Below, piece after piece: positions 1 through 64,000 of a stretch of DNA of 64,000 bases. Where the stretch lies: assembly GCF_056712565.1 (NCBI RefSeq), contig NZ_CM160072.1; one strand, written 5' to 3'. The translations under genes were made by a program, and so were the position numbers. The notes under the pieces are model-generated. The model saw only the letters and a program-made list of their open reading frames with translations, searched no databases and had not been told where the DNA came from. Numbering within the stretch: the first letter of the stretch is position 1; the number at the start of each line of letters is the position of its first letter.

Positions 1-209
1 ATCTGCAGGGTGAGGCGATGAGCCTGGCGGGTGCAGCCGTTCAGGGGATGCGTGGCGCAGATACGGGACTGAAAAATGGCATTACACAGACTGCTTTTGC
101 CGGTGCCGGATTTACCCATAATGCCAATCACGGGCTCGTAATGAATAACACCGTGGAGATGTTCAAGGATTTTCTGGCGAATTTCTTCAGGAAGAAACGT
201 CAGATATGA
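1..209 (+). CDS. 3' end of an ORF that begins left of the window; function unknown
   Basis: Frame is open from position 3 through the stop at 207-209; no recognisable motif. Confidence 0.2.
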   Translation, partial: LQGEAMSLAGAAVQGMRGADTGLKNGITQTAFAGAGFTHNANHGLVMNNTVEMFKDFLANFFRKKRQI

Positions 210-348
210 TTTCACTTGCGCGGAGAGGGAAGAATTGCTGAATGGCATACCGGTATCCTGTTGATTTCACTGAACCGGATCACACTAATCCGGTTTATCA
301 TTCAGGTAATATGGGTGTGAAAATTTTTCCATTGACGGGAAGAAGAGT

Positions 349-1572
349 ATGGCTAAAAACAAAGGTATCTGTCGGAATAAAAAATGCAGTAATCCTGTTT
401 CAGAATTTGATGAGGCAAATGCCTTAAGGTTATGCGATGATCATTATAAGCTATGGAAGCGAAATAAAGAGAATCGTCGGGTCAGGAATATTTGTCGTAT
501 AATTAGTAGATATGACAAAAGTCTGGACTGGGAGATATTTTATAGAGTAAGAGATGCTGCAAAAAATAAAACGGGAAAGAGAATTATTGAGGACGCAAAA
601 ATATTACACCAATGGCGTGCTTCAAAGCAAGTAAGAAAAAGTTTTCACAAGGGTGTGCTTCGGTCACGGGAATGGCTTAATACACAGGAGTTACTGAGCA
701 GAAAACATATATCTGTTACAGGTGAACTATTTAAATTTTACATAAAAGATATTATCAGATTATATTGCTATAAGTTTCTCTACAGCAGAGAATATCTTAA
801 TGAAAACGCATACAAAAAACGATATCAGAGAGATATTCACCCCAGAAAAGTTAATGTTCCGATACTGCAACTTGAAGTTGCATGGATAAATAATAATTGC
901 CGCTCAAGTGATTCAAGCACTGATATTATTATCCTTCCGAGGATGATAAGAAGAATGGTTGTATTTAATTATACGAAGATAAATAAACAATTAGAGAAAG
1001 TGTTGGGGGGGATAGCACGAAAACAAACCTCAGAAAGGAATAAAGGCGGTCTCTATACCAGAATAAAAAAAGAAAGTGACTTTCTTTCTATGGATAGATT
1101 TATGGTGGAAATAGAAAATATCATAAGACCTGAAAGGTTTCCTACATCAATTTATCCAGTCTTTTCACATTCATTTATTGAACGAGAGCTTCCGCTACTG
1201 AATCTTGCCCGATCACAGTATAAAAGAGCAATAAGTAAAAGAGTGGCGAATTCAATTTTTTATACTTTGCAAAAAACTAACGTGGCATTATGGCTATATC
1301 TTGAAATGTTTGCTCTGGTGGCATTCATTAAACTGTATACAGGAAAAGGTTTTGAATTCATAAAGAACATGTGTGTATTTATCGATTATGAGAAAGGGAT
1401 AATAAAATCCACACATGAAGAACTGCTGGGTGAAATTAAACGTAACATTCAAGTGAATTTGAAGGTGAATCCTGATAATTTTCCAGAGTTAATAGATATA
1501 TACAATTCATGCTTTAGTGAAAATATATTGTCATATGATATTCAGGATGGTAATTTTAAATGGCGCTCATGA
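349..1572 (+). CDS. Hypothetical protein, 407 aa, Lys/Arg/Ile-rich, in very AT-rich DNA (likely horizontally acquired orphan)
   Basis: Long uninterrupted ORF with strong low-GC codon bias unlike the core genes; no recognisable catalytic motif. Confidence 0.4.
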   Translation: MAKNKGICRNKKCSNPVSEFDEANALRLCDDHYKLWKRNKENRRVRNICRIISRYDKSLDWEIFYRVRDAAKNKTGKRIIEDAKILHQWRASKQVRKSFHKGVLRSREWLNTQELLSRKHISVTGELFKFYIKDIIRLYCYKFLYSREYLNENAYKKRYQRDIHPRKVNVPILQLEVAWINNNCRSSDSSTDIIILPRMIRRMVVFNYTKINKQLEKVLGGIARKQTSERNKGGLYTRIKKESDFLSMDRFMVEIENIIRPERFPTSIYPVFSHSFIERELPLLNLARSQYKRAISKRVANSIFYTLQKTNVALWLYLEMFALVAFIKLYTGKGFEFIKNMCVFIDYEKGIIKSTHEELLGEIKRNIQVNLKVNPDNFPELIDIYNSCFSENILSYDIQDGNFKWRS

Positions 1573-3024
1573 TGTGAAAATATTAATTTCACATTACATA
1601 TTAATTATCCACAAAAAACATATAATTAATTTCAATGAGTTACATATAAAAACGTTGATGATTATCCAGCTTAGTATGGTTATGCAATGTGATGCTTAAC
1701 GCTTACAGATAATAACACATTCATATGAGCTATATATCATAATATTCAATAATCATGATATGCTAATCTGATTATGGATAAAAATTACTGAATGACGCCA
1801 TATTATGATTGGCAGTGTTTCCTGTATACGATGACTTATCTCTCCCGCATCATATGGGGGTACGTTTCTTAGGAAAAGTGACGGGGTTACAGAAGCCAAT
1901 TACGATAGTTTGTTGTAGAGTTATCACGAGTTTTTGTTGTTCTGAAGACGGAATCAGAAAAATAATTCCAGAGTAAACATGTCTGTTTTTTGACCAGTAA
2001 AGATCCATGCTGGCCGTGAAAAACTGAAATCAACACTCAGTCTGCATGGATGTCTGAAGATATTGAGAATGTCGGGAATGGTACTATATACGTATTATAC
2101 AGACATATCTTCACTAAGTGTTATACACGCATTTTCATAAACAATTCTACAAGTGTTTTCATTAAGCATTGCTGTACACATTGTTTGATCTGATACACAT
2201 CCAGTTTAGTAAATCTTTACGTTAGCTAAAATCAGTTTAAAGCTGCTACAAAACAATTTTTCTTGTTTAAGTAATCAGGATGATATTCTATTTTTCTGAA
2301 GTTACGTTTAACCTTTTCTTAGTTTTTGTGTTTTTAGTCGTTAACCTGAGACAAGTGTCTTTATGTAAAAACGCAAATCCGGCTGAGATAACCTGGCGTG
2401 ATTTACTGTGTGCTTACGATGATTTTGTTAAATGGTTTTATGGATGATTTTGTAACGATGAGATTGATGAGATGATTAACTGGCCCTGGTGTTTTTTCTC
2501 AGCGCAAGACTCTTTTCAGGAAAAGCGTGATGATTGGTTCTGGTGTTTTGATTCAGATGAGGTTTACGTTATCGATGGTTAACCGTTTTTATGGAGCGTA
2601 GTTAAAAGTAACGTTTTCAGTATAAGAAAATCGATTCTGATGTTGGTGGTTTTTGTTCTTGGGGCGGGGGTGTCTGTAAACAGGTTTTAATCGCGCTGTT
2701 CGGCTCTGTGATTGAGTTGTGTGGTTAAGCTGTAGGTGTGGTGTTGCTGTTGATTTACAGCGCCAGAAAGCGTTCTGATTGCGTTTCTGACGTTTTGTTT
2801 GCGCGTTCTGTTGATCCGTTTCCCTTCAGGCTTTGTAGTTTTTAAAAAACATTTATGCCGTTGTTGTGTGTTTTACTCTGCGTGTAGGTTTATTTTTTCT
2901 TCGTGGGGGATTCATTCTGTTTTAATCAGGAGCCATTGGCGTTGCTCAATGGCGGGATGCCGTAAAGTTTTACCGCAGTGATTAATGATGTGAAGTCAAT
3001 CCAAATCAACGGAGATCTCTCATC

Positions 3025-3756
3025 ATGAATCAACCAATACACAATGCTTACTGGTTATCCCGTTTTGAAAGTATTCTCAACAGTGCCCTGGCGCAACACC
3101 GTGCCGTCTCGTTAATCCGGGTGGATTTACGTTTCCCTGAGTATATGCCTGCCACCATCATGGATACCGATTTAGATTCAGCGGTGATTTCTCGTTTTTT
3201 TGCATCCCTGAAAGCAAAAATTCAGGCTTACCAGCGACATAAACGACGTGCCAACAAGCGTGTGCGTGCAACCACTCTGCGTTATTTCTGGTGTCGGGAG
3301 TTTGGCAAGGAAAAAGGCAGGAAACATTATCACGTGATATTACTGCTCAACAAAGATACCTGGTGCTCGCCAGGGGATTTCACCGTTCCTTCTTCGCTGG
3401 CGACGCTGATCCAACTGGCATGGTGCAGTGCTCTGCATCTCGAGCCCTGGCAGGGTAATGGACTGGTTCATTTTTCCAGGCGGACGCCTTTCCGTAAACC
3501 GACATCATCTGATGCTCGCCCTTCTTCCGATGATACGCCTTTGTCGGGTGGATGTTCTGAAACCAGGAAGGCTTCAGACAAAAAGTCTGGTGGATCCGCT
3601 GTGCTCTGGGTCAAGCGTGGTGATGTGGAAGCGATGCAGAAAGCCCGGAACAGAGCCAGTTATCTCGTGAAATATGAGACGAAGCAGCATGACGGTTCCG
3701 GGCAACGTAATTATGGTTGCAGTCGTGGGGTAGGGCGTCTACTGGATGGCAGGTGA
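3025..3756 (+). CDS. YfjJ/YagK-family (inovirus Gp2-like) prophage protein
   Basis: 243 aa ORF; HYHVILLL-type block and overall resemblance to the YfjJ/YagK proteins of CP4-type cryptic prophages; adjacent AlpA-like gene. Confidence 0.5.
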   Translation: MNQPIHNAYWLSRFESILNSALAQHRAVSLIRVDLRFPEYMPATIMDTDLDSAVISRFFASLKAKIQAYQRHKRRANKRVRATTLRYFWCREFGKEKGRKHYHVILLLNKDTWCSPGDFTVPSSLATLIQLAWCSALHLEPWQGNGLVHFSRRTPFRKPTSSDARPSSDDTPLSGGCSETRKASDKKSGGSAVLWVKRGDVEAMQKARNRASYLVKYETKQHDGSGQRNYGCSRGVGRLLDGR

Positions 3757-3913
3757 GCCCTGTAAAACGGCATCCGGTACCAGAGTGTATGTCACGGTAA
3801 GGGCGTCAGCCAACGCCCTTAGATCGTTTTCTGCTAATAGCCCTGAAGTCATGAAACGGTATTTTTATCTGCTTCCGCTCCTGGAAACACTCCGTCGGTA
3901 AAAACTTACCGGG

Positions 3914-4678
3914 ATGATTAATGATGTGAACCGAAGTCAACGGAGATCATTCCCCCTGAACCTGCATCCAGTGTTCTTTCCCTTATCTTCCCGTTCTGCT
4001 TCGGTTCTTCACTTATTCCATCAACTCCATCCGCAAACCATAACACGTCAGCTTATTCACGGGCAGGACGCATTGTGGGCTGCGCATAACGGAGCATATC
4101 TTATGAATGCTATCCCTTATTTCGACTATAGCCTGGCCCCCTTCTGGCCATCTTATCAGAACAAAGTCGTCGGCGTCCTTGAGCGTGCGCTGCGTGAGCA
4201 GTCCGGCTCACGGATACGGCGGATCCTGCTTCGTCTGCCGTGTGAATATGACAATACCTTCAACAGCAGAACGACCTGGTTTGGTATGGATTTTATCGAA
4301 ACCGTCAGTGCGCTGATGAATGCAACCCCCGGACGTGATCTCTGCTGGCTCCTGACCCGTCATCCTGAAAAACCGGAATACCACGTGGTGCTGTGCGTCA
4401 GACAGGAGTATTTCGATGGCCCTGAATTGGACCGGTTGATACTGGATGCCTGGAGTAACGTACTGGGCTTCGCGTCACCGGGTGAAGCAAAGCAGTATCA
4501 GAAGCAGATCACCCGGGATGTGGTGCTGGACAGTCGTTCACCGGACTGTGAAAACATCCTCAAAGAGTTGATATGGGCGTTCAGTGATTTCGCCCGCGAT
4601 CGTCGTGGTGTGTGCGATCCGGAAGCCCGTTGCCTCGCCGGTAATCCCGGCTATCCCGGATCTGCAGGACCGTTCTGA
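3914..4678 (+). CDS. Second YfjJ/YagK-family paralog (true start may be the ATG near 4103)
   Basis: Parallel architecture to 3025..3756 including the EYHVVLCV block; the first ~60 codons of the ORF are a leader shared with the element upstream of the first copy. Confidence 0.45.
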   Translation: MINDVNRSQRRSFPLNLHPVFFPLSSRSASVLHLFHQLHPQTITRQLIHGQDALWAAHNGAYLMNAIPYFDYSLAPFWPSYQNKVVGVLERALREQSGSRIRRILLRLPCEYDNTFNSRTTWFGMDFIETVSALMNATPGRDLCWLLTRHPEKPEYHVVLCVRQEYFDGPELDRLILDAWSNVLGFASPGEAKQYQKQITRDVVLDSRSPDCENILKELIWAFSDFARDRRGVCDPEARCLAGNPGYPGSAGPF

Positions 4679-4746
4679 AAGCTCGGTTCAGCATCTTTCC
4701 CTGCATTCGCACAAACTTCATAAATCTCACAAAGGACATTCTGACC

Positions 4747-4980
4747 ATGTTGACCACAACAAGCCACGACAGCGTGTTACTGCGTGCCGACGATCCCCTG
4801 ATCGACATGAACTACATCACCAGTTTCACCGGTATGACCGATAAATGGTTTTACAAGCTGATCAGTGAAGGTCATTTCCCTAAACCCATCAAACTGGGGC
4901 GCAGCAGCCGCTGGTACAAAAGTGAAGTGGAGCAGTGGATGCAGCAGCGAATTGAGGAATCACGAGGAGCAGCAGCATGA
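4747..4980 (+). CDS. alpA: AlpA-family phage/island transcriptional regulator (small HTH protein)
   Basis: 77 aa; FPKPIKLGRSSRWYKSEVEQW matches the AlpA signature (FP.P.KLG...W...E...W). Confidence 0.6.
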   Translation: MLTTTSHDSVLLRADDPLIDMNYITSFTGMTDKWFYKLISEGHFPKPIKLGRSSRWYKSEVEQWMQQRIEESRGAAA

Positions 4981-5254
4981 AACGTGTTGCAATACCAGCG
5001 CCGGCATTGCGGAAATCAGCCCTGTCCCCGATGCTGGCGACACTCCCGCTCATCTTTCTGCTGACTCCTCTGGTCTGCCAACTGTTTGTCATCATTTCCT
5101 GACTGATTCGTCATTCCCTTCGTCCCGCCAGTCACTGGTGTTTGTATCGTACCGTCCGGTGTTGATGTGCGTTTTCCGTGTGTCTGCACCGGCTTAACAA
5201 AATTCAACAGGGTTTGAAAAGGAACATTTCGTGCAAATAACCGAAGCCTTAATT

Positions 5255-5590
5255 TCAGAGCCGGGAGACATCCGGCGTTTTGTTCAGCAGGCGCTGGAGT
5301 TCTTTAATCTGCTTCATGGCAGCAGCAAGTTCAGAGGCAGGAACGACCTGTTCTCCTGCGGCCACAGCAGTAAGACTTCCCTCCTGGTATTGCTTGCGCC
5401 AGAGAAATAACTGGCTGGCTGCCACACCGTGTTGCCGGGCAACAAGGGAGACCGTCATTCCCGGTTCAAAGCTCTGCTGAACAATAGCGATCTTTTCCTG
5501 TGTAGTACGCCGTCTGCGTTTCTCCGGTCCTAAGACATCAATCATCTGTTCTCCAATGACTGGTCTAAAAACTAGTATTAAGACTATCAC
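5255..5590 (-). mobile_element. IS66-family accessory protein TnpA (orfA) relic; rest of the IS is missing
   Basis: [44 protein letters not shown] matches the IS66 OrfA signature; no orfB/tnpC follows. Confidence 0.6.
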
Positions 5591-5728
5591 TTAAATAAGT
5601 GATATTGGTTGTCTGGAGATTCTGGGGGCTAGTCTAGTTTTAAAGCGCCCCCTGCCGTATCAGAACTGGGGAATGCTACAGGGTTTGACCTGTTCCTCGA
5701 GGATCGTAGCGGAGCTAGCCATGAAAAA

Positions 5729-6793
5729 ATGATCCAGGCCCGAAATCAGCTTCTTGCTGAAGCGGCGAAAAGTCCAGCGTTAAACATGGTTCGTCCTAAC
5801 GGCATGAACGATGAGCCTCAGTTCCAGATTCTGATTGATGACGAGAAAGTTCAGGCGTTTAAACTGAGCATGAGCGACGTCGACAACATAATGTCAGCAG
5901 CCTGGGGTTCGATGTATGTAAATGATTTTAACGATCGTGGACGGGTGAAAAAAGTCTATATTCAGGGCGAACCCGGCTCACGTATATCACCGCAGGATTT
6001 TGATAAATGGTATGTCCGTAACAGTGATGGCGACATGGTTTCCTTTGCCTCTTTTGCAACAGGCAAATGGATTTATGGCTCACCAAAACTGGAGCAATAT
6101 AATGGTATCTCTGCTGTCGAAATCCTGGGGGAACCGGCACCAGGATACAGTTCCGGGGATGCAATGAAAGCAATTGAGGATATTGCGGCAAGACTTCCCG
6201 AAGGTTTCCATATTTCCTGGACAGGTTTGTCTTTTGAGGAACGACTTTCAGGTTCTCAGGCTCCTGCACTATATGCACTTTCACTGTTGATCGTCTTTCT
6301 GTGTCTGGCTGCACTGTATGAAAGCTGGAGCATTCCTTTCTCGGTCATGCTGGTTGTTCCGCTTGGTGTCCTGGGGGCTGTCTGTGCTACTTTGTTGCGC
6401 GGCCTTGGTAACGATGTCTTTTTCCAGGTCGGTTTATTAACAACAATAGGGCTGTCTGCGAAAAATGCCATACTTATCGTGGAGTTTGCTCGTGAATTGC
6501 ATGAGAAAGAAGGACTAAGCATTAAAGAGGCTGCTGTTGAAGCGGCGAGAGTGAGGTTAAGACCGATAATTATGACTTCGCTGGCATTTGTAATGGGGGT
6601 TATCCCACTGGCTGTCTCGACTGGAGCAAGTTCCGGAAGTAAACATGCCATCGGTACTGGTGTGGTTGGAGGGATGATCACTGCTACGATACTGGCAATC
6701 TTTTATATTCCTCTCTTCTATATGTTAATTGCCGGGTTCTTCAGCCGCAGAAATAAGAAATCATCGGATAAGACTGAAGCTGAGCAATCATAA
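5729..6793 (+). pseudogene. C-terminal third of an RND multidrug efflux permease (AcrB/AcrF-like); 5' two-thirds absent
   Basis: ORF aligns to the last ~350 residues of AcrB ([19 protein letters not shown]..., [20 protein letters not shown]..., MTSLAF) with nothing coding for the N-terminal ~650 aa. Confidence 0.75.
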
Positions 6794-6892
6794 GCATGAG
6801 TAAATATTCAGGTGCAGTAAACAACATACTGCGCCTGAGTAAATGGCTGTTGGGTTGGTACTAAATGCCCCAGAGATATTTCCTGAAATAAG

Positions 6893-7264
6893 ATGTCAAT
6901 GGAGATTTCAACAGTGGTGCGGCACACAAAATTTGCAGCGGAAGAAACCCGCAAACAAATCCTGGATGTGGCAGAGTTCTGCTTTTGTGAGACGGGCTTT
7001 TCGAAGACGACACTGGAGATGATTGCGGCGCGCGCAGGTTGTACTCGGGGGGCCATATACTGGTATTTCAACGAAAAAAAAGATCTTCTGCGACAAGTCA
7101 TCGAGCGGGTACCACTATCATTATTTGATGAGCTTACAGCCATCAAAAATGGGAGAGTTTTTGAACCGGTTAAAGCGATGTATCGTTGCTTATCACGTAG
7201 CCTGATTAAATTACAATATAATGTACACTTACGGAATGTAATTTATATTGTGTTTTTTTTGTGA
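6893..7264 (+). pseudogene. TetR/AcrR-family regulator, N-terminal HTH retained, C-terminus degenerate
   Basis: TetR HTH signature (TTLEMIAARAGCTRGAIYWYFNEKKDLL); ORF is only 123 aa and ends in low-complexity sequence. Confidence 0.55.
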
Positions 7265-7535
7265 AGAATGTCCGGATGATATAAGAATAAATTTCTTACA
7301 AAAAATGGTGGATGTCAATAATTTTGTGAAATTACTATGTTATATTTTCGAAAAAGGTAAGTTATATAGAGAAATATGTTTGGAAATTCGTAGTGAGACT
7401 CTGGCGTTCCTGCTTTTTTCTTTGTTTACGGGGGGGGGCGAAGTTGCATTCTGCAACCTGATAATAAATCCCTTTTCAGAGAGGGTTGCATAGTACTGGA
7501 GTTGACCCAATCAACCTTCACAGGCATCGATAAAA

Positions 7536-7881
7536 ATGAACGCTACTATAAAAAACAGCTCTGATATCAATGAGTTTGCTAAATGGATTGATGAAAATCT
7601 TGAGGTAGAACTCTCAATAAATATTGAGGCAAAAAAAGCTGGATATTCAAAATGGTATTTACAGAGATTGTTTAAACATATCATTGGTATTTCTATTGGT
7701 AGGTATATTAATAAATGCAGCAGAAGAACTACGTTCTACTACTGAATCGGTCACGACTATCACTTTTAAATATCAGTTTGATTTTCAGCAGACATTTACA
7801 AGGGCATTTACTCGCCGCTTTGGTATAGCTCCTATTGCATACCGAAAACTCGCTAAGGAAGAAGTGAGATGGAATAGTTAG
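7536..7881 (+). pseudogene. MarA/RamA/SoxS-like small AraC-family activator, split by a frameshift
   Basis: Two overlapping ORFs (7536..7745, 7624..7881) carry the two halves of a MarA-type double HTH (AGYSKWYLQRLFK... / ...FDFQQTFTRAFTRRFGIAPIAYRK). Confidence 0.55.
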
Positions 7882-8183
7882 TTATGTAAGCGTTATTTAC
7901 TTAAGCGTGGATATATAAGAATGATATTATCAATATGTTGCTCATGAGTTTTTAATAGCATATAGGCTTGTTAACATAGCCCAGCAATATACTTTGCAGT
8001 GGGAGCAGGTATGCATACAGAACAGTGGGCGAGGACGAGCGTCCCTTTTCGAACAAGGTAGCAAAAGAGGAAGAAGAAAGACAAATACAACTGGGCCTGA
8101 AAGGGTAGTGTTTAAGCCCCCTTTCAGGGGGCCGTGTCAAAGCCGCCCGCTATGCAGATGGTTTTTTACTTTATCTGTTAAGC

Positions 8184-8219
8184 AAAAAAATGCCGCGATA
8201 AAGAAATTGTTACCGCGGC
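8184..8219 (-). terminator. Rho-independent terminator after the extended shell-protein gene
   Basis: On the minus strand GCCGCGG...CCGCGGC stem followed by a run of 7 T, ~20 nt past the stop at 8238. Confidence 0.5.
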
Positions 8220-8237
8220 AGCGTCATAGCAATTTAC

Positions 8238-8783
8238 TTATTTTTTCTTGCCGCTGGAACGAGGACCTTTCTTTGCTGCCTCCTGCGGTACATCAGATTT
8301 TGTAGGTTTAGTGTTTTCTATTGAGGGTTTAACTGGTTGATGCTGCTCCACGGACTTCAGCGTTTCATCAGTGACATCCATACAGGATGCGCTGATTGAC
8401 GTATCAAGGTTAACCACCGGGAATGTCTGTGAAGGCGCGTTTTCAGCCTGCAGTGTCGGTTGTGCAGCAGGCACTTCAGGTTGAGGTTCTGCGACGCCGG
8501 CGGTCACTTTAGAGTGAATAATCTGCTCGATATGCTGCGCGGTGCGGGCGATCACCTTATGGGCATACACCTCGCCAACCCGGCTTGCCGCGCTGATGGC
8601 TGCCGCTACCGCCGCGTTAATTGCGCCCACTTCCCCTTCCAGCTTCACGGTCACCATCCCGCCGCCTTTCGTCAATTCATAGCCTACCAGACTAACGTTA
8701 GCGGATTTCATTGCGGCATCGGCGGCTTCTACCGCCGCAGACATCCCGACGGTTTCGATTAAGCCTAAACTTTTCCCAGACAT
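8238..8783 (-). CDS. BMC-H microcompartment shell protein with a long Pro/Gln/Glu-rich C-terminal extension (PduK-like architecture)
   Basis: N-terminus MSGKSLGLIETVGMSAAVEAADAAMKSANVSLVGYE is a canonical BMC (PduA/EutM) domain; AGGAGA RBS before the ATG at 8783; ~90 aa tail follows. Confidence 0.8.
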   Translation of the reverse strand: MSGKSLGLIETVGMSAAVEAADAAMKSANVSLVGYELTKGGGMVTVKLEGEVGAINAAVAAAISAASRVGEVYAHKVIARTAQHIEQIIHSKVTAGVAEPQPEVPAAQPTLQAENAPSQTFPVVNLDTSISASCMDVTDETLKSVEQHQPVKPSIENTKPTKSDVPQEAAKKGPRSSGKKK

Positions 8784-8827
8784 AAATTTCTCCTGTAATA
8801 AATTCAACTGTGCTGCGCGTCGTCGGC

Positions 8828-9979
8828 TTAACGTCCAACGTCTTCGTATAATAGCGCCGCTTTGTCCGTAACTTCCCACGGAAAGCTGTCGCGACCAAAG
8901 TGACCATAGCAGGCTGTTTTACGATAGCGGGGGACCAGCAGATCAAGCGTAGTAATGATGCCGAACACGCTAAGATCGAAATGGCTGTTAACGCCTCTCA
9001 GCAACGCTTCAGATGACACTGTTTGTGTACCGAAGGTGTTAATCCTGACGGAAACAGGGCGGGGCAGGCCGATGGCCCATCCCAACTGGACTTCACAGCG
9101 TGAGGCAAGCCCAGCGGCGACGATGTTTTTCGCCACATAGCGAGCAGCGTAGGCGGCGGAACGATCGACTTTCGACGGATCTTTGCCTGAAAACGCGCCG
9201 CCGCCATGGCAAGCCGCGCCGCCATAGGTATCAACAATAATTTTACGCCCCGTTAGCCCGCAGTCACCCACCGGCCCGCCAATCACAAAACTGCCTGCAG
9301 GGTTCACCAGAAAGCGGGTTTGTGGTGTGAGCCAGTGCGAAGGCATCACAGGTTTAACAATTTCTTCGATGACCGCTTCCCGTAGCGCGTCCAGAGAAAC
9401 GTCAGGGCTGTGTTGGGTAGACACCACAACGGTATCTACTGAATGAACACGATTATCCTGATAGCGCAGGGTAACCTGGCTTTTGGCATCAGGGAGTAAA
9501 AATGGTAACCGTTGGGATTTACGCAACTGCGCCTGGCGCTCCATCAGACGATGGGCGTATACCAGCGTGGCGGGCATCAGTTCCGACGTTTCATCACAGG
9601 CGTAACCGAAGGTGATGCCCTGATCGCCCGCCCCCAGTTCTTCCATCGAGTGGCCGCGAATGCCTTCAGCAATATTGGCGGACTGTTTGCCAAGGATATT
9701 TAATACACAGCAGGTATTGCCATCAAACCCCAATCGCGAATGGTCGTAACCAATCTCTTTTATGGTGTTGCGGACAATCTTCTCAATATCCACGGCGGCA
9801 TGGGTAGATATTTCTCCGGCAACAATAGTGGCACCAGTTTTCACCAAGCATTCACAGGCAACCTTACCCCACGGGTCCTGTAGGAGTATCGCATCCAAAA
9901 TGGCATCAGAAATTTGGTCCGCCATTTTATCGGGATGCCCTTCGGCAACGGATTCGGAGGTAAACAGGTAATCGTTCAA
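8828..9979 (-). CDS. S-adenosylmethionine synthetase paralog (MetK-like), apparent TTG start
   Basis: Full-length collinear MetK signatures ([33 protein letters not shown]) but clearly diverged from housekeeping MetK and not in the metK genomic context. Confidence 0.85.
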
Positions 9980-9985
9980 AGCGAG

Positions 9986-10039
9986 CCCACTTGTTTGGGA
10001 AGTTTATTCCTATCTTAGGATAGGAACCTGACAAGTGGG
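9986..10039 (-). promoter_or_regulatory. Long hyphenated palindrome immediately 5' of the MetK-paralog start codon
   Basis: CCCACTTGT...ACAAGTGGG outer arms around a perfect inner inverted repeat TTCCTATC-TTAG-GATAGGAA; lies 7-60 nt upstream of the start. Confidence 0.35.
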
Positions 10040-10107
10040 CGTAAACTATCTTGCGGGCGTGTTGGACTATTTTGCTTTCATTATCGGGCCAATGCAAAAT
10101 CACGCCA

Positions 10108-11163
10108 TCACCGTGTAATTCCCGGGGACACGACTTTTCGATAATCAGAGGGGGTCATGCCAGTATCTTTTTTGAAGATGCGGCAAAAATAGTTTGAATC
10201 CTGGTATGCCAGTTCCAGCGCAATGGTATTTACTTGTAAGTCACTGAACCGCAATAACGATTTGGCGATAGTAATTTTACGCGTGGCAATATAGTTCGAA
10301 AACCCGAACCCGGTAATTTTCTTAAAGGTACGGCTCAAATAGCAGGCACTGACAAACGATTTTGCTGCCACGTCATCGAGCGTCAAGTTTCTGAGAATAT
10401 TTTTCTCAATATGGAATTTCGCTCGTTCGATAAAATCGATATTGCCTGTATAGCCTTTTAATGCGTAATCAAACAGCTCTTCGCTAATGGTCAGCAGGCT
10501 GATCATGATGCGGAAATAGCGGCTTTCCATCATGCCATACTGGTTGATGTCTTTGATCAGCGCGGCGACTTTACGGTTAGTCGGCATTAACTTTTCCCCT
10601 TTGGCGGTCATATACTGGCTAACTATTTCCAGAAAATCGATCACGTCTTTGCGCTTATCCTCTTCTATCATATCCACCGGACAGGCACCGTTGAGCGTGT
10701 CAAAAATAAAGTTGTGCCACTGGGTGTAATCGCAATCGTCTATCATGGCGAACACTTTCTGTTTTAGGGCGCGGGATTTTTCATTTTCTCCTTCGTCGAA
10801 TGCTAGGGTTTTTTTGATGGTGTCGGTCAAGATACATTTTTTCACTGGTTTGAGCAGATAATCATCCACTTTAAGGTTGTACATGCTGCGTACTATATCA
10901 AAGTCATCATTGGCCGTGATTACGATGATTTTAGTATCGCTGTTTTTTTTCTTCAGATATTCAATCACCTGTTTACCGTTCGGCAACGGAATATTAATGT
11001 CCACTAAGATCATATCGATTTGACTCAGTTGGTCAATTAAGTGAATCGCTTTTTTACCGGTTGAGGCTTCATGGATCGCAGCGTTTTCCACACACTGGGA
11101 GATAATCTGCCGCAGGGATTCTAATTCGATGGGCTCATCTTCAACGATAACAATGGTAAACAT
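10108..11163 (-). CDS. Two-component response regulator, receiver + AraC-type HTH output domain
   Basis: N-terminal receiver (IVEDEP..., DMILVDINIP, KIIVITAND) and C-terminal AraC HTH (SACYLSRTFKKITGFGFSNYIATRKI). Confidence 0.8.
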   Translation of the reverse strand: MFTIVIVEDEPIELESLRQIISQCVENAAIHEASTGKKAIHLIDQLSQIDMILVDINIPLPNGKQVIEYLKKKNSDTKIIVITANDDFDIVRSMYNLKVDDYLLKPVKKCILTDTIKKTLAFDEGENEKSRALKQKVFAMIDDCDYTQWHNFIFDTLNGACPVDMIEEDKRKDVIDFLEIVSQYMTAKGEKLMPTNRKVAALIKDINQYGMMESRYFRIMISLLTISEELFDYALKGYTGNIDFIERAKFHIEKNILRNLTLDDVAAKSFVSACYLSRTFKKITGFGFSNYIATRKITIAKSLLRFSDLQVNTIALELAYQDSNYFCRIFKKDTGMTPSDYRKVVSPGITR

Positions 11164-11179
11164 ATGTCCTTTTCCTGTA

Positions 11180-12442
11180 TCAGGCTTCCTGCATTGGGAA
11201 CCGAAGTTTAATGGTTGTACCCATCCTGGGTTTGTTAGGGCTCATTATTTCCAAGCCATAGCTCTCGCCAAATAACAACTTCAATCTATTTTTTATGTTG
11301 TTAATGCCAATACTGCCTTTTTGCAATTTTTGGTCGCCTGATAAAATGCGATTAATGGTATCTGGTGCGATGCCGTCGCCATTGTCAGTGACTTCAATAA
11401 TCACGTTCAGGCCATCGTCCGTGGCACGGATCAGCAGATGACTATTGCTATCCCTTGGCTCCACTACGTAGTTAAAGAAGTTTTCCACCAGCGGTTGCAG
11501 GATCAAAAACGGGCAGACTACATCCAGATATTTTTCCGGGATATCGCACAGGTAATCGAAACGGTCTCTCATACGCACTTTTTGGATCGACATATAGTTG
11601 TTGACGTAATTTATTTCATTACGCAGAGTAATCAGGCCGTGACTATTTTTACGTAACAAATAGCGCATCATGTCAGAGAAATCGTGCACCATTGTTTCGG
11701 TACGCTGCGCATCTTCAAGAAAAGCTAACCGGCCAATGGTATTTAATACGTTAAATAAAAAGTGTGGATTTATCTGATAAGAGAGCGCTTTAAATTCAGC
11801 TTCATGTAGTGAGCGTTCTATCTCTACACGTTTTCTTAACTCATTAGCCAGTGCAAGATCCTTTTTACGAAGTTCGCGTTGGATATTATTGGTGTGCGCT
11901 TGTTCGACCAGATAAGACGATACGTGTAGTAACGTCGAGGCAGTAGACTCAAAACGCTCATACGGCATGCGACGTGTATTCTGGTGCAAATTAATTAACC
12001 AAGGATTATCTTTCCAGACGTCATTATTATTCAGAATATAGGAAATGCTCTGTTCTTTCTCTTCTTCGACTTTTACCTGACCGGAAATAAAAGCACCGAG
12101 ATAATGATCGTTAATCATGATTGGGACAGCGAATTCGACAAAACCGCAGTGGCAGCGATAAACCACCGGTTTGCGAGCGTGCATCGCGGCACGGCCACCA
12201 GCGTTGTCGCTTTCATAACAGTGGTGCGCCAGTGTCGGGTTGAGACGCGAACGCATGCAGAAGTCTGAAAAACCGCTGGGCTTAGTGACCGGGATACCAT
12301 TCTCATCCACAACCACGAGCGCGATCATCATTGATTTTGAAAAGTTGTCCTGCAGGGTCTGAAGGCGTTTTACATCCAAAAACTCATTTAATTTGTATTT
12401 ATTCTTCATACTTTCAGCCTGCATTTTTAAAAACATAATCAT
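11180..12442 (-). CDS. Sensor histidine kinase with N-terminal PocR ligand-binding domain (LytS/YesM-type kinase core)
   Basis: PocR-like block (FSDFCMRSR...HHCYESD...[15 protein letters not shown]...GQV), then His-kinase region ([12 protein letters not shown]) and HATPase (DNGDGI...G.G). Confidence 0.8.
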
Positions 12443-12674
12443 ATATTTATAAATAATTTGTCGCGAAAAAATTGAAATGGATCACAGCAACAAAAACAGC
12501 TCCGGCTCTGAAAGTAATGCTTCGGTTATTTGCAAGGGATACTCCTTTTCAAACCTTGCTGAACCAGTGCAGATACACAGGGAAACGTATACCAGAACTG
12601 CCACAATACAAACGCCAGTTACTGGCGATACGAATGGAATGACGAGGCAGTCTGTCAGAAAGCCCCACATGAAC

Positions 12675-14515
12675 GATCACCACCTACATAGGAGGTGTTT
12701 TAAAATTGATCGAGTAGGAGGCGGGATCACTCCCGCCGTCCTCTCACACCACCGTACATGCGGCTCCGCATACGGCGGTTCATGTTAACACTGGAACTGC
12801 CTCTGCTGTTCCAGCAGTGATATCAGACCCTGCCTGCTGAACCACGCATTCTTTATCGCCTGATTCATATGGCTTGACTCTGAGTTCCACCATGGCCCGT
12901 GGTTGTTGTACGCTGAGATCATCGCCCTGTCCTTACTCAGTCCTGCTCTTTGCAGGTTCTTTGCCCGGGTTAGCGGTCTCTTCCACTGCCGCTACAACAA
13001 GCAACGCAGTTTCCGTTTGATCCAGCCATCCAGCTCCTCCAGCACTCCTCTGACCTCCGTCAGCCTGAAGTAGCTTATCCATCCACACAGCACTGGTGTC
13101 AGAGCATTGATTGTCGCTTTCACTGATTTGCTCCGGTTTCCCGTCGTCAGACTGTGGACTTTCTCCTTCAGCCTGTTCACGCTCGTCAGGGCTATCTTCA
13201 GCTTCGCCTGTTTGTGCCATGTCACACTGTACCCGAGGAACTTCCGATCCCACGGGCGCGCCACCGCGCTCTTCTTCTCATTCACCTTCAGTTTGTTCTC
13301 CACGAACGCCCTGATGTTCTTCAGCAGATGGTCGCCCGCTTTCCGGCTGCTTACGTAGATGTTGCAGTCGTCTGCGTAGCGGCAGAAGCTGTGTCCACGA
13401 CGCTCCAGTTCTTTATCCAGTTCATCCAGCAGGATGTTCGACAGTAACGGCGACAGTGGGCCGCCCTGCAGCATGCCCGCCTGCCGTTTCTCCCTTTGCC
13501 CGTCTTTAACCATTTCCGCTTTCAGGTAGCGGCGTATCAGTCACAGCACCCGCCTGTCCTTTATCGTTCTGGCCAGACGCGTCATCAGGAGTCTGTGATC
13601 CACCCGGTCGAAGAACTTCTCCAGATCCATATCCACCACCCACCGTTTGCCACCCCGTATGTAACGCTGTGCCTGTTGCACCGCCTGCTGGATAAGCCTG
13701 TCCACCACCGTCGGGATGCCTGAGGTTCTCACGCCGCCATCCGGCTTCGGGATATCCATCCGGCGTATTGTCCGCGGCTGGTAGTTTCCGTCAATCAATG
13801 CCTGCCTGACGCTGCGCCAGTTCTTCTTCAGCCACGGTTTCAACTCCGCCACGCTGAGGTTATCCACCCCCGCCGTGCCTTTGTTTTCCACCACGCGCTG
13901 ATAAGCCAGCATCAGGTTTTCTCTCGTTATCACCGCTTCCATCGTCAGCGGCACTTCCGCTTTCGTTTGCCCACCCGCCGCCGTGCTGATTTCAGCGCCA
14001 TCATGCAGCCCTGACGGATACTGTCCGTCTCCTCTGCCGCTGGTCGCAGTGGCCTGCGCTTGTGCTTCATTAATCATCATCGGGTTCGGATGTCCTAATC
14101 ACAGTTAATCATGTTCGGCCCTTCATGCTGCCGGTTTTGCAGCACTACTACGGCGTCGGCTGACTTCTGCCGCCCCATCCCGGCGCCTCACGGCGCCGGT
14201 AGCACACTGGCAGGGCGACAGATCTCCCGGGGTAATTCACGCGACTTTCCTGCTTATGCCTGTCGGCTTTACGTCACAGCGTTCCGTGTGAGTATCGGGC
14301 TTTGGTGATTAGTGCCACCTTACCCTGCTGCGCCGCCTTAACCGCTTCCTGTTCGTCAGGCCAGCATTTTGCATCCAGCTTCCTTCAGATTTCACCTCGC
14401 GATGAACACCCTTGCCTTCCGCTAACACTTCCCCTCACCGGGTGTGTGGAGGACTTTCACCTCTTAGTCGTTCTTCTGCCACCACAGTTGAAGAACAGCG
14501 CCAGTCACGGCGCAC
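12675..14515 (-). mobile_element. Group II intron (~1.8 kb) inserted just downstream of the microcompartment operon terminator; ends approximate
   Basis: Minus-strand GTGCG at 14515..14511 8-9 nt after the terminator T-tract; RT/maturase ORF inside; domain V-like hairpin at ~12745..12775 (CCGTATGCGG / CCGCATGTACGG with 2-nt bulge) and GNRA-capped helix after it. Confidence 0.65.
12784..14080 (-). pseudogene. Group II intron reverse transcriptase/maturase, disrupted by one frameshift (~13515-13540) and one in-frame TAG (12992-12994)
   Basis: RT blocks 0-2 in ORF 13541..14080 (AGVDNLSVAEL, IPKPDGGVRTSGIPTVVDRLIQQA, DMDLEKFFDRVDH); RT4-5 in ORF 12992..13513 (QGGPLSPLLSNILLD, FCRYADDCNIY); maturase tail continues in the same frame past the TAG (QWKRPLTRAKNL...LISLLEQQRQFQC). 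Confidence 0.7.
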
Positions 14516-14519
14516 ATAA

Positions 14520-14552
14520 CAAAAAGCCAGCAGGCAGACACTGCTGGCTTTT
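14520..14552 (-). terminator. Rho-independent terminator of the microcompartment structural operon
   Basis: GCCAGCAG-loop-CTGCTGGC stem followed by TTTTTGTT on the minus strand, 14 nt after the stop at 14566. Confidence 0.6.
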
Positions 14553-14565
14553 TGTTATGGCGGGA

Positions 14566-15471
14566 TTAAAACAGGGGAACCAAGGTAAATAATCCAATGG
14601 TCGCCAACAGATTAATCATCGTGGTCATAATGGTGATGACCATCGCCGGCGGGTCAATATGTGTATCGCCGTGGATCAGGAAGATACGCGACATCAGTTC
14701 ACCCAATATCGCGCAAATTATGCCAACGATAGCAGCCCAAATCAGGCTACCTGATGGCACCGCTACCAACGCGGCAGGCAGCGAAATATGATGTGACACC
14801 GGTACCTGAGTATTGAAATGCAGGAAAATCAGTGAGAACGCGGAAATACCAAACGCCAGCAGCGCGCCGTTGCCGCCAAACTTCAGGCCTAAAAAGCCTG
14901 CCATCAAGCCAATACCCAAGCCCAGCACGGAAAGCTGCGGAATGCGGCTATGGTAAGGTATCCAGCACTTATCCTGCGGCGGATAGCAGTGACGAATTCC
15001 CTGCTCCGGTTTTCCAAACAGGCCAGTTTTACCGAAAACCAGACGCGAGACCACGCCAGAAATCACCACGGTTAGTGCCACGGTATCGGTCCAAGCATTG
15101 CCGGACGGGAAGGCCGGAATCTGGTTCAACCCCCAGGCGATGATGTAACCAACCGCCCCAAAAACCCCGCCTACCAGCAGCACATCGTAAGCCGCCAGAC
15201 CGCTCAACCCGGCAGTGATATCACGCCCGGAACCCAGCTTGCCTTTCTTCGCTGCATACGCCGTCGCCGCAACCCCAGCGGCAAAGCCGCCGGTGTGCGG
15301 GCCAAACAGTCCAAACGGAAAAGTAATAAAGTCCGATGATGCTCCGGTAATAATTTGCACTACCGTCATGGCGATAACCAGAAGCCCAACGAATTCAAAC
15401 GCCGCCAGCGCGCCAACAGCCGCACCAAATATGCCGCCGCCGAAGGCAACTACAATATCTAAGCTATTCAT
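14566..15471 (-). CDS. Gly-rich polytopic membrane protein, last gene of the microcompartment operon; putative substrate/product facilitator of unknown family
   Basis: 301 aa with ~8 hydrophobic Gly/Ala-rich segments; no NPA (aquaporin) or obvious EutH/FocA signature. Confidence 0.5.
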   Translation of the reverse strand: MNSLDIVVAFGGGIFGAAVGALAAFEFVGLLVIAMTVVQIITGASSDFITFPFGLFGPHTGGFAAGVAATAYAAKKGKLGSGRDITAGLSGLAAYDVLLVGGVFGAVGYIIAWGLNQIPAFPSGNAWTDTVALTVVISGVVSRLVFGKTGLFGKPEQGIRHCYPPQDKCWIPYHSRIPQLSVLGLGIGLMAGFLGLKFGGNGALLAFGISAFSLIFLHFNTQVPVSHHISLPAALVAVPSGSLIWAAIVGIICAILGELMSRIFLIHGDTHIDPPAMVITIMTTMINLLATIGLFTLVPLF

Positions 15472-15607
15472 CTAGCTTACCTCTGTAATTAAATCAAATG
15501 ACAATATAAGTAATGCAGATTGCTCTATATTTTTAAAATTGAAATAGTATTCATGCGTAACAAATAAACAAGCGCAGCATTTTTTCGCACTCTTATTACA
15601 TCTTTTA

Positions 15608-16525
15608 TTAACCGCCGATATGGCAGTTAAAACCTAAGGATTCAACCATTGCTTTTAACTCTGCCATTTGGGCTTCTTCGATACTTTTTGTATCGCCCAT
15701 CGGATACTGGCGACCAAGCAGATTATATTTATTTTCACCGAAGCTGTGATAAGGCAATAAGTGAATGGTATCGACGTTCTGCATCAGGCGGGCGAACTCC
15801 GCAATATTATGGATTTCCTGCGAATTGTCATTCACTCCTGGGATCACAGGAATACGCACAACCACTTTGGTTAAAAAGGAGATGCGCAGCAGATTCTCCA
15901 GAATCACTCTGTTATTCACGCCGGTGTTGCGCTCATGGATTTCCGGATCGATGGCTTTAATATCGGTCAGAGCAAGATCGACATAGGGAAATATCTCATC
16001 AATCACCGCTTTGGTGGTGAAGCCGCTTGTTTCAATAGCGGTGTGCCAGCCTTTGGCTTTACAGGCTTTAAGCAGCTCGCGGGCAAATTCCGGCTGCGCC
16101 AGCGGTTCACCACCGGACAGGGTAATCCCGCCGCCTGAACGCCGGTATAAATTCTCTTCTTTTTCCAGTTCGCGCATCACTGCCGTTACCGACATACGCT
16201 TGCCCTTCATTTCCAGCGCACGGGTAGGGCAAATCTCAGTACATTTCCCACACTGAATACAGCGGTCGCGATTGATAAACCAGGCATTAGTAGTGGAAAG
16301 AGCCTGTTGTGGGCAAGCATCAATACATTTTCCACAGCGGATGCAATCATTCTTTTTAAATAATAACTCTGGGCTGTGACGTTGTGATTCAGGATTACTA
16401 CACCATTTGCAGGACAGCGGGCAGCCTTTAAAAAAAGGAATGGTTCGAATGCCTGGACCATCATGCAAAGAATAGCGTTGAATATTAAATATGACGCCTT
16501 CGGTTTCGTACTCAACTTTATTCAT
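15608..16525 (-). CDS. Glycyl-radical enzyme activating enzyme (radical SAM, with ferredoxin-like insert)
   Basis: GCPLSCKWCSNPE radical-SAM CxxxCxxC site near the N-terminus, plus two additional Cys clusters (CIRCGKCIDACP, CIQCGKCTEICP) typical of non-PFL activases. Confidence 0.85.
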   Translation of the reverse strand: MNKVEYETEGVIFNIQRYSLHDGPGIRTIPFFKGCPLSCKWCSNPESQRHSPELLFKKNDCIRCGKCIDACPQQALSTTNAWFINRDRCIQCGKCTEICPTRALEMKGKRMSVTAVMRELEKEENLYRRSGGGITLSGGEPLAQPEFARELLKACKAKGWHTAIETSGFTTKAVIDEIFPYVDLALTDIKAIDPEIHERNTGVNNRVILENLLRISFLTKVVVRIPVIPGVNDNSQEIHNIAEFARLMQNVDTIHLLPYHSFGENKYNLLGRQYPMGDTKSIEEAQMAELKAMVESLGFNCHIGG

Positions 16526-16633
16526 AACATCACTCTATATTTACCAGATGAATTACCTTTTCAGATAAAAGTAACAACCAGAAGTCGTGGAGAAAGTAAC
16601 GGGCTATATATTGATACATAGCCCGTCTGGTAT

Positions 16634-19186
16634 TTACGACAGTTGTTGCTCAGTACGGCTGATTATGTCGTCCTGAACTTCTTTCGCTAAAACTACCCAC
16701 TGGGCGCTATAGCCCGCAACGCGTACCACCAGATCCTGATGTTGCTCAGGATTTTTCTGGGCTTCGATCAAAGTGTTGCGGTCGATAACGTTAAATTGAA
16801 CGTGCATCCCTTTCTTATCGAAGTAGTGACGTATCAGGCCGCTGAAGTTGCGCAGACCGTTCTCGCCAGCCAAAGAAGACGGCAGGAATTTCTGATTATA
16901 GAGCGTACCGTTGGAGGCGATAAAGTGATCCAGTTTGGCAACTGAGTTGGCTGCGGCGGTTGGGCCAAGGGTGTCTTTACCCTGACGTGGAGATACGCCA
17001 TCCGCCAACGGCTCTTTCGCCAGACGGCCATCCGGCAGTGCGGCAACGTCTTTACCAAACAGCACGTTCGCAGACACCGGATAGATACCAGCCTGGAACT
17101 GGCCACCGCGCGGGTTGGTATATTTCTCAACTTCCTGGCAGTAGATCAGCGCACATTTACGCGCTACTAAATCCACGTCATCGATGTCGTTACCGAAGCA
17201 CGGTGTGTTTTCCAGAATACGACGGATCTCCTCGTGACGGGACATAGTGCCGGATTGCACCGGTGCTGCACTGCCGGAAGTCAGCTGGCGATAAACTTCG
17301 TTTTTAATCGCTGCCGGATCCAGCGCGCCATGCTGTTCAATGATGCGTTTCACCACATCGTAGATATCCTGCTCGTTGAGCGAGGATTTCGCCGCTGGAG
17401 TGTGCGGGTTCGCACCCACCGGATAACCGAAGTTGGCGTCCAGTGCGCTTTTCAGTTCGCTCAAAGACAGTTTACGATCTTCGAATACCTGTTTCTGGAT
17501 GGCATAGACGGAGTCGCCGGTATCGGCTACGCCGAATGCTTGCGGCCCAGTAAAGTTGTAAATCGCCCCGCCTTCCTGGAGAGATTTACCACGGCCGATA
17601 CAGTCGTCGACCAGTGCTGATAGGAACGGCAGCGGGCAGCGTTCGCCGTGGGCAATATCCACGCTGTTACAGGCTTCAACCAGTTGATGAACGAAGTGCG
17701 CCATCTGTTTCTGGAACGCGGTGTAGAAGTCCTCCATGCTGGTGAACTGAGTCAGTTCGCCAGTCACTGGGCCTAGCTGTTTATTGCCAACGCGACCGTT
17801 GTTCAGGGTGATTTCCAGCACTTTTGCAACGTTAAAGAACGCGGCGTCATGCCAGCCCTCGGTGCGATGCGGTGCCTGCGGCTCTACGCAGCCGATGATA
17901 CAGTAATCACGCGCATCACGCAGCGAAATGCCACGGTTCTGCAGCGCCGGGATGATTACTTCATCGTTGTACATTGCCGGAACGCCCAGGCCCATACGCA
18001 CCAGCTCGCAAGCGCGATACAGAAACTCATCCGGAGTACCCTGCCATACGCGGATTGAGAAGGATGGCTGCGGCAGACGCACATGGGCAGTCGCTTCCAT
18101 ACACATGTAGCTCAGATCGTTAGTTGCGTCGCGACCGTCTTCTGTCTGGCCGCCACAGCACAGGTTCTGGAACACTGCGTAACCGGCAAACGCCTGGGCA
18201 GAGACTTCGTCACGCGTTTTGTTAATGTCGTTAAGCTTGATCCAGCAGCAATCCACCAGTTCCTGCGCGAATTCACGCGAGATAGATTTGTCCGACTCCA
18301 GATACGGGTACATATACTGGTCGAAACGCCCCGGGGAGATAGAATGACCGCTGGATTCAATCTGTAACATGCTCTGAATAAACCAGAATGTCTGGCATGC
18401 TTCCCAGAATGTGGTAGCACCGTATTCCGGCACGCGAGTACAGTTTTGAGCAATCTGCTCCAGTTCGCGTTTACGGGTCGGATTGCTCTCCTGCTGCGCC
18501 AGACGGGATGCTTCTTCAGCGTAACGATGGGCGAAACGGATCGCTGCGTTATAACTGATCAGCACCGCATTATAGAACTGTTCTTTCTTTATATATCCTG
18601 GTTCAGTGCGATCTAATGATTCCAAGGCACGGCTAACTTCATTAATGATACCACGGAAACCAATTTTCAGCACTTTACCGTAGTCAACACTGACATGACC
18701 GACGCCCCCGAAGAAGTAGTTACCAACAGTGAATACACCGCTCGCCATACTCTCTTTAGTGCCTTCTGACATGTAAGATGCCGCCAGAGCACTGGTAGTT
18801 TTACCCGGCCAGTATTTAAATGCTTCATGAAGCTCCTGAGCAGTCTTTTTCGGGATAACAAACGGGTCGGCAATACGGTGTTCCATAGTCTCAAACTCTT
18901 TTTCCACCCAGTCGTAGGAGAACTCAGGGCAGATTTCAGTTGAGCGAGGATTAATAGTTACCGCTCCAACGATTAATTCGTCTGGGCGAATTGTTACCGG
19001 TAATTGGTTAAAGATTTTTTCCACCACTTTAGCACGACGCATAATCGCGGGCAGTTGTTCTGTTTCTTTATATGCTTCGGTTGCTAACACCGCGCGTTCT
19101 GATTCCACATACGGCTTCGCCGTCAGGATCATATTTCTCAGTCTTACAACACGGTCTGTCGGATTAGAAAAGCCTTTCTCTAACAT
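16634..19186 (-). CDS. Glycyl radical enzyme, 850 aa; most likely B12-independent 1,2-propanediol dehydratase (choline TMA-lyase not excluded)
   Basis: C-terminal glycine-radical motif RVAGYSA; active-site GCVEP loop; size and neighbours (activase, PduL, PduP-like, kinase, Fe-ADH, shell genes) fit the dehydratase/lyase class rather than PFL. Confidence 0.85.
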   Translation of the reverse strand: MLEKGFSNPTDRVVRLRNMILTAKPYVESERAVLATEAYKETEQLPAIMRRAKVVEKIFNQLPVTIRPDELIVGAVTINPRSTEICPEFSYDWVEKEFETMEHRIADPFVIPKKTAQELHEAFKYWPGKTTSALAASYMSEGTKESMASGVFTVGNYFFGGVGHVSVDYGKVLKIGFRGIINEVSRALESLDRTEPGYIKKEQFYNAVLISYNAAIRFAHRYAEEASRLAQQESNPTRKRELEQIAQNCTRVPEYGATTFWEACQTFWFIQSMLQIESSGHSISPGRFDQYMYPYLESDKSISREFAQELVDCCWIKLNDINKTRDEVSAQAFAGYAVFQNLCCGGQTEDGRDATNDLSYMCMEATAHVRLPQPSFSIRVWQGTPDEFLYRACELVRMGLGVPAMYNDEVIIPALQNRGISLRDARDYCIIGCVEPQAPHRTEGWHDAAFFNVAKVLEITLNNGRVGNKQLGPVTGELTQFTSMEDFYTAFQKQMAHFVHQLVEACNSVDIAHGERCPLPFLSALVDDCIGRGKSLQEGGAIYNFTGPQAFGVADTGDSVYAIQKQVFEDRKLSLSELKSALDANFGYPVGANPHTPAAKSSLNEQDIYDVVKRIIEQHGALDPAAIKNEVYRQLTSGSAAPVQSGTMSRHEEIRRILENTPCFGNDIDDVDLVARKCALIYCQEVEKYTNPRGGQFQAGIYPVSANVLFGKDVAALPDGRLAKEPLADGVSPRQGKDTLGPTAAANSVAKLDHFIASNGTLYNQKFLPSSLAGENGLRNFSGLIRHYFDKKGMHVQFNVIDRNTLIEAQKNPEQHQDLVVRVAGYSAQWVVLAKEVQDDIISRTEQQLS

Positions 19187-19234
19187 ATAAAACTCCCGAA
19201 TATATTTTGTTAACCTTGCGGAGATGCCAGGGTA

Positions 19235-19810
19235 TTAATGAATAATGCTAGTGCCCATTTGAGTAATAAAGTGACGTAATATTGCTGGATGCCCCATCCA
19301 GGTAGTCGCGGTTATTAAATTACCATCCACAATGGCTTCATCATCTGCGGCAGTGACCCACTGGCCACCCGCCATTTCCACTTCCGGTTTTACCGTAAAA
19401 TATCCCGTCAGTTTCCGGCCTTTTAATACCCCAGCAGCGGCCAGAATTTGTGGGCCATGACAAATTGCAGCAACAGGTAATGTTAAATTCATCGCGTAAT
19501 GCACGATATCCAATACTGACTTATTTAATCGCAAGTATTCCGATGAACGCCCACCAGAAATATAAACACCACTATATTCCTGTAACCTTATGTCATCAAA
19601 TGATGCAGTTAATCTAAAAAGATGTCCGGGTTTTTCGGTGTAGGTCTGATCACCTTCAAAATCATGAATCGCGGTTTTAATAAACTCGCCGGTACGTTTT
19701 CCCGGACACACTACATCCACTCTGAAACCTAACATGTTTAATGCCTGCCATGGCACCATGACTTCATAGTCTTCAGAGAAATCGCCTGTGATAAGTAATA
19801 TCTTCTTCAT
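19235..19810 (-). CDS. DJ-1/PfpI-family protein (class I glutamine amidotransferase-like fold)
   Basis: MKKILLITGDFSEDYE start and the conserved nucleophile elbow AICHGP; the ORF track start at 19945 is an upstream extension overlapping the preceding gene. Confidence 0.7.
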   Translation of the reverse strand: MKKILLITGDFSEDYEVMVPWQALNMLGFRVDVVCPGKRTGEFIKTAIHDFEGDQTYTEKPGHLFRLTASFDDIRLQEYSGVYISGGRSSEYLRLNKSVLDIVHYAMNLTLPVAAICHGPQILAAAGVLKGRKLTGYFTVKPEVEMAGGQWVTAADDEAIVDGNLITATTWMGHPAILRHFITQMGTSIIH

Positions 19811-19820
19811 AAGCGGACTC

Positions 19821-20120
19821 TCAAAACTGGTTATCGTCTTCCTCAATGATTCGCATGGCTTCATGCACCGCCGCGACTTCGCCAAAAATGGCCAATGTGG
19901 TGATATGCTGAGGGCAACTGCCAAAGATTTCTGATACCACCACATTGGCGCTTTTACTGGCTACGTCGGCATAAAAATAGAGATCCGGAACCGGCAGTAT
20001 TAACAAACCAATGGCGTCGATGCGAATCAAATCCAAACGCGAACGAAACTCCCCGGGCATACGCCGTTTCAACATAGCCAAAATATCCGGGGTCGGTGCG
20101 TTTATGATTCGTTTTTTCAT
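19821..20120 (-). CDS. Circularly permuted BMC-H shell protein (PduU/EutS-like)
   Basis: IDAIGLLILPVP...ADVASKSANVVV...LAIFGEVAAVHEAM parallels the PduU/EutS core (AIGILTITP...CDIATKSGAV...GAVVLTGDVSAVEYAL). Confidence 0.65.
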   Translation of the reverse strand: MKKRIINAPTPDILAMLKRRMPGEFRSRLDLIRIDAIGLLILPVPDLYFYADVASKSANVVVSEIFGSCPQHITTLAIFGEVAAVHEAMRIIEEDDNQF

Positions 20121-20143
20121 CTTTAAGTCACCCTTCGCGATAG

Positions 20144-21661
20144 TTAGCGAATATTCAGCGCTTCAACCATTACACAGCGACGACGGCGTGCAAACGAACG
20201 CGCTGACGTAAGTCCCTCGCCGGTCGGTCCGGCAATCGTAAAGGTGGCATGCCCTTCACCGCCCACCCCCAGCCCTGCATAAGAGGGACCATTTTTAACA
20301 AAGATGGTGGTCTGGATCAGGCGCGCCATTTTGGTCAGCTTTTCGACGTTGGTGGAGTGCATAACCGCGGTATGACGATTGCCGTGCTCCACTTTCACCG
20401 CCAGCTCAATGGCTTCATCAACATTGTCTACGCGCACCACCGGCAGGACCGGCATCATCAGCTCATGCACCACAAACGGATGTGTTTTCTCAGCCTCAAT
20501 TAAGATGACTTTGATATCGTCGCCAACCTGGATTCCCAGTTGTTGCAGGATATAGCGCGCATCTTTGCCGACAAAGGCGGTATTCGGCCCAGTGCCTTTT
20601 TCATTAAGCACCAACGATTGCAGTTGTTGACTTAACTTCTTATCGCACAACAGATAGGCACCGCTTTTCTTCATGCAGTGAATCAGATAGTCCGCTACCT
20701 GGTTCACAACAATCACCTCTTTTTCCGCCACGCACGGCAGGTTGTTGTCGAAGCTACAGCCCTTAATGATGTCGCGGGCTGCTTTTTCGATATCCGCCGT
20801 TTCATCTACCACAGCTGGCGGGTTACCTGCGCCTGCACCAATCGCTTTTTTACCTGATGACATCACGGTTTTCACGATGGCTGGACCGCCAGTCGCTACC
20901 AGCATGTTGATACGTGGGTCGTTGATCAGGACGTTGGTATTGTCGATGGACGGTTTGGTCACCGTTACCACCATGTTCGCCGGTGCGCCCAACTGGGCAA
21001 GCTTGTTGTTGATCAGCTCAACCGCGTACAGCGACACTTTGCGCGAGCGCGGATGTGGACTGAACACCACAGTGTTGCCTGCCGCCAGCATGCCTATGCT
21101 GTTGTTGATAATGGTTTCGGTCGGGTTAGTCGTTGGTGTAATCGAACCAATCACTCCGAACGCAGAGTATTCGATCAACGTTAAACCCCCGTCTCCGGAA
21201 ACCGCGCTGGTGGTCAGATCTTCGATACCTGGCGTTTTCAGCGCTGCGACGCGGTTTTTGATCAGTTTGTCCTCGTAATTCCCCATGCCGGTCTCTTCCA
21301 CCGCCATACGGGAAAGGGCACACAGCACATCTTCCTGCAGGAAGACATCGCGAATGCCATTGATAAACGAGGCGCGGTCTTGCATAGAACAGTGGCGATA
21401 CTGTACCTGTGCCAAGACGGCGGCGGAAATCGCCTCATCCATGGTATCGAATGCTCCAGTGCTAGCATTCGCTACCTTCGCTACCTGAGAGATCGCACTG
21501 GCGTCGCGCACGGAAGAGTGCTGCGCCAACGCCTTAGCGACAATTTCATCCAACCCGTCGACCCGCGCTGCTTCTGACGTGGCGGGAGCTTCATCCGGTG
21601 TTGCTTTGGTGAATTTGCTCAGGATGGTCGAGACAGCCTGAGCGATTTCAATATCATTCAT
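20144..21661 (-). CDS. CoA-acylating aldehyde dehydrogenase (PduP/EutE-like) with N-terminal extension (putative encapsulation peptide)
   Basis: Aldehyde-DH fold with catalytic Cys region (NNLPCVAEKEV) and GxGxxG-like dinucleotide site; ~40 aa N-terminal extension before the catalytic core. Confidence 0.8.
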   Translation of the reverse strand: MNDIEIAQAVSTILSKFTKATPDEAPATSEAARVDGLDEIVAKALAQHSSVRDASAISQVAKVANASTGAFDTMDEAISAAVLAQVQYRHCSMQDRASFINGIRDVFLQEDVLCALSRMAVEETGMGNYEDKLIKNRVAALKTPGIEDLTTSAVSGDGGLTLIEYSAFGVIGSITPTTNPTETIINNSIGMLAAGNTVVFSPHPRSRKVSLYAVELINNKLAQLGAPANMVVTVTKPSIDNTNVLINDPRINMLVATGGPAIVKTVMSSGKKAIGAGAGNPPAVVDETADIEKAARDIIKGCSFDNNLPCVAEKEVIVVNQVADYLIHCMKKSGAYLLCDKKLSQQLQSLVLNEKGTGPNTAFVGKDARYILQQLGIQVGDDIKVILIEAEKTHPFVVHELMMPVLPVVRVDNVDEAIELAVKVEHGNRHTAVMHSTNVEKLTKMARLIQTTIFVKNGPSYAGLGVGGEGHATFTIAGPTGEGLTSARSFARRRRCVMVEALNIR

Positions 21662-21721
21662 CTTTAAATTCCTTACTACTCTTCATCTACCGACCGCGCC
21701 GCGTGCATCGTCATCAGATGC

Positions 21722-22507
21722 TTAGATATATGGCGTCGTGGTGGATTTAATTTCCACCGGATCTAACGTGGAGAGCAGTTGTAGACCGACTTCACGCGCG
21801 GCAATCACCGCCTGACGTACTGCACCGGAATCACCGGAGAAGGTGAAGATCACTTCGTTACTAAAGCTGGTGCCTTGCGACGGGCTGGCATAACCCACCG
21901 GGTCAATCACGGCGGATTTCGCCGCAGCGTCGGCAATCACTAGGCCAATCGCCGCAGGCGAGGCACAGGTCATCCCGAAGGATTTACCAATCGGCGCACC
22001 CAGCGCTTTATTCAGCGCGTAGCTGGCACGAGCGGTGTACTGGAATTCAAGATGTCCGGCTGACGAGCCATAAACGTCACCCATGGTGCGTTCAATTTCA
22101 GACAGCGCCACTTCAACCGCACGCCTGACGTCGGAAACATCAGACGCACCAAAAATAATTAAGCAACCGTGTCCGCCACCTCCTTCGGTATCGCGGGCCA
22201 GCTCAATAGAAATAATTTCGCTGTTGGTTGCTTTAATCGCTTCGTCAGCCGCAAAAATTTGCGGGCCTGCGCCAGTACGTGCGCCAAGAATACCGATAGA
22301 GCGATATTTCTTGTCGATATTCATGACTTCATGCAATTGATTATCAACATTGGCAATCACTAGGCCGATAGTGTGGCCCAACGCAGTGCCGACAAATTCC
22401 GTAATACCGCAACCAGCGAAATTTGCTGCTGTTTTAGCTTCCGGTGAGATATCGGTTTGTTTATTCATTACGTCAGATATAATCTGCTCAACAAGATTAT
22501 CTCTCAT
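21722..22507 (-). CDS. BMC-T tandem-domain shell protein (PduB/EutL-like)
   Basis: 261 aa with two BMC-like repeats, Gly-rich loops (TEGGGGHGCLIIFGAS) reminiscent of PduB. Confidence 0.75.
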   Translation of the reverse strand: MRDNLVEQIISDVMNKQTDISPEAKTAANFAGCGITEFVGTALGHTIGLVIANVDNQLHEVMNIDKKYRSIGILGARTGAGPQIFAADEAIKATNSEIISIELARDTEGGGGHGCLIIFGASDVSDVRRAVEVALSEIERTMGDVYGSSAGHLEFQYTARASYALNKALGAPIGKSFGMTCASPAAIGLVIADAAAKSAVIDPVGYASPSQGTSFSNEVIFTFSGDSGAVRQAVIAAREVGLQLLSTLDPVEIKSTTTPYI

Positions 22508-22528
22508 GATCAGTATCCTTTATTGTTA

Positions 22529-22810
22529 TTAACCGATAGCCTTCGGTAGAATTTTTTCCACCTCAATGTGTGGGCGTGGAATAACATGTACGGAGACCAG
22601 TTCTCCCACTTTACTCGCAGCAGCGGAGCCCGCATCTGTCGCGGCTTTCACTGCGCCAACGTCGCCGCGAACCATCACAGTCACCAAGCCGGAGCCGATT
22701 TTTTCATAACCCACTAGGGTCACGTTGGCAGATTTCACCATGGTATCTGCAGCTTCAATTGCAGAAACCAGACCTTTCGTTTCAACCATTCCTAATGCTT
22801 CTTGTTGCAT
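22529..22810 (-). CDS. BMC-H shell protein (PduA/EutM-like), ~93 aa
   Basis: [57 protein letters not shown] is the canonical BMC hexamer sequence; ORF-track start at 22861 is an upstream extension. Confidence 0.85.
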
Positions 22811-23094
22811 AACGACCTCAATATTTCCGATAGAAAGAAAACGTGCACAGAGGAATAGCAATCTACGGATTCACCCATGTGCATTAATTATTTAATTATC
22901 ATAATGCTAAGGTTATTCAGACAAAATGTTTTGCGCGTCAGTGGGACTATCTTGCTTTTGCATTCCCGCAATTGACAATAAAATCCACCCGAGGTTTGTA
23001 ATAAAAGATCTGCGTTTAAATTTCCTTGCAAAATAGCCCCGCTCTGAATAGCAATCATAATTACTGTTAAAACTGTCGTATTTTTGCCAATTAG

Positions 23095-24291
23095 TTATGC
23101 CGTGCGGGCAATCTCCGCTGCATCTATAGCAATCATTTTTTCTTCATTGGTTGGGATGACCGCAATCTTCGTGGTGTCGGTTTTAGAAATCAGTCCGCTA
23201 CGTCCGCCGAACAGCTGCTGGTTACGTTCTTTATCCAGTTCCAATCCCAGCGCCTGAAGGCGTTGCACGGTAAGTTCTCGAATTAACGCCGAGTTTTCGC
23301 CAATTCCACCGGTGAAAATCAGCGCATCGAAGCGTTTAAGCGAGGTCACGTGGCCGCCGATATGTCGTGCGAGACGATGTACTAACACGTCGATGGCTAA
23401 CGCTGCCCGTTCGTGGCCCTCATCACGCGCCTGCTGAAGGGTGCGGCAATCGCTGGATAAGCCGGAAATCCCCATTAGGCCGGACTGGTTATTGAGCATT
23501 TTGTACAGCGTGTCGAACGTTTGACCTGTGCGTTTCGCCAGATATGCGACGACACCAAAATCAAGATCCCCGCAGCGCGTGCCCATTACCAGCCCTTCCA
23601 GCGGGGTCATACCCATTGAGGTGTCAATGCTCGTGCCGTTTTGCACCGCACATAGCGATGAACCGTTGCCCAAGTGGGCAATCACGATGCCATGATCCGC
23701 CGGGTCGAGATCTAGTGATGCAAGCGCCTCGGCGGCAATATAGCGGTGAGATGTTCCGTGAAAGCCGTAACGTCGCACCATATAATCTTGCTGGAACTCC
23801 AGCGGGATCGCATAGGTGTAAGCAGCCGGAGACAAGGTCTGGTGGAACGCAGTATCGAACACCGCAATATGCGGCAACGCGGGCAACAGAGCCCGAGCCG
23901 CTTCAATACCAATCAGGTTGGCAGGGTTATGCAAAGGGGCCAGCACCGACAGCGCGCGGACTTTTTCGATCACATCATCGGTAACCAGTACTGATCTTTT
24001 GAAGTCGCTGCCGCCATGAGCCACGCGGTGCCCAACGGCGTTGATGGCTTCCAACAGTTGCTGTTCGTCGAGCTTCGCGAAGAGCACTTTGAGCGCATGC
24101 TGATGGCTGGCGTCATCCAGCGCGACAGTGGATTTATGGCCGTCTCGGTCTTTAAACGTTATGACAGCATGATCAATACCCAGTCGTTCCGCTAGGCCCG
24201 ACAGCAACGGCTGATCTGCATCCTGAGGAATGACGGAGAATTTCATTGATGAGGAACCACAATTAATCACTAATACACAAGCTAAAGACAT
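23095..24291 (-). CDS. Acetate/propionate kinase (AckA/PduW/TdcD family)
   Basis: LVINCGSSSMKF N-terminus and downstream ASKHGxT-family blocks (GFHGTSHRY, HLGNGSS); ORF-track start at 24402 overlaps the upstream gene, true ATG at 24289-24291. Confidence 0.85.
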   Translation of the reverse strand: MSLACVLVINCGSSSMKFSVIPQDADQPLLSGLAERLGIDHAVITFKDRDGHKSTVALDDASHQHALKVLFAKLDEQQLLEAINAVGHRVAHGGSDFKRSVLVTDDVIEKVRALSVLAPLHNPANLIGIEAARALLPALPHIAVFDTAFHQTLSPAAYTYAIPLEFQQDYMVRRYGFHGTSHRYIAAEALASLDLDPADHGIVIAHLGNGSSLCAVQNGTSIDTSMGMTPLEGLVMGTRCGDLDFGVVAYLAKRTGQTFDTLYKMLNNQSGLMGISGLSSDCRTLQQARDEGHERAALAIDVLVHRLARHIGGHVTSLKRFDALIFTGGIGENSALIRELTVQRLQALGLELDKERNQQLFGGRSGLISKTDTTKIAVIPTNEEKMIAIDAAEIARTA

Positions 24292-24319
24292 GATGCCCCC
24301 TGAAATGGACTGCAAAAAA

Positions 24320-24817
24320 TTAACGGGTTGTTGTGAGGGGATAACGCAGAACGCTAAACTGCGCCATCGCCTGGCGGGCGATGAGCATATCTTCCTCAAC
24401 ACTGCCGCCGCTGATGCCGATGCCGCCTAGTAAGCGCCTGCCCGACCAGCAGGGAAAACCACCGCCGAAGCAGCAGATATCTTTTTCTTTCTCAAGGCCG
24501 TACAAATCACCACCCGGCTGTACCAGCGTTGCCAGTTCGTGAGTTGGCATTTTGAGAGCTACCGCGGTCCAGGCCTTTTGTGGTGCCAAGGTATGGCTGA
24601 CCAGCAGGGCGTTATCCATGCTGAAGAAAAAACGCTGCTGACCGCAGGCATCCACTAGGCTAAAAACGATCGATACATTGCTGGACTGTGCTATTTCCCG
24701 GACCAACTTTGCCAGCAGTTCACTGTCCTCCAGGCTCAGCGACATCCGGAGTTCCGGTAACTGCGTGGCAATAGCCTCGTTAATCCAGTTGTCGAGTGAA
24801 GCCTCATTCGCAGACAT
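24320..24817 (-). CDS. GlcG/DUF336 (PduO C-terminal-like, haem-binding family) protein
   Basis: 165 aa with the Gly-rich C-terminal block (GGGFP...GGIGISGGSVEEDMLIA) typical of DUF336/GlcG. Confidence 0.6.
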   Translation of the reverse strand: MSANEASLDNWINEAIATQLPELRMSLSLEDSELLAKLVREIAQSSNVSIVFSLVDACGQQRFFFSMDNALLVSHTLAPQKAWTAVALKMPTHELATLVQPGGDLYGLEKEKDICCFGGGFPCWSGRRLLGGIGISGGSVEEDMLIARQAMAQFSVLRYPLTTTR

Positions 24818-24844
24818 AAGTATTCCTCAGCGTACGCGCCGCTA

Positions 24845-25114
24845 TTAACCGTTAAGTTCGAGCGAGTCGACGATACCCACCACGGCAGCGTCAATCACCG
24901 AGTGATCTTTGTTGTTGCTCATACGCGCCGAACTGCCGGTGGTGATGATCACAATCTCTCCATTGCCCGCGCCGACAGTATCAACTGCCACCTGGGCATG
25001 AACAGTCGGCTGATAGTTTTCATCGAGCCGCGCCACTATCAGCAGTTTTGAGCCATTCAGCGAGGCGTGTTTGGTGGTGGAAACCAATGCGCCAGTAACT
25101 TTAGCGAGGTACAT
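24845..25114 (-). CDS. BMC-P vertex (pentamer) protein, EutN/PduN/CcmL family
   Basis: 89 aa; MYLAKVTGALVSTTKH...GSKLLIV...VAVDTVGAGNGEIV matches the EutN/CcmL fold. Confidence 0.8.
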   Translation of the reverse strand: MYLAKVTGALVSTTKHASLNGSKLLIVARLDENYQPTVHAQVAVDTVGAGNGEIVIITTGSSARMSNNKDHSVIDAAVVGIVDSLELNG

Positions 25115-25125
25115 ATTTCCTCCGG

Positions 25126-25830
25126 TTAACCATGGATAACAGTGAGATTACGCCGCTGGATTTCATCTCTGGCAGCAGGGGTAATCAGCGTGTCGCTCTC
25201 AATGCGCAGCACTGTGCCAATGGTCAGTAGGCGGATATCGCTCTGGGTGATTAAACGTTTTTTACCGGCTACTGTCAGGGTGGATTGGCTTCCTTGCACC
25301 GACTTGACATGGGCTGCACGTTTACCGAAAAGCGTAATGCCATAGCTCTCTAGGACCTGAGCGTAACCTTCCAGACAAGACAGCAGTGGCATCGGTAATT
25401 CGCTATCGACGCATTGTTGATGCAGCGTGGCGATAATCTGTTTACGGTGCTGTAACGTCTGAAATACAGTTTCACAGGCCAGATTATCGCGAATGCCCAG
25501 CGCAATTTTGCTCATGCTGTTGACAGAGAGCGCAGGCAGATAGAGCACCTCATAGTGAGGCGGCGATCTGTCAAATCCAGCACGAGAACCACGCTGAATT
25601 AGCGCATCCATGCAGACAGATTTCAGCGCCGACTGGCTGGCGCTGTGAGAAAAATTTACCCACAACTGATAACCCGCCAGCTCAAGCGCCTCAAGGCAGT
25701 TCAGCGTTTCCGGCAGCGAGGAGATATCCTCACCAGTCACCACTACGCAGACATTTTTCTGCGCGACGGATTGTGCCAACACTTCAGCGATGACCCGGTC
25801 CAGCAGTTGCGATAAGGTTTGATTGTCCAT
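25126..25830 (-). CDS. Microcompartment-associated protein of unknown function (possibly PduM-like or other accessory protein)
   Basis: ORF embedded between shell and EutJ-like genes with overlapping stop/start; no confident motif. Confidence 0.4.
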   Translation of the reverse strand: MDNQTLSQLLDRVIAEVLAQSVAQKNVCVVVTGEDISSLPETLNCLEALELAGYQLWVNFSHSASQSALKSVCMDALIQRGSRAGFDRSPPHYEVLYLPALSVNSMSKIALGIRDNLACETVFQTLQHRKQIIATLHQQCVDSELPMPLLSCLEGYAQVLESYGITLFGKRAAHVKSVQGSQSTLTVAGKKRLITQSDIRLLTIGTVLRIESDTLITPAARDEIQRRNLTVIHG

Positions 25831-25834
25831 TGAT

Positions 25835-26593
25835 TTACCCCTGGTCCGCATTCATGGCGATGCCTAATGGTGTGACCAATAGTGGCTCTGCCGAAGGAAT
25901 CACATTTTTACCGGTTTGTTTACTGAACACGTTGGCAAACTGGCTGAAGCTGCTCGCGCCACCTACCAAATAAATATTTTTTACCTGCTGGGTAGCGAAC
26001 CATCCCGACACCAAGCTGGCCATTTTCTGGGCCACCGGTAGCACCAGGGTAAAGACCTGCGCTTCCTGCCCGTTTTTTTTCATTTCTTCCGCCTCGGCAT
26101 AAGGCAAGCCCAGCGCGCCAGCGATCACCAACTTCATATGGCTTCCACCGGTGGGCTCATCGGCACTGAACGTCACTTTACCGCTTTTCAAAATGCTCAT
26201 GCCGGTGGTGCCTCCTCCGACATCCACCACCGCCCCGTTTTTAATATTCAGCGCGCTGGCAGCGGCTACCGGTTCATCTAGTACTTGGGTCACGATAAAA
26301 CCCGCCAACTCCACTACGTTGACGATCACTTTTGTGTTGCCTTCAGAGATCCCCGGTGGGACTGCGATCGCCGCGCGCTCCAGCGTGCAGCCCTGTTTCT
26401 GTTCAAGAATTTGTTTGAGACGTGCTACTACCCGGCTGGCGGTCAGGTAATCCACCACCACGCCGTCTTTCACCACATTGGAGGGATACATTACCCCTGC
26501 CACCGGCTGGTTATCTTCATCCAGCACCACGATTGCGATATTGGCGGTACCGAGATCCCCCCCACCTTCAACGCGCCGGAGTAGGGCCGACAT
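25835..26593 (-). CDS. EutJ-like actin-fold ATPase/chaperone
   Basis: GGDLGTANIAIVVLD... and VVDVGGGTTGMSI... match the phosphate-1/phosphate-2 motifs of the Hsp70/actin fold as in EutJ. Confidence 0.7.
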   Translation of the reverse strand: MSALLRRVEGGGDLGTANIAIVVLDEDNQPVAGVMYPSNVVKDGVVVDYLTASRVVARLKQILEQKQGCTLERAAIAVPPGISEGNTKVIVNVVELAGFIVTQVLDEPVAAASALNIKNGAVVDVGGGTTGMSILKSGKVTFSADEPTGGSHMKLVIAGALGLPYAEAEEMKKNGQEAQVFTLVLPVAQKMASLVSGWFATQQVKNIYLVGGASSFSQFANVFSKQTGKNVIPSAEPLLVTPLGIAMNADQG

Positions 26594-26647
26594 TCGCCGC
26601 TGTCAATCAGCGCGGCCAATTCGTGAAATCGGCAGTTTTCGGGGCTG

Positions 26648-27334
26648 TTAGCCATGGCGCGCAGCCTGTTTTATGCCGCGAACGGTATCGCCATTACGCA
26701 GACCGACGCCGTTAGCTTCTTCCATATCAATATGCAGTTCCAGCACTGCATCCGCCGTGACGCGTACCACTACATGGCTGAGCACACCACCGCGCGGACC
26801 GTTTGTTTGCACATCGATTTCCATTCCGTCATGCAGGCCGTGCAGTTCGGCTTCTTCGGGCGAGATATGGATATGGCGCCAGGCGACAATCATGCCGTTG
26901 TGTTTCACCACCCGCCCTTTCGGACCGATGATTTCAATGCCCGGCGAATCCAGCAGATCCCCCGACATGCGCACCGGAGCTTTAGTGCCCAGCGCAAAGC
27001 CGTCGGCCACAGAGATTTCCACCTGCGTGGCATTACGCAGTGGCCCTAACACGCGCACTTTGTTGAGCTCGCCTTTTGGCCCGCGCAGCGTCACCATCTC
27101 TTCGGCGGCATACTGACCGGGCTGTTTCAACGCTTTAGAACGGGTTAGCGTAGAGCCGTAGCCAAACAGAATGTCCATATCTTCACGGCACAGATGAACA
27201 TGGCGGTTGGACACGCCCACCGGAATATTCAGCGCGACAGGCGCGGCAGCAGGCGCTGCCGTTTTTTTACTGGTGGCAAGTTCCTGCAAAATTTGTTGGG
27301 TAATCCACTCGGCTTGTTGTTCGGTGTAATTCAT
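26648..27334 (-). CDS. pduL: Phosphate acyltransferase PduL (phosphotransacylase)
   Basis: Duplicated PduL/EutD-type motifs (GVSNRHVHL and AWRHIHISPEEA; GPKG/GPRGGV). Confidence 0.8.
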   Translation of the reverse strand: MNYTEQQAEWITQQILQELATSKKTAAPAAAPVALNIPVGVSNRHVHLCREDMDILFGYGSTLTRSKALKQPGQYAAEEMVTLRGPKGELNKVRVLGPLRNATQVEISVADGFALGTKAPVRMSGDLLDSPGIEIIGPKGRVVKHNGMIVAWRHIHISPEEAELHGLHDGMEIDVQTNGPRGGVLSHVVVRVTADAVLELHIDMEEANGVGLRNGDTVRGIKQAARHG

Positions 27335-27473
27335 AATGGGTACGACCTGATTATTGGGTTATCTTATGGGTAATGGGCGTCTAACGATCAGGATAGGGAG
27401 TAACGACGCCCGGTTTTTGTTTATCAGCAGGACTTTTTTGACTGCTTCACGGAGGCTGAACAAAGTTATCCAG

Positions 27474-28592
27474 CTAGCCGGTAATCAGGTCGATCAACCC
27501 TTCGACATCATGCGTCGTCACCTGCCGCGGGTTCGACGCGGTACAACCGTCGGCCAGCGTCGAATTCACCAGTGCGCTGCGCAACTCGATGATTTTTGCA
27601 CGGTCGATGCCCAGTTCGCTGAGAGTGACGGGGATGCAGAAATGGCGATTGATCTGGCGGATCTCCTGAGTCATCAGCGCGATGGCCTGCTCCGGTACCG
27701 CATGGTCAATGCCTATGATTTGCGCGCAACGGTGATAGCGATCGCGGGTTTCAGTGCTGGCCCGTTTGCTGTTGAAGTCGATGACAATCGGCAGCAGCAT
27801 GGCGTTAATTTTGCCATGAGGAATATGCAGCATCCCGCCGATGGCGTGTGCCATGCCGTGTACCAACCCCAGCCCGGCGGAGTTAAATGCCATGCCTGCC
27901 ATACAGGAGGCATTGTGCATGTGGGTGCGCGCCGCAATGTCTTTTTCGTCGTTAAACACCTGCGGCAGATAGCGCCAGGTCAACGCGATGGCTTTTTCCG
28001 CCAGCGCATCGCTAAAGTCATTTGAGCCAGTAGAGACAAAGGCTTCAATGGCATGGGTCAGCACGTCCATGCCGGTATCTACCGCGACATGACGCGGCGC
28101 GGTTAACACTAGGTTAGGATCGAGAATGGCGATTTCCGGCACCAGTTGCCCGGAGATCAACGGATATTTGCGGCCATTTTGCGGATCAGAGATGATCGCG
28201 TAGGACGTCACTTCAGAGCCGGATCCGCTGGTTGTGGGAATAGCAATGAGATCGATTTGATGATCTCCAAAATACTCTTCCAATGTGACTTTAATTCCTT
28301 TCGCAGCGTCCAGCGACGAGCCGCCGCCGAGGGCGATAATAACGTCGGGCTTAAAGGCTTTAAAACGCGCCGCGCCGGAAGTCAGAATATCAATATCTGG
28401 ATCCGGAGTAACCTCACCGAAAATGCATACCGATGCCTCAGGCATATGGCTTATTAAATAACGAGTTTTACCTGATGACATCATAAAATCATCGGTGACA
28501 ATACCGACTCGTTTATTATTAAATTGGCATAGAGAGGTTATTGCCTCTTCACCAAAATAAATTTTGGGGCACGAAAAATAATAGCGGGCCAT
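27474..28592 (-). CDS. Iron-containing alcohol dehydrogenase (PduQ/EutG-like), first gene of the operon
   Basis: Fe-ADH signatures GGGSSLDAAK and the metal-site His-rich region (HGMAHAIGGMLHIPHG). Confidence 0.85.
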   Translation of the reverse strand: MARYYFSCPKIYFGEEAITSLCQFNNKRVGIVTDDFMMSSGKTRYLISHMPEASVCIFGEVTPDPDIDILTSGAARFKAFKPDVIIALGGGSSLDAAKGIKVTLEEYFGDHQIDLIAIPTTSGSGSEVTSYAIISDPQNGRKYPLISGQLVPEIAILDPNLVLTAPRHVAVDTGMDVLTHAIEAFVSTGSNDFSDALAEKAIALTWRYLPQVFNDEKDIAARTHMHNASCMAGMAFNSAGLGLVHGMAHAIGGMLHIPHGKINAMLLPIVIDFNSKRASTETRDRYHRCAQIIGIDHAVPEQAIALMTQEIRQINRHFCIPVTLSELGIDRAKIIELRSALVNSTLADGCTASNPRQVTTHDVEGLIDLITG

Positions 28593-29040
28593 GTGTAACT
28601 ACCTTAATCATGGTAAACGACCAAATTTGATGTCGTTAACCTAACATGGCGATTTTTTTAATGGACTGAGGATGTTTGTGCAGGTGAAGGATTATTTTGC
28701 GGTATTGTTTTGCCTTGAGCAAAAAAGTCCTTTTCTAGGAAATACCTAAAATCTGATACAGTCAAACTCAATATTTATTGTCAGAGAATGAATAAAAGCG
28801 GGGTGTTTTTTTGCCACTGCACTGCTTCAGGAATGTATTCACCCCTCATAAAGGCTTCAATGACTCTCCGCCATGGCAAACATGCCATAGGGGGAGATTT
28901 TCAGATAATGATAATAATGTTCGCCCACATCCGATTGTAAATGGATCAGAAAAATGGCCGCGTATTGCCCTGCTGAATGTGGATTACGTCACCTGTTTTG
29001 AATTGCCTTTCTGCTTACCCGGACACCACAACTGATTGCT

Positions 29041-29442
29041 GTGCTGCGTGAAGAATGGGACATCAGCCAGAAAAATGTGGTGTTCAACGATAAACGCTTT
29101 GGCTGCGTGTACAGCCTGAAGGCCAGTCTTTCCAGTGTGCCGGATACATACCGGTATCATCTGTCTCACCGTATTCGTCGCGTGGTTGGGAATGAAAACA
29201 CATCATTGCCATATCAGCAGGTTGCCCGGGAAGTGAAAGCGCCCCGTGAACGGCTGAAGTATGCGCTGGAGGCGGGGTTACTGGTGACCGCACTGGACGG
29301 CCTGTTCTGGTCTGGCAGTCAGCGTATTGCGGCTGATGTCCTGAGACTAAGACAGAGCGGAATGCCGGTGGTGACAACGACCGTGGAGGTGCACGATAAC
29401 CTGACGGGAACAACCCGCAAAATACCGGCATACCATCTCTGA
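29041..29442 (+). CDS. Hypothetical protein; possibly the 3' part of a frameshifted gene beginning in ORF 28811..29035
   Basis: ORF only; no motif recognised. Confidence 0.25.
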   Translation: MLREEWDISQKNVVFNDKRFGCVYSLKASLSSVPDTYRYHLSHRIRRVVGNENTSLPYQQVAREVKAPRERLKYALEAGLLVTALDGLFWSGSQRIAADVLRLRQSGMPVVTTTVEVHDNLTGTTRKIPAYHL

Positions 29443-29537
29443 TACAACCATCAGGGGGAATATTGCTCTGGCAGCAGCAGTACGACATTCTTTATACTTT
29501 ATCCCCGTGCCTGAAAACATGTGCTAAGGAAACGGGA

Positions 29538-29771
29538 ATGGCAAGGTCCGATTACGATATTATCAATCTGTCTCTGGAACATGAACTGAATGAGTGGCTG
29601 GCAGAGAGAGGTTATGCCGGACTGGCGTATAACCGGAACCGGGTGGTAGAGGTGGTTACCCGCAAATTGCAGGACAGCTTTTATATCAACGTTTCCTGGG
29701 ATGCGCTGAACACGGCATACAATGAACACCCGGAGTGGTTTTCAGGGTTTGTCTCCGGGGATGAGAATTAA
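29538..29771 (+). CDS. Small hypothetical protein
   Basis: ORF only. Confidence 0.2.
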   Translation: MARSDYDIINLSLEHELNEWLAERGYAGLAYNRNRVVEVVTRKLQDSFYINVSWDALNTAYNEHPEWFSGFVSGDEN

Positions 29772-30607
29772 TAAGTGGATTATGCTGCCATCAGGCAGTG
29801 TGATTGCCGGCAGGGATTTCGTTTTATTCTGTTTCTTCCCGGGGGTCGGGTTTGAATTTTCCCAGAAAGTTGTACATCGGTCGCATACAGGGATGCGGAT
29901 AACCCTCCCGCATAAAAACCACTCGGGTTTCTTCGACGCTGGTTACGGTGGCCAGTGCTCCATGATCGTCTTTGTATCGCTGATTGACTTTCGGTAATGG
30001 AACATCTTCTGACATAAATTTTAGTACGGTAACAGTTAACTAAATTTTCATGTGGTAGCACTGAATCAGGAGACTGCGTTTCCTGATGTGCGCTGTTAAT
30101 TTTCTGTTTTTACGAAACATTTTCCCCTTCTTCCTGTGTATTTTATTGCGCTCCTCTTTTCATGTCCTTCCCATATCCTGAAACTCACTTAAATGCTGTT
30201 GAATCGTCACGCATTGCAATTTTCAATGACTGAAATCAAAAATTGCTATTTTTTAAGCTAACCAACTGTATTAAAAGCATTCAGTGGAATAATTTTCTGC
30301 ACTTTTCCATTAATTATGGTTATAAATTTTGTAATGTGCTGTTTTTGCGATATTAGTCAGAATAAAGAACTGTTCATTTGTATTATATTGATCGATAAAT
30401 CTGCCATATTGCTGTAGTTCAGATCATTATTCTATAATGATCAAAATTAAGTCAGCTAAAAATTGGCAGATTTATTACTCAGCATTCTGGTACCGGTTGA
30501 TGTGGGTAAATACCGGAAAGGCGGTAGCGTGCCATTGCAAAAAATGGTGGGAGGTATCGTCAGGAGGCTGGTAATTGTTGGTATGGCATGAATAAAAGGT
30601 TTTTCGT

Positions 30608-31045
30608 TTGACTGGAAAATTATGTTGCAGGAACGTGAGGGCTGAGGAACAAAGCGTATTCCGGCGCTGTCCGTCCTTGCTGTCACTGACACTGATGTCT
30701 GCTTTATTATCGCCTTTATCTCTTCAGGCAGCGGATGTCCGGCGTAGCGGAGATGAAGCATTTATCATTCAGCAGCAGCGTCAGGAAGCCCTTGAGCAAC
30801 AACTGATGCCTTCAGCCCCTGATGTTCGCCTTTCTGCACCTGGCTCTTTTGCACGTAAGATTAATTTTCCTGTTGAAACGCCCTGTTTTCAGATTAAACA
30901 GACGGAACTGGAGGGGGCTGATGCGTTACCACACTGGCTGCCTTTACAAAAAATCGCCAACGGGGCGGTCGGGCACTGTCTGGGGGCGAAAGGAATTAAT
31001 CTGCTGATGAGTACATTGCAGAACCGTCTGGTCGATCATGGTTAA
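30608..31045 (+). pseudogene. N-terminal fragment of a two-partner-secretion outer-membrane transporter (TpsB/ShlB/CdiB-like)
   Basis: Signal-peptide-like start then POTRA-region resemblance ([16 protein letters not shown]...[12 protein letters not shown]); only 145 of the expected ~550 aa. Confidence 0.4.
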
Positions 31046-31116
31046 CCCTTTCCGGTCAGCAGATAACGCGACTGACAGAATTACCCCCGGCATATAACCT
31101 GCAGCGCAGTGCGCAG

Positions 31117-31515
31117 TTGCTGCAGCAACTGATGGTACTTTTCCCCGACAATCCCCATGTTCAGGAAATGGTGGATAACTGGCAGAAGAGCGTAAGGAGT
31201 CGTGCGCTCCCGGAAGAGGCGATGACGGGCTGGAATGAAGGCATGACCCGCTTACAGCAGCTGGCTGAACGCCTGAACCGTCTGGATGAACAGCGGGGAA
31301 AATACATGACGGTCAGTGAACTGAGAACGGAGGTGTTTGGCATCATGCAGGCCTTTAACCGGCATATCCCGGCGGAAGAGCAGTTACGTCGCTATGATGA
31401 AGCCCGTAACCAGAATGGCAGTGAACAGCAGCAAAAACAGGCTGAAATGGCACTGAATCAGCTGATTAATCGTTATCAGGTGGAACACGCTGGCAAACCG
31501 GAGAGGCAGCCATGA
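31117..31515 (+). CDS. Hypothetical protein or gene fragment
   Basis: ORF only; Gln/Glu/Arg-rich. Confidence 0.2.
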   Translation: MLQQLMVLFPDNPHVQEMVDNWQKSVRSRALPEEAMTGWNEGMTRLQQLAERLNRLDEQRGKYMTVSELRTEVFGIMQAFNRHIPAEEQLRRYDEARNQNGSEQQQKQAEMALNQLINRYQVEHAGKPERQP

Positions 31516-31753
31516 TGGCTGATAAAACATGGTAATGGAAAATAAACCCAAAAGAATGCGCACACCATGGGCAATCGAAGATATTCGCTACCTTGAAACG
31601 CATTATGGCGTGAAAAAAAACGCGAAATAGCGGCATATTGCCATGGGAGGGGATATGTCTGTCAGGCTGACTTGTTTTTCTCTTAAATAGCCTTTATTTA
31701 AATTAGCCTTGGTATGAAATTAGAATCTATTAATTTTTATCAAAGGAGATTGT

Positions 31754-33190
31754 GTGACAATAGCAAGAGATTCTGTTAGTGGTGAAATTGTTCATGGTCA
31801 TGATCTTCGGGAAATGGATGATCTTTATATACGAACAACCACTTTTGAATGCCCGTATGACAAATGTAGGATACCCGCTACTCCATGTAGCTTCAAAGAA
31901 ATAAATTTAAATCAATCATACTTTCGATATAAAGAGACTCATAGGCCGGGATGTAATATTCATGATCCTAAGAGTAAAAATAAGTGTAACTCAAAGAATA
32001 ATAAAAAGCATAATTCACCACCGGCATTAGCTATATCTCTTCTGAAACTTGATGTGTCTGAAAGAAATTACGACTCTTCTGGCAGAAGAATTATCAAACA
32101 GACGCGAAATGATGAAAAAGATTTGGGAGGTAAAGTACACCCTGTGTCATCTTCAAGCATCAAACCGGTAGTAGACTACTACATTAATGGAGATAATCTC
32201 TATGAACCATTATCAATTCCCCCTTATGGAGTTAGAACTTATAAAGATACTTTTCAACTAATCATCTATAAAGAAGGAATTAGATATAATAAGCCAGCAA
32301 TTTATTTTGGTAAAATTCAATCTAATATACGGCTGGAGATAAATTCGAATAGATATTACCTTACTTTTTTAGCCAGAAAGAAAGGTACCAAACAAGCATA
32401 TAAACTTGAAATTGATGCTTCAGAATGGGATGAAAGTAAAAAGAGTTTTTTCTGTAGTGAGTATGAAAAACAAAGAGCAGAAGCAAATAAGTATTATAAT
32501 GGACTAAAAGACAAGCGCAAAGCAACCAAATATCTTAATATTTTCTTTTTTGGTTTTCCTGATGAGTGCGATAGTTTTTTATTTAAGACTAGTTGTTTTA
32601 AATTGATTTATATCGTTTTCTTAGATGATTTTGATGTGACTTATAATGACAAAAACTACAGCATAGAAAAAGAACAGCTAATTAGAGATGAAATTAACAA
32701 AGAACATTTGACAGATCATCAAAATAGAATAAACCTTGCTGAGGTTGCTGAGGTTGCTGAGGTTGCTGAGGTTGCTGAGGTTGCTGAGGTTGCTGAGGTT
32801 GCTGAGGTTGCTGAGGTTGCTGAGGTTGCTGAGGTTGCTGAGGTTGCTGAGGTTGCTGAGGTTGCTGAGGTTGCTGAGGTTGCTGAGGTTGCTGAGGTTG
32901 CTGAGGTTGCTGAGGTTGCTGAGGTTGCTGAGGTTGCTGAGGTTGCTGAGGTTGCTGAGGTTGCTGAGGTTGCTGAGGTTGCTGAGGTTGCTGAGGTTGC
33001 TGAGGTTGCTGAGGTTGCTGAGGTTGCTGAGGTTGCTGAGGTTGCTGAGGTTGCTGAGGTTGCTGAGGTTGCTGAGGTTGCTGAGGTTGCTGAGGTTGCT
33101 GATTTTGACAAGAGCGAATTTAACCCTTCGGATTCTGATAGGAAAATATGGACTGGGATAAGAAAGCTTATTTCATTCTTTAAAAAATAG
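31754..33190 (+). CDS. Hypothetical AT-rich protein with a Cys/His-containing N-terminal region and a C-terminal (Ala-Glu-Val)x40 tract
   Basis: GTG start preceded by AAAGGAGA; 478 aa ORF; the in-frame 9-bp repeat encodes AEV 40 times. Confidence 0.6.
   Translation: MTIARDSVSGEIVHGHDLREMDDLYIRTTTFECPYDKCRIPATPCSFKEINLNQSYFRYKETHRPGCNIHDPKSKNKCNSKNNKKHNSPPALAISLLKLDVSERNYDSSGRRIIKQTRNDEKDLGGKVHPVSSSSIKPVVDYYINGDNLYEPLSIPPYGVRTYKDTFQLIIYKEGIRYNKPAIYFGKIQSNIRLEINSNRYYLTFLARKKGTKQAYKLEIDASEWDESKKSFFCSEYEKQRAEANKYYNGLKDKRKATKYLNIFFFGFPDECDSFLFKTSCFKLIYIVFLDDFDVTYNDKNYSIEKEQLIRDEINKEHLTDHQNRINLAEVAEVAEVAEVAEVAEVAEVAEVAEVAEVAEVAEVAEVAEVAEVAEVAEVAEVAEVAEVAEVAEVAEVAEVAEVAEVAEVAEVAEVAEVAEVAEVAEVAEVAEVAEVAEVAEVAEVAEVADFDKSEFNPSDSDRKIWTGIRKLISFFKK
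32738..33097 (+). repeat. Perfect tandem repeat, 40 copies of GCTGAGGTT (360 bp)
   Basis: Read directly: unit starts at 32738 and repeats without a single mismatch to 33097, then a partial GCT. Confidence 0.95.
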
Positions 33191-33221
33191 ATCTATAGCA
33201 GTCATCATATTGGATTATTGG

Positions 33222-33257
33222 TGAAGTGGTACACTGAATTTGCCCACCTGAACAGAG
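33222..33257 (+). mobile_element. Solo IS911/IS3-family terminal inverted repeat (IS scar)
   Basis: TGAAGTGGTACACTGAATTTGCCCACCTGAACAGAG differs at only ~2 positions from the terminal repeat of the intact IS911 at 41881..41914. Confidence 0.5.
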
Positions 33258-33321
33258 TTGGTTTTATCAAACTTGTAGTTTACTCAATGACGTAAAAATT
33301 GGTGATGTAAAGGATATAAAA

Positions 33322-35106
33322 ATGTGGTCAGACAAAGAGTCATCAGAAGACTACCTAAATTTTGGTGAAGTATCTCAGTTAGCCGTGGATGTACTTACCA
33401 CGAAAGATATGTTACCAGTATCTATCGGAATTTTTGGAAACTGGGGGGCAGGTAAATCCTCTCTGTTAAAACTGATAGAGCAAAAACTTGAGCAAGACGA
33501 CAAAGATTGGATTGTTATCAATTTTGACTCTTGGCTCTATCAGGGGTACGACGACACCCGTGCCGCACTTCTTGAAGTCATCGCTACAGAATTGACAAAA
33601 GCTGCTGAAGGTAATTCAGCCCTTATATCAAAAACTAAGAGACTCCTTAGTCGAGTTGATGGTTTTAGAGCTATGGGATTACTAGCTGAGGGTACAGCTT
33701 TAATGGCAGGATTACCTACTGGCGGTTTGCTTTCTAGGGGGATTGGTGCATTAAGAAATATCACCGATGGCATCCAGAGCCAGGAAGAGTATGAGGCTTT
33801 AGGCAATATAGCTAAAGAAGGTAAAGAAACTGCTTGTGGTTTGATTAAACCACAAACAAAAAAAAGCCCCCCTCAGCAGATTGATGCCTTTCGTAAGGAA
33901 TATGGGGAAATTCTAGAAGAACTTGGAAAGCCACTCATTGTGGTAATAGATAACCTAGACCGCTGTCTCCCTGCCAATGCTATCCATACACTTGAAGCTA
34001 TCAGGCTATTCCTTTTCTTGACTAATACAGCCTTTATTATTGCAGCAGATGAGGACATGATTCGCTCTTCTGTGGCTGATTACTTCAAAGGGGCATCACA
34101 GCGCCATCAAATAGATTATCTGGATAAGCTAATCCAGGTTCCTATTCGGGTGCCTAAGGCTGGGGTCCGTGAGATCCGTTCGTATCTGTTCATGCTTTAT
34201 GCCATTGAACATGGCTTAGAAGGCGAAAAAATAACTATGCTCCGTGAGGGCTTAGAGAAGGCGTTACAGCAATCCTGGAAAGATGAACCAATCTCACGTC
34301 AGGAGGCCTTAAAAATGACTGGTGAAGCGGATGATAGCAACCTCGCGCTGGCGTTTGCGCGTGCTGACCGTATTGCTCCCATTTTAGCCAACTCTCCAAT
34401 TATTCATGGTAATCCCAGGATCGTTAAACGCTTGTTGAATGTTGTGAAAATGCGATCTCAAATTGCGAAGCGACGAGCAATGCCTTTGGATGAAGCAATT
34501 ATTACTAAGCTAGTAATTTTTGAACGCTGTGTTGGAGTGGATGGCACCGCTGATTTATATCATCTCGTGGATATTGAACAAGGTGTTCCCCAGATACTTA
34601 AACAGCTTGACGATAATGGCGGTCAAATACCTACTGATGCACCAAAGACATGGACTGATAGTCCAACGACTAAATCTTTCATCAGTCAATGGGCCCAACT
34701 TGAACCTCGTCTTGGTGGGATTGACTTAAGGGCCGCCATATATCTGTCCCGAGAAACTATGCCAATAGGTGCATATGTGGTTGGTTTATCGCCATCTGGA
34801 CGGGAAGTACTAAATGCACTAATTGAATTGAAAAACACTAGTTCTCCTACAGCAGAAAACCTTTTGAAAGCACTTCCTCGTGAGGAGCAAATACCTGTAA
34901 TGGAAGGTTTAATTAACCAGTTACGGCAGGTATCAGATTGGGATCGTAAGCCCAGAGGCTTTTCCGGTGCATGTCTGTTGGCCCGCTACTCAACAGATGC
35001 AGCCAGCATATTAATTCGTTATCTACAGGAATTACAGTTGGGGATGAAACGACCAGCGTGGATGACTGCAGCATTAAAAGATGAACAATGGAATAAGGAC
35101 GCTTAA
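33322..35106 (+). CDS. qatA: KAP-family P-loop NTPase (QatA-like)
   Basis: Walker A GNWGAGKSS followed by the KAP-characteristic INFDSWLY block; 594 aa. Confidence 0.8.
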   Translation: MWSDKESSEDYLNFGEVSQLAVDVLTTKDMLPVSIGIFGNWGAGKSSLLKLIEQKLEQDDKDWIVINFDSWLYQGYDDTRAALLEVIATELTKAAEGNSALISKTKRLLSRVDGFRAMGLLAEGTALMAGLPTGGLLSRGIGALRNITDGIQSQEEYEALGNIAKEGKETACGLIKPQTKKSPPQQIDAFRKEYGEILEELGKPLIVVIDNLDRCLPANAIHTLEAIRLFLFLTNTAFIIAADEDMIRSSVADYFKGASQRHQIDYLDKLIQVPIRVPKAGVREIRSYLFMLYAIEHGLEGEKITMLREGLEKALQQSWKDEPISRQEALKMTGEADDSNLALAFARADRIAPILANSPIIHGNPRIVKRLLNVVKMRSQIAKRRAMPLDEAIITKLVIFERCVGVDGTADLYHLVDIEQGVPQILKQLDDNGGQIPTDAPKTWTDSPTTKSFISQWAQLEPRLGGIDLRAAIYLSRETMPIGAYVVGLSPSGREVLNALIELKNTSSPTAENLLKALPREEQIPVMEGLINQLRQVSDWDRKPRGFSGACLLARYSTDAASILIRYLQELQLGMKRPAWMTAALKDEQWNKDA

Positions 35107-35858
35107 TGGGAACATCACAATCAAGTAAAGGTCCAGGAGGTGGCTCTCCGCTGGTTCCACCATGGGCTGATGATCAGCCACAGCAACCGTTACCCTCGCC
35201 GCAAGAAAGGAGGTTTGCGCCATTTCGAGAATCGTTGGGAAATGCGGTATCAAATGGAAATCGAGCAGATTTCAGAAAAGCCATAGGGCACTACGCGCGA
35301 AAAGCCTCCGGAGGGAGCAGTAACGCTGCTCGGCGATTAGGGAGTGTCACGCAAGCTGGGGCCGAATTATTTGGGGCTTTAGTGGGAATGCCTTCGGCTC
35401 CCGGAGAACCAAGCATCGATTTGGGCAGTTTGGCAGGCCTTCCATGCGAAATAGCAATATCAACTATTGCTCAAGCTTTAACATCACAGGATGGTGACTC
35501 AGAAAAGATCTGTGCGGCCATGAACCATGCTTTAGTGGAGGCTCTTGATGGCGTAGAAATTTTCGATCCTCAAAAAATAACTGATGGTGTGATTGTTGAC
35601 ACAATGATTGGTTATCTAGCGGAAAGTATTTTCCTTCAGATGGTAATGGATTCTAATAGGGCATGGAACAAAGCAGATACACCTTCAAAGGCAATTCATG
35701 CAGAAATTGAACTCCGGGAATTGATTAAAGTTGTTGTTGATAAACATATGGCACCAAAACTTGCCGGTAACATAAGATCGTTCACACGAAACCAAATGGT
35801 AAAAATTGAACGTCAGGCCATTATTGAGGCCTGGCAAGAATGGGAGGCATACCAGTGA
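35106..35858 (+). CDS. qatB: Protein of unknown function (QatB-like position), Gly/Pro-rich N-terminus
   Basis: Start overlaps the qatA stop (TAATG); no motif recognised; call rests on operon position. Confidence 0.55.
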   Translation: MGTSQSSKGPGGGSPLVPPWADDQPQQPLPSPQERRFAPFRESLGNAVSNGNRADFRKAIGHYARKASGGSSNAARRLGSVTQAGAELFGALVGMPSAPGEPSIDLGSLAGLPCEIAISTIAQALTSQDGDSEKICAAMNHALVEALDGVEIFDPQKITDGVIVDTMIGYLAESIFLQMVMDSNRAWNKADTPSKAIHAEIELRELIKVVVDKHMAPKLAGNIRSFTRNQMVKIERQAIIEAWQEWEAYQ

Positions 35859-37159
35859 CACAATTAGTTTTCCATCATAAACATCACCATTTGCCGCCAG
35901 CAAGTGAGAAAGTGTTACCTGTTCAGCTATATGGATTAAGTGGTCAGAGGCGCGGAGATATATCTGTTATCGGGAATCCTGCGATTGATCGGATCAGACG
36001 TTTGGGAGTACAGCTTCCAGCTAAGGTCATGGATTTTCTGAGTGTTGCATTAGCAGTAACTGCAGCAGATACTTTCGTTCAGCGTGAAAGTTCCGAGGAT
36101 GGTTGGACCCGCCAATTGTCGTTACGACTCCCCCTTCATGAACCATCCAGATGGATTAGTCTAAAGAAAGAACTTGAGAGTGCTTTGCATTTTCTTAGTG
36201 GAGACATCTGGGATTTCGAATTTTGTGACGATGGTTATGCACCGCCAGAGCCTTATAGCCAGCATTCAAGGCATCGTCTGATTAAGCTAAAAGGGCTTGA
36301 CTGTGTCAGCTTATTTTCAGGAGGTCTGGATTCAGCTATTGGTGCAATAGATCTTCTGGCTGCAGGGCGCGCTCCACTTTTGGTTAGTCATGCTTATAAG
36401 GGGGACAAGTCTCGTCAAGATCAGATCGCTGAAAAATTAAGTGGCCAATTTTCGCGCTTTGAGATTAATGCTGACCCACACATTTATCAAGGCGTGACTG
36501 ATATTACGATGCGAACTCGTAGCCTCAATTTTCTTGCCTTTGCGGCCGTAGGTGCTTGTGCCGTACAAGAGATATCTCAACAAGAAAAGATTGATTTGTT
36601 CGTACCTGAAAATGGATTTATCTCATTAAATGCACCACTTACTCCACGGCGGATAGGTTCGCTGAGCACACGAACAACACATCCACATTTTATTACGAGC
36701 ATACAAAAGATCTTTGATGCGCTCGGTATTTCTTGTCAAATAATCAATCCATATCAGTTTAAGACAAAAGGAAAAATGATCTCCGAATGTTCAAATAAGC
36801 AGCTCTTATCTAAAATTGTGGAAAGTACAGTATCCTGCAGTCATTGGAAACGAATGGGGCAGCAATGTGGGGTATGTATACCGTGTATCATTCGACGAGC
36901 ATCACTTCATGCAGGGGGAATTAGTAGAGATGTTGAATATATTTTCCAGTCCTTAGCTAAAGTAATGAATGAAATAGATCGCAGGGACGACCTGATCGCC
37001 CTTAGGATTGCGATCACGCAGAAATCGACTTTGAAAATAGGTACATGGATTGCCAAAAGTGGCCCTTTGCCTACGGCAGAATTTGATAATTTCAAGCAAG
37101 TATTTAAGGATGGCCTAGATGAGGTTGAAAGCTATTTACTGAGTGAGAACATAGTATGA
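35840..37159 (+). CDS. qatC: QueC-like PP-loop ATPase (QatC-like)
   Basis: PP-loop SGGLDS (LFSGGLDSAIGAIDLL) in a 439 aa protein larger than housekeeping QueC; overlaps both neighbours. Confidence 0.8.
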   Translation: MGGIPVTQLVFHHKHHHLPPASEKVLPVQLYGLSGQRRGDISVIGNPAIDRIRRLGVQLPAKVMDFLSVALAVTAADTFVQRESSEDGWTRQLSLRLPLHEPSRWISLKKELESALHFLSGDIWDFEFCDDGYAPPEPYSQHSRHRLIKLKGLDCVSLFSGGLDSAIGAIDLLAAGRAPLLVSHAYKGDKSRQDQIAEKLSGQFSRFEINADPHIYQGVTDITMRTRSLNFLAFAAVGACAVQEISQQEKIDLFVPENGFISLNAPLTPRRIGSLSTRTTHPHFITSIQKIFDALGISCQIINPYQFKTKGKMISECSNKQLLSKIVESTVSCSHWKRMGQQCGVCIPCIIRRASLHAGGISRDVEYIFQSLAKVMNEIDRRDDLIALRIAITQKSTLKIGTWIAKSGPLPTAEFDNFKQVFKDGLDEVESYLLSENIV

Positions 37160-37881
37160 GCATCGATATGCACTGTCATCTAGACTTATATCCTCGGCCA
37201 GACCTCGTGGCTGAAGAAAGTAAGCGTCGAGGGACTTATATTCTGTCGGTGACAACAACACCTAAAGCATGGCATGGTACTTCTTTATTGGCTAAAGAAA
37301 GTCAACGAATCCGAACTGCTCTTGGGCTACATCCTCAAATCGCGCATCAAAGATCGCATGAGTTAGACCTGTTTGATTCATTGCTTTCGGAAACTAAGTA
37401 TGTAGGGGAAATAGGGCTTGATGGTGGACAGGGATTTAAAGAACATTGGGATATTCAATTGAAAGTGTTCCGACACATTCTCAACAGTGTAAATCGGGCT
37501 GGTGGCAAGATTATGACTATCCATAGTCGGGGAAGTGCATCAGCGGTGCTTGATGAGATTGAAAATATCGATGGGGTGGCAATATTGCATTGGTTCACTG
37601 GAACACCTAAGCAGCTTGAAAGGGCAATTGATTTAGGATGCTGGTTCTCAGTGGGGCCTGCTATGCTCGATACAATAAAGGGTAAGGCCTTAGTTTTGAA
37701 AATACCCAAATCACGCATTCTTACAGAAACAGATGGGCCATTTGCTAAGTTTCGTAATGACCCACTAATGCCATGGGATAGTGGGATTGCAGAGAAACAG
37801 TTAGCCGCATTATGGGGGATTAGTCAGATGGAGGTTAATGCTCAGCTAGTTGATAATTTTAAGGTATTATGTACATCATAA
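37156..37881 (+). CDS. qatD: TatD-family metal-dependent nuclease (QatD-like)
   Basis: N-terminal HCHLD motif and downstream His/Asp/Glu pattern of the TatD TIM-barrel hydrolase; ATGA overlap with qatC. Confidence 0.85.
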   Translation: MSIDMHCHLDLYPRPDLVAEESKRRGTYILSVTTTPKAWHGTSLLAKESQRIRTALGLHPQIAHQRSHELDLFDSLLSETKYVGEIGLDGGQGFKEHWDIQLKVFRHILNSVNRAGGKIMTIHSRGSASAVLDEIENIDGVAILHWFTGTPKQLERAIDLGCWFSVGPAMLDTIKGKALVLKIPKSRILTETDGPFAKFRNDPLMPWDSGIAEKQLAALWGISQMEVNAQLVDNFKVLCTS

Positions 37882-38433
37882 GAATGAAAAACTTAGATAT
37901 GCATTTACAGTTCAATTCATTTTTCGTCATCAGTTAATTACACATAAAATTAAAAGTAAGAATATATCTACCCTGTGAATGAGTAAGGCGGATTTATATA
38001 GTTTGTAATTAGTTTAAATGTAAGCAGTTCGTCAGAGTGCGTATTCCGCTCTATTCGATCACGGATTGGCCGTTATGACCCGATCTCGATGGAAGTTATT
38101 GGGTGATCCCCTTCCATGAAAATATGCACCGAAGCTCCCGCAGAGGTTTCCGTGGGCGAAGGCATGATTCTGTCCGAGAGCCGGATGTGTTAGAAGCGCA
38201 TGTCCGCTTCGATGAGCGGGGTGTGGAAACAGGATTTATGGTCAGGACAGTAAGGCACCGCCAATCGAAAGAGGCGGCAACAGATATGCCTGACCTGTAA
38301 AATTACCGCGCCACATCTTGACTCTACCCGTTTTCCAAGCGCCCCCCCTTATAGAACGTACACTGGATGGTGATACCGGCTATACATCGCATATTTGACA
38401 GTCAGCTTGCTGAATTTTTCATTGGCTGCAGCA

Positions 38434-39009
38434 TCAGGGCGTTTTCCAGATGACAGCTATAGTAAAAATGATCGCCAGACTGGCGAGAAAGCAGAGCGAA
38501 AGCGGGATTTTGTCCTTCAGTGTCAGGTTCAGCTCTTCTTCAACCCATGCTTTTTCAAATTCACAGTAAAATTTATAATGTGCGTACCAGTTACTTCCGA
38601 AGATCTGTTTGCTGATGACCGTGCCGTAAAACCGGGACATGATAGCGTCGATGGATTGTTGTGTACGCTGATAGTCAAAGTTTGCATCGCTTTTTACGTT
38701 GCGGTAGATGACTTCAAGTTCATTAAAAATTTTGGTCTGCTCAATCCCCGCACTTTCATAACTCTGCTTTTCCGAGTCATAAAACTGAATGTACATTGTA
38801 GCAACACCAAATATAATTAATATCGCGGAAATGACGTTTGTGGCCAGCTCAGGAATAAAAAGGGCGAACACACCGACAGCAAGAGAAATAAAGCTAATCC
38901 AACCGGATGCCTTACAAATCAGATCATAGGTGGCAAAGTTTTTCTTAGCGCCAAATCCAACGTTATAACCATGTCGGGCGATTAATTTCAGCATCTCTGA
39001 TTGCGTCAT
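38434..39009 (-). CDS. SLATT-like two-transmembrane effector protein
   Basis: 191 aa with two central hydrophobic helices (WISFISLAVGVFALFIPELATNVISAILIIFGVATMYI) and a C-terminal hydrophobic segment; 8 nt downstream of the SMODS gene. Confidence 0.6.
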   Translation of the reverse strand: MTQSEMLKLIARHGYNVGFGAKKNFATYDLICKASGWISFISLAVGVFALFIPELATNVISAILIIFGVATMYIQFYDSEKQSYESAGIEQTKIFNELEVIYRNVKSDANFDYQRTQQSIDAIMSRFYGTVISKQIFGSNWYAHYKFYCEFEKAWVEEELNLTLKDKIPLSLCFLASLAIIFTIAVIWKTP

Positions 39010-39016
39010 AAAAACC

Positions 39017-40345
39017 TCAGCTTATGGGAACTTCAATCTGGGCCCGGGCAACCACAACCTCATTTTTTATCACATAGCATTCTACCATGTGATCTCCGCG
39101 GAAGTCGGTAGTTTCTTTCTTCGTACAGTAGCCGCCGTCCGAAACGATTTGTCCCCGGATCATATTTCTTCTGCGTGCTTCGTCACCCACGTTCAGTACC
39201 TTCCACATAACGGTGTAGGGTTCCTCTGCCTCCATTTCTGTCAAGTCTGCCCGGAAAAGGAGAGATTTTCGAGCGGAGAGGCGGAATCTTCTGATAAGCA
39301 TCTCCCTCAGGCTTCTGGGAGGGAAACCATCCTGGGTTACGGTACAGTCAAGGTTGAGTGAGTACCTGATATCCACCGGATATTTATCCTCTATAAACTC
39401 TTCGGTATCGGTCCAGGGAACAGCATCTGCCGCATGCGATTCCAGACCAAGACGGGCTTCCATAATACCCACTTTACGTCTGGGGAAGGCTCGTCCGAAC
39501 ACTTTGCGCCAGCGGTCATTTTCACTGGCAGCCCCCTCAGCGTCTAAGGCATCACAACATAATTCATACGCGTGTTTCGCTGCCCGGCCAAACCAGGGAG
39601 ATTTAACACGTACATGCTGATTACTGCCTAACGCGAGATACCTTTCCTTTCTCTCCTCATTTGACAGATATTCAAAAAAGTCTCTGGCGAGGGCTCCCAG
39701 GCTGCCATTTCCGGTATTGTCATAATCTGATGTTGATGAAAGAAAGCGATACGCTAGTGTGTCTATCAGTAAGCCACCCATATTGACGCCATGCAGGTTC
39801 TTCCAGGCTCTGATCATTTTACACAGCTTGCGCAGATTATTGGATTTATCTCGCGAAAATGCGGTCATGGCCGCCTTTTCGTGAAGAGGTTTTGTAATGC
39901 GCCATGCTCCTCCATTATAGCTTTCAGGGAATTTAAAGCTGTCATCATCCTGTCTGAATACAGGTTGAACCTCGACATAAAAGTTTTTAAAGATGATCTG
40001 AACAACCAGTCTGTCCTTTTTCACAGTCTGGTCAGGATATTCTTCCGCCAGAATGTTTCTGACATCTGTAAGCAATGCAGACTGACCATTATCCTTACGG
40101 TTATAATATTCATACTGATTGGGGGGCATAATATAAAGCATATCCAGATCGGATATGCCTTTTATTGCGGTATGTCTGCCTACTGACCCCACTTTCAAGC
40201 GGTTTGCTACCCGGGAACTCGTTCCTCTGAACGCAAGATTTAATGACTTGGTTATTTTTCGATAGTGATAGCTGATCTTTTTTGCCTGTTTGAGGTCAAG
40301 ATTCAAATTTTCAAGAAATTCGCTGAACAATTCCCTGTGGCTCAT
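39017..40345 (-). CDS. SMODS-type (cGAS/DncV-like superfamily) nucleotidyltransferase with C-terminal sensor-like domain
   Basis: Pol-beta NTase motif GS-x10-DLD (GSVGRHTAIKGISDLDMLYI) in a 442 aa protein. Confidence 0.75.
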   Translation of the reverse strand: MSHRELFSEFLENLNLDLKQAKKISYHYRKITKSLNLAFRGTSSRVANRLKVGSVGRHTAIKGISDLDMLYIMPPNQYEYYNRKDNGQSALLTDVRNILAEEYPDQTVKKDRLVVQIIFKNFYVEVQPVFRQDDDSFKFPESYNGGAWRITKPLHEKAAMTAFSRDKSNNLRKLCKMIRAWKNLHGVNMGGLLIDTLAYRFLSSTSDYDNTGNGSLGALARDFFEYLSNEERKERYLALGSNQHVRVKSPWFGRAAKHAYELCCDALDAEGAASENDRWRKVFGRAFPRRKVGIMEARLGLESHAADAVPWTDTEEFIEDKYPVDIRYSLNLDCTVTQDGFPPRSLREMLIRRFRLSARKSLLFRADLTEMEAEEPYTVMWKVLNVGDEARRRNMIRGQIVSDGGYCTKKETTDFRGDHMVECYVIKNEVVVARAQIEVPIS

Positions 40346-40479
40346 GGTGTTTCCTTTGGCATGTGAAACATTAGCTTACATTATCATTACACCTTATAAA
40401 AACCAAGATCTTGGGAGGTGAGCGTTCTGCATGGCTTTATGACTTAAACGTAAGCGTTAACGGAGTGCCGTATTGACGC

Positions 40480-40665
40480 TTATTTATTGGTGAGTACTAC
40501 GTTCCATGGCAGGAGTTCGTCAACTCGGTTGGAAGGCCATTCCGGCAGTACGCTCAGGATATGGCTCAGATACGCTTCCGGATCGATATCGTTCAGTCGG
40601 CAGGTGCCGATCAGCCCGTACAACAGTGCTCCTCGCTCGCCGCCGTGATCGCTGCCGAAGAACAT
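40480..40665 (-). mobile_element. IS66-family transposase (TnpC) C-terminal relic
   Basis: YLSHILSVLPEWPSNRVDELLPWN is the conserved IS66 transposase C-terminus; only ~60 codons present. Confidence 0.6.
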
Positions 40666-40685
40666 AATGAATCGCCACGGATAAT

Positions 40686-41498
40686 CTAGACACTTCCGAG
40701 CCGTTGATAATACTGGTTTTCATATTCTGTCGGTGACATCTGTTCGCTAGAACCATGCCGACGCTTACTGTTATAAAACATTTCGATGTAATCAAAAATA
40801 TCACTGCGGGCTTCTTCCCGCATTCCGTAGATCTTTTTCTTTATCCGTTCACGTTTCAACAACTGGAAAAAACTTTCTGCAACCGCATTATCATGGCAGT
40901 TACCGCGACGGCTCATGCTACCCTCCAGGCCGTGTGATTTCAGGAACGACTGCCACTCATGGCTTGTGTACTGACTGCCCTGATCCGAATGAACCAGCAC
41001 CTGTTTTTCGGGATTACGCCGCCATACAGCCATCAGCAGTGCGTTCAGGACAATGTCCTTTGTCATCCGGGATTGCATGGACCAGCCGATAATTTTGCGT
41101 GAGAACAGATCAACAACAACGGCAAGATACAGCCAGCCTTCGTGGGTCCTGATGTAGGTTATGTCCGTTACCCAACGCTCATCAGGAGCATCCGGATTGA
41201 ACTGTCGCTGGAGCCTGTTGGGTGACATGATACTGGCCTCGCCTTTACGTGCCCGCGGGCTTCGGTATCCGACCTGAGCCTTTATTCCGACACGTTTCAT
41301 CAGTCTCCAGACTCTGTTTACTCCGCACTGTTGCCCGCTGTCACGCAGATCCAGATGGATTTTGCGATAACCATAGACGCATCCCGATTCCAGCCAGAAC
41401 TGTTTAATCTGTCCTGTCAGTCTCAGGTCTGCCTGATGGCGTTGTGAATGCGGCTGCTGAAGCCAGGCGTAAAAACCACTGGGATGAACATCCAGCAC
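40686..41498 (-). CDS. IS911 OrfB (DDE integrase/transposase catalytic subunit)
   Basis: IS3-family rve domain with DDE context (WVTDITYIRTHEGWLYLAVVVDLFSRKIIGW ... HSDQGSQYTS ... CHDNAVAESFF). Confidence 0.85.
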   Translation of the reverse strand: MLDVHPSGFYAWLQQPHSQRHQADLRLTGQIKQFWLESGCVYGYRKIHLDLRDSGQQCGVNRVWRLMKRVGIKAQVGYRSPRARKGEASIMSPNRLQRQFNPDAPDERWVTDITYIRTHEGWLYLAVVVDLFSRKIIGWSMQSRMTKDIVLNALLMAVWRRNPEKQVLVHSDQGSQYTSHEWQSFLKSHGLEGSMSRRGNCHDNAVAESFFQLLKRERIKKKIYGMREEARSDIFDYIEMFYNSKRRHGSSEQMSPTEYENQYYQRLGSV

Positions 41499-41554
41499 CC
41501 GACAGAGCAGGCGAACAGGCCAGCAACAGGTGTTGTCACGGATAAAGGCGTACC

Positions 41555-41842
41555 TCAGTCGGACAGCTTTGCGAAGTACGCCGCCTTTTTTAATATTTCA
41601 TTCTCCATTTCAATGCGTTGTAGCTTTTTCCTCAGCTTACGTATTTCGATTTGTTCTGGTGTTATCGGAGAGGCTTTTGGTGTTTTGCCCTGACGCTCAT
41701 CACGCAGTTGTTTGACCCATCTTGTCATTGTGGAAAGGCCAACATCCATAGCTTTGGCGGCATCTGCCACCGTGTATTTCTGGTCAACAACCAGTTGAGC
41801 GGATTCGCGTTTAAACTCTGCGCTAAAATTTCTTTTTTTCAT
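41555..41842 (-). CDS. IS911 OrfA (HTH transposase subunit)
   Basis: [46 protein letters not shown]. Confidence 0.85.
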
Positions 41843-41911
41843 TGGAGCACCTGTGTTGTTCTGAGGTGAGCATATCACCTCTGTTCAGGTGGCCAAATTC
41901 AGTGTGCCACT

Positions 41912-42289
41912 TCAAGCCGGGAGCGGCGTCAGCCAGTCTCCCTTTACCCGCGCTTTTTCGGAAAGCCCACCCCAATGTTTTTCTCCTACACCCCAGCCGG
42001 TCAGCAGGACCTTATCCCCGGTCTGATATTCAGGATGTGAGCTGGCGGACACTGTACCGGCAAAATCAATGCCTGGCACCATTGGAAAGTGCCGGACGAT
42101 AGGCCCGCGGCCCGTAATAGCCAGTGCGTCTTTGTAGTTGATAGATGAACAGTCGACATTGACCTCCACATCCCCCTGTGGCAGCTCGCTTTCAGCGATT
42201 TCAGCAATTTGGGCACTGTGGCGACCATACATCTTACTGATTAATAAGGATTTAAACATTTTTTTCTCGTCTTTCTGGTTTGATGTCAT
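41912..42289 (-). pseudogene. N-terminal ~115 codons of a YhdH/AcuI-like zinc-independent MDR oxidoreductase, truncated exactly at the IS911 end
   Basis: [42 protein letters not shown]...[26 protein letters not shown] matches the YhdH N-terminus; reading frame runs into the IS911 terminal repeat. Confidence 0.65.
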
Positions 42290-42862
42290 TGAGCTATAAA
42301 GTAGTCAATAAACAATATTGACCGATCGTCTAATAATCAACGCTGATATCCCAGTGTTTGTCAGAAAACAAGAATTGCTTTTCTTTTCATCAGGTTAAAT
42401 CTATCTTTTTTGATTTATATCAAACCAGATTCGGTCTTCAATTATATAGGCATCAATGTTAGCGGTCCTACAAGATACGCAGTCGATGCTTCAGGGCGTA
42501 CTGATGAAATAAAACAAGTAGGCTGAGATTAGTTGGTCTGCTCATCGCTCACAGCGGACCTTCAGCTTCGTTAGCCAAGCGCTGACATAGTTACCGATGT
42601 AGCGTGTTAATCTGTCGGGAGCATAGCCGAAATCACTTAACCCATTAGACTTCACCTAAAACTGCAAAAATTACCGTCTTTGTCACACTCACCGAGTTTA
42701 ATCAAACTAACACTGTACATAGTGCGAACAAGAGCCAACCAGAAAGACTGTTCAGCATCAACAGTGAAGTTTTTCCCCGCTACTTCCCCGCAATTCTTCC
42801 GCAGTTTTCCCACTAGAGAGTTCGACACATCCCTTGCATACCAACGCTTTGATTCAAATCTC

Positions 42863-43627
42863 GGTAGTGCATCCAATTAGTAGAATATGTGTTTTTCGAT
42901 AAATGCTCCGATCACTTTTTCGTGGATCTCAACTGAGCGTGAGAAGCAGATTGTTTACGAGCCAACCGCTTAATGTGGGTGCGTAGCGTCAGATTATTAC
43001 GCTCAATGCGTTGGGTGAATATTTTGCCGGTCAGATGCTTATTCTTCGGCACCACCCGGCCATAGCTGTCCCAGTCATCGCTGGTGAGCATGCCGATGTT
43101 GAAGGGTGTAAGCAGTGCCAGTAGCTCCCGGCACGTTTGATCGGTTCGGGGACCAAAAGTGTAGGCCAGTACACCGCCTGTTTTGGTGTTGTACGCGTAC
43201 CAGAGCCAGTGTAGCCGGGCTTTACTGCCAACGTAGCTCCATTGCTCATCAAGCTCGCAGATAAGCGCCACATCAGCATGGGCAACAGGCGAAGAAGTTA
43301 TTTGCGTTGGTGCGAGTTTTTTAAAGTCCGGATGATGGTGTTAATACCAATTTTCAGTGTCCTGGCGGTATCGCGAACCCCGGCACCATTAAAGGCCATT
43401 TCAGTGATCATCTCTTTCATACCCGGCTTACGTGCTTGATAAGTATAAGTGAGCTGAAACACACGGTGGCAGTCACGGCAGCGAAATCTGTCACGGCCTT
43501 TAGGGTTCTGACCATGGCGGTAAACCTGAGCTGACTGACAACGGGGACAATGAATATTAACGCTGGCCATGAGATAACCTCAAAAGCCCGTATTATACAT
43601 CAGATTCAACCAATTAGAGGCATCACC
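42863..43627 (-). mobile_element. Diverged IS1-family element (InsA 43298..43570, InsB 42912..43271)
   Basis: InsA-like zinc-finger protein (CPRCQS...CRDCHRVF) and InsB-like ORF; IS1-like terminal repeats GGTGATGCC.../...GGTAGTGCATCC. Confidence 0.8.
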
Positions 43628-43822
43628 CTTTCCTACATTCGTAGGACTTTGATTACATATAGCAAGGGTTAATTCTTATATACATAGAATAAATTAGGAA
43701 TATAATGAATTTTATCGTGACGACCTTATTTATAATTAATTTATATTGTCAGAGAAATTAGTGTCCACAACATGAAGCCTTACAAAGAGATTCTATGATT
43801 TAAAAAAAATAAGAGCCAGCTT

Positions 43823-45292
43823 ATGCATATCGATTCGACTGAAAAAAATAATAAACAAAAGTTGGGCTTGCTTGCGCTAACATCCATTGTCGTGAGCTCG
43901 ATGATCGGCAGCGGCGTTGACGGACTCCCCCAGAATATGGCGGAGAATTCTGCCGTGGGCCCGGTGGCGATAGCATGGATAGTCTGTGGTATCGGCATGT
44001 TTTTCATCTCCAGAACTTTTATCGTGCTGTCAAACATTAGACCTGATCTCCAGTCAGGAGTTTATATGTATGCCCGGGAAGGGTTCGGCCGATTTACGGC
44101 ATTTAACGTCGCCTGGGGCTACTGGCTGATGACTATATTCAGCAACGTCGCCTTTGCCATTATGGTGATGGATACGCTGAATTATTTCTTACCAGGTGAT
44201 TTCAAGGGAGGGAACAATATTCCTTCCGTTATCGGTGCCTCTTTGCTGATATGGGGATTCAACTTTTTAGTCCTCTCCGGTACCCGCATTGCCGGGTCGA
44301 TTAACATCGTCGGCACGCTGGCCAAACTGATCCCGCTGGTGGCCTTTATTATTATTCTCATGCTGTTTATGAAGTACACCACGTTCGCAGATAACGTCTG
44401 GGGGCACAGCGCGAGTAAGGCCAGTCAGGACCTAGGCTCTATTTTCTCACAGGTAACTTCACCGCTTAGCGTGGCACTCTGGAGCTTCATCGGCGTTGAG
44501 GGGGCTGTCGCTCTTTCCGGTCGGGCCAAAAATAAACGCGACGTGGGTAAAGCCACATTCATTGGCTTCGTTGTATCACTGATTATCTGTCTGCTGGTCT
44601 CCATCCTGCCGTTTGGCGTGCTGACTCAACATGAGCTCAGCGCAATTCCAACCCCATCCACCGCCGGTATTCTGAAGATTGTTGTCGGTGAATGGGGGAA
44701 GATTATGATTATCTTGGGGGTGCTGATTTCGGTGCTTACCAGCTGGCTGGCGTGGACCATCATCTGCGCCGAACTGCCTATGGTGGCCGCGCAGAACGGC
44801 ACATTCCCGAAACCGTTCAGCAAAAAAAATGTGAAGGGTTCGGCCTCGGTTTCGCTTTATATAAGCAGTGCGTTTATGCAAATCGTCGTACTTCTGGTCT
44901 ACTTTTCTAACGATGCCTGGCTTGCAATGCTGGCTATCTCTACCCTGACCGTTTTACCTGCGTATTTAATGACCACGGCATACCTGTTTAAACTATGTAT
45001 TAGCGGCGAGTATGCCAGCTATACCACGAATCACAGCCGCAGCGCCGCGCTGGTCAGCAGTATTATCGGCTTTGTATTCTGCCTGTTTATGTTCTACGCC
45101 AGTGAAATCAAATATCTGGCGATGGTTCCGGTGCTGCTTACGCTGGGCGTGCCCCTGTTTATCTGGGCAAGAAAAAAAGACGATCGCGCAGATAAAATAT
45201 TTACGCTACGCGAACTGGCATTTTTTATTTTACTGCTGGTCCTCGACATCATTGTTTTTATTCTACTGCATTATAAAACGATACATTTTTAG
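43823..45292 (+). CDS. APC-superfamily basic amino acid/polyamine antiporter (ArcD/PotE/CadB-like), copy 1
   Basis: 489 aa, 12-13 TM profile, conserved N-terminal block (LGLLALTSIVVSSMIGSGV) shared with copy 2. Confidence 0.75.
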   Translation: MHIDSTEKNNKQKLGLLALTSIVVSSMIGSGVDGLPQNMAENSAVGPVAIAWIVCGIGMFFISRTFIVLSNIRPDLQSGVYMYAREGFGRFTAFNVAWGYWLMTIFSNVAFAIMVMDTLNYFLPGDFKGGNNIPSVIGASLLIWGFNFLVLSGTRIAGSINIVGTLAKLIPLVAFIIILMLFMKYTTFADNVWGHSASKASQDLGSIFSQVTSPLSVALWSFIGVEGAVALSGRAKNKRDVGKATFIGFVVSLIICLLVSILPFGVLTQHELSAIPTPSTAGILKIVVGEWGKIMIILGVLISVLTSWLAWTIICAELPMVAAQNGTFPKPFSKKNVKGSASVSLYISSAFMQIVVLLVYFSNDAWLAMLAISTLTVLPAYLMTTAYLFKLCISGEYASYTTNHSRSAALVSSIIGFVFCLFMFYASEIKYLAMVPVLLTLGVPLFIWARKKDDRADKIFTLRELAFFILLLVLDIIVFILLHYKTIHF

Positions 45293-45396
45293 TCCAGATT
45301 AATTCACAGCAAGTTAAGGTGACGATAATGTCTGTTTCTTGGGCATGACATCCTCACAGTTAAATACTATCTGAACAGTAACCGTGGAGACACCTA

Positions 45397-47766
45397 ATGA
45401 AATTTAACCACAATCTTTTATTTATTTCCTCACAATATCTTGATGGCGACAACCCTTCGCAGCAGGTACTGGAAGAGCTTCAAACCGAACTCGCGGAACG
45501 CGGTTTTAAAATTCATATCACGCACCAGATCTCTGATGGATTAAAAATCATCGAAAAAAGCCCCCAATACAGCGGGATTGGTTTTTACTGGGAGCCAGAC
45601 AATCCGACCTTTGCAGAAGAGCTACAGCACTTTATCAGCATATTCCGCAAAAGAAATGCCACGACGCCGCTGATAATTTTCTCAGAACAGAATATTACCG
45701 ATCGTATCCCACTCGACGTCTTAAAAGAGGTCAGCGAATATGTTTATCTGTTCTCTGAATCCGCAGCCTTCACTGCCAATCGACTGTACTCCTTAGTCCA
45801 CCGCTATGCGGATAAGCTTCTTCCTCCCTACTTTAAAACCCTTAAGGACTTTACCGAGGACGGTGACTATTACTGGGACTGCCCGGGGCATATGGGGGGA
45901 ATGGCCTATCTGAAACATCCTGTTGGCATTGAGTTCATTAACTTCTTTGGCGAAAACATGATGCGCGCTGATATTGGCGTGGCTACCGCGGAGATGGGGG
46001 ATTATCTGATCCACGCCGGACCGCCTAAAAAATCGGAAGAAATTGCGGCCCGACTGTTTGGCTCTGATTGGACCTTCTACGGTGTTTCCGGCTCATCGGG
46101 GTCGAACCGTATTGTGGCCCAGGCTGCGGTTGGCGCAGATGAAATTGCCATTATTGACCGAAATTGCCACAAGTCACTTAATCATGGCCTGACCTTGTCT
46201 CAGGCAAGGCCGGTTTACCTGAAACCTACCCGCAACGCGTGGGGGCTGATTGGGCCTATCCCGACCGGGCGCCTGAAGAAGGCCAGTATTGATGCGCTGG
46301 TGGCAAACAGCCGACTGGCATCTGGTGCGGTCAGCCAGTCCCCGTCCTACGCCGTGGTAACCAACTGCACCTATGATGGCTTCTGTTATAACGTGAACGA
46401 TGTAGTCAGACACCTGGGTGAAAGCGCACCGCGCATCCATTTTGATGAAGCATGGTATGCCTATGCGCGTTTCCATCCGCTATACCAGAGTCGCTATGCA
46501 ATGGACGCGGAGGAAACGCCAAATCGTCCAACCCTATTCGCCGTACAGTCCACCCATAAAATGCTGCCCTCACTCTCCATGGCCTCAATGATTCATGTGA
46601 AGAAAAGCGATCGCGCGCCGCTTAATTTCGATGACTTTAACGATGCCTTTATGATGCACGGCACGACCTCACCCTACTACCCGATCATTGCATCAATTGA
46701 TGTGGCAGTAAGCATGATGGAGGGTGAATCCGGTTATTCGCTTGTGCAGGAGTCAATTGAAGAAGCGATTGCCTTCCGTAAAGCCGTGGTCAGCGTCAAG
46801 CGCCAGCTCCAGGAGCAGGAAGGTGGTGACGCCTGGTTCTTCGATGTGCTTCAGCCAACCGAAGTGCAGGACAGCGATTCTGGGCAGCGATACAGTTTTG
46901 AAGAGGCACCCGTATCGCTGCTGAGCCACAGCGCCGACTGCTGGTCGCTGCGCTCCGGTGAGCGCTGGCACGGTTTTGCCGATGATGATCTGGTCGAAAC
47001 CAACAGTATGCTCGATCCAGTAAAAGTGACCCTGACTTGTCCAGGGATCGGCCCGAAGGGAGAATACCAGAAAAACGGTATTCCGGGATATTTGCTGACC
47101 CGTTTTCTCGATGACCGTCGCATTGAAATTGCCCGTACTGGTGACTACACCGTGCTGATCCTGTTCTCCGTCGGCATCACCAAAGGCAAATGGGGAACTC
47201 TGATTGAAAGCCTGCTGGCCTTTAAAAAGCATTACGACAATGACGATCTGGCCACAGATGCTATCCCGTCGCTGAAAGCGCATTCTCCACACTACGACAC
47301 GCTAACCCTCAAGGAGCTATGTCAGATAATGCATGAAAAAATGGATGAGCTGGAGCTGATGTCGCATATCAACGACGCGGTAAACACCGATCCGGAACCA
47401 GTTATGACCCCGGCAGAAGCCTATCAGAAAGTCGTACGCTACAAAACCGAGCATATCCGGCTGGATGATTTTAGCGGCAGAATTGCCGCCAGCATGCTCG
47501 TCCCATATCCCCCAGGCATTCCTGTACTGATGCCGGGCGAACGGATGCCGCAAGGTAACAAGGGCATTATTGGCTATCTGCGCGCCCTGCAGGAATTCGA
47601 TAAGCAATTCCCAGGTTTTGAACATGAGATCCAGGGCGTTAACGTCGATGAAAACGGGGACTTCTGGGTCAGAGCGATTGTGGAAGAAGAACGCGATGGG
47701 CAGTCGCTACCCGGCCACATAACCTTTAAACGCCAGGTCTCTGGTATTAAAAAGGGCCGCCAGTAG
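45397..47766 (+). CDS. Fold-I PLP-dependent Orn/Lys/Arg decarboxylase (inducible AdiA/SpeF/CadA type), substrate unassigned
   Basis: 789 aa; collinear with AdiA-type decarboxylases (YWDCPGHMGG, DRNCHKS, STHKML PLP-lysine region, PYPPGIPVLMPGE). Confidence 0.8.
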   Translation: MKFNHNLLFISSQYLDGDNPSQQVLEELQTELAERGFKIHITHQISDGLKIIEKSPQYSGIGFYWEPDNPTFAEELQHFISIFRKRNATTPLIIFSEQNITDRIPLDVLKEVSEYVYLFSESAAFTANRLYSLVHRYADKLLPPYFKTLKDFTEDGDYYWDCPGHMGGMAYLKHPVGIEFINFFGENMMRADIGVATAEMGDYLIHAGPPKKSEEIAARLFGSDWTFYGVSGSSGSNRIVAQAAVGADEIAIIDRNCHKSLNHGLTLSQARPVYLKPTRNAWGLIGPIPTGRLKKASIDALVANSRLASGAVSQSPSYAVVTNCTYDGFCYNVNDVVRHLGESAPRIHFDEAWYAYARFHPLYQSRYAMDAEETPNRPTLFAVQSTHKMLPSLSMASMIHVKKSDRAPLNFDDFNDAFMMHGTTSPYYPIIASIDVAVSMMEGESGYSLVQESIEEAIAFRKAVVSVKRQLQEQEGGDAWFFDVLQPTEVQDSDSGQRYSFEEAPVSLLSHSADCWSLRSGERWHGFADDDLVETNSMLDPVKVTLTCPGIGPKGEYQKNGIPGYLLTRFLDDRRIEIARTGDYTVLILFSVGITKGKWGTLIESLLAFKKHYDNDDLATDAIPSLKAHSPHYDTLTLKELCQIMHEKMDELELMSHINDAVNTDPEPVMTPAEAYQKVVRYKTEHIRLDDFSGRIAASMLVPYPPGIPVLMPGERMPQGNKGIIGYLRALQEFDKQFPGFEHEIQGVNVDENGDFWVRAIVEEERDGQSLPGHITFKRQVSGIKKGRQ

Positions 47767-47840
47767 GCGGGGGAAAGAACAATACCGTCGGATCGCCTGC
47801 AATCCGACGGCAATATTATAGAATAGCTGAGGGAAACGTT

Positions 47841-49340
47841 ATGGCAGAGCAATCTTCAGATGTAAAAAATAGTGACAATAGCGCCGGAGGACATAAGCTG
47901 GGGCTTATATCCCTCATCGCTATTGTCGTTAGCTCCATGCTGGGAGGCGGCGTTTTCAGTCTGCCGCAAAACACGGCGGCCTCTTCTGCACTAGGGCCAG
48001 TAATCATTGCATGGATTATTGCCGGGATCGGTATTTATTTTATCGCAAACTCCTTTCGCGTACTATCAGATCTGCGCCCGGACCTTCAGGCTGGAGTGTA
48101 TATGTATGCCCAGGAAGGTTTTGGTTCCTTTATTGGCTTTAACGTCGCCTGGGGCTACTGGCTGATGACCGCATTTGGCAACGTTGCCTTTGCGGTAATT
48201 TTAATGGATGCTTTTAATCAGTTTATGCCGGGGGTTTTTACGGATGGTAATAATCTGAACTCCATTATCTGCGGCTCAGTGCTGATCTGGGGCTATAATT
48301 TTCTTGTTCTGTCCGGGACGAAAGTGGCCGGATTTGTTAACACCTTGGGAACCATCGCCAAGCTCGTCCCTCTGATCCTATTCGTATTACTGCTGGGTGT
48401 GCTGATCGATTATTCGGACCTGTTTAAAAACTTTTGGGGAGAATCACCCGCGATCCTCAGTGGCAACGGAAATGACGCCGCACCAGTATCGCTGCTGTCT
48501 CAGATTCTGGCACCGATGACCGTAACGCTCTGGGCCTTTATTGGCGTCGAGGGAGCGGTTGTTCTATCCGGACGTGCCAAAAATAAACAGGACGTAGGGA
48601 AAGCCACACTGATCGGCTTTCTGCTGGCGCTAATTATTTATATGTTAATGTCCATTCTGCCGTTCGGTGTAATGCCTCAGGCAGAACTAGCGCAGGTCAG
48701 TAACCCCTCTACCGCAGGCGTGCTCGCCCACGTTGTCGGTCAGTGGGGCGACTGGCTGATGAGCGCGGGGCTGATTATTTCTGTTCTGGCCGGCTGGCTT
48801 GCCTGGACCATGCTATGCGCTGAAATACCGATGGTCGCAGGACAGAAAGGCGCTTTCCCGCGCGCGTTTGCCCGAACGAACAGTAAACAGGCGGCCAATG
48901 TGTCACTGTGGGTTAGTAGCTTTGTGATGCAGGCGGCCATGTTACTTGTTTATTTTTCAAATAATGCTTGGACCACCATGTATAATATCAGTGCGCTGAT
49001 GGTTGTTCCGGCCTATATTACCACCACGCTGTATCTGACCAGTATTTGCAGAAACGGAAAATATGATCAGTATGCAAAAAAAGGCCGCAGGCTGGCTTTG
49101 TCCAGCGGTGTTTTAGGCTCGCTATTCTGTCTGTTTATTCTTTACGCCAGCCAGATTGAGTATGTTGCATTAATTCCTATCCTGTTGACCTGTGGTCTGC
49201 CGGTCTTTATCTGGTCAAGAAAAGAAAAAAATGATGGTCAGCCGATATTTACCAAAAAAGAGCTGATTTATCTGATTATGCTGTTGCTGTGCGATATTAT
49301 CGTCGTTGCCCTGTTTATTGGTGGATATTTAAAGGTATAA
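47841..49340 (+). CDS. APC-superfamily antiporter, copy 2 (paralog of 43823..45292)
   Basis: 499 aa, collinear with copy 1 along the whole length. Confidence 0.75.
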   Translation: MAEQSSDVKNSDNSAGGHKLGLISLIAIVVSSMLGGGVFSLPQNTAASSALGPVIIAWIIAGIGIYFIANSFRVLSDLRPDLQAGVYMYAQEGFGSFIGFNVAWGYWLMTAFGNVAFAVILMDAFNQFMPGVFTDGNNLNSIICGSVLIWGYNFLVLSGTKVAGFVNTLGTIAKLVPLILFVLLLGVLIDYSDLFKNFWGESPAILSGNGNDAAPVSLLSQILAPMTVTLWAFIGVEGAVVLSGRAKNKQDVGKATLIGFLLALIIYMLMSILPFGVMPQAELAQVSNPSTAGVLAHVVGQWGDWLMSAGLIISVLAGWLAWTMLCAEIPMVAGQKGAFPRAFARTNSKQAANVSLWVSSFVMQAAMLLVYFSNNAWTTMYNISALMVVPAYITTTLYLTSICRNGKYDQYAKKGRRLALSSGVLGSLFCLFILYASQIEYVALIPILLTCGLPVFIWSRKEKNDGQPIFTKKELIYLIMLLLCDIIVVALFIGGYLKV

Positions 49341-49427
49341 GTCCGAGTTAAATCTTTACTGGGCTAGTAATGCCGCCTTTTAAACAAGAAGGGCGGCAAT
49401 CTTACTGAAATTAGTATGCTGCAAATC

Positions 49428-50195
49428 GGTAATGCTGCCAACTTACTGATTTAGTGTATGATGGTGATTTTAAGGTGCTTGCGTGGCTTCCATTTCCATC
49501 AGATGTCCTTCCTGCTCCGCTACTGAAGGCGTGGTGCGTAACGGCAAAAGCACTGCCGGACATCAGCGCTATCTCTGCTCTCATTGCCGTAAAACATGGC
49601 AACTGCAGTTCACTTACACCGCTTCTCAACCCGGTACGCACCAGAAAATCATTGATATGGCCATGAATGGCGTTGGATGCCGGGCAACTGCCCGCATTAT
49701 GGGCGTTGGCCTCAACACGATTTTACGTCACTTAAAAAACTCAGGCCGCAGTCGGTAACCTCGCGCATACAGCCGGGCAGTGACGTCATCGTCTGCGCGG
49801 AAATGGGCGAACAGTGGGGCTATGTCGGGGCTAAATCGCGCCAGCGCTGGCTGTTTTACGCGTATGACAGGCTCCGGAAGACGGTTGTTGCGCACGTATT
49901 CGGTGAACGCACTATGGCGACGCTGGGGCGTCTTATGAGCCTGCTGTCACCCTTTGACGTGGTGATATGGATGACGGATGGCTGGCCGCTGTATGAATCC
50001 CGCCTGAAGGGAAAGCTGCACGTAATCAGCAAGCGATATACGCAGCGAATTGAGCGGCATAACCTGAATCTGAGGCAGCACCTGGCACGGCTGGGACGGA
50101 AGTCGCTGTCGTTCTCAAAATCGGTGGAGCTGCATGACAAAGTCATCGGGCATTATCTGAACATAAAACACTATCAATAAGTTGGAGTCATTACC
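49428..50195 (+). mobile_element. IS1, complete 768 bp copy (insA 49483..49758, insB 49677..50180)
   Basis: Canonical InsA ([21 protein letters not shown]...) and InsB; terminal repeats GGTAATGCTGCCAACTTACTGAT... and ...GTTGGAGTCATTACC. Confidence 0.9.
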
Positions 50196-50646
50196 GACAT
50201 TGTCAAGATGAACAGCATGCATTGTAACAGTCTGCAGTTTATGTTCTCCGTGGATAATTATTCTTATTTCATGGTGATTTTTGTTATATTTTAAAATGCA
50301 TATCTCACCATTTAGTTTTTTATATCACAAAAACATAGTGATGCAATCATACACACCTGCCTCTATCGTACAGAGAAAACGGGCAATTATTTGTATTATT
50401 CCTTCATAACGACTTCAGTATACAGGATGACCGCAACCACGCTCCTTCTCCTGCCCGGGCGAAGTGCCTGGTTCAGACAATTACATTAACTGGCTGAAAT
50501 TTTCGACGCGGTACAAGCCTCCCTGCTTTGAAAGGTGGCCTGGCGCTGCAATTTTTTACTTTTGTTTTTGTATCCGGAAAAACACATCTGCAAGAATCAT
50601 TATTCTCTTGCCTGAAGCTATCCAGCATCCTCAGATATTTCGCACT

Positions 50647-51198
50647 TTATGAGCTGGCATCAGAAAAATGTGCCAGTAATTTTTTATTAATGACTTCAAA
50701 CAGTTCCTGTTCATCATGAGTCAGATAATCCCAGATTTCTTTCAGATACATGCTTTGTGCAAGAGTGAGCCTCTGAATAAAAAACATACCTTCAGATGTC
50801 AGACTGATTTTTTTAGCACGGCGATCCTCCCTGCTATCCGTCCTTTTTACATATCCGGCTTTTTCTAAAAAATCTGTAATGCGGGTAATATTAGTTCTGG
50901 TAAACTGAAGTTTCTGGCTTATCTCTGAAGGTGACAGACAATGGTTCTCCGCTGCGAATAATGTGGTGAGAACCATATATGCTGAGTGATTTATTCCATA
51001 CGCCCCCAGAAATTCAGATATATTATCCTGCATTCTTTTATTTGTGCGAATACAGAGCTGCATCAACAAATGTTCCCGAAAGGGATATGCGGGGTCTTTG
51101 TTTTTTTGGTGTCTGATTATTTTTTCTAATGTGTCTGTGTTATTCATTTCATTATTCTCCATATTACTGAAACACACTGTCTGTGTACAAGCGCGCAT
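50647..51198 (-). CDS. MarR-family transcriptional regulator, PapX/SfaX/FocX-like (probable start at the MENNEMNN ATG near 51162)
   Basis: Winged-helix MarR core (LSPSEISQKLQFTRTNITRITDFLEKAGYVKR...DRRAKKISLT); resemblance to fimbrial-operon-associated PapX-type regulators is from memory. Confidence 0.55.
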   Translation of the reverse strand: MRACTQTVCFSNMENNEMNNTDTLEKIIRHQKNKDPAYPFREHLLMQLCIRTNKRMQDNISEFLGAYGINHSAYMVLTTLFAAENHCLSPSEISQKLQFTRTNITRITDFLEKAGYVKRTDSREDRRAKKISLTSEGMFFIQRLTLAQSMYLKEIWDYLTHDEQELFEVINKKLLAHFSDASS

Positions 51199-51364
51199 CA
51201 GTCATCCGGTAAACATCGACTTTCCACTACAATTTATTCCTACCTGATTTCTGTATGACAGAGTAGTCCCGACAGGCAGACGGATAAATTCCCGCAGGTA
51301 AAAGAACATAAATGCTGGCTGCTGACAAGTCTGTGAAAAAGGATTATTGTAGTGGTTCACAAAA

Positions 51365-52171
51365 TCAGGACACCGGAATAACCTGTTTCCACTTTTCTTC
51401 ATGTAAGCAAGGCGGTAAACCATCGTTGTTCGTGTGAGGTCGATAAACGTTGTAATAACCATTAATCCACTGGTTTATATCACGTACCGCATGGATAAAA
51501 TCACCATAACCACCTTTCGGAAGCCATTCATTTTTAAGGCTGCGAAAGACTCTTTCCATCGGCGAATTATCCAGGCCATTCCCTCTGCAACTCATACTTT
51601 GCATTACCCCATAACGCCAGAGTAACTTTCTGTATTTATTGCTTTTATACTGAACACCTTGATCTGAATGAAACAGCAGACGGCCATCACGTGATCGTGT
51701 TTCCAGTGCATTACGCAAAGCCCTACACACCAACTCAGCATCAGCGGTTAATGAGAGGGCTGAACCGGTAATCCGCCGTGAATATAAATCAACAACGAGC
51801 GCGAGCTAACACCATTTGTCATGCAGGCGAATAAAACTGATGTCGCCGCACCAGACGCGGTCTGGTGCGGCGGGGTGAAATTGCCGGTTCAGTAAATTTG
51901 GCAATGGCGGACTTTTGTCTTCGTTGACCCGGTAGTGATGTTTAACCATCTGTCGACTTGTCAGCCCGCATTCCCGCATCAGTCGTCGTGCCAGCCACCG
52001 GCCTGCATCAACGCTACTCTGGCGCAACATCTGACTGATTGCACGGCTACCGGCTGCGCCACGACTGAGAGCATGGAAAGCCCTCACCCGACTTCGTAAG
52101 TCAATTCTTTGCACATTAACAGGACGCGTCACCTGCGCGTAATAAACGCTACGGTTAGGTAATGACTCCAA
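51365..52171 (-). pseudogene. IS3-family transposase OrfB relic, frameshifted and truncated by the adjacent IS1
   Basis: Two ORFs (51806..52171 HTH region; 51365..51733 rve C-terminus [10 protein letters not shown]...) in different frames; upstream ORF abuts the IS1 end. Confidence 0.65.
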
Positions 52172-52925
52172 CTTATTGATAGTGTTTTATGTTCAGATAA
52201 TGCCCGATGACTTTGTCATGCAGCTCCACCGATTTTGAGAACGACAGCGACTTCCGTCCCAGCCGTGCCAGGTGCTGCCTCAGATTCAGGTTATGCCGCT
52301 CAATTCGCTGCGTATATCGCTTGCTGATTACGTGCAGCTTTCCCTTCAGGCGGGATTCATACAGCGGCCAGCCATCCGTCATCCATATCACCACGTCAAA
52401 GGGTGACAGCAGGCTCATAAGACGCCCCAGCGTCGCCATAGTGCGTTCACCGAATACGTGCGCAACAACCGTCTTCCGGAGCCTGTCATACGCGTAAAAC
52501 AGCCAGCGCTGGCGCGATTTAGCCCCGACATAGCCCCACTGTTCGCCCATTTCCGCGCAGACGATGACGTCACTGCCCGGCTGTATGCGCGAGGTTACCG
52601 ACTGCGGCCTGAGTTTTTTAAGTGACGTAAAATCGTGTTGAGGCCAACGCCCATAATGCGGGCAGTTGCCCGGCATCCAACGCCATTCATGGCCATATCA
52701 ATGATTTTCTGGTGCGTACCGGGTTGAGAAGCGGTGTAAGTGAACTGCAGTTGCCATGTTTTACGGCAATGAGAGCAGAGATAGCGCTGATGTCCGGCAG
52801 TGCTTTTGCCGTTACGCACCACGCCTTCAGTAGCGGAGCAGGAAGGACATCTGATGGAAATGGAAGCCACGCAAGCACCTTAAAATCACCATCATACACT
52901 AAATCAGTAAGTTGGCAGCATCACC
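52157..52925 (-). mobile_element. IS1, second canonical copy, inverted relative to 49428..50195 (insA 52595..52870, insB 52173..52676)
   Basis: InsA/InsB proteins identical to the first copy; ends read to within ~2 bp. Confidence 0.9.
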
Positions 52926-53399
52926 CAATCTGCTGACAGACGAAGATAATGAACCCGTTATGGTTTTTAACGGAGAGAGGAATGTACTGGCAGACAGTCT
53001 GAAACCACAGCCTCTGATTCTTCCGGTCAAGGGAAAATAAGCGTAATGTTCATCACCAGATTATGTACGATGAGTTTTCCACTGTTTATAGCAATTATCT
53101 TGCTAATAACCAGACAGGAGTAACCAGACCAACCGAAAACACCGGGAAGGTGATTACCCGCTGGCAGAGGAAATCCGGTTTTTTTTGATGTCAGCCATAA
53201 CGTGTTTGACAATAAAGCATCATGAAAGGGTGTTAATGAGTCCATGGGATAATTCATAAAAATAATTTACTGTGTTATCCTTTTCAAAAGAAATATTCAG
53301 AAGATAACCCCTGGCTGACAACCAGGGGAAGGGAGCATTAACAGTGTTATTATTGGTGAATAAATTATTACTTGTGTGCAGGATACACTAATGCAATAT

Positions 53400-54473
53400 C
53401 TACTGATACTGTATGCCAGTATGTTTCATGCCTGCCGCTGAAAACGGCAATATCCAGGGCCAGACATATTCACCATTCATATTTCTGCATTTCTGTACAA
53501 TTTTCTCAGAAAGCGTCTCATCAATTCTTTCACGCAACTTCTCCTGCTGTCTTAAAATACTTTCGCATATTTCGAAATCATCTTCCTGCATCAGCATTTC
53601 GGCGCATTTAATGATTTCTGCCCGTTCATGCAGCACAGAGGAATGATTATAGAGCCAGTTTACAAACAGCAATGCTTCCGGATATTGCCCCCATAACGGG
53701 TGGTATGTGGCATAATAATCTTCGGCAGTATCCGGACCGCCTGAAAAGTTATGCCATACAGCAAGTGGAAATGGATGCAGATTTCCGCACAGTATTTCTG
53801 CGATGTAAGTATTTGCCGCAAAGCCGCGACGAAATGCAGTTGCAGCTTTTACCAGTTCCCCATTAAGAAAATGCAGAAGGCCGAGTTCATACCAGTAAGG
53901 TGAAAATTCATCTGCATGTTCCTGCAGTATATGGCGTGCCTGTTCATGAGCGCCAGTGCGTAACAGTTCCGGTCCCAGTAGCCAGCGTGCACCATGATTA
54001 TCTTCGGGATTGTAATCCAGTATTTTTTCAATGAGCATGATGGCATCCTGATGACGCCGTAAATGTGCATTTGCCAGGATTGCCGCATAGAGGGCACGAA
54101 GAAAAGGTCGGTTGTCAGGATGTATCCAGATGATTCTGCCACTGAAACCTTCAGGGATAAGACGATTGCCAACTGCCAGCCCTTTAAGGGCAGCATTCAG
54201 CGCCTTACGCGGGGCATTCTGCTCCAGAAATACGTATGCCAAGTGAGCGTGTACATCAATAAAGTCATTCTCCTGTCGGGCAAGGCGCCTGAGTTTGTTG
54301 ATGTAACTTGTTTCGCTGATTTCATCCGCATCGTATGCATCAATCAGTTCTTCAAACTCATCCAGCAACGAGCCAAACCAGGTTTCCGGAAATATGAAAC
54401 AGCCCTGGTTATCGTTCACTTCAAAGCGTAATTTGCCAGTCATATTCTGAACCTGTAAAAAAGGATGGACCAT
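53400..54473 (-). CDS. Hypothetical island protein, 357 aa
   Basis: ORF only; helical repeat-like composition, no catalytic motif recognised. Confidence 0.4.
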   Translation of the reverse strand: MVHPFLQVQNMTGKLRFEVNDNQGCFIFPETWFGSLLDEFEELIDAYDADEISETSYINKLRRLARQENDFIDVHAHLAYVFLEQNAPRKALNAALKGLAVGNRLIPEGFSGRIIWIHPDNRPFLRALYAAILANAHLRRHQDAIMLIEKILDYNPEDNHGARWLLGPELLRTGAHEQARHILQEHADEFSPYWYELGLLHFLNGELVKAATAFRRGFAANTYIAEILCGNLHPFPLAVWHNFSGGPDTAEDYYATYHPLWGQYPEALLFVNWLYNHSSVLHERAEIIKCAEMLMQEDDFEICESILRQQEKLRERIDETLSEKIVQKCRNMNGEYVWPWILPFSAAGMKHTGIQYQ

Positions 54474-54698
54474 AACCTGCAGGCTATAAAAATTGTGATG
54501 CCTGGCATCGGTGTCCTTTTATTGTCCGGGATTAACGTTGCCCATGATAATACAGTGAATTCTGTTCTGTGGTAAGACGTTGAGTTATTGAATGAGAACC
54601 TCAGCCTGGCTGATGGTTCCGCCGGCATAAAAAAGAAATTGATTGAGGCGGGTGCTCTTCCCCTTAAGAGGAAGAGCATGTGTGTAAATGGCGTTCAG

Positions 54699-55964
54699 TC
54701 ACCTTTTCAGTGGATTGTTAACTTTTGCATATTCAAACGGACTGATACACTCCTCCCTGTTTGCATCCAGAAAATCTGCCCACCATTGCAGCATAAGCCG
54801 ACGTTCTTCCAGATGTTCTGCTTTATGAATATACGCGGCACGTACTCCGTTGCGCTCCTGATGACTCATCTGACGTTCAACCGCATCTCTTGACCATAAG
54901 CCGGATTCAATCAATGCACTGCACGCCATCGCCCGGAATCCATGGCCACAGACTTCCTTGGTTGTGTCATACCCCATCACTCTGAGGGCCTTATTTACGG
55001 TATTTTCACTGATTGGTTTACGTGGGTCGTGTGCTCCCGTAAAGATCAGACCATTTTCACCTGCCCATGTCTGAAGTTCTGCCAGTATGGCTACAGCCTG
55101 TTGGCTGAGTGGCACAAGATGTGGTGTTCGCATCTTGGAGCCCCGGTATGAAAATTTTACGCCTGGCAGAGGTTCGCGTTCGGCTGGAATAGTCCACATG
55201 GCATTGTCAATATCAATTTCAGACCAGCGGGCATATCTGAGTTCACTGGAACGAATAAAAACCAGTAAATTCAGCATAACTGCCAGTCGGGTGACAGGCT
55301 GGCCTTTATAACCGTCAATACGCGACAGAAGTTCAGGCAGGCGTGAAAGATCCAGAGCAGGGCGATGCTGGCGTTTTACCGTGGTCAATGCACCAGCCAT
55401 ATCCAGAGCCGGGTTATATCTGATGATGCCAGACTGTACGGCATAACGCATTACAGCAGATATTCTTTGCTGCAGACGACTGGCGATTTCATAAATTTGT
55501 TTAACTTCTGCAGCACGAACAGGGATAAGCAGATCCGGGGTACTGAGTGTTGTGATATCCCGGTTGCCGATAAAGGGGAAAACGTGAGTCTCGAGGCTTT
55601 TGAGTACTTTATCGCTGTGTGATTGTGCCCATTGTTTATTACTGGCATGCCAGCGTCGTGCAATATGTTCAAAAGAGAGCTGTAAATCAGGGACTACTTT
55701 TTTAGCTCTTTTCTGTTCGCAAGGGTCAACCCCCTCCGAAATCAGTTTTCGGGCCTCATCCCGTTTTGTACGAGCTTCGGAGAGAGAAACTTCCGGATAC
55801 ACACCAAGTGCCAGGGTTTTCTCCTTACCCAGAATACGATAACGGAGACGCCAGTAACGGGAACCATTAGGATGTACCAGCAGGAACATGCCAGCCCCGT
55901 CAGTGAGTTTATAAGCCTTGTCAGTGGGCTTTGCAGCCCGGATTTTTGCGTCAGTCAGTGCCAT
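54699..55964 (-). CDS. int: P4-type tyrosine integrase (site-specific recombinase), adjacent to tRNA-Phe
   Basis: 421 aa; N-terminal MALTDAKIRAAKPTDKAYKLTDGAGMFLLVHPNGSRYWRLRYR arm-binding signature and C-terminal catalytic region (HGFRAMACS... with R/H/Y pattern). Confidence 0.85.
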   Translation of the reverse strand: MALTDAKIRAAKPTDKAYKLTDGAGMFLLVHPNGSRYWRLRYRILGKEKTLALGVYPEVSLSEARTKRDEARKLISEGVDPCEQKRAKKVVPDLQLSFEHIARRWHASNKQWAQSHSDKVLKSLETHVFPFIGNRDITTLSTPDLLIPVRAAEVKQIYEIASRLQQRISAVMRYAVQSGIIRYNPALDMAGALTTVKRQHRPALDLSRLPELLSRIDGYKGQPVTRLAVMLNLLVFIRSSELRYARWSEIDIDNAMWTIPAEREPLPGVKFSYRGSKMRTPHLVPLSQQAVAILAELQTWAGENGLIFTGAHDPRKPISENTVNKALRVMGYDTTKEVCGHGFRAMACSALIESGLWSRDAVERQMSHQERNGVRAAYIHKAEHLEERRLMLQWWADFLDANREECISPFEYAKVNNPLKR

Positions 55965-56161
55965 AGTTCAGCCTTCTGAATGCGTTAAAGAGGGTACAAA
56001 TTCTGTCGAACTGGGGTATACCCGCAATTATACCCACACAATGGGGTTGATGTGGGGGGAATCTGGTTGAGTTCGGTAGAATTGATTTGGAGGCAGAACG
56101 CTTAAATTGTGGCGTTCTGAAACGAAAAACGGACCTCCGTGGAGGTCCGTTGATATGAACT

Positions 56162-56237
56162 TGGTGCCCGGACTCGGAATCGAACCAAGGACACGGGGAT
56201 TTTCAATCCCCTGCTCTACCGACTGAGCTATCCGGGC
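56162..56237 (-). tRNA. pheU: tRNA-Phe (anticodon GAA)
   Basis: Reverse complement reads GCCCGGATAGCTCAGTCGGTAGAGCAGGGGATTGAAAATCCCCGTGTCCTTGGTTCGATTCCGAGTCCGGGCACCA; pheU rather than pheV inferred from the yjdC-dsbD-cutA-dcuA-aspA flank. Confidence 0.95.
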
Positions 56238-56343
56238 AACGGGGCGCATTAAACCGTAATCTGCACATCTCGTCAACCTAATTTCAGTAAAAGCGATTCA
56301 ACTGCTTAAGATTGCGGCAAATCGCTTCTTTTCTGTGTTTCTG

Positions 56344-56943
56344 TCAGGTCAGTGCACCACCCTGACGGCAGCGGGCGAAGCGCAGGATATCTTCCGCCAG
56401 CCGATGTGCGGTGTCGACATCCGCCTGGCTACGATTCACCAGCATTCGGCTTAAACAGCCTTCCAGCACCAGTTCCATCTGCTTTGCTACCATCGCCGGA
56501 TCGTCAACTTCCAGCGTGGTTAACAGTTCGTGGGTGAAATCGTAGGCCGCGCTTTTTTGCTGATCGGCCAGTTGATGAATAGGGTGGCCAGGATCGGGGT
56601 AAAACGTACAGGCAGCGATAAACAGACAGCCCGGATAGCGGTTGTTTTTAACGCACTCCGATAACGCCTGATAACGTGCCAGCAACTTTTGTTCGGCGGT
56701 TTGCGTTTCGTCCAGCATCAGCTGACGACGCCAGACATCTATCTGTTGGCTAAGATAACGCAGCGCATCGTAGAGGATTGCCTCTTTGTCTGGCCAGAAG
56801 CGGCGTAGCTCGTCCAGTGGATAATCCACACGTTCAGCAACCATCTCCAGCGTGGTGTTGGCAATCCCTTGTAATTCTAATAATTTCAGGGCTTCTCCCA
56901 GTACATCTTCACGTTGCACGCTATTTTCCTCCGTCTTTCCCAC
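56344..56943 (-). CDS. yjdC: TetR-family regulator YjdC (true start may be an internal GTG)
   Basis: Recognised core protein; HTH block [28 protein letters not shown]. Confidence 0.8.
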
Positions 56944-56955
56944 TGCAAGTGTCGT

Positions 56956-58653
56956 TCACGGTTGGCGATCGCGCAAATGTGCGCTGAAGGTTTCAGCATC
57001 CATAAAGCCCGTGACGCGTGCTTGTGGATGCTCCTGGCCTTGTCCGTCAAAAAAGAGAATTGTCGGTAGGCCAAGGACATTAAGATGCTTTAACAGCGCC
57101 ACATCTTGTGCGTCGTTGGCAGTGACGTTGGCCTGAAGTAAGACCGTATCTGCTAACGCTTTTTGCACCTGCGGGTCGCTGAAGGTGTATTTCTCAAACT
57201 CTTTACAGGCGACGCACCAGTCGGCATAGAGATCTAACATCACTGGTTTGCCTTTGGCTTCAACGAGCGCCTGATTTAACTCATCTACTGTTTTGATTTG
57301 TGTAAAGTTGAGATGCGTCTGAGTTTGCGCGGTATGTGTTTCACCAAATGCCCAATCCTGAAGTGGGCGCACGCTAACCAATGCCGCTGCCAGCAGGATT
57401 ATTTGCACCACGCGCATCCAGCCGCGTTTGGCCTGTAGGCTGGTGATAAAGGCCCAGCCAAAGAATGCGACACCAAGCGCCGACCACAAGCGTAATCCCC
57501 ATATATCACCAATCACTCGCTCCAGCAGGAAGACCGGCAGTGCGAGGATCACAAAACCAAACGCGGTTTTGACTTGTTCCATCCACGGGCCGCTTTTCGG
57601 CAGCAAGCGGTTACCAAAGACGGTAATTAGCATCAGCGGCAGGCCCATGCCCAGCGCATAAAGATAAAGCGTGCCGCCGCCCAGCCACATGTTCCCGCTT
57701 TGGGCGATATACAGCAGAATCGCGCTAAGCGGTGCAGTGGTGCATGGTGAACAGATCAGTCCGGCAATCGCCCCCATAATAAACACACCGCCAGGTGAGC
57801 CGCCCTGTTGGCGATTGCTCATCAGCGTGAGACGTGTTTGCAGCGAAGAGGGGAGTTGCAGAGTAAACAAGCCAAACATTGACATCGCCAGCAAGGTAAA
57901 GACGATGGCGAGGCCAATGAGCACGTATGGGTGCTGTAGCGCCGCCTGGAACTGTAACCCTGCGGCGGCAACCACCAGACCCAGCGCCGTGTAAGTCAGC
58001 GCCATCCCCTGCACATAAATAAAGGTCAGCAACAATGCTCTGGCAGTGGAAAGCCGCTGTTTACCGCCCAGCACGATGCCAGAAATCAGTGGGTACATTG
58101 GCAGCACGCATGGCGTAAAGGCGATACCAATACCGATCAACAACGCCCAGAGCGCGGAAAAGGGCAATTGCGCGGTGGGCTGCTCTTGCTGCGGAACAGA
58201 CACAGGCTGTGACGCTTCGTTGTTAGCGACCACTTCGCTTAACGGAACGGTTTTGGTTTCTGGCGGATAACAGAAACCGGCATCAGCACAGCCCTGGTAG
58301 GTGACAGTTAACGTTGCTCCCGCACTCGCCTGGTTGATGGTTACGGGAAGCGTCAGCCGATCGCGGTAAATCTCGCTTTTGCCGTAAAACTCATCTTCAT
58401 GCCAGACGCCTTGCGGCAGCTGCACGTCAGCAATTTTCGCGTGTTCCGGCGTAATGCGGATCTGTTTACGGTAGAGGTAGTAACCGTCTTTGATCTGCCA
58501 GGTCAGATTCAGATCATGTTGATTTTGCTGAAAATCAAAAGCAAAGGCTTGATCCGCGGGGACAAATTGTGAACGTCCCGGCGCGTCGAATAATCCGGCA
58601 AAAACGGAAGTGCTGCAAAGTAGCAGGATCAGCGTAAAGATGCGTTGAGCCAT
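56956..58653 (-). CDS. dsbD: Thiol:disulfide interchange protein DsbD
   Basis: [19 protein letters not shown] signal then multi-TM core and C-terminal thioredoxin-like domain with CVAC; ORF-track start at 58734 is an upstream extension. Confidence 0.9.
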
Positions 58654-58967
58654 GAGAGGTAATCTGTGTCTCCGTGTGTAACAGGTAAAACCAGAAGTTC
58701 CGGGGTTTGATATGGATGATGAGACTTCAGGCATTCCAGCAGCGCCTGCTGGTGAGATACGGTAGTTTTTAAAATCATCTGCACTTCGTATTCTTGCTCC
58801 AGCTTACCTTCCCAGTAATAGAGAGAGGTAGCGCCGGGGATCAAGGTCGCGCAGGCCGCCAGTTTTTCCGCCAGCACTTTGGCGGCTAAATCCTGGGCTG
58901 TCGCTTCATCCGGTGCCGTACATAGCACCACGACAGACGTGGTATTCGAACTTTTTTCATCAAGCAT
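58629..58967 (-). CDS. cutA: Divalent-cation tolerance protein CutA
   Basis: [54 protein letters not shown] recognised as CutA. Confidence 0.9.
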
Positions 58968-59082
58968 AAACACCTCGCAAGAACAGATGGAACCGCAAGA
59001 GAGAGGTCACTATACAACGGACGGGGAAAGGATGTTAGTCGGCGGGAAAGAAAGCGGGGCGTGAACGCCCCGCGATGGGTCA

Positions 59083-60384
59083 TTACAGCATGAAGCTACC
59101 CAGCACGAAGCCGAAGCAAACGGCCAGGGCAACGCCCAGAGTACCCGGGATGAAGAACGGATGGTTGAAGACGAATTTACCGATACGGGTAGTACCCGTG
59201 TCATCCATCTGTACCGCAGCAACCAGTGTCGGGTAGGTCGGCAGAATGAACAGACCAGACACCGCAGCGAAAGAAGCAACAGCGGTCAGCGGAGAAACGT
59301 TCAGTGCCAGAGCCATCGGCATCAGTGCTTTTGCGGTTGCAGCCTGAGAGTACAGCAGAGCAGAAGCAAAGAAGAAGATGACGGCCAGCAGCCACGGATG
59401 ACCCTGAATCACTTCACCAGCGGTATCTTTGATCCAGTCGATGTTGTTGGAAACGAAAGTATCGCCCAGCCACGCAACACCCAGGATACAAATACAGGCG
59501 CTCATACCTGCTTTGAAGGTGCTGGAGTTGAGAATGTTGTCGGTATCGACTTTACAGATAACGGTGGTCAGAGTTGCAACGCTGAGCATGATGATCAGGA
59601 TTGCGTTGGTGGTGTTCATCAGCGGTTTTTCAACCAGACCCATGCTTGGGCTGTTGATGATTGCATAGATAACCACGCCAACTACGCCCAGCAGGAACAG
59701 CCAGACGGACGTTTTTGCACCGGATTTGATTTCAATCTGCTTTTCACCGCGCAGTTCAACCAGGCCCTCTTCCAGACGCTTGCGATAAATCGGATCGTCA
59801 GAGAGTTTGGAGTTGAACAGCATAGTGACCAGGAAGGACATCACCAGAACCGCCAGCAGGGTGGACGGGATGACCACGGAGAGCAGATGGAGGTAGCTGA
59901 TGCCATGACCTTCCATTACGGAAGACATGTAAACCACTGCCGCTGAGATTGGCGATGCGGTGATCGCAATCTGCGCGGATACCACTGCAGTAGACAGCGG
60001 ACGGCAAGGTTTAACGCCTTGTTCCTTCGCAACTTCAGCGATAACTGGCAGTGTCGCCAGAGAGATGTTGCCAGTACCAGCAAAGATTGTCAGGAAATAG
60101 GTCACGATCGGTGCGAGGATCGTGATGTATTTCGGGTTACGGCGCAGCAGCTTTTCTGTCTGATGAACCAGATAGTCCAGACCGCCAGCAACCTGCATGG
60201 CAGAAATAGCGGCGATAACCGCCATGATAATGGAAATGACATCGAACGGGATGTTACCGGGTTTAACGCCAATAGCGGCAAGAACCAGCACCCCCAATCC
60301 GCCTGCAAAACCAATACCTATTCCCCCCAATCTGGCGCCCAAGAAGATCGCCAGCAAAACTATGATGAGTTCTACAACTAGCAT
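59083..60384 (-). CDS. dcuA: Anaerobic C4-dicarboxylate transporter DcuA
   Basis: 433 aa polytopic protein recognised as DcuA. Confidence 0.9.
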   Translation of the reverse strand: MLVVELIIVLLAIFLGARLGGIGIGFAGGLGVLVLAAIGVKPGNIPFDVISIIMAVIAAISAMQVAGGLDYLVHQTEKLLRRNPKYITILAPIVTYFLTIFAGTGNISLATLPVIAEVAKEQGVKPCRPLSTAVVSAQIAITASPISAAVVYMSSVMEGHGISYLHLLSVVIPSTLLAVLVMSFLVTMLFNSKLSDDPIYRKRLEEGLVELRGEKQIEIKSGAKTSVWLFLLGVVGVVIYAIINSPSMGLVEKPLMNTTNAILIIMLSVATLTTVICKVDTDNILNSSTFKAGMSACICILGVAWLGDTFVSNNIDWIKDTAGEVIQGHPWLLAVIFFFASALLYSQAATAKALMPMALALNVSPLTAVASFAAVSGLFILPTYPTLVAAVQMDDTGTTRIGKFVFNHPFFIPGTLGVALAVCFGFVLGSFML

Positions 60385-60501
60385 ATTAGCCTTCCTTGTT
60401 TTTTAACAAGTTGATATTAAATCGTTATTTTTAAGTTACTACTCACAAGAAAAAAGGCACGCCATCTGACGTGCCTTCTTTATTTGTACTACCCTGTACG
60501 A

Positions 60502-61938
60502 TTACTGTTCGCTTTCATCAGTATAGCGTTTTGCTTTGTAAGCCGGGTGCATCAGATTCTGTACGGAGAAAATATCGTCAAGTTCCGCTTCAGTCAACAG
60601 ACCGCGTTCCAGAACGACTTCACGTACACTCTTACCGGTTTCGGCACAGATTTTACCCACGATGTCACCGTTGTGGTGACCGATGAACGGGTTCAGGTAA
60701 GTAACGATACCGATAGAGTTGTAAACGTAACCTTCGCACACTTCTTTGTTAGCAGTGATGCCGTTAATGCATTTTTCCAGCAGGTTGTAGCAAGCGTTGG
60801 TCAGAATGTGAACGGATTCGAACATGGCCTGGCCAATGACTGGCTCCATAACGTTCAACTGCAGCTGACCTGCTTCTGCTGCCATGGTAACAGTGGTGTC
60901 GTTACCGATGACTTTGAAGCATACCTGGTTAACCACTTCCGGAACAACCGGGTTTACTTTAGCTGGCATGATGGAAGAGCCTGCCTGCAGTTCCGGCAGG
61001 TTGATCTCGTTCAGGCCGGCACGTGGACCAGAAGAGAGCAAGCGCAGGTCGTTACAGATTTTGGACATCTTCACAGCCAGGCGTTTCAGCGCGCCGTGAA
61101 CCATAACATAAGCGCCGCAGTCGGAGGTCGCTTCGATCAGGTCTTCAGCCGGTACGCATGGGAAGCCAGTGACTTCAGCCAGTTTTTTCACTGCCAGCGG
61201 AGAGTACTCTTTCGGCGTGTTCAGACCAGTACCGATTGCTGTTGCGCCAAGGTTAACTTCCAGCAGCAGTTCAGCGGTACGTTGGATATTTTTCACTTCT
61301 TCTTTCAGCAAGATGCTGAAGGCGCGGAATTCCTGACCGAGGGTCATCGGTACTGCGTCCTGCAGCTGGGTACGACCCATTTTCAGGATGTCCTGGAATT
61401 CGACAGCTTTACGTTCAAAGCCTTCACGCAGTTGGTTAATCGCATCTACCAGTTTAATCAGGGAAGAGTAAACTGCGATACGGAAACCGGTCGGGTAGGC
61501 GTCGTTAGTGGACTGACATTTGTTAACATGGTCGTTCGGGTTCAGGTACTGATATTCACCTTTCTGGTGACCCATCAGTTCCAGACCGATATTGGCCAGC
61601 ACTTCGTTGGTGTTCATGTTTACGGAAGTACCTGCGCCGCCCTGGTAGACGTCTACCGGGAACTGATCCATGCATTTTCCGTTGTTCAGGACTTCATCAC
61701 ATGCGGCAATGATGGCATTCGCTACACTTTTAGGAATGGTTTGCAGCTCTTTGTTTGCCATAGCTGCGGCTTTTTTAACCATTACCATACCGCGAACAAA
61801 TTCAGGAATATCACTGATTTTGTTGTTGCTGATATAGAAGTTTTCAATCGCTCTCAGAGTGTGAACACCATAGTAGGCATCAGCTGGAACTTCCCTGGTA
61901 CCCAACAGATCTTCTTCGATACGAATGTTGTTTGACAT
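60502..61938 (-). CDS. aspA: Aspartate ammonia-lyase AspA
   Basis: [30 protein letters not shown]... and fumarase/aspartase signature [15 protein letters not shown]; true start is the internal ATG, not the ORF-track start at 61983. Confidence 0.9.
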
Positions 61939-62274
61939 GTGAACCTTCTTTTTCAAGCTGCCAATGATTTGCTTTAAACACACAGAATATATGTGGTTTC
62001 GAATGTTTTTCGGCCGACGATTATCCCCTGCATCGACCGAATACCCGAGATCATATGCTGCTTGAGGATTTCTACCGTAACCTGGATCACTTTAAGTGTC
62101 GGTTTTTACCCCTTAATTATTAATTTGTGAAATGGATCACCGCTTTGGGATTACTACCAAAAATAGTTGCGCAAACATCTTGAAATTTTGCTAATGACCA
62201 CAATATAAGCTAAACGCGATTCGCAACCCATTCAGGTAGCCGGGTTTAACCGGCTGCTATTACAGGAGAAACCT

Positions 62275-62751
62275 TTGCGCTGGTTACCTTTTATTGCCAT
62301 TTTCCTTTATGTCTATATTGAGATTTCAATCTTTATTCAGGTTGCTCATGTATTGGGGGTATTGCTGACCCTCGTGCTGGTTATATTCACGTCAGTTATC
62401 GGTATGTCACTGGTACGCAACCAGGGCTTTAAGAATTTCGTGCTGATGCAGCAAAAAATGGCGGCGGGTGAAAACCCAGCGGCGGAGATGATTAAAAGTG
62501 TTTCGCTGATCATTGCCGGTTTGCTGCTTTTATTACCGGGCTTTTTCACCGACTTCCTCGGTCTTCTGCTTTTATTGCCGCCGGTGCAAAAGCATCTGAC
62601 AGTGAAGTTGATGCCTCATCTGCGTTTTTCCCGTATGCCAGGCGGCGGTTTTAGCGCCGGGACCGGTAGCGGTAATACTTTTGATGGTGAGTACCAGCGA
62701 AAGGATGATGACCGCGACCGCCTTGATCATAAAGACGATCGCCAGGATTAA
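62275..62751 (+). CDS. fxsA: FxsA (F exclusion of phage T7 suppressor) inner-membrane protein
   Basis: MRWLPFIAIFLYVYIEISIFIQVAHVLGVLLTLVLVIF... with acidic tail, recognised as FxsA. Confidence 0.85.
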   Translation: MRWLPFIAIFLYVYIEISIFIQVAHVLGVLLTLVLVIFTSVIGMSLVRNQGFKNFVLMQQKMAAGENPAAEMIKSVSLIIAGLLLLLPGFFTDFLGLLLLLPPVQKHLTVKLMPHLRFSRMPGGGFSAGTGSGNTFDGEYQRKDDDRDRLDHKDDRQD

Positions 62752-62766
62752 TGTCGAAACGCCGGA

Positions 62767-64000
62767 TTATGTGGTTATGCCATTTCCCGGCGTTTTTCGT
62801 TTTGGCAGAAACAGCCATAACCCCGCCAGCATGATCAGCGCGTAGAGACTTTTCCAGCCGACCATTGCCAGTAACAGAACGCATAATAGCCCGCCAACCA
62901 CTGCCAGTAGTCGATAACGTCCTTGCAATAATTTACAGCCTGCCAGCATGCATAACAGATAAATCATAATAAAGATGCCATTGGCATAAATAATAAGAGC
63001 GTCCAGATTGATCTCTAAAGCATGAATCACCAACGTGCTCACCACGCAGCAGCCGAGCACCGCATTGAGGGCATTATTCGGAATATGGCGAGAAGAGAGG
63101 CGTGCCAGGTAGTGGTCAGGATTATGTTGCGCCTGCGACCAGACCAGGCGGGCGAAGCTCTGTATATAAATGTTGAGACTGGCAAAGCAGGCCAGATAGC
63201 CAATTACGCAGGCAATCCATAACGCTCCTACACCGAACAACTGCACTACAATTTTGGGAAGCGATGCTGCCGCCGCCATTTGTTCACCATAGGCGTCGAA
63301 GTGTAAGACGACTACCGTACAGCCCCAATAGACTAATCCTGCCAGCAGCAGGCCAATCATCAAAGCACGAGGAAAATCACGCTCTGGATTTTTAAATTCC
63401 GAGGCAAGATGGGCAAATGCTTCCAGACCGACAAAACACCAGAACATCACTGATAACGCAGCGAATAACCCGGTAAGTTCGATATTTCCTGGCGCAGGGA
63501 AGGGGATATTCGCAGGTTTGATATCGCCCGCCCACCAGATAGCGACAATCAGTGCGACGATAAGTCCGGCAATAACTGTTTGTAGATTAGCACTGGAACT
63601 GGCACCGCGAGTACCGATATACCACACCAGCGCCAGCGTACCGAGTTCTGCCAACAACAGTTGCTCGCTATGCCAGCCAAACATTGCCTGGCCGAATCCG
63701 GCAGCAATTTGTAGCGCGGCAGGCAAACCCACGGGAATGACCGATAAAAACAACCAGCCGGTGACTCGCTCAAGCCGCGAACCAAACGCCATACCGACGA
63801 AGTGTGCGACGCCGCCTGCGCTGGGATAGTGGCGACCCAGAATCGCAAACACAATCGCAATCGGGAACACTAAGATAATCAAAACGGGCCACGCCCACAG
63901 GCTGTTATTGCCTGCTACTAGCGCAGCTAACGCAGGAACGGCAAACACGCCAGTGCCTAATAATGACGTCGATAGCAGGCCGATGCCCTGGGCCAGCCCC
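62767..64000 (-). CDS. yjeH: L-methionine/branched-chain amino acid exporter YjeH, 5' end beyond the window
   Basis: APC-type transporter recognised as YjeH; the ORF remains open to the window edge. Confidence 0.8.
   Translation of the reverse strand, partial: GLAQGIGLLSTSLLGTGVFAVPALAALVAGNNSLWAWPVLIILVFPIAIVFAILGRHYPSAGGVAHFVGMAFGSRLERVTGWLFLSVIPVGLPAALQIAAGFGQAMFGWHSEQLLLAELGTLALVWYIGTRGASSSANLQTVIAGLIVALIVAIWWAGDIKPANIPFPAPGNIELTGLFAALSVMFWCFVGLEAFAHLASEFKNPERDFPRALMIGLLLAGLVYWGCTVVVLHFDAYGEQMAAAASLPKIVVQLFGVGALWIACVIGYLACFASLNIYIQSFARLVWSQAQHNPDHYLARLSSRHIPNNALNAVLGCCVVSTLVIHALEINLDALIIYANGIFIMIYLLCMLAGCKLLQGRYRLLAVVGGLLCVLLLAMVGWKSLYALIMLAGLWLFLPKRKTPGNGITT

Follow-up and report, generated by a model that had tools for sequence, protein, structure and literature searches.

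Between grpA (27474-28592, minus strand) and the ORF of a 478-aa repeat protein that starts at 31754 lies a 3-kb region, and the question that it raises is which DNA once stood there and whether anything in it still works. The window, i.e., the whole stretch of 64,000 nucleotides that was analysed, is a tRNA-Phe (pheU-type) island of B2-type E. coli, and positions 28400-31800 were 100% identical to APEC O1 and ATCC 11775. The tRNA-linked pathogenicity islands of E. coli are mosaics with IS elements and pseudogenes. In the window, likewise, the end of the island is marked by a tRNA-Phe gene with an integrase, and IS1 and IS3 copies, truncated genes and lineage-specific deletion states are present; the window differs in no unusual way from such islands with gene remnants. 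A preliminary description, made from the letters of the DNA, had spoken of a gene-decay zone containing short ORFs only. Indeed, none of the ORFs between the two neighbours exceeded 145 aa, and decay was found for the pieces of cdiB, tagA and an ECs1377-family gene, but not for a 77-aa gene and a DUF4222 gene, both of which are intact. We hold it very probable that the region is a scar in the tRNA-Phe genomic island, without a working system of its own. This is ordinary genome decay with RefSeq pseudogene flags already on the fragments; all that is added here is an exact account of which DNA was lost.

The cdiB and tagA fragments

The piece at 30677-31045 (plus strand) is the 5' fragment of cdiB, which encodes a TpsB transporter. 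It had been proposed as a TpsB-like fragment within an ORF at 30608-31045; this ORF was present and matched Pfam POTRA_2 (PF08479, ShlB-type, E=3.1e-10), a significant similarity to TpsB proteins that upholds the proposal, and the full-length relative of this cdiB matched solved CdiB structures (PDB 6WIL, E=7e-79). The POTRA_2 match spanned profile positions 1-51 of 76, indicating that the gene was cut inside the first POTRA domain. Counted from the ATG at 30695, the first 116 of 550 codons (21%) are left, which encode a signal-peptide-like start, an N-terminal segment and some two thirds of POTRA1. At the N-terminus, a hydrophobic stretch closes with an A-x-A-like site. The fragment DNA was 96-98% identical to the 5' end of intact cdiB in other E. 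coli and collinear with cdiB of strains C8 and OkiPb01698, where the ORF is intact at 550 aa, and RefSeq annotates it as a POTRA pseudogene without its C-terminus. TTG 30677 or TTG 30608 are also possible starts. For cdiB(STEC4), the start was placed 18 nt upstream of the annotated start of that gene (PMC8510554), and a TTG 18 nt upstream of the annotated ATG is also found in the window cdiB, the annotated starts being assumed comparable. With its native upstream DNA, a 122-aa CdiB stub with a presumed signal peptide may still be produced.

The N-terminal part in the window matches the ShlB-type POTRA of TpsB/Omp85 transporters (FhaC, ShlB and CdiB; PDB 6WIL, 6WIM and 4QKY), and the full-length relative, which matches the solved CdiB and FhaC chains, contains two POTRA domains together with a ShlB barrel. 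In contrast, the window piece stops inside POTRA1, and neither the second POTRA (PF17287) nor the C-terminal 16-strand barrel (PF03865) was detected in its ORF. What the window holds is a fragment of a TpsB gene, not a TpsB transporter. When the 122-aa fragment alone was searched against PDB sequences, no match was obtained, and a word-indexed protein search, in which all matches were proteins of at most 366 aa, revealed no full-length TpsB; intact cdiB was located via genome context.

The other piece (31042-31515, plus strand) is what remains of the 3' part of tagA, a gene for a T6SS accessory protein. Alignment of the whole of 30608-31515 to TpsB loci had been suggested; this was right for 30608-31045, which is cdiB, but not for 31117-31515, which encodes the VasL domain of tagA (PF12486, E=2.1e-30, profile positions 24-144 of 147). 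Because the latter part is a tagA remnant and not TpsB, two different systems left remnants in the region. About 157 codons remain from the end of the 454, with no start codon of their own at the junction. TagA has been defined in EAEC and V. cholerae by ImpA_N, a membrane segment and VasL (PMC6745524). The full-length 454-aa relative likewise has ImpA_N and VasL with a hydrophobic segment between them, and intact ORFs of this length with both domains were found in strains 300709 (ImpA_N, PF06812, E=8e-17), MEW and C8, whereas the window keeps the VasL part only, and neither ImpA_N (PF06812) nor a hydrophobic segment was found in its fragment. In strain MEW, tagA ends a complete T6SS gene cluster, and homology to this cluster ends at 31636, with 31516-31636 forming the 3' flank of the T6SS-derived block. 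To the right of it comes the DNA upstream of the gene for the 478-aa repeat protein, followed by the Qat system, and the ORF list contained no T6SS-sized ORF within 26000-35000. The cdiB and tagA pieces are presumably non-functional.

The deletion junction and its origin

In a three-way alignment, the cdiB/tagA deletion junction fell at 31039-31044, a 6-nt overlap of the homology blocks that reads TGGTTA in the window and the cdiB parent and TGGATA in the tagA parent. Five of the six positions match, and the perfect microhomology is TA (2 bp). The two pieces are fused out of frame, with tagA in the -1 frame relative to cdiB, and the stop codon TAA of the cdiB fragment (31043-31045) was made by the junction. 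In the lineage of the window, one deletion joined cdiB codon 116 to tagA codon ~297 and created this stop, probably by illegitimate (microhomology-mediated) recombination; it comes to 19.8 kb in the layout of C8, a single reference that itself contains IS elements. Both halves of a junction-spanning probe matched together in 185 of 5,426 complete genomes, and among the other genomes listed each half matched on its own, with match ends or starts at 31044 and 31039. About 1,290 E. coli genomes have the backbone together with the 5' end of cdiB.

The truncated cdiB ORF could instead be a functional small gene, i.e., a secreted N-terminal TpsB/POTRA stub kept by selection, which might for example interfere with TPS export or incoming CDI. 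It retains the native upstream region, a start codon and the signal-peptide-like sequence, and the ORF was 100% conserved among the listed genomes of like arrangement (about 180 in which 80% or more of the probe was found). However, such conservation is compatible with recent clonal descent; the junction produced the stop codon by accident, and POTRA1 breaks off at profile position 51 of 76. In other lineages the truncation points differ (30736-30740, codon ~180 or an internal deletion), and the six differences from O157 are too few substitutions for a selection test. We regard a selected stub gene as highly improbable, and we give slightly less credit still to the pair of possibilities that the stub, kept with its AT-rich upstream region and presumed signal peptide, is made as a small protein of the periplasm under selection, for instance to modulate TPS or CDI traffic, or that the breakpoints of other lineages at 30736-30740 mark a recombination hot spot and are not a coincidence. 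As another source of the POTRA-VasL junction, homologous exchange between the POTRA region of cdiB and a further POTRA fragment upstream of VasL was considered, because in C8 and WCHEC4533 RefSeq gives the label of a 'POTRA domain-containing protein' fragment to a piece of 130 nt that lies between ImpA_N and VasL. It was rejected and has next to no credibility: the piece is the membrane-segment region of the intact tagA ORF, and its label stems from a chimeric 348-aa 'POTRA' protein of O157 that ends in that tagA segment. Neither blastn nor tblastx revealed similarity between the 130-nt piece and cdiB, and the actual junction shares TA only (5/6 nt).

The lost locus in related islands

That a two-partner secretion or CDI locus had once been here and was then deleted, as the preliminary description supposed, was borne out by synteny. 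C8 and OkiPb01698 have intact cdiB-cdiC-cdiA after the matching left flank, which consists in both strains and in the window of the ECs1377-family gene, the 77-aa gene, the DUF4222 gene and the AT-rich spacer. The right flank of C8 (tagA, repeat protein and KAP NTPase) also matches the window, and between the flanks lie intact cdiB, cdiC (a HlyC-type acyltransferase), a cdiA of 2984 aa, further genes and intact tagA. The 550-aa cdiB product of C8 has POTRA_2, POTRA_3 (E=4.9e-17) and the ShlB barrel (E=3.6e-109); cdiC at the syntenic position in C8 and OkiPb01698 matched HlyC (PF02794, E=6e-32); and C8 CdiA has ESPR, TPS, hemagglutinin repeats (Fil_haemagg) and PT-VENN. In less degraded relatives, cdiA is followed by orphan modules, a 3'-5' exonuclease gene and the T6SS tail, which is the last two genes of the cluster (a 101-aa gene and tagA), and thereafter by the repeat protein and Qat defence genes.

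The receptor-binding domain of class IV CDI, at around residues 1328-1589 in CdiA-STEC4, uses the LPS core as receptor. Class IV cdi loci are defined by the gene order cdiB-cdiC-cdiA (PMC8510554). As in the class IV cdiBCAI of E. coli STEC_O31 (ECSTECO31_0849-0851, CdiA-STEC4; Halvorsen et al. 2021, PMC8510554), cdiB of the syntenic relatives is followed by a cdiC of the HlyC family (a lysine acyltransferase gene) and then by a cdiA whose product combines a TPS domain and hemagglutinin repeats with a PT-VENN toxin tip. The lost locus would be a class IV-type cdiBCAI, as judged from gene order and domains in the relatives. Compared with such loci, the window keeps the upstream region and 21% of cdiB only; no barrel, cdiC, cdiA or cdiI was found in it, and it therefore cannot work as a CDI locus.

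The upstream region is the AT-rich spacer at 30016-30676 (661 bp, 37% G+C), which separates DUF4222 from the divergently oriented cdiB. This spacer was found upstream of cdiB in every related island and was collinear with its counterpart in two islands that keep intact cdiB (L011 and L012; blocks 93.8-94.3% identical overall). It is the native upstream region of the cdiBCAI locus and would be its former promoter region. The stretch 30050-30480 had been called AT-rich and promoter-like; the former was correct (32.5% G+C), but the latter found no support, as a sigma-70 consensus scan of 28400-31800 gave 7 sites against 6.1 +/- 2.5 in shuffles, which is chance level. Terminator counts in the same interval were also at chance level, Rfam gave no match there at E<=1, and the repeats sought in both spacers were just short, chance-like pairs. 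The coding pieces flanking the AT-rich stretch have a G+C content of about 50-53%. Two antisense ORFs, 29084-29488 and 30456-30761, lie opposite known genes and had no Pfam match.

The grp insert, the backbone and the order of events

The non-coding DNA upstream of grpA (28593-28946; 354 bp, 38% G+C) is the right end of a grp-bearing insert of ~23.6 kb with borders at ~5298 and 28946. Its left edge near 5298 adjoins a transposase fragment, and on the right, the backbone homology to three unrelated islands begins exactly at 28947, from where the left flank is conserved in four other islands. These 354 bp were at least 99% identical in 538 of 540 matching records and abut the identical truncated gene in all 24 records listed, a sample of the 538. 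The 23.6-kb segment with the grp microcompartment operon took the place of ~650 bp of backbone, and the ECs1377-family gene thereby lost its first 121 nt. The 354 bp probably arrived with the grp segment and carry its promoter, for which they are, by position only, a plausible site. Since they are all the grp-linked DNA upstream of grpA, any imported native grp promoter and GrpQ site must be there. TTTACA-16-CATTAT (minus strand, 28941-28914) is a promoter-like consensus match only, from the scan whose total was at chance level. The GrpQ footprint reported on fimS (PMC11724981) had a best match of 16/29 upstream of grpA, no better than shuffles. This DNA showed no similarity to the grp-like loci of Rahnella plasmids, and a search of a plasmid collection for other grp upstream regions found conservation just in the grpA coding part, in Rahnella.

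The truncated gene is an ECs1377-family ('DNA-binding protein') pseudogene (28947-29442, plus strand). Alignment showed that, in addition to the first 121 nt, it lacks 7 bp near 29010, a frameshifting deletion not present in strain WCHEC4533; the decay was stepwise, with the 5' end lost to the grp insert and the 7 bp later. RefSeq annotates this copy as a frameshifted, incomplete pseudogene. Full-length 207-aa homologues match NCBIfam NF052300 (E=5.5e-98, 326 bits vs a cut-off of 190), and the window copy is not a full-length ORF of ~207 aa as in this equivalog model. The next two genes belong to the conserved island backbone. The 77-aa gene (29538-29771, plus strand, annotated WP_000124175.1) was identical in length and frame in 5 other islands, with pN/pS of about 0.3-0.4. 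The DUF4222 gene (29824-30015, minus strand, 63 aa; PF13973, E=2.5e-21) covers profile positions 1-51 of 53 in an intact ORF, and comparison with six other islands gave pS of 0.26-0.29, pN of 0.014-0.034 and pN/pS of 0.05-0.13. These values show purifying selection on both genes, which are probably still functional backbone genes. The 77-aa product had no Pfam, NCBIfam or PHROG match, and no clue to function came from comparing the small backbone proteins with PHROG and NCBIfam.

Other lineages carry different, apparently independent deletions of the cdi locus. In O157:H7, residues 1-180 of cdiB form a chimera with part of cdiA and with the membrane segment of tagA; in 300709 and 214-4, cdiB has lost an internal part; in ETEC4070, cdiB at 30737 is joined to tagA at 31262; and WCHEC4533 shows yet another deletion state. 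The breakpoint cluster of other lineages at 30736-30740 sits in the putative signal-peptide codons of cdiB.

The backbone allele of the window was ~94% identical at best to every comparator, so its direct ancestor was not found among them, and the deletion may predate arrival at this chromosomal site, in an ancestral island. It is possible, though we lean the other way, that the island arrived already degraded or that the remnant was imported by homologous recombination, and that no CDI locus ever stood at this site. The same backbone and cdi remnants are found in islands at other chromosomal sites. Furthermore, despite the shared 28947 junction, the window and WCHEC4533 were 99.5-100% identical in grp DNA and 91-96% from ~28950 on; grp DNA this close beside a backbone ~5% apart points to later recombination between islands. 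However, the grp-linked WCHEC4533 keeps the exonuclease gene and the tagA 5' end, both lost in the window, and the window keeps cdiB 30737-31044, lost in WCHEC4533. Since the two keep different parts, either grp was once linked to a more complete locus or recombination took place. Arrival in a degraded state would in any case alter only the place of the deletion, not the identity of the DNA.

The finding is of little importance in itself. In other strains, the automatic annotation of RefSeq breaks intact cdiB, cdiA and tagA up into 'pseudogene' pieces, so that surveys of CDI or T6SS content could be misled, and in genome mining the fragments described here are not to be scored as a TPS, CDI or T6SS system. 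The exact borders of the grp insert are fixed at about 5298 to 28946, and the B2/ExPEC pheU-type islands with the grp operon stem from islands in which a class IV-type CDI locus and a T6SS tail were once present.

Setting and coding content of the region

The region between the grp operon and the Qat defence genes (28593-31650) is part of a tRNA-Phe (pheU-type) genomic island, since ARAGORN located tRNA-Phe at 56162-56237. Positions 28400-31800 were shared at 100% identity with E. coli APEC O1, ATCC 11775 and numerous human ExPEC isolates. In the APEC O1 RefSeq annotation, the minus strand to the left is occupied by the grp glycyl-radical propanediol microcompartment operon (grpA end at 28592). 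QatABCD and a SLATT pair are on the right, and the far right of the window has IS1 and IS3 copies together with an integrase and tRNA-Phe. A group II intron remnant (reverse-transcriptase and maturase fragments) was found within the microcompartment operon, between grpO and grpP (~12980-14070; 12983-14071 in record L002).

As the preliminary description had it, the region holds only short ORFs, none longer than 145 aa from grpA to the 478-aa ORF at 31754. Pfam assigned POTRA_2 (ShlB type) to 30608-31045 (E=3.1e-10, just profile positions 1-51 of 76), VasL (T6SS) to 31117-31515 (E=2.1e-30) and DUF4222 to 29824-30015 on the minus strand (E=2.5e-21), and the other ORFs tested in the region gave no significant match. 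RefSeq lists two small genes here, a hypothetical one of 77 aa and the DUF4222 gene, along with three pseudogenes: a frameshifted 'DNA-binding protein' that is incomplete at its N-terminus (28943-29442), a POTRA piece lacking its C-terminus (30695-31042) and a VasL piece lacking its N-terminus (31039-31515). Not everything has decayed: the 77-aa and DUF4222 genes are intact in every island compared, with fewer replacement than silent changes (pN/pS about 0.3-0.4 and 0.05-0.13, respectively). The AT-rich DNA at 30050-30480 was confirmed (32.5% G+C; 38% in the grpA upstream spacer). Across 28400-31800, a sigma-70 consensus scan returned 7 sites against 6.1 +/- 2.5 expected and Rfam gave no match; promoter assignments in the region are presumptions. 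A 42-aa ORF directly upstream of cdiB (30463-30591), annotated in some strains as hypothetical protein WP_001364398.1, had no family match.

Beside the region, ORF 31754-33190 encodes a 478-aa protein without a Pfam family. Its (AEV)n run is encoded by 40.8 perfect tandem copies of a 9-bp unit (TTGCTGAGG; 32736-33102), and gene length differs among strains (1131-1463 nt), so (AEV)n is an in-frame variable repeat. This gene immediately preceded the KAP NTPase (QatA) gene in 6/6 Qat- or KAP-linked islands examined.

A deletion joining cdiB to tagA

Homology to the O157:H7, ETEC4070, 300709, OkiPb01698 and C8 islands begins exactly at 28947, with about 94% backbone identity, and the common block comprises the ECs1377-family, 77-aa and DUF4222 genes, then the AT-rich spacer and the 5' end of a TpsB gene. 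In OkiPb01698 and C8 the TpsB gene is an unbroken ORF of 550 aa, covering POTRA_2 and POTRA_3 as well as the ShlB barrel (E=3.6e-109), which bears out the suggested TpsB-like N-terminal fragment at 30608-31045. The C8 transporter matched the solved CdiB structures 6WIL (E=7e-79) and 6WIM (E=1.5e-51), and FhaC also. A 175-aa HlyC-family acyltransferase gene follows in both strains, and then, in C8, one 2984-aa ORF that encodes ESPR, a TPS domain, hemagglutinin repeats and PT-VENN. The published hallmark of E. coli class IV cdi loci is the order cdiB, cdiC, cdiA (PMC8510554), likewise seen in C8. In PMC8510554 the start of cdiB(STEC4) is put at a UUG lying 18 nt before the annotated one; the window has TTG (30677) 18 nt before ATG 30695. 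The synteny with OkiPb01698 and C8 supports the proposed loss of a two-partner secretion or CDI locus and points to a class IV cdiBCAI gene order for it.

Downstream of cdiA, C8 carries an orphan VENN fragment, IS3, some small genes and a 3'-5' exonuclease gene, then a 101-aa gene and a 454-aa ORF whose ImpA_N and VasL domains flank a hydrophobic segment, and, as in the window's right flank, the repeat protein and KAP NTPase genes. The 454-aa ORF is thus a predicted TagA, whose architecture is the same (PMC6745524). In MEW, the 101-aa gene and tagA stand immediately after tssE, closing a full T6SS cluster, and homology to C8-type islands starts exactly at the 101-aa gene; therefore this 1.85-kb block is a T6SS tail. 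The proposed alignment of 30608-31515 to TpsB loci held for 30608-31045, but 31117-31515 is a T6SS tagA remnant (VasL).

The window aligned with C8 over 28947-31044 as far as record position 715140 and, from 31039 on, from 734916 (99.3% identity), and is therefore 19,781 bp short of the C8 layout. The junction reads GATCATGGTTA joined to ACCCTTTCC, its parents being cdiB (...CATGGTTATGTC) and tagA (...AGTGGATAACCC), with TA in common (5/6 in TGGTTA vs TGGATA). The join leaves 116/550 codons of cdiB and about 157/454 of tagA, creates a TAA at 31043-31045 and puts tagA out of frame (-1), so the two do not encode a fusion protein. Of 5,426 complete genomes, 185 match 80% or more of a 126-nt probe spanning the junction; in the other genomes listed its halves match apart, ending at 31044 or starting at 31039. 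For comparison, 192 genomes preserve 80% or more of a 2.5-kb cdiB-cdiC probe.

Other rearrangements in related lineages

Decay took different forms elsewhere. The 348-aa 'POTRA' protein of O157:H7 is chimeric, combining residues 1-180 of CdiB with a cdiA repeat segment and the membrane segment of TagA; 300709 and 214-4 have a 1,236-bp internal cdiB deletion with TATC microhomology and keep cdiC; ETEC4070 has cdiB at 30737 fused to tagA at 31262; and WCHEC4533, also grp-linked, has cdiB at 30736 fused to an IS fragment, keeping the exonuclease gene and an IS2-disrupted tagA. Three different rearrangements break within 5 nt, at window-equivalent 30736-30740 in the cdiB signal-peptide codons (L006 ~6130, L007 ~2409, L010 ~7129), and share the left-flank allele GGCCGCGGAT. 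These breakpoints could reflect coincidence, shared ancestry with IS insertion or a hot spot.

RefSeq automatic annotation breaks up the intact ORFs of cdiB (550 aa), cdiA (2984 aa) and tagA (454 aa), listing them as several 'incomplete pseudogene' pieces (C8 record L012, 16189-27348; L011, 7088-8740; tagA of L007, L005 and L013), and labels the tagA membrane-segment region 'POTRA domain-containing protein'. This probably comes about because the evidence proteins are deletion chimeras, e.g., the O157 348-aa protein.

The grp insert and recombination between islands

The window's copy of the ECs1377-family gene (full copy: NF052300, E=5.5e-98) is missing the first 121 nt and has a further 7-bp deletion, the latter not present in WCHEC4533. 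Beyond the grp operon, homology to the backbone ends near 5298, beside a transposase fragment. From these limits (near 5298; 28947), about 23.6 kb (roughly 5299-28946) took the place of about 650 bp of backbone. At the left edge of this insert (~5220-7900; L002 5221-7872) a second zone of decay borders the operon, with a transposase fragment, a truncated gene for an RND efflux permease and short ORFs of the TetR and AraC families. The 354 bp upstream of grpA were at least 99% identical in 538/540 matching records, adjoin the same truncated ECs1377-family gene in all records listed and have no counterpart in Rahnella plasmids; thus they are the sole grp-linked DNA upstream of grpA, and a putative grp promoter likely lies within them. 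The GrpQ footprint sequence known from fimS was not recognisable upstream of grpA.

The grp DNA of the window and WCHEC4533 was 99.5-100% identical; from about 28950 on, identity falls to 91-96% although the 28947 junction is common to both, which argues for recombination between island variants. The deletion may be older than its arrival at the present chromosomal site. The region represents ordinary island decay, its fragments being already marked as pseudogenes in RefSeq.

What the first reader, a model, noticed from the sequence alone, without database searches (positions are those of the whole stretch)
31754..33190. Orphan protein with a mismatch-free 40-copy 9-bp in-frame repeat, directly upstream of the Qat operon
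GCTGAGGTT is repeated 40 times without a single substitution (32738..33097), giving an (Ala-Glu-Val)40 tract near the C-terminus of a 478 aa AT-rich protein whose N-terminal region has several Cys/His pairs (CPYDKC...C...H...C). Such purity implies very recent expansion or ongoing slipped-strand length variation; because the unit is 9 bp the frame is preserved, so copy number would tune protein length rather than switch it off. Its position (good RBS, same strand, 130 bp upstream of the KAP NTPase, separated only by an IS scar) raises the question of whether it is an accessory or sensor component of the defence islet.
Basis: seen in the sequence. Interest (0 to 1): 0.65.

Follow-up and report, generated by a model that had tools for sequence, protein, structure and literature searches.

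The report
Hypervariable repeat linker in Avs8B-like protein
The perfect 40-copy 9-bp repeat is real and varies from 1 to 59 copies among E. coli genomes, but it sits in the spacer of a mobile-island protein of the little-understood PD-lambda-4B/Avs8B family (sister of the gene holding the classic O157 typing repeat O157-10), not in a dedicated part of the neighbouring Qat phage-defence system.

Summary
Confirmed: GCTGAGGTT x40, no mismatch, at 32738-33097, in frame in a 478-aa ORF (31754-33190). It lies 131 bp upstream of qatA, past a ~40-bp IS3-family end remnant.

The locus is a true VNTR. In 75 complete E. coli genomes, copy number runs from 1 to 59 (39 alleles). 71 of 75 length differences are exact multiples of 9, and every array I read is pure.

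The protein is not an orphan. Residues 1-~292 are a divergent member of the PD-lambda-4 B / Avs8B family (hhalign probability 100%, E 9e-40). This domain has a conserved C-C-H-C motif and a weakly OB-like beta domain, and is under purifying selection (dN/dS ~0.18).

After the repeat comes a cationic amphipathic C-terminal helix. 49 of 132 relatives show the same layout: domain, low-complexity linker, basic tail.

A 57%-identical paralog in O157:H7 carries (PE)n at the same position. That array is the MLVA locus TR2 = Vhec1 = O157-10, the most mutable O157 VNTR.

The gene occurs without Qat in E. coli O166:H15, Citrobacter, Klebsiella, Xenorhabdus, Enterobacter, Erwinia and O157. Homology between lineages ends just after its stop codon, and published work shows QatBC alone defends.

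Best reading: a probably membrane-tethered island protein whose spacer was taken over by a slippage-prone minisatellite. Ongoing length variation is supported; recent expansion and a Qat accessory role are not. Its function remains unknown.

The parts
31697..31726 (+). Candidate sigma-70 promoter (TTTAAA-18-TAGAAT). It is weak and not above chance.
   Evidence: 9 of 12 matches. Six sites were found in the region against 5.9 expected, so this is only a lead.
31743..31748 (+). Shine-Dalgarno sequence AAGGAG, 5 nt before the GTG start.
   Evidence: Read directly from the sequence.
31754..33190 (+). Complete ORF of 478 aa: Avs8B-like domain, (AEV)40 linker and basic amphipathic tail.
   Evidence: dN/dS is 0.17-0.19 against the E. 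albertii, Citrobacter and Klebsiella alleles. RefSeq annotates it as a hypothetical protein.
31754..32629 (+). N-terminal domain (aa 1-~292), homologous to PD-lambda-4 B / Avs8B.
   Evidence: hhalign of A1 vs A3: probability 100%, E 9e-40, query 1-290 against template 1-296. A3 members match PADLOC PDLC03992 over 1-303/303 at E 1e-57 to 1e-60. The protein's own hit is E 2e-6 over aa 209-288. AF2 model pLDDT 87, pTM 0.82.
31850..31954 (+). Conserved Cys/His cluster (C33, C38, C45, H63, C67), a putative zinc ribbon.
   Evidence: C33 and C67 are invariant and C38 and H63 at least 90% conserved in 133 relatives. Short beta hairpins are modelled here. Metal binding is inferred, not shown.
32216..32665 (+). 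Beta-rich core (aa ~155-304) with one long helix (aa 227-250). The fold is OB-like.
32666..32737 (+). Helical lead-in (aa 305-328) between the domain and the repeat.
   Evidence: AF2 helix 305-327 at lower confidence, pLDDT 59-79.
32738..33097 (+). VNTR: GCTGAGGTT x40, encoding (Ala-Glu-Val)40 with net charge -40.
   Evidence: Copy number is 1-59 across E. coli genomes. Arrays are pure in every locus read.
33098..33187 (+). C-terminal 30 aa. The last ~16 residues (33140-33187, RKIWTGIRKLISFFKK) form a cationic amphipathic helix, a putative membrane-targeting sequence.
   Evidence: Hydrophobic moment 0.77 over 14 residues, against 0.62 for the E. coli FtsA membrane-targeting sequence; charge +5; 2% of shuffles reach the observed value. 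The tail is conserved in Citrobacter, O157, Xenorhabdus and Enterobacter homologues. Analogous tails occur in 47 of 49 extended relatives.
33219..33260 (.). Remnant of an IS3-family terminal inverted repeat. It marks the junction between the gene's module and the Qat cargo.
   Evidence: positions 35-76 of the query match about 700 E. coli records at about 90%, several under IS3-family transposase annotations. Lineage homology ends before it.
33322..37881 (+). Neighbour, not part of the feature: qatA (33322-35106), qatB (35106-35858), qatC (35840-37159), qatD (37156-37881).
   Evidence: PADLOC: QatA E=0, QatB 9e-131, QatC 2e-140, QatD 6e-97.

Best explanation
The ORF encodes a horizontally mobile island protein with three parts.

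1. An N-terminal domain of about 290 aa from the PD-lambda-4 B / Avs8B family. It has a C-C-H-C putative zinc ribbon and an OB-like beta domain, so it probably binds nucleic acid.
2. An acidic spacer.
3. A short cationic amphipathic C-terminal helix, which most likely parks the protein on the cytoplasmic face of the inner membrane.

In this lineage the spacer has been taken over by a 9-bp minisatellite. Replication slippage or unequal sister exchange adds and removes whole units at high frequency. The array stays perfectly homogeneous (concerted evolution), and the tether changes by 3 residues per step without breaking the frame.

The length changes are best read as tolerated variation in a weakly constrained linker, not as an on/off switch.

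The gene was placed next to qatABCD by island and IS rearrangement. It is not a dedicated Qat component.

Shown here: the repeat, its polymorphism and purity, family membership, purifying selection, the modular contexts, and conservation of the tail. Inferred: zinc binding, nucleic-acid binding, membrane tethering, and the neutrality of length. The cellular role is not known.
For: Polymorphism and purity:
- 246 complete genomes carry the locus, and lengths differ by multiples of 9 (71 of 75). Copy number is 1-59.
- Direct counts give 1, 19, 23, 40, 43, 44 and 59 pure units with intact ORFs.
- The same unit is present in E. albertii and Citrobacter despite dS of 0.12 and 0.61 in the flanking domain.

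Family membership:
- A profile of close homologues retrieves 252 representatives, and 126 of 133 of those tested hit PADLOC PD-Lambda-4_B.
- hhalign gives probability 100% over residues 1-290.

Architecture:
- 49 of 132 relatives have a low-complexity extension of at least 60 aa. 47 of these have a cationic tail and 40 have a hydrophobic moment of at least 0.45.
- One relative (P0113) has a TM-like segment instead of the tail.

Paralog:
- The O157:H7 gene (57% identity) has (PE)21 at the homologous position.
- The published TR2 primers match exactly on either side of that array.
- TR2 = Vhec1 = O157-10 (PMC3768571). Its measured mutation rate is 1.3-4.8e-4 per generation, and it accounted for 72% of all VNTR mutations in that study (PMC3777172).

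Independence from Qat (contexts without Qat):
- E. coli O166:H15: BRO-N protein, helicase, methyltransferase.
- Citrobacter and Klebsiella: OLD nuclease upstream and, in Citrobacter, an integrase downstream (the Klebsiella contigs end inside the gene).
- O157, Enterobacter and Erwinia: recombinase block upstream, relaxase downstream.
- A relative at the end of a P2-like prophage.
- Xenorhabdus: no defence gene alongside. Providencia: downstream of a type I restriction-modification system, with the contig ending in the gene.
- Lineage homology ends about 8 nt after the stop codon, and an IS remnant lies in the spacer.
- QatBC alone is sufficient for defence (PMC13279940).

Real gene: dN/dS is 0.10-0.22.
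Against: - Nothing here shows expression, zinc or DNA binding, or membrane association.
- No intrinsic terminator separates the gene from qatA, so co-transcription is possible.
- In E. coli the gene and this Qat allele are almost perfectly co-inherited.
- (AEV)n is not an obviously disordered sequence. Its conformation (helix or extended) is unknown.
- Different repeats, (PE)n, (AEV)n and probably (QP)n, arose independently at the same site. That could mean variability itself is selected, which would contradict the 'tolerated, neutral' part of this reading.
- Avs8B itself has no known function. It was dispensable for lambda defence (bioRxiv 10.1101/2025.07.02.662641).
Confidence: 0.6

Rival explanations
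1. Adaptive contingency locus. Slippage-driven change in linker length is itself selected. It would generate subpopulations whose membrane-tethered N-domain reaches different distances or has different accessibility, for example to intercept incoming phage or plasmid DNA, or to escape a phage-encoded inhibitor.
For: - Different tandem repeats arose at the same linker position in separate lineages: (PE)n from CCAGAG or CCTGAG, (AEV)n from GCTGAGGTT, and (QP)n at contig ends.
- (PE)n is encoded by two different DNA units, which points to a constraint at the peptide level.
- Both E. coli paralogs are hypervariable.
- The gene sits in defence and mobile islands, where diversifying selection is common.
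Against: - No phenotype is linked to length.
- A 1-unit allele keeps an intact ORF, which suggests length is not critical.
- Distant relatives have non-repetitive linkers of 60-200 aa with no conserved length.
- High mutability is expected from array length alone; in PMC3777172 longer alleles mutate faster.
Confidence: 0.2
2. One reading: the protein is an accessory or sensor subunit of the adjacent QatABCD system, co-transcribed with qatA.
For: - Same strand, a 131-bp gap and no terminator-like site.
- 238 E. coli genomes share the exact gene-qatA junction.
- The family's namesake (Avs8B) also sits beside a P-loop NTPase, the STAND protein Avs8A, and QatA is a KAP P-loop NTPase.
Against: - A solo IS3-family end lies between the two genes.
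- Homology with the O166:H15 and Citrobacter alleles ends about 8 nt after the stop codon, and their downstream genes are unrelated to Qat.
- No relative examined in other genera is adjacent to Qat.
- The protein hits no Qat model in PADLOC.
- P. aeruginosa qatABCD works on its own in E. coli, and E. coli QatBC alone protects against lambda-vir (PMC13279940).
- In MINF_1A an IS5 removed qatA and qatB while this gene stayed intact.
- The E. coli co-occurrence reflects a single island.
Confidence: 0.07
3. The ORF is a decaying, unexpressed remnant, and the repeat is selfish or neutral DNA with no protein-level meaning.
For: - It is very AT-rich (31.7% GC) and is surrounded by pseudogene fragments (POTRA, VasL, a SANT/Myb stump) and IS debris.
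- Occasional out-of-frame alleles exist. MS 110-3 has a 5-bp partial unit inside the array and is annotated as split; EC200461 differs by a non-multiple of 9.
- Avs8B has no demonstrated function.
Against: - dN/dS is 0.10-0.22 across E. coli, E. albertii, Citrobacter, Klebsiella, O157, Erwinia and Xenorhabdus.
- The start, the Cys/His motif and the C-terminal tail are conserved across genera.
- 71 of 75 alleles stay in frame.
Confidence: 0.06
4. The perfect array is an assembly artefact.
For: - Short-read assemblies break in it. Many database homologues are 'partial' and end at the repeat, and the Citrobacter scaffold has an N-gap inside the array.
Against: - 246 complete, mostly long-read, genomes span it, with lengths differing by whole units.
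- Two independent CFT073 assemblies both give 24 units.
Confidence: 0.01

Closest known systems
E. coli O157:H7 VNTR locus O157-10 (= TR2 = Vhec1), used in MLVA typing
   Same: - It lies in a paralogous gene: 57% identity in the N-domain, the same C-terminal tail (KVWGRLKKIITFFKK), and the same position between domain and tail.
- It is an in-frame, pure, hypervariable array, with about 7-50 units in O157 genomes.
- It changes by whole units.
   Different: - The unit is 6 bp (CCAGAG, Pro-Glu), not 9 bp (GCTGAGGTT, Ala-Glu-Val).
- It sits in a different island, after a two-recombinase block and before a BamE-like lipoprotein gene, in O157 and O55 lineages.
- The TR2 primers are absent from this window.
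- The 9-bp ExPEC locus is not one of the GECM-10 loci: none has a 9-bp unit, and the seven of the 20 GECM-10 primers I searched for, including both CVN016 and both CVN017 primers, are absent from the window.
PD-lambda-4 B / Avs8B, the second gene of the Avs8 (PD-lambda-4) anti-phage operon
   Same: - Homologous over the whole ~300-aa protein (hhalign probability 100%), with the shared Cys/His motif.
- Function unknown in both.
   Different: - Canonical Avs8B is about 300 aa with no linker or tail, and lies downstream of the STAND NTPase Avs8A.
- Here there is no Avs8A, and the protein carries an acidic repeat linker plus an amphipathic tail.
- Sequence similarity to the PADLOC model is marginal for this protein alone (E 2e-6, 80 residues).
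C-terminal membrane-targeting amphipathic helices of MinD and FtsA
   Same: A short C-terminal cationic amphipathic helix follows a flexible linker. Its hydrophobic moment is as high as that of the FtsA sequence.
   Different: There is no sequence homology, membrane binding is untested, and the linker here is a long acidic repeat.
TonB-type (Glu-Pro)n/(Lys-Pro)n spacers and other repeat linkers that set reach
   Same: The (PE)n linkers of the paralogs resemble the TonB EP repeat (from my own knowledge). In both cases a spacer lies between a membrane anchor and a functional domain.
   Different: The TonB spacer is periplasmic, is not hypervariable, and its anchor is an N-terminal TM helix. This is an analogy only.
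QatABCD anti-phage system
   Same: Physical neighbour on the same strand in a defence islet (Qat followed by type I CBASS).
   Different: - The protein matches no Qat protein model.
- There is no cross-lineage association with Qat.
- Qat functions without it.

Membership tests
PD-lambda-4 B / Avs8B protein family | Sequence homology to the family profile over the whole ~300-aa domain | tested here: met
   hhalign of A1 vs A3: probability 100%, E 9e-40, 280 columns, query 1-290. A3 members match PDLC03992 over 1-303/303 at E ~1e-57 to 1e-60. 126 of 133 relatives hit the model. The protein's own hit is only partial (E 2e-6, aa 209-288).
PD-lambda-4 B / Avs8B protein family | Conserved N-terminal Cys/His cluster (C..C...H...C) | tested here: met
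   C33 and C67 are invariant, and C38 and H63 at least 90% conserved, in 133 sequences. The same columns are invariant in the canonical subset A3.
PD-lambda-4 / Avs8 two-gene system | Operon partner Avs8A (Mrr nuclease + STAND NTPase) immediately upstream | tested here: not met
   The RefSeq annotation of the colinear 41.7-kb region shows no STAND or Mrr gene. The adjacent NTPase is QatA (KAP) and does not match PD-Lambda-4_A.
PD-lambda-4 / Avs8 two-gene system | Contribution to phage defence | not testable with these tools
   The literature reports that Avs8B is dispensable for lambda defence and inactive alone (10.1101/2025.07.02.662641).
QatABCD system (as a fifth component) | Matches a Qat protein model | tested here: not met
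   PADLOC gives only PD-Lambda-4_B for this protein. QatA-D models match the four downstream genes.
QatABCD system (as a fifth component) | Conserved adjacency to Qat across independent lineages | tested here: not met
   No Qat lies next to relatives in O166:H15, Citrobacter, Klebsiella, Xenorhabdus, Providencia, Enterobacter, Erwinia or O157. The E. coli co-occurrence reflects one island.
QatABCD system (as a fifth component) | Required for Qat defence | not tested
   Not tested here. In published work, QatBC from E. coli and qatABCD from P. aeruginosa defend without it (PMC13279940).
Bacterial in-frame VNTR (minisatellite) locus | Head-to-tail identical units, copy-number polymorphism between isolates, and changes by whole units | tested here: met
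   40 perfect units. Copy number 1-59 with 39 alleles in 75 genomes, and 71 of 75 differences are multiples of 9. Arrays are pure in 7 loci.
Bacterial in-frame VNTR (minisatellite) locus | Measured high mutation rate per generation | not testable with these tools
   The rate was measured only for the paralogous O157-10 array: 1.3-4.8e-4 per generation (PMC3777172). Here it is inferred from 18 alleles among 21 genomes with identical flanks.
Phase-variable (on/off) contingency gene | Unit length not divisible by 3, or a repeat in the promoter, so that slippage switches expression | tested here: not met
   The unit is 9 bp and lies inside the ORF, and ORFs with 1-59 units are intact. Rare out-of-frame alleles come from partial-unit indels.
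O157-10 / TR2 / Vhec1 MLVA locus | Flanked by the published TR2 primers; 6-bp unit TGGCTC | tested here: not met
   The primers match exactly in O157 Sakai (L023 12817 and 13367) but not in the window. The unit here is 9 bp. The window locus is a paralog, not the same locus.
Amphipathic-helix membrane-targeting sequence (MinD/FtsA type) | C-terminal, cationic helix with a high hydrophobic moment | tested here: met
   Hydrophobic moment 0.77 over RKIWTGIRKLISFF, charge +5, against 0.62 for FtsA. The tail is conserved across genera, and 47 of 49 extended relatives have an analogous one.
Amphipathic-helix membrane-targeting sequence (MinD/FtsA type) | Binds membrane in vivo or in vitro | not testable with these tools
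   Needs localisation or liposome assays.
OB-fold nucleic-acid-binding proteins | Five-stranded beta-barrel with OB topology and significant structural similarity | tested here: inconclusive

The most novel reading that the evidence does not exclude
The Avs8B-like family includes a widespread class of proteins tethered to the membrane through the C-terminal end, probably binding nucleic acid. In several enterobacterial lineages their tether has evolved into a hypermutable in-frame minisatellite. Slippage would then act as a built-in generator of tether-length diversity (3 to about 180 residues). That diversity would tune how far from the membrane the sensor domain operates, under diversifying selection from phages or rival mobile elements. 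On this reading, the long-used typing loci O157-10 and this ExPEC 9-bp VNTR would be read-outs of an immune or exclusion arms race.
Probability: 0.12. Interest if true: 0.75.

Novelty: new member of a known kind. Interest (0 to 1): 0.42.

Why it matters
1. It gives a protein context to O157-10/TR2/Vhec1, the most unstable VNTR of E. coli O157:H7. It also reveals a sister VNTR in ExPEC lineages (CFT073, ST95-like APEC/UPEC strains, the ATCC 11775 type strain). With 1-59 alleles, this locus could serve as a high-resolution typing marker, and it is a known breakpoint for short-read assemblies.

2. It shows that the uncharacterised PD-lambda-4B/Avs8B family is not tied to Avs8A. About a third of its members have a 'domain - disordered linker - amphipathic tail' layout, which suggests a concrete and testable hypothesis of membrane tethering and nucleic-acid binding.

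3. It warns against reading gene adjacency in defence islands as functional linkage. Here an IS-mediated junction created the apparent operon with Qat.

Tried and rejected
- Pfam, NCBIfam and PHROGs gave nothing for the protein or 133 relatives. The PDB sequence search gave only a chance hit.
- The first AF2 run, with 15 sequences, was poor (pLDDT 59). It was replaced by a run with a 133-sequence alignment (pLDDT 87).
- The afdb50 fold library was unavailable.
- A literature search for the unit GCTGAGGTT returned only unrelated primer matches.
- I considered that this might be a GECM-10 locus (CVN016 or CVN017). I rejected this because those units are 6 bp and the seven GECM-10 primers I searched for, including both for CVN016 and CVN017, are absent from the window and all loci.
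- I first guessed that TR2 equals O157-37. The literature says TR2 = Vhec1 = O157-10.
- I considered that hits H87-H97, split into two 'places', were very long arrays or Qat-less loci. The one I opened (FDAARGOS_1302) has 44 units with Qat present, so the split is a BLAST artefact.
- I considered a secreted or surface repeat protein. I rejected this because there is no signal peptide or N-terminal hydrophobic segment, and the N-terminus is a conserved cytosolic-type domain.
- The long alternative-frame ORFs across the array (SAT... on the minus strand, LRL... in the +2 frame) are by-products of the repeat.
- The genome-contig scan gave only 6 loci, so the context census is small.
Full report
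**1. Observation**

The repeat is exactly as described. There are 40 uninterrupted GCTGAGGTT units at 32738-33097, the only such run in the window. TRF reports period 9, 100% matches and score 734.

The array is in frame in the ORF 31754-33190 (478 aa). The start is GTG, preceded by AAGGAG. Outside the repeat the gene is 31.7% GC, against 47.8% for the window.

The four genes downstream are QatA, QatB, QatC and QatD by PADLOC. The spacer to qatA is 131 bp. Window 33219-33260 matches ends of IS3-family elements in hundreds of E. coli records, so the 'IS scar' is real.

The window is 99.995% colinear with an annotated E. coli chromosome over 41.7 kb. From left to right that region carries:
- the grp propanediol operon;
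- T6SS pseudogene debris (POTRA and VasL fragments);
- this gene;
- qatABCD;
- a type I CBASS on the opposite strand;
- IS elements.

**2. It is a genuine, highly polymorphic VNTR**

Megablast of the locus finds it in 254 of 5426 complete E. coli genomes, and 246 of them span it fully.

In the 75 rows I could read, 71 match lengths differ from the query by exact multiples of 9. This gives copy numbers from 1 to 59, with 39 distinct alleles and a median of 32.

Among the 21 genomes whose ~1.3 kb of flanks are 100.0% identical to the window, there are 18 different copy numbers. The array therefore changes far faster than point substitutions accumulate.

Direct counts gave these results:

| Locus | Units |
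|---|---|
| Window | 40 |
| L001 | 43 |
| FDAARGOS_1302 | 44 |
| MINF_1A | 19 |
| O166:H15 | 23 |
| ETEC1701 | 59 |
| AVS0465 | 1 |

Every array is pure and every ORF is intact.

One genome (MS 110-3) has a 5-bp partial unit inside the array that breaks the frame. This is either rare inactivation or a sequencing error.

Two independent CFT073 assemblies both have 24 units. The array is not an assembly artefact.

**3. Purity does not mean recent origin**

The same 9-bp unit forms arrays in an E. coli O166:H15 allele (flanks 96.6% identical), in E. albertii and in Citrobacter portucalensis. In the Citrobacter scaffold the array is interrupted by an N-gap.

Synonymous divergence of the adjacent domain is 0.10-0.12 for O166:H15 and E. 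albertii, and 0.61 for Citrobacter. An array that old would carry many substitutions unless it were continually homogenised. Turnover by slippage or unequal exchange explains the purity.

**4. The protein is not an orphan**

A word-indexed search with residues 1-328 found homologues at 53-98% identity in Klebsiella aerogenes, Citrobacter, Serratia, Xenorhabdus, Providencia, Pectobacterium, Yersinia, Enterobacter and Salmonella. A second E. coli cluster is 57% identical, and Vibrio homologues are about 31% identical.

Many of these entries are 'partial' because contigs break at the repeat.

Complete homologues share one architecture:
- a conserved domain of about 300 aa;
- an acidic low-complexity stretch containing a tandem repeat;
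- a conserved basic tail (K.W.G.(K/R)K(I/L)I(S/T)FFKK).

In Enterobacter, Pantoea, Xenorhabdus and O157 the repeat is (PE)n encoded by CCAGAG. In Erwinia it is (PE)n encoded by CCTGAG. Two DNA units encode the same dipeptide, which argues that the peptide character of the linker is what matters.

The arrays sit at the homologous position. Compare '...(PE)n-P-IRSS...' in O157 with '...(AEV)n-A-IKSS...' in Citrobacter.

dN/dS of the N-domain is 0.10-0.22 in every comparison. This is a functional protein-coding gene.

**5. Family**

An exhaustive profile search found 252 cluster representatives, most of them about 300 aa long. Of 133 aligned relatives, 126 match PADLOC model PD-Lambda-4_B, with a best E-value of 5e-189. 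None matches any Pfam family.

The window protein alone hits that model only weakly (E 2e-6, aa 209-288). Profile-profile comparison of the close subfamily with 40 canonical members is much stronger: probability 100%, E 9e-40, covering residues 1-290. Those canonical members match the PADLOC model end to end.

C33 and C67 are invariant, and C38 and H63 nearly so.

PD-lambda-4 is now called Avs8:
- Avs8A is a STAND NTPase with an Mrr nuclease domain that senses major capsid proteins.
- Avs8B has no recognised homology.
- Avs8B is dispensable for lambda defence and gives no defence alone (10.1101/2025.07.02.662641; 10.64898/2026.01.04.697583).

There is no Avs8A in this window.

**6. Structure**

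With the 133-sequence alignment, AF2 gives a confident model (pLDDT 87, pTM 0.82). It shows:
- small beta hairpins around the Cys/His cluster;
- a poorly ordered segment at residues 70-135;
- a beta-rich core at residues 150-304 with one long helix;
- a helix leading into the repeat.

A nucleic-acid-binding OB-like fold is a reasonable inference, not a demonstration.

**7. The linker-plus-tail is an old theme in the family**

Among 132 relatives, 49 extend at least 60 residues beyond the domain. These extensions are low-complexity (64-88% disorder-promoting residues), and 32 of the 49 have net negative charge.

The extensions end in a short basic segment. 47 of 49 tails have positive net charge, and 40 of 49 have a hydrophobic moment of at least 0.45. 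One relative (P0113) has a TM-like hydrophobic stretch instead.

The window tail, RKIWTGIRKLISFF, has a moment of 0.77. By the same calculation, the E. coli FtsA membrane-targeting helix scores 0.62.

I therefore read the C-terminus as a membrane-targeting amphipathic helix, and the repeat as the tether between it and the N-domain. This is inference. If it is right, copy number sets the tether length (3 residues per unit, 3-177 residues observed).

The existence of a 1-unit allele and the unconstrained linker lengths in distant relatives argue that length is weakly constrained. Recurrent invention of repeats at this site keeps an adaptive reading alive.

**8. Link to a classic typing locus**

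The 57%-identical paralog is present in 314 of 5426 E. coli genomes, mostly O157:H7 and O55:H7. Its length is hypervariable in steps of 6 bp, corresponding to about 7-50 units.

In Sakai the gene (415 aa) contains CCAGAG x21. The published TR2 primers match exactly on either side of the array.

TR2 = Vhec1 = O157-10 (PMC3768571). This is the most mutable O157 VNTR. It mutated at 1.3-4.8e-4 per generation in passage experiments and accounted for 72% of all events observed. Changes were by whole units, and longer alleles mutated faster (PMC3777172).

By analogy, a 40-unit, 360-bp array here should be comparably unstable.

The 9-bp locus is not one of the GECM-10 loci: none has a 9-bp unit, and the seven of the 20 GECM-10 primers I searched for, including both CVN016 and both CVN017 primers, are absent from the window. 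I found no paper describing it.

**9. Relation to Qat**

Within E. coli, the gene (254 genomes) and this Qat allele (258 genomes) are almost always together. But they share one island in related lineages, so this is not independent evidence.

Independent lineages place the gene beside different partners:

| Lineage | Context |
|---|---|
| E. coli O166:H15 | Same left flank (VasL fragment, intact SANT/Myb gene); downstream a small ORF, BRO-N protein, DEAD helicase and methyltransferase |
| Citrobacter, K. aerogenes | T6SS TssA, then OLD-family nuclease, a 235-aa ORF and the gene; in Citrobacter an integrase follows (the K. aerogenes contigs end inside the gene) |
| O157, Enterobacter, Erwinia | Two tyrosine recombinases and two further ORFs upstream; a BamE-like lipoprotein or small ORFs and then a relaxase downstream; beyond that variable cargo (Thoeris, patatin, SMC-like, Hxs, KAP) |
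| Distant relative P0029 | End of a P2-like prophage |
| Xenorhabdus | No defence gene alongside |
| Providencia | Downstream of a type I restriction-modification system; the contig ends in the gene |

Alignment of the 3' ends shows that homology between the B2, O166:H15 and Citrobacter lineages stops about 8 nt after the stop codon. The IS3-family remnant follows in the B2 lineage. In strain MINF_1A an IS5 has replaced qatA and qatB while this gene stays intact.

Published experiments show that P. aeruginosa qatABCD, and E. coli QatBC alone, confer defence (PMC13279940).

No terminator was detected in the spacer, so read-through transcription cannot be excluded. Even so, a dedicated accessory or sensor role is unlikely.

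**10. Verdict**

The interpretation needs three corrections:
- the array is old and homogenised, not newly expanded;
- the protein is not an orphan;
- the protein is not a Qat component.

It is a new member of a known kind: a sister of the O157-10 VNTR gene within the uncharacterised Avs8B-like family. The useful new hypothesis is a membrane-tethered domain on a variable-length spacer. Its cellular function remains unknown.

Noticed in passing
window 38434-40345 (- strand): A type I CBASS sits directly after qatD. It has a CD-NTase (39017-40345, PADLOC Cyclase E 2e-177) and a 2TM/SLATT effector (38434-39009, E 3e-82). The islet therefore holds at least two defence systems.
   Followed up: partly
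window ~30695-31631: Type VI secretion debris lies upstream of the gene: POTRA and VasL/TssA fragments. There is also a ~95-nt stump (31536-31631) of a SANT/Myb-like gene that is intact (633 bp) in E. coli O166:H15 (L011 5233-5865). In Citrobacter and Klebsiella the intact T6SS cluster ends at the same place, followed by an OLD-family nuclease. This suggests an insertion hotspot at the end of a T6SS locus.
   Followed up: partly
window 33219-33260: A solo ~40-bp IS3-family terminal repeat (TGAAGTGGTACACTGAATTTGCCCACC...) lies between the gene and qatA. In strain MINF_1A an ISKpn26 (IS5-like) inserted right after it and removed qatA and qatB (L012).
   Followed up: yes
L023 (O157:H7 Sakai) 6648-13817; L013-L019: The O157, Enterobacter and Erwinia paralog follows a conserved block of two tyrosine recombinases, a ~540-610-aa protein and a ~135-aa protein. 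From memory this resembles ginABCD of GInt islands. In O157 and Enterobacter it precedes a BamE-like lipoprotein gene. A relaxase follows in the Enterobacter and Erwinia loci, then variable defence cargo (Thoeris, patatin, SMC-like, Hxs radical-SAM, KAP NTPase).
   Followed up: partly
proteins P0035, P0031, P0009: Other family members end at contig breaks in (QP)n or (PE)n runs. Tandem repeats have apparently arisen several times in this linker, and they routinely break short-read assemblies.
   Followed up: no
protein P0113: One distant relative carries a hydrophobic TM-like segment (LLAILLVLFIAGLAINGVI) near its C-terminus instead of the amphipathic basic tail. This is consistent with a membrane-anchoring role for this end of the protein.
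   Followed up: no
L028 (E. coli MS 110-3) 1605-3181; NZ_CP142956.1 (EC200461): Rare alleles are out of frame. MS 110-3 has 13 units, a 5-bp partial unit and then 42 units, and is annotated as two pseudogene pieces. Whether this is real inactivation or a long-read indel error is open.
   Followed up: partly
window ~11650-28592: The grp glycyl-radical propanediol microcompartment operon lies here. Group II intron reverse-transcriptase and maturase pieces sit between grpP and grpO (~12992-14080). Coordinates were mapped from the colinear RefSeq record.
   Followed up: no
L022 (relative P0041) and L021 (relative P0029): Canonical-length Avs8B-like genes are not always next to Avs8A. One lies beside an 1831-aa SecA_DEAD/helicase protein and a NERD fragment. 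Another lies between an HNH_2 protein and a DUF7830/DUF6035 protein at a P2-like prophage end. The family may be an independent island gene rather than an obligate Avs8 subunit.
   Followed up: partly

Follow-up and report, generated by a model that had tools for sequence, protein, structure and literature searches.

Two ends resembling those of the insertion sequence IS911 bracket a pair of anti-phage systems in an E. coli tRNA-Phe (pheU/pheV) genomic island with a P4-type integrase, and the locus raises the question whether the 8.7-kb interval between them (33222-41914) moves as a unit. The window, a stretch of 64,000 nt, is from NCBI RefSeq GCF_056712565.1, contig NZ_CM160072.1, and all coordinates are window positions (Table 1). 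An initial annotation had read the locus as a solo terminal repeat on the left and an intact IS911 beside an IS66 relic on the right, with a Qat operon and a SMODS-SLATT pair between them that might move as a block.

Table 1. Features in and around the interval between the two IS911-type ends (window positions).
Feature	Position	Strand	Remarks
Orphan IS911-type left inverted repeat (IRL)	33222..33257	+	outer tip toward island backbone, inner side toward qatA
50-bp spacer between solo IRL and Qat cassette	33258..33307	.	not IS911; not common to any other-species Qat locus
QatABCD cassette	33308..37881	+	PADLOC and NCBIfam; limits by DNA homology to 19 other-species loci and Xenorhabdus IncC plasmid
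qatA	33322-35106	+	
qatB	35106-35858	+	
qatC	35840-37159	+	
qatD	37156-37881	+	
Group II intron 3'-end fragment	38129..~38330	+	plasmid intron homology; right limit approximate
Type I CBASS module	38345..40449	-	PADLOC; plasmid homologues
SLATT/2TM effector of CBASS	38434-39009	-	
CBASS oligonucleotide cyclase	39017-40345	-	
IS66-family relic	40450..40667	-	terminal end GTAAGCG... at 40450; transposase C-terminal remnant 40480-40665; cut at 40667 by hybrid IS
Hybrid IS, whole	40668..41914	-	1247 bp
Hybrid IS, right two-thirds	40668..41582	-	orfB and right end TGAATCGCCACGG... of a non-IS911 IS3-family element, 'X'
Hybrid IS, left third	41583..41914	-	IS911 IRL (41879-41914) and orfA up to the A6G frameshift motif
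yhdH/acuI-like reductase gene, N-terminal fragment cut by IS	41915..42289	-	NCBIfam profile; PGAP

The left-hand repeat (TGAAGTGGTACACTGAATTTGCCCACCTGAACAGAG, plus strand) matched the IRL of the right-hand element (41879-41914, minus strand) at 34 of 36 positions. The match reported in the initial annotation was thus real, and of the limits given there for the right-hand IRL (41881..41914) the outer one held whereas the inner one moved to 41879. A chance origin was ruled out, since 100 dinucleotide shuffles yielded no match to the 36-bp IRL at three or fewer mismatches. The IRL of the right-hand element is identical (36/36) to that of K-12 IS911B, so the solo repeat also matches IS911B at 34/36. 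With its 36 bp, its 5'-TG start and its near-identity to the IS911 IRL, the solo copy fits an IS911-type terminal repeat, for which an IR length of 36 bp is published (PMC2909936). It carries T9/C22 where the canonical repeat has C9/G22. The second change, G22C, turns the subterminal, transposase-binding block TGGCCACC, common to IRL and IRR, into TGCCCACC; this GGCCACC block is described as shared by both IS911 ends (PMC2909936). The solo IRL is a real but orphaned IS911-family left end, an old scar.

Three other origins of the left-hand repeat were rejected. The initial annotation had allowed that the 36 bp could belong to a longer, unrelated conserved sequence; the similarity to IS911 stopped after position 36 and so covered exactly the IR, and the Qat loci of other species lack such a sequence. 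An IS3-family relic end at 51348 was considered as the missing IS911 half but did not resemble IS911 at the nucleotide level. The layout of a mobile insertion cassette (IRL-Qat-IRR) was also discarded, as no IRL- or IRR-like sequence was present from qatD to the CBASS module (best score 19/36).

The right-hand element turned out to be a hybrid and not the intact IS911 that had been annotated. Canonical IS911 is a 1250-bp member of the IS3 family with 36-bp IRs, producing OrfA and OrfAB via a -1 frameshift. The right-hand element has the IRL, orfA and A6G frameshift motif of IS911, and the solo repeat likewise is an IS911-type IRL; in contrast, its orfB and IRR come from another IS3-family lineage. 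Nucleotides 1-332 were 99% identical to K-12 IS911B, 98% to the canonical IS911 of strain CU42ET-1 and 90% to K-12 IS911A, and past nucleotide 332 there was no nucleotide match to IS911 of CU42ET-1 or K-12. The hybrid orfB shared ~41% amino-acid identity with OrfB of the same two strains. Its right end (TGAATCGCCACGGATAATC...) agreed with the published IS911 IRR (TGAAGTGGTCAACAAAAACTGGCCACCGAGTTAGAG; PMC2909936 Table 1) at 15/36 positions and with the element's own IRL at 18/36. A natural copy of X in W12-1 carries its own matching IRL and orfA. The flanks of the hybrid (TAA vs AGC) show no 3-4-bp target-site duplication, a further difference from canonical IS911. The hybrid retains an intact, frameshifted transposase frame, with an IS911-type N-terminal DNA-binding part. 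The hybrid is single-copy. The full-length form was found in 197 of 5,426 E. coli genomes, with this junction in 189, and is essentially confined to this locus.

The cargo consists of more modules than the initial annotation had listed. Qat and the SMODS-SLATT pair were both in place, but the interval also holds the 3' fragment of a group II intron. QatABCD was complete, with four genes qatA-D in order (PADLOC: QatA E = 0, QatB 8.6e-131, QatC 1.8e-140, QatD 5.8e-97), and QatC and QatD also scored above their NCBIfam cut-offs. Qat occurred without CBASS in 19 other species and on a Xenorhabdus IncC plasmid, where its neighbours are genes for a Tn3-family transposase and a recombinase. Homology to these cassettes was confined to 33308-37881, the start varying from 33308 to 33323 among the other-species loci, and at none of the 19 loci was Qat paired with CBASS or accompanied by an IS911-like end. 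The second system combines a CD-NTase-type cyclase (PADLOC Cyclase, E = 1.8e-176) with a transmembrane effector (2TM Effector, E = 2.7e-82; NCBIfam SLATT_6, 223 bits) without ancillary genes, and is thus a type I CBASS. This module was 96.6-98.4% identical to IncX1 and IncF plasmids without Qat. The intron fragment comprises the last ~39 nt of ltrA, domain V (38178-38211) and downstream sequence; it was 95% identical to the 3' end of a Buttiauxella plasmid intron that contains ltrA, and ~79% identical to introns of rhizobia and Burkholderia. The Rfam match to domain V was weak (E = 4.1 with the fragment scanned alone), and a scan of 33000-42500 gave no match at E <= 0.01.

The IS66 transposase fragment and the truncated yhdH-like gene on either side of the right-hand IS were present as annotated. 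The former corresponds to positions 348-385 of 387 of NCBIfam transpos_IS66. Matches to ISEc23/IS682 began at 40449-40450, and the terminal end at 40450 is the exact stop of homology to the CBASS-bearing plasmids. The yhdH-like fragment encodes only ~113 N-terminal residues out of 324 (positions 1-114 of ~325 in the NCBIfam AcuI/YhdH profile) and carries the PGAP label 'incomplete, missing C-terminus'. The data support the view that all junctions between modules are ends or scars of mobile elements: the solo IRL at 33222, the intron fragment at 38129, the IS66 end at 40450, and the hybrid IS that links the IS66 relic to the unrelated yhdH-like fragment. They likewise support the part of the initial annotation that had IS-mediated rearrangement shaping the locus.

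Comparison with sister islands showed that the two ends differ in age and origin. STEC388, which carries a pheV island, was colinear with window positions 28947-40667 at 99.8%, across an identical solo IRL, and the solo IRL is therefore no boundary of the common segment. Homology stopped at 40667; STEC388 has no IS at 40668, and its IS66 relic is ~256 bp longer. The CBASS cyclase gene adjoins an uninterrupted, longer IS66 relic, again without an IS at 40668, in 59 E. coli genomes; within this set, the solo IRL and the whole block were confirmed in STEC388, and four further genomes carry Qat (at least 99.7%). The uninterrupted junction in the 59 genomes, together with the solo IRL and whole block of STEC388, identifies the right-hand IS as the later arrival, and the absence of the additional IS66 sequence from the window marks the arrangement seen there as derived. 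Additional IS911-family events are seen at the left edge in sister genomes. In CU42ET-1, the one genome seen with a full IS911 at the solo-IR site, a canonical element with OrfA/OrfB lies in the same orientation, and qat is cut down to a 72-bp qatA relic downstream of it. The IRR of this copy (TGTAGTGGTCAACAAAAACTGG...) resembles the published IS911 IRR by eye, not scored in register. In FCI55, an IS911-family copy truncates qatA and the solo IRL is removed.

It is likely that the locus as a whole combines an orphan IS911 scar, a later hybrid IS and a patchwork islet riding with the whole island. An IS911-family element would once have lain downstream of the island's repeat-rich hypothetical gene, with 33222-33257 as its left end. 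We infer that its body was then lost in a manner that left the Qat cassette 50 bp past the repeat. The solo scar predates the right-hand IS, the two reflecting separate events; the identities of the parts, the sequence of events at the right end and the occurrence of the modules on their own are shown by the comparisons above. The Qat cassette, group II intron remnant, type I CBASS and IS66 end were probably acquired separately, and the islet would spread only as a passenger of the tRNA-Phe (pheU/pheV) island. Such a history shows how a small defence islet is assembled in extraintestinal pathogenic E. coli (S88, APEC O1, CFT073 and the type strain), with two independently circulating anti-phage modules stitched at mobile-element scars inside a tRNA-Phe island. 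As to the left edge itself, the similarity breaks off precisely where the 36-bp repeat ends on its inner side, a neat stopping point for a deletion of random extent. An intermediate with backbone, full IS911 and intact Qat was not found.

A route to the hybrid is suggested by CFT073, in which both hybrid halves are present but split by an IS30 (...GGCTAC/IS30/GCGGCG...). One flank is IS911-type and the other X-type, without duplication; elsewhere, IS30 is bordered by duplications of AC (K-12 IS911A::IS30) or GT (W12-1 X::IS30). The K-12 copies IS911A::IS30A and IS911B::IS30D carry IS30 at a hot spot inside IS911, and the CFT073 IS30 sits at exactly that position. Unlike the K-12 cases, its flanks derive from two different IS elements, and the window has no IS30, the halves being fused in frame. 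The left third of IS911 and the right two-thirds of X would thus have been joined at the frameshift region, which is also the IS30 hot spot, most probably by recombination between IS30 copies in an IS911 within the yhdH-like gene and in an X within the IS66 relic, with the IS30 lost afterwards. The same event would have deleted the intervening DNA and linked the defence islet to a 13-kb segment on the right. A direct crossover between IS911 and X at a short common motif may be an alternative. The hybrid and the IS30-bearing form of CFT073 clearly illustrate how recombination between IS elements has remodelled an island in nature. CFT073 is the one intermediate-like arrangement on which the IS30 route rests.

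A different order of events at the left edge, which we consider unlikely, is that the solo IRL came first and served as a magnet for IS911-family elements, the IS911 of CU42ET-1 being a re-insertion at the orphan end and not its ancestor. IR-targeted IS911 insertion reportedly requires RecG (Loot et al. 2002/2004). Insertion of IS911 targeted next to IS911 ends is documented, as cited in PMC7986276. The CU42ET-1 element would suit such an event in that it starts 2 bp off the solo-IR tip, has canonical C9/G22 instead of T9/C22 and lacks a target duplication (ATT/GAA). However, the site has a single IR instead of a target IR together with an IS end, and one such genome was seen; a kept ancestral copy with small changes explains it equally well, and any orphan end presupposes an earlier full IS in the same place. 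The junctions read ATTATT/TGTAG in CU42ET-1 and ATTATTGG/TGAAG in the window. With this 2-bp offset and the difference at IR position 3, the CU42ET-1 IS911 may be a separate, possibly IR-targeted, insertion and not a kept ancestor.

Returning to the scar-and-passenger history, we found no support for the claim that the 8.7-kb interval moves, or once moved, as a unit. It is very improbable that 33222-41914 forms a compound-transposon-like unit in which an IS911-type transposase, of the hybrid IS or of other copies, moves Qat and CBASS as a block. The two IRLs are indeed inverted relative to each other with their outer tips outward (33222, plus strand; 41914, minus strand), as in a compound transposon, the hybrid has the transposase frame described above, and its IRL is closer to the solo IRL than to its own right end. 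Against this, the interval is flanked by TGG/AGC (3 bp) and TTGG/AGCC (4 bp), and thus by no target-site duplication; the right-hand IS is missing from the 59 genomes with an uninterrupted IS66 relic, while STEC388 has the same block and synteny that crosses the solo IRL; and the solo IRL bears G22C inside the GGCCACC block. The different contexts that the initial annotation suggested looking for did not appear either: among 5,426 complete E. coli genomes, essentially all copies of the block followed the same left junction (235 to 242 vs 238 genomes), with the rearranged FCI55 as the one exception seen; 72,556 plasmids did not yield it as a unit, and the Qat loci of the 19 other species showed no Qat-CBASS pairing. 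The features of a compound transposon that were absent are a flanking duplication, a second context and both arms wherever the cargo occurs. Tn10, Tn5 and Tn9 likewise have passenger genes bracketed by two inverted IS-type ends, but here one arm is a bare 36-bp end, the other is a hybrid IS whose ends do not match each other, and many islands that have this cargo lack the right arm. A transposable unit would need two IRLs arranged as they are here. If these IRLs were a working pair for an IS911-type transposase, by which the Qat/CBASS segment might occasionally be circularised and reinserted elsewhere, the locus would be a defence-gene transposon made of one IS and a stray end; we give this very little credence. 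The locus thus cautions that a pair of IS ends around defence genes need not be a transposon.

It is scarcely probable that the orphan IRL was retained for promoter or regulatory input to the qat operon. The repeat does sit 65-100 bp ahead of the qatA start codon and does not vary between islands of the pheU and pheV types, and the IS911 IRL holds a portion of pIRL, a promoter that has been mapped to the left end of IS911 (PMC2909936, Fig. 1 legend). Against this, no sigma-70 consensus match occurred anywhere in 33100-33400, the IS-internal part of pIRL is gone, the Qat cassettes of 19 other species have unrelated upstream DNA, and with the whole block near-identical (99.8%) the conservation of the IRL is no signal of selection.

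The locus is ordinary island mosaicism and leaves the current understanding of IS biology and phage defence unchanged. The tRNA-Phe islands have been described as gene modules with insertion sequences between them (PMC11537424), and likewise here the modules (grp microcompartment, T6SS relics, Qat, CBASS, decarboxylase/antiporter) are split by whole, partial and hybrid IS. In contrast to the IS remnants of such islands, all that remains of an IS911 in this specific case is its 36-bp terminal repeat, and the cargo modules are anti-phage systems and not virulence factors.

The solo IRL, an orphan IS911-type left inverted repeat just upstream of qatA (TGAAGTGGTACACTGAATTTGCCCACCTGAACAGAG), and the left end of the IS on the right-hand side of the defence genes (TGAAGTGGCACACTGAATTTGGCCACCTGAACAGAG) were identical at 34 of 36 positions, with mismatches at positions 9 and 22. 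The two repeats were inverted, with their outer tips pointing outward. No other close copy was present within the window (next best, 23/36), and shuffled sequence gave zero matches at up to 3 mismatches, confirming the near-match described in the initial annotation as real. The similarity of the solo IRL to IS911 stopped past position 36, the published length of IS911 terminal repeats (PMC2909936), rather than continuing as a longer unrelated sequence. PADLOC and NCBIfam searches confirmed QatA–D and a CBASS cyclase with its SLATT/2TM effector, and identified remnants of an IS66 transposase (last 38 residues) and a YhdH/AcuI-type reductase (first ~113 residues). Together with the repeat comparison, they showed that the gene content and coordinates originally assigned were right.

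The right-hand IS had been described as an intact IS911, which held for its IRL and orfA but not for its orfB and right end. Nucleotides 1–332, comprising the IRL and orfA as far as the A6G frameshift motif, shared 99% identity with IS911B of E. coli K-12, 98% with the IS911 copy in strain CU42ET-1 and 90% with K-12 IS911A. From nucleotide 333 onward there was no nucleotide similarity to IS911, and the OrfB proteins shared ~41% amino acid identity. The right end (TGAATCGCCACGGATAATCTAGACAC...) matched the published IS911 IRR (PMC2909936, Table 1) at 15/36 positions and its own IRL at 18/36. The donor of this part was an IS3-family element, here called X, of which strain W12-1 carried a natural copy with its own orfA and a matching left end (TGAATCGCCACGGG...). 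The full-length hybrid was found in 197 of 5,426 genomes and the exact junction of the window in 189; these similar counts indicate a single-locus element, not a spreading IS. Its flanks (TAA and AGC) formed no target duplication.

The frameshift region of both IS911 and X was a recurrent insertion site of IS30. In K-12, IS30 followed ...AAAAAAGGCTAC in both IS911A and IS911B, with the duplication AC in IS911A; in W12-1, it occupied the equivalent site of X with the duplication GT, and in the X of plasmid pCP52E it lay directly against GCGGCGTAC. Strain 042 probably also carries IS30 in this region of IS911 or X. Strain CFT073 had the arrangement X-right/IS30/IS911-left at the same locus as the window (L003 22430–23665). 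Since the IS30 flanks there were X-type (GCGGCG...) and IS911-type (...GGCTAC), belonging to two different IS elements, no duplication was formed. Such an arrangement is expected when two IS30 copies, one inserted in IS911 and the other in X, recombine with each other. The window junction, AAAAAAG-GC-GGCGTAC, equalled the CFT073 arrangement less IS30 and 3 bp, which would then have been lost across the GC microhomology. The hybrid probably arose by this IS30 × IS30 route; a direct crossover between IS911 and X is a possible alternative.

The window was 100% identical to chromosomes of E. coli phylogroup B2, among them ATCC 11775, S88 and APEC O1. In S88, the region lay inside a large island at the tRNA-Phe gene adjoining dicD/dsbD/cutA, which we take to be pheU. 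In gene order, microcompartment genes (grp) were followed by T6SS relics and one hypothetical gene, then by qatABCD and the genes for SLATT and the cyclase. Past these lay the IS66 fragment, the IS3-family element and a truncated gene resembling alcohol dehydrogenase, then cargo bounded by IS1, an integrase and finally tRNA-Phe. The island of strain STEC388 was located at the tRNA-Phe gene adjoining yqgA/speC, presumably pheV. Its colinearity with the window extended over 28947–40667, broken solely by an extra stretch of ~2.4 kb including IS1 at window ~31040, and identity was 99.8% over 32862–40667. Its solo IRL was identical to that of the window, including T9 and C22. The IS66 relic in STEC388 was ~256 bp longer and was followed by other IS fragments, an integrase and the tRNA, with no IS3-family element present. 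The uninterrupted cyclase–IS66 junction occurred in 59 genomes, several of which also carried Qat at ≥99.7% identity. Because the window lacks the extra IS66 sequence of STEC388, its state is derived, and the right-hand IS came later than the block itself. The hybrid thus marks the breakpoint at which shared DNA to its left gives way to about 13 kb of lineage-specific DNA to its right, and is no partner of the solo IRL.

Synteny between pheU-type and pheV-type islands passed across the solo IRL, which is not a boundary of mobility. Among complete E. coli genomes, at least 80% of the block was present in 235, the qat part in 242 and the backbone–IRL–qatA junction in 238; the genomes outside the common junction are rearranged derivatives. 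An IS911-family element must once have inserted at this site. In CU42ET-1, a canonical IS911 (1249 bp) began at the solo-IR site with an offset of 2 bp. Downstream of it came an IS630 fragment, a 72-bp piece of qatA (33735–33806), an IS110 fragment and an IS66 relic. This copy may be the retained ancestor of the solo IRL, as favoured by parsimony and by the single IR at the site, or a later, perhaps IR-targeted, re-insertion, as favoured by its start 2 bp away and by the IR positions at which it differs. Insertion of IS911 targeted to IS911 ends is documented, as cited in PMC7986276. Strain FCI55 carried an IS911-family copy, 89% identical to that of CU42ET-1, with its IRL against qatA at 33561. 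This copy joined the Qat–CBASS block, with qatA truncated at that position, to dpdE/queD (L034 1–4000), part of a Dpd (7-deazaguanine DNA modification) cluster.

Qat and CBASS are two independent modules. In 19 Qat loci of other species (including Citrobacter, Brenneria, Rahnella, Photorhabdus, Shewanella and cyanobacteria), DNA or protein homology was limited to the four qat genes; at none of the 19 did a gene for SLATT or a cyclase lie within 10 kb of Qat, and none showed an IS911-like terminus of ≥26/36. The Qat cassette of a Xenorhabdus IncC plasmid adjoined genes for a Tn3-family transposase and a recombinase. The CBASS pair was 96.6–98.4% identical to Qat-free IncX1/IncF plasmids from E. 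coli, Shigella and Salmonella, and this homology ended precisely at the start of the IS66 end. Between qatD and the CBASS module lay a group II intron fragment (ltrA end, domain V-like hairpin and downstream sequence), which shared 95% identity with an intron on a Buttiauxella plasmid and ~79% with introns of rhizobia and Burkholderia, with only a weak match in Rfam. The AT-rich spacers at the Qat cassette edges matched nothing outside the island except for one 35-bp stretch. The initial annotation had proposed that the 8.7-kb block may move as a unit. This was not supported, given the synteny across the solo IRL, the later arrival of the right-hand IS, the absence of a target duplication flanking 33222–41914 and the independence of the cargo modules. 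As a general idea, IS-mediated rearrangement at the locus is well supported. The layout is that of an ordinary mosaic tRNA-Phe island (PMC11537424), with the hybrid IS as an added detail.

Coordinates of features in and around the Qat–CBASS block
Feature	Position	Strand	Remark
9-nt unit TTGCTGAGG	32736–33102		40.8 perfect tandem copies
Solo IRL	33222–33257	+	
AT-rich spacer	33258–33307		50 bp
qat genes	33308–37881		
AT-rich spacer	37882–38128		about 247 bp
35-bp exact match	38037–38071		on an E. coli plasmid
Group II intron 3'-end fragment	38129 to about 38330		
Domain V-like hairpin	38178–38211		
CBASS pair	38345–40449		
Right-hand IS (hybrid)	40668–41914	−	homology to island without it stops at 40667
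Frameshift region of the hybrid	41575–41595		recurrent IS30 site in other strains
Left end of right-hand IS	41879–41914	−	
Lineage-specific DNA	41915 to about 54700		
Third IS1	near 42.9–43.6 kb		frameshifted
IS1	49428–50195	+	
IS3-family terminal repeat	51348–51383		TGTAGTGGTTCACAAAATCAGGACACC...
IS1	52158–52925	−	

The inverted IS1 pair enclosed a MarR-family gene and a truncated IS3-family transposase relic, whose terminal repeat matched the IS911 IRR at 24/36 positions, with no wider nucleotide similarity of the relic to IS911. The frameshifted IS1 and the 49.4-kb copy flanked an antiporter/Orn/Lys/Arg decarboxylase/antiporter module. Directly upstream of the solo IRL, the tandem array encoded (AEV)n near the C-terminus of a hypothetical protein. 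It looks like a variable-number repeat, since the annotated gene length varied from 1293 to 1626 nt across CFT073, STEC388, S88 and CU42ET-1.

What the first reader, a model, noticed from the sequence alone, without database searches (positions are those of the whole stretch)
33322..37881. Four-gene KAP-NTPase / unknown / QueC-like / TatD operon: a Qat-type anti-phage system
Four co-directional genes with overlapping stop/start codons (TAATG at 35106, 19-nt overlap at 35840, ATGA at 37156) encode a KAP P-loop NTPase (GNWGAGKSS, FDSWLY), a motif-less 250 aa protein, an enlarged QueC-like PP-loop ATPase (SGGLDS) and a TatD-type nuclease (HCHLD). To my recollection this gene content and order is that of the Qat defence system (QueC-like associated with ATPase and TatD). 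It sits in an AT-rich islet bounded by IS relics, far from any queuosine biosynthesis genes, so the QueC homolog is unlikely to be housekeeping. How an NTPase, a QueC-like enzyme and a DNase cooperate is mechanistically unclear, which makes this the most system-like unexplained module in the window.
Basis: partly seen in the sequence, partly recalled or inferred. Interest (0 to 1): 0.8.

Follow-up and report, generated by a model that had tools for sequence, protein, structure and literature searches.

The report
Known Qat anti-phage operon (qatABCD)
This is an intact copy of the already described four-gene Qat anti-phage defence system of E. coli, identical to copies already annotated in about 250 sequenced strains, so it is a correct call but not a new one.

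Summary
The four co-directional, overlapping genes exist as described. They are a complete qatABCD operon.

- **Family matches:** PADLOC Qat models match all four proteins end to end (QatA 1130 bits, QatB 433, QatC 467, QatD 322). NCBIfam QatC and QatD pass their curated cut-offs.
- **Already annotated:** The DNA is 100% identical to loci annotated qatC/qatD, and qatB in newer records, in about 250 complete E. coli genomes. These include ATCC 11775 and APEC O1, with which the whole window is colinear.
- **Residues intact:** Every residue shown by experiment to be essential in the prototypes is present.
  - QatB has the N-terminal MGTS and SPLVPPWAD motifs.
  - QatC has SGGLDS, T-R-T in place of the QueC Tyr/Asp, and four zinc cysteines.
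  - QatD has the TatD metal ligands, and QatA has Walker A and B.
- **QatB fold:** A confident QatB model matches only solved QatB structures.
- **Not queuosine synthesis:** No queuosine genes lie in the window.
- **Subtype:** This is a shorter form than the solved P. aeruginosa and NCTC9009 systems. Its A-B-C-D order is kept in nine plasmid loci from nine other genera.

Two refinements. QatC most likely starts at GTG 35855 (GGGAGG ribosome site, GTGA overlap), not ATG 35840. Qat plus a neighbouring, independent type I CBASS lie between IS3-family inverted-repeat ends. Verdict: already known, low interest.

The parts
33322..35106 (+). qatA: KAP-family P-loop NTPase, 594 aa. Walker A is GNWGAGKS (39-46, Lys45). 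Walker B is IVVIDNLD (206-213). The C-terminal ~215 aa have no known family.
   Evidence: PADLOC QatA PDLC02210, 1129.9 bits over 1-593 of 593. Pfam KAP_NTPase 2.9e-53 over residues 24-379. NCBIfam QatA scores 383.8 bits, below its 600-bit cut-off. Walker residues are invariant in 5 orthologs. No solved relative.
35106..35858 (+). qatB: 250 aa, the proposed protein substrate of QatC. It has a disordered N-terminal tail of about 30 aa with the MGTS and SPLVPPWAD motifs, followed by an all-alpha globular domain.
   Evidence: PADLOC QatB PDLC02212, 432.9 bits, end to end. NCBIfam QatB scores 74.6, below its cut-off of 100. No Pfam match. M1 G2 T3 S4 S6 G9 S14 P15 L16 P18 W20 A21 are invariant in 10 orthologs. 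AlphaFold model pLDDT 86.5, with residues 1-18 and 23-26 below 50. The only significant fold matches are solved QatB chains 9y01_A and 9y02_A, probability 1.00, TM 0.60/0.68.
35842..35847 (+). GGGAGG Shine-Dalgarno for qatC. It is embedded in the conserved Trp-Glu codons near the 3' end of qatB, 7 nt upstream of GTG 35855.
   Evidence: Sequence. TGGGAG is kept in 9 of 10 aligned loci.
35855..37159 (+). qatC: QueC-like PP-loop ATP pyrophosphatase. It is 434 aa from GTG 35855, or 439 aa if the annotated ATG 35840 is used. In 434-aa numbering: D60, SGGLDS 155-160, STRTTHP 271-277 (T272 and T274 replace the QueC Tyr/Asp), and zinc cysteines C328, C338, C341, C344.
   Evidence: PADLOC QatC 466.8 bits. 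NCBIfam QatC 413.4 bits, above its cut-off of 280, while the QueC model TIGR00364 scores 21.2 against a cut-off of 150.3. phmmer to solved QatC: 9zee_B 217 bits, 9vlk_A 186 bits. A subtype profile scores 290 and 270 bits against the same chains. Listed residues are invariant in 5 orthologs. Start-codon evidence.
37156..37881 (+). qatD: TatD-family metal-dependent nuclease, 241 aa. It has H6-x-H8, H59, E85, H123, H145 and D193.
   Evidence: PADLOC QatD 322 bits. NCBIfam QatD 331.5 bits, above its cut-off of 230. Pfam TatD_DNase 3e-43. Solved relatives 9xsn_A (254.9 bits) and 3gg7_A (225.4 bits). Listed residues are invariant in 5 orthologs.
33222..33269 (.). Solo IS3-family terminal inverted repeat. 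This is context, marking the left edge of the inserted Qat-CBASS block. It is not a functional part of Qat.
   Evidence: 48 nt, 85% complementary to the outer end (41867-41914) of the complete IS3 element. Homology with a Qat-less E. coli island ends at about 33198.

Best explanation
The locus is a complete, apparently functional QatABCD anti-phage defence operon of a short-form subtype. It sits in a tRNA-Phe genomic island of an ExPEC/APEC-type E. coli.

Likely mechanism, taken from the prototypes and marked shown or inferred:
1. QatB is made and loses Met1, exposing Gly2. This was shown by Edman sequencing for the NCTC9009 protein and is inferred here from the identical MGTS start.
2. QatC is a zinc-containing PP-loop ATP pyrophosphatase. 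It binds QatB 1:1 and takes the flexible QatB N-terminal tail into its active site. This was shown crystallographically for the prototypes. It is inferred here from conserved tail motifs, the conserved QatC loop and C-terminal extension, and the QatB fold.
3. QatC uses ATP to adenylate an as yet unidentified carboxylate. This is probably not 7-carboxy-7-deazaguanine, because T-R-T replaces the Tyr/Asp that recognise it. QatC then joins the activated group to the Gly2 amine of QatB. This step is inferred by analogy with Cap9-CdnD deazaguanylation in type IV CBASS and has never been reconstituted.
4. Modified QatB then blocks phage replication. QatBC alone suffices against lambda-vir in the prototypes.
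5. The QatB tail also tethers the TatD nuclease QatD. The DNA-binding, oligomeric KAP NTPase QatA acts separately. Both widen or tune the range of phages restricted.
For: - **Identity:** End-to-end PADLOC Qat hits for all four proteins. NCBIfam QatC and QatD pass their cut-offs. Pfam gives KAP_NTPase and TatD_DNase. The DNA is 100% identical to loci annotated qatC/qatD in RefSeq, and qatB is named in newer records.
- **Operon conservation:** The A-B-C-D order is kept in Xenorhabdus, Shewanella, Calothrix, Acinetobacter, Sphingomonas, Moraxella, Vibrio, Azospirillum and Teredinibacter plasmids, each with unrelated flanks.
- **Essential residues present and invariant:** QatB MGTS plus the P/W motif. 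QatC SGGxDS, TxT, four cysteines and D60. QatD metal ligands including H59 and D193. QatA Walker A and B.
- **QatB fold:** It matches only solved QatB.
- **Mechanism in the literature:** PMC13279940, bioRxiv 10.1101/2025.11.03.686418, PMC13376578 and PMC13329287. The last shows that QatC does not complement a queC deletion.
- **QatD activity:** QatD degrades DNA in vitro, and H59A and D193A abolish defence against T4(C) (bioRxiv 10.1101/2022.06.16.496414).
Against: - No experiment on this exact sequence could be traced. The solved and tested prototypes are only distantly similar: QatC 186-217 bits and QatB 24-38 bits by phmmer.
- QatA and QatB fall below the NCBIfam curated cut-offs.
- The chemical step has never been reconstituted. 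No modification of QatB was detected by mass spectrometry in the prototype, and no ATP pyrophosphatase activity was seen with CDG.
- No sigma-70-like promoter was found in the 131 nt upstream of qatA, so expression is assumed, not shown.
- Studies disagree on whether QatA and QatD are required.
Confidence: 0.9

Rival explanations
1. Same Qat system, but centred on the nuclease. QatD is the obligatory effector that degrades phage DNA directly, QatA senses or loads it, and QatBC only licenses QatD.
For: QatD H59A and D193A abolished defence of an E. coli Qat against T4(C). Purified QatD degraded DNA, and growth curves suggested direct targeting rather than abortive infection. Those residue numbers coincide with invariant H59 and D193 of the window's QatD, so that study may have used this subtype. 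Gao 2020, as cited, found all four genes needed against lambda. The QatB tail binds QatD.
Against: QatBC alone gave full defence against lambda-vir for both the P. aeruginosa and an E. coli operon. QatA and QatD mutants kept partial activity. QatD cut modified and unmodified T4 DNA equally in vitro, which does not match the in vivo specificity.
Confidence: 0.25
2. An intact-looking but silent or decaying passenger of the island, with no current defence function.
For: No promoter-like site lies directly upstream of qatA. The block is surrounded by pseudogenes and IS debris. Some genomes carry decayed copies: qatA deleted, an IS66 insertion, or only the first 607 nt of the queried block (33200-40400) left (H111, H112, H115). 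The Moraxella qatC is split by an IS3.
Against: All four ORFs are intact with every catalytic residue. The DNA is 99.8-100% identical across about 240 genomes of different pathotypes. Translational-coupling overlaps and ribosome sites are preserved.
Confidence: 0.07
3. Qat and the adjacent CD-NTase/SLATT pair form one combined, type IV CBASS-like system in which QatC modifies the cyclase.
For: The two lie tail to tail, 552 nt apart, inside the same IS3-bracketed block. They co-occur in 239 genomes. Type IV CBASS does use a QueC-like enzyme.
Against: The cyclase starts MSHREL, with no N-terminal glycine, and is on the opposite strand. No TGT-like Cap10 is present. The CBASS pair occurs alone on small plasmids at 96.5% identity (H113, H114). 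Qat occurs without CBASS in all nine plasmid loci. QatC is the long QatC type, not the ~185-aa Cap9 type.
Confidence: 0.02
4. Housekeeping queuosine (QueC) and TatD genes rather than a defence system.
For: There is a weak QueC Pfam match, and TatD is a widespread housekeeping fold.
Against: The QueC model TIGR00364 scores 21.2 bits against a cut-off of 150.3. T-R-T replaces the Tyr/Asp that recognise the substrate. No que genes occur in the 64 kb. The locus is in a horizontally acquired island present in only about 5% of E. coli. Prototype QatC does not complement a queC deletion.
Confidence: 0.01

Closest known systems
QatABCD of E. coli NCTC9009 (Gao et al. 2020 prototype; structures 9VLK and 9VLL)
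   Same: Same four genes in the same order. QatB has the same MGTS start and tail motif. QatC has the same SGGxDS, TxT and four-cysteine zinc site, plus N- and C-terminal extensions. QatD has the same TatD ligands, and QatA the same KAP Walker motifs.
   Different: It is a distinct, shorter subtype. QatC is 434-439 aa against 465, and QatB 250 aa against 282 (lengths of the deposited chains). The zinc site is C-x9-CGxCxxC rather than C-x19. Similarity is low: QatC 186 bits and QatB 38 bits by phmmer. The window's QatA and QatB match PADLOC's second Qat models (PDLC02210 and PDLC02212) far better than the others, and fail the NCBIfam cut-offs.
P. aeruginosa qatABCD (PMC13279940; QatB-QatC structures, listed as 9Y01/9Y02 in the fold library and 9ZEE/9ZEF in the sequence library)
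   Same: The QatB fold matches: TM 0.60 (normalised to the query) and 0.68 (to the target), probability 1.00. QatC aligns over residues 46-434 with all catalytic residues in register: S156/D160/S161, T278/T280 and C334/C354/C357/C360 correspond to S160/D164/S165, T277/T279 and C333/C343/C346/C349 in 439-aa numbering.
   Different: QatB sequence identity in the structural alignment is only 16-17%. The QatB tail is about 30 aa here against 65 aa. The QatC basic patch R410/R414 is Lys/Lys here, by my reading of the alignment.
Type IV CBASS Cap9-CdnD deazaguanylation (Wassarman et al. 2025, as cited)
   Same: A QueC-fold PP-loop enzyme holds the Gly-initiated flexible N-terminus of a partner protein in its active site. 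This is the basis for the proposed chemistry.
   Different: The partner, QatB, is unrelated to CD-NTases. QatC is about 250 aa longer than Cap9 and has remodelled the nucleobase pocket. There is no Cap10 and no cyclic-nucleotide signalling. The acyl donor is unknown.
Canonical QueC (7-cyano-7-deazaguanine synthase; TIGR00364, PF06508)
   Same: Rossmann-like PP-loop core, SGGxDS, and a Cys4 zinc site whose C-x9-CxxCxxC spacing is close to the canonical C-x8.
   Different: Fails the family cut-off. Lacks the Tyr/Asp substrate residues. Has extra N- and C-terminal domains. No que gene context.

Membership tests
Qat (QatABCD) anti-phage system | Four-gene operon in the order KAP NTPase, QatB, QueC-like, TatD nuclease, co-directional and tightly coupled | tested here: met
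   (overlaps of 1, 4 or 19, and 4 nt). The same order occurs in 9 plasmid loci from 9 genera.
Qat (QatABCD) anti-phage system | QatA: KAP-family P-loop NTPase matching QatA models | tested here: met
   PADLOC PDLC02210 1129.9 bits end to end. Pfam KAP_NTPase 2.9e-53. Caveat: NCBIfam QatA scores 383.8, below its cut-off of 600, which indicates a divergent subtype.
Qat (QatABCD) anti-phage system | QatB: all-alpha globular domain preceded by a disordered N-terminal tail that starts MGTS and carries a conserved Pro/Trp motif | tested here: met
   MGTS and SPLVPPWAD are invariant or nearly so in 10 orthologs. The model has a disordered tail and about 10 helices. The only fold matches are solved QatB. 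PADLOC QatB 432.9 bits. NCBIfam 74.6, below its cut-off of 100.
Qat (QatABCD) anti-phage system | QatC: QueC-fold with SGGxDS, invariant TxT in place of Tyr/Asp, a Cys4 zinc site, and N- and C-terminal extensions | tested here: met
   NCBIfam QatC 413.4, above its cut-off of 280. Residues. Aligned to solved QatC over nearly its full length. The zinc loop is 10 residues shorter than in the prototypes.
Qat (QatABCD) anti-phage system | QatD: TatD-family nuclease with intact metal ligands | tested here: met
   NCBIfam QatD 331.5, above its cut-off of 230. Pfam 3e-43. H6, H8, E85, H123, H145 and D193 are invariant.
Qat (QatABCD) anti-phage system | QatB and QatC form a 1:1 complex with the QatB N-terminus in the QatC active site | not testable with these tools
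   No complex prediction or biochemistry was available. Support is indirect only, from conserved interface elements.
Qat (QatABCD) anti-phage system | Confers phage resistance when expressed | not testable with these tools
   An E. coli '46-1' Qat was tested with QatD H59A and D193A mutants. The numbering fits this subtype, but no sequence was available to confirm it.
Canonical QueC (preQ0 synthase) | Scores above the TIGR00364 cut-off and keeps the Tyr/Asp CDG-binding residues | tested here: not met
   21.2 bits against 150.3. T-R-T at the equivalent site.
Canonical QueC (preQ0 synthase) | Genomic association with queD, queE or queF | tested here: not met
   None in the 64-kb window, using the annotation of the colinear APEC O1 region.
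Type IV CBASS (Cap9/Cap10) | Short Cap9-type QueC, a TGT-like Cap10, and a CD-NTase with an N-terminal Met-Gly-Gly-Ser in one operon | tested here: not met
   QatC is 434 aa. No TGT gene is present. The neighbouring cyclase starts MSHREL on the opposite strand and is found without Qat.

The most novel reading that the evidence does not exclude
The short-form Qat clade found here may differ functionally from the two solved prototypes. Its features are QatA and QatB below the NCBIfam cut-offs, a QatB tail of about 30 aa, and a QueC-like C-x9-C zinc loop. It might use a different acyl donor for the QatB N-terminal modification, or depend strictly on the QatD nuclease. It might then be the version in which the still unknown QatC reaction can finally be reconstituted. 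A lesser possibility is that the IS3-repeat-bracketed Qat plus CBASS block is a mobilisable two-system defence cassette.
Probability: 0.1. Interest if true: 0.45.

Novelty: already known. Interest (0 to 1): 0.15.

Why it matters
It matters little as a discovery. Qat was described in 2020, has PADLOC, DefenseFinder-type and NCBIfam models, and has three QatBC structural papers from 2025-26. This exact sequence is already labelled qatC/qatD in RefSeq.

Three modest points are useful:
1. The common E. coli B2/ExPEC Qat is a different subtype from the one used for structures. Conclusions about tail length, the zinc loop and the need for QatA and QatD may not transfer automatically.
2. The RefSeq start of qatC in E. 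coli is probably five codons too long. QatA and QatB of this subtype escape NCBI naming because they fall below the curated cut-offs.
3. The central open question, which is what QatC attaches to QatB and how that stops phage, remains open. This locus does not make it more tractable by itself.

Tried and rejected
1. **Upstream ORF.** I tested whether the 478-aa ORF at 31754-33190, with its AEV repeat, belongs to the operon. I rejected this. It has no Pfam match and only a 24-bit PADLOC hit. It also occurs at 96% identity in E. coli JNE070796 followed by unrelated cargo and no Qat.
2. **Link to the adjacent CBASS.** Rejected (see rivals).
3. **Promoter and terminator.** The consensus scan found nothing convincing between 33190 and 33322, and no + strand terminator after qatD. 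Counts did not exceed shuffles.
4. **Transposition of the IS3-bracketed block as a unit.** The flanks are ATTGG and AGCCG, with no target-site duplication. Transposition as a unit is therefore unsupported.
5. **Identifying the E. coli 46-1 Qat sequence.** The J Virol paper is not held. The preprint supplement gives only a clone size of 5635 bp. The link to this subtype rests on residue numbering alone.
6. **Solved QatA relatives.** None were found.
7. **Phage-borne copies.** One partial QatB-like hit was found in a Pasteurella phage. I did not pursue it.
8. **Script access to plasmid loci.** The sandbox did not receive most of them, so I made the alignments with the alignment tools instead.
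Full report
**Observation.**
The junction sequences are TAATG, a 19-nt overlap and ATGA. The quoted motifs are present: GNWGAGKS, SGGLDS and HCH, and FDSWLY is visible in the QatA translation. The operon is 43.8% GC against 47.8% for the window, and 500-nt bins across it run from 0.39 to 0.50.

**Identity.**
- PADLOC's Qat models match all four proteins end to end: QatA PDLC02210 at 1129.9 bits over 1-593 of 593, QatB PDLC02212 at 432.9, QatC at 466.8 and QatD at 322.
- NCBIfam's QatC (413.4, cut-off 280) and QatD (331.5, cut-off 230) equivalogs pass. QatA (383.8, cut-off 600) and QatB (74.6, cut-off 100) match but fall short.
- Pfam gives KAP_NTPase (2.9e-53), TatD_DNase (3e-43), a weak two-piece QueC match and nothing for QatB.
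- The 4560-bp operon is 100% identical to chromosomal loci in E. coli ATCC 11775, APEC O1 and many others. It matches 258 of 5426 complete genomes, and 252 of the 259 matching records are at 99% identity or more. RefSeq already labels qatC and qatD there and, in newer records, qatB.
- The whole window is colinear with APEC O1 at 99.9-100% identity.

**Not housekeeping.**
The QueC model TIGR00364 scores 21 bits against a 150-bit cut-off. The Tyr/Asp that recognise 7-carboxy-7-deazaguanine in QueC and Cap9 are T-R-T here. No que gene is annotated anywhere in the colinear 64 kb. The literature shows that the prototype QatC cannot restore queuosine in a queC deletion strain (PMC13329287).

**Subtype and conservation.**
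- The window's proteins are not the ones that were crystallised.
  - QatC scores 217 bits against 9zee_B and 186 bits against E. coli NCTC9009 9vlk_A.
  - QatB scores only 38 and 24 bits against the solved QatB chains.
- QatB is 250 aa against 282-287 (deposited chain lengths), and QatC is 434-439 aa against 465-466.
- The first zinc cysteine is 9 rather than 19 residues before CGxCxxC.
- Relatives of this short form sit on plasmids of Xenorhabdus (QatB 91% identical), Shewanella, Teredinibacter, Calothrix, Acinetobacter, Moraxella, Azospirillum, Vibrio and Sphingomonas. The order is always A-B-C-D and the flanks are always different: Tn3, integrases, IS elements. That is independent evidence for a selected four-gene unit.
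- Residues invariant across these orthologs:
  - QatB M1 G2 T3 S4, S14 P15 L16, P18, W20 and A21.
  - QatC D60, S155-S160, T272 R273 T274, and C328, C338, C341, C344.
  - QatD H6, H8, H59, E85, H123, H145 and D193.
  - QatA Walker A (G39 to S46) and D210/D213.
- An AlphaFold model of QatB built on 10 orthologs (pLDDT 86.5, pTM 0.81) has a disordered N-terminus and an all-helical body. Its only significant PDB matches are the two QatB chains of the P. aeruginosa QatBC structures, at probability 1.00 and TM 0.60/0.68. Everything else has an E-value above 0.2.

**A correction to the gene model.**
- The ATG at 35840 is created by the conserved Glu-Trp codons of qatB.
- Seven nucleotides after the GGGAGG at 35842-35847 lies GTG 35855, which overlaps the qatB stop as GTGA.
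- In ten aligned loci an ATG or GTG is always available at this overlap position. The upstream ATG runs into a stop in Acinetobacter and Vibrio.
- RefSeq uses the downstream start in Xenorhabdus, Calothrix, Sphingomonas, Azospirillum and Teredinibacter.
- I therefore place qatC at 35855-37159 (434 aa). The '19-nt overlap' is most likely a 4-nt one.

**Mechanism.**
What is shown, all on prototypes:
- QatB and QatC form a 1:1 complex that is sufficient for defence against lambda-vir.
- The QatC PP-loop serines, the TxT pair, the zinc cysteines and both extensions are essential. So are QatB Gly2 and the Pro/Trp tail segment.
- The QatB N-terminus, with Met1 removed, lies in the QatC active site next to ATP.
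- QatA is an oligomeric DNA-binding protein that does not bind the others.
- QatB binds QatD through its N-terminal 46 residues.
- Purified QatD degrades DNA, and H59A and D193A abolish defence against cytosine-containing T4.

What is inferred: QatC adenylates an unknown carboxylate and transfers it to the Gly2 amine of QatB, by analogy with Cap9-CdnD deazaguanylation. This has not been reconstituted. CDG is not turned over, and no modified QatB has been detected. All sequence features on which this model rests are present in the window's proteins, so I apply the model here. The main rival is a nuclease-centred version in which QatD is the obligatory effector.

**Context.**
- The operon lies in a large island at tRNA-Phe (56165-56237), with an integrase at about 54.7-56.0 kb. 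Core genes dicD, dsbD, cutA, dcuA, aspA and groES lie beyond it.
- A 48-nt IS3-family terminal repeat relic (33222-33269) lies 31 nt after the upstream ORF and 52 nt before qatA. It is 85% complementary to the outer end (41867-41914) of a complete IS3 element.
- Between the two repeats lie Qat, a convergent type I CBASS and an IS66 fragment. The CBASS consists of a CD-NTase at 39017-40345 and a SLATT 2TM effector at 38434-39009.
- Homology with a Qat-less version of the island stops at about 33198. The block therefore looks like IS-mediated cargo, although there is no target-site duplication.
- The CBASS pair occurs alone on small plasmids, and none of the nine plasmid Qat loci has a CBASS neighbour. 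The two systems are therefore independent.

**Verdict.**
The feature is already known and already annotated. The residual mechanistic mystery belongs to the Qat family as a whole, not to this locus. Interest: 0.15.

Noticed in passing
window 31754-33190 (+); repeat at 32736-33102: A 478-aa ORF with no Pfam match. Its C-terminal third is a perfect 9-bp tandem repeat (40 units here, 42 in APEC O1) that encodes (Ala-Glu-Val)n. It is a length-variable repeat inside a protein of unknown function. The ORF also occurs, without Qat, in E. coli JNE070796, next to different cargo.
   Followed up: partly
window 38434-40345 (-): A two-gene type I CBASS. The CD-NTase is 442 aa with a C-terminal sensor-like extension (PADLOC Cyclase 585.7 bits). 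The effector is a SLATT 2TM protein of 191 aa (NCBIfam SLATT_6, 223 bits). The pair is convergent with qatD, and it is found alone at about 96.5% identity on small E. coli plasmids.
   Followed up: partly
window 33222-33269 and 41867-41914: A 48-nt IS3-family inverted repeat pair brackets an 8.7-kb block holding Qat, CBASS, an IS66 fragment and an IS3 element. The left arm is a solo relic. There is no target-site duplication.
   Followed up: partly
window 35840 versus 35855: RefSeq is inconsistent about the qatC start. It uses the ATG five codons upstream in E. coli and Shewanella, and the stop-overlapping start in the other genera. In most records QatA and QatB of this subtype are named only 'KAP family P-loop NTPase fold protein' (or 'P-loop NTPase fold protein') and 'hypothetical protein', because they fall below the NCBIfam cut-offs.
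   Followed up: yes
window 38037-38071: A motif of about 35 bp lies in the 552-nt spacer between qatD and the SLATT gene. It recurs at up to 33 places per genome and on many plasmids, sometimes next to IS110-family transposases. It may be an IS end or a preferred insertion site ([H50], 88).
   Followed up: no
window 12709-14406 (-): A group II intron. Rfam matches domains D1-D4 and the Intron_gpII model. The annotation shows reverse transcriptase and maturase fragments there.
   Followed up: no
window ~8200-28600 (-): A complete grp operon (grpA to grpS), encoding a glycyl-radical propanediol-utilisation microcompartment. It is carried in the same tRNA-Phe island, upstream of the defence block.
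   Followed up: no
window 30608-31515 (+): Gene fragments immediately left of the AEV-repeat ORF: a POTRA-domain protein and a VasL (type VI secretion) protein. In the Qat-less relative the VasL fragment follows tssB and tssC, so the island backbone carries a decayed T6SS locus.
   Followed up: no
window ~43800-49340 (+): A module of two basic amino acid/polyamine antiporters flanking an Orn/Lys/Arg decarboxylase. IS1 copies lie on both sides of it within the island.
   Followed up: no
L010 (Moraxella osloensis pNP7-2) 5648-8206: In this Qat locus an IS3-family insertion splits qatC. It is a natural knockout of the signature gene. Decayed E. coli copies also exist: qatA deleted in EC529, and an IS66 insertion in MLI104K2.
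   Followed up: no
Pasteurella phage vB_PmuM_CFP3 (OQ025560.1) 16610-16897: The only phage hit to QatB covers just the C-terminal 96 residues at 44% identity (E = 1e-17). It could be a phage-borne QatB fragment or decoy.
   Followed up: no
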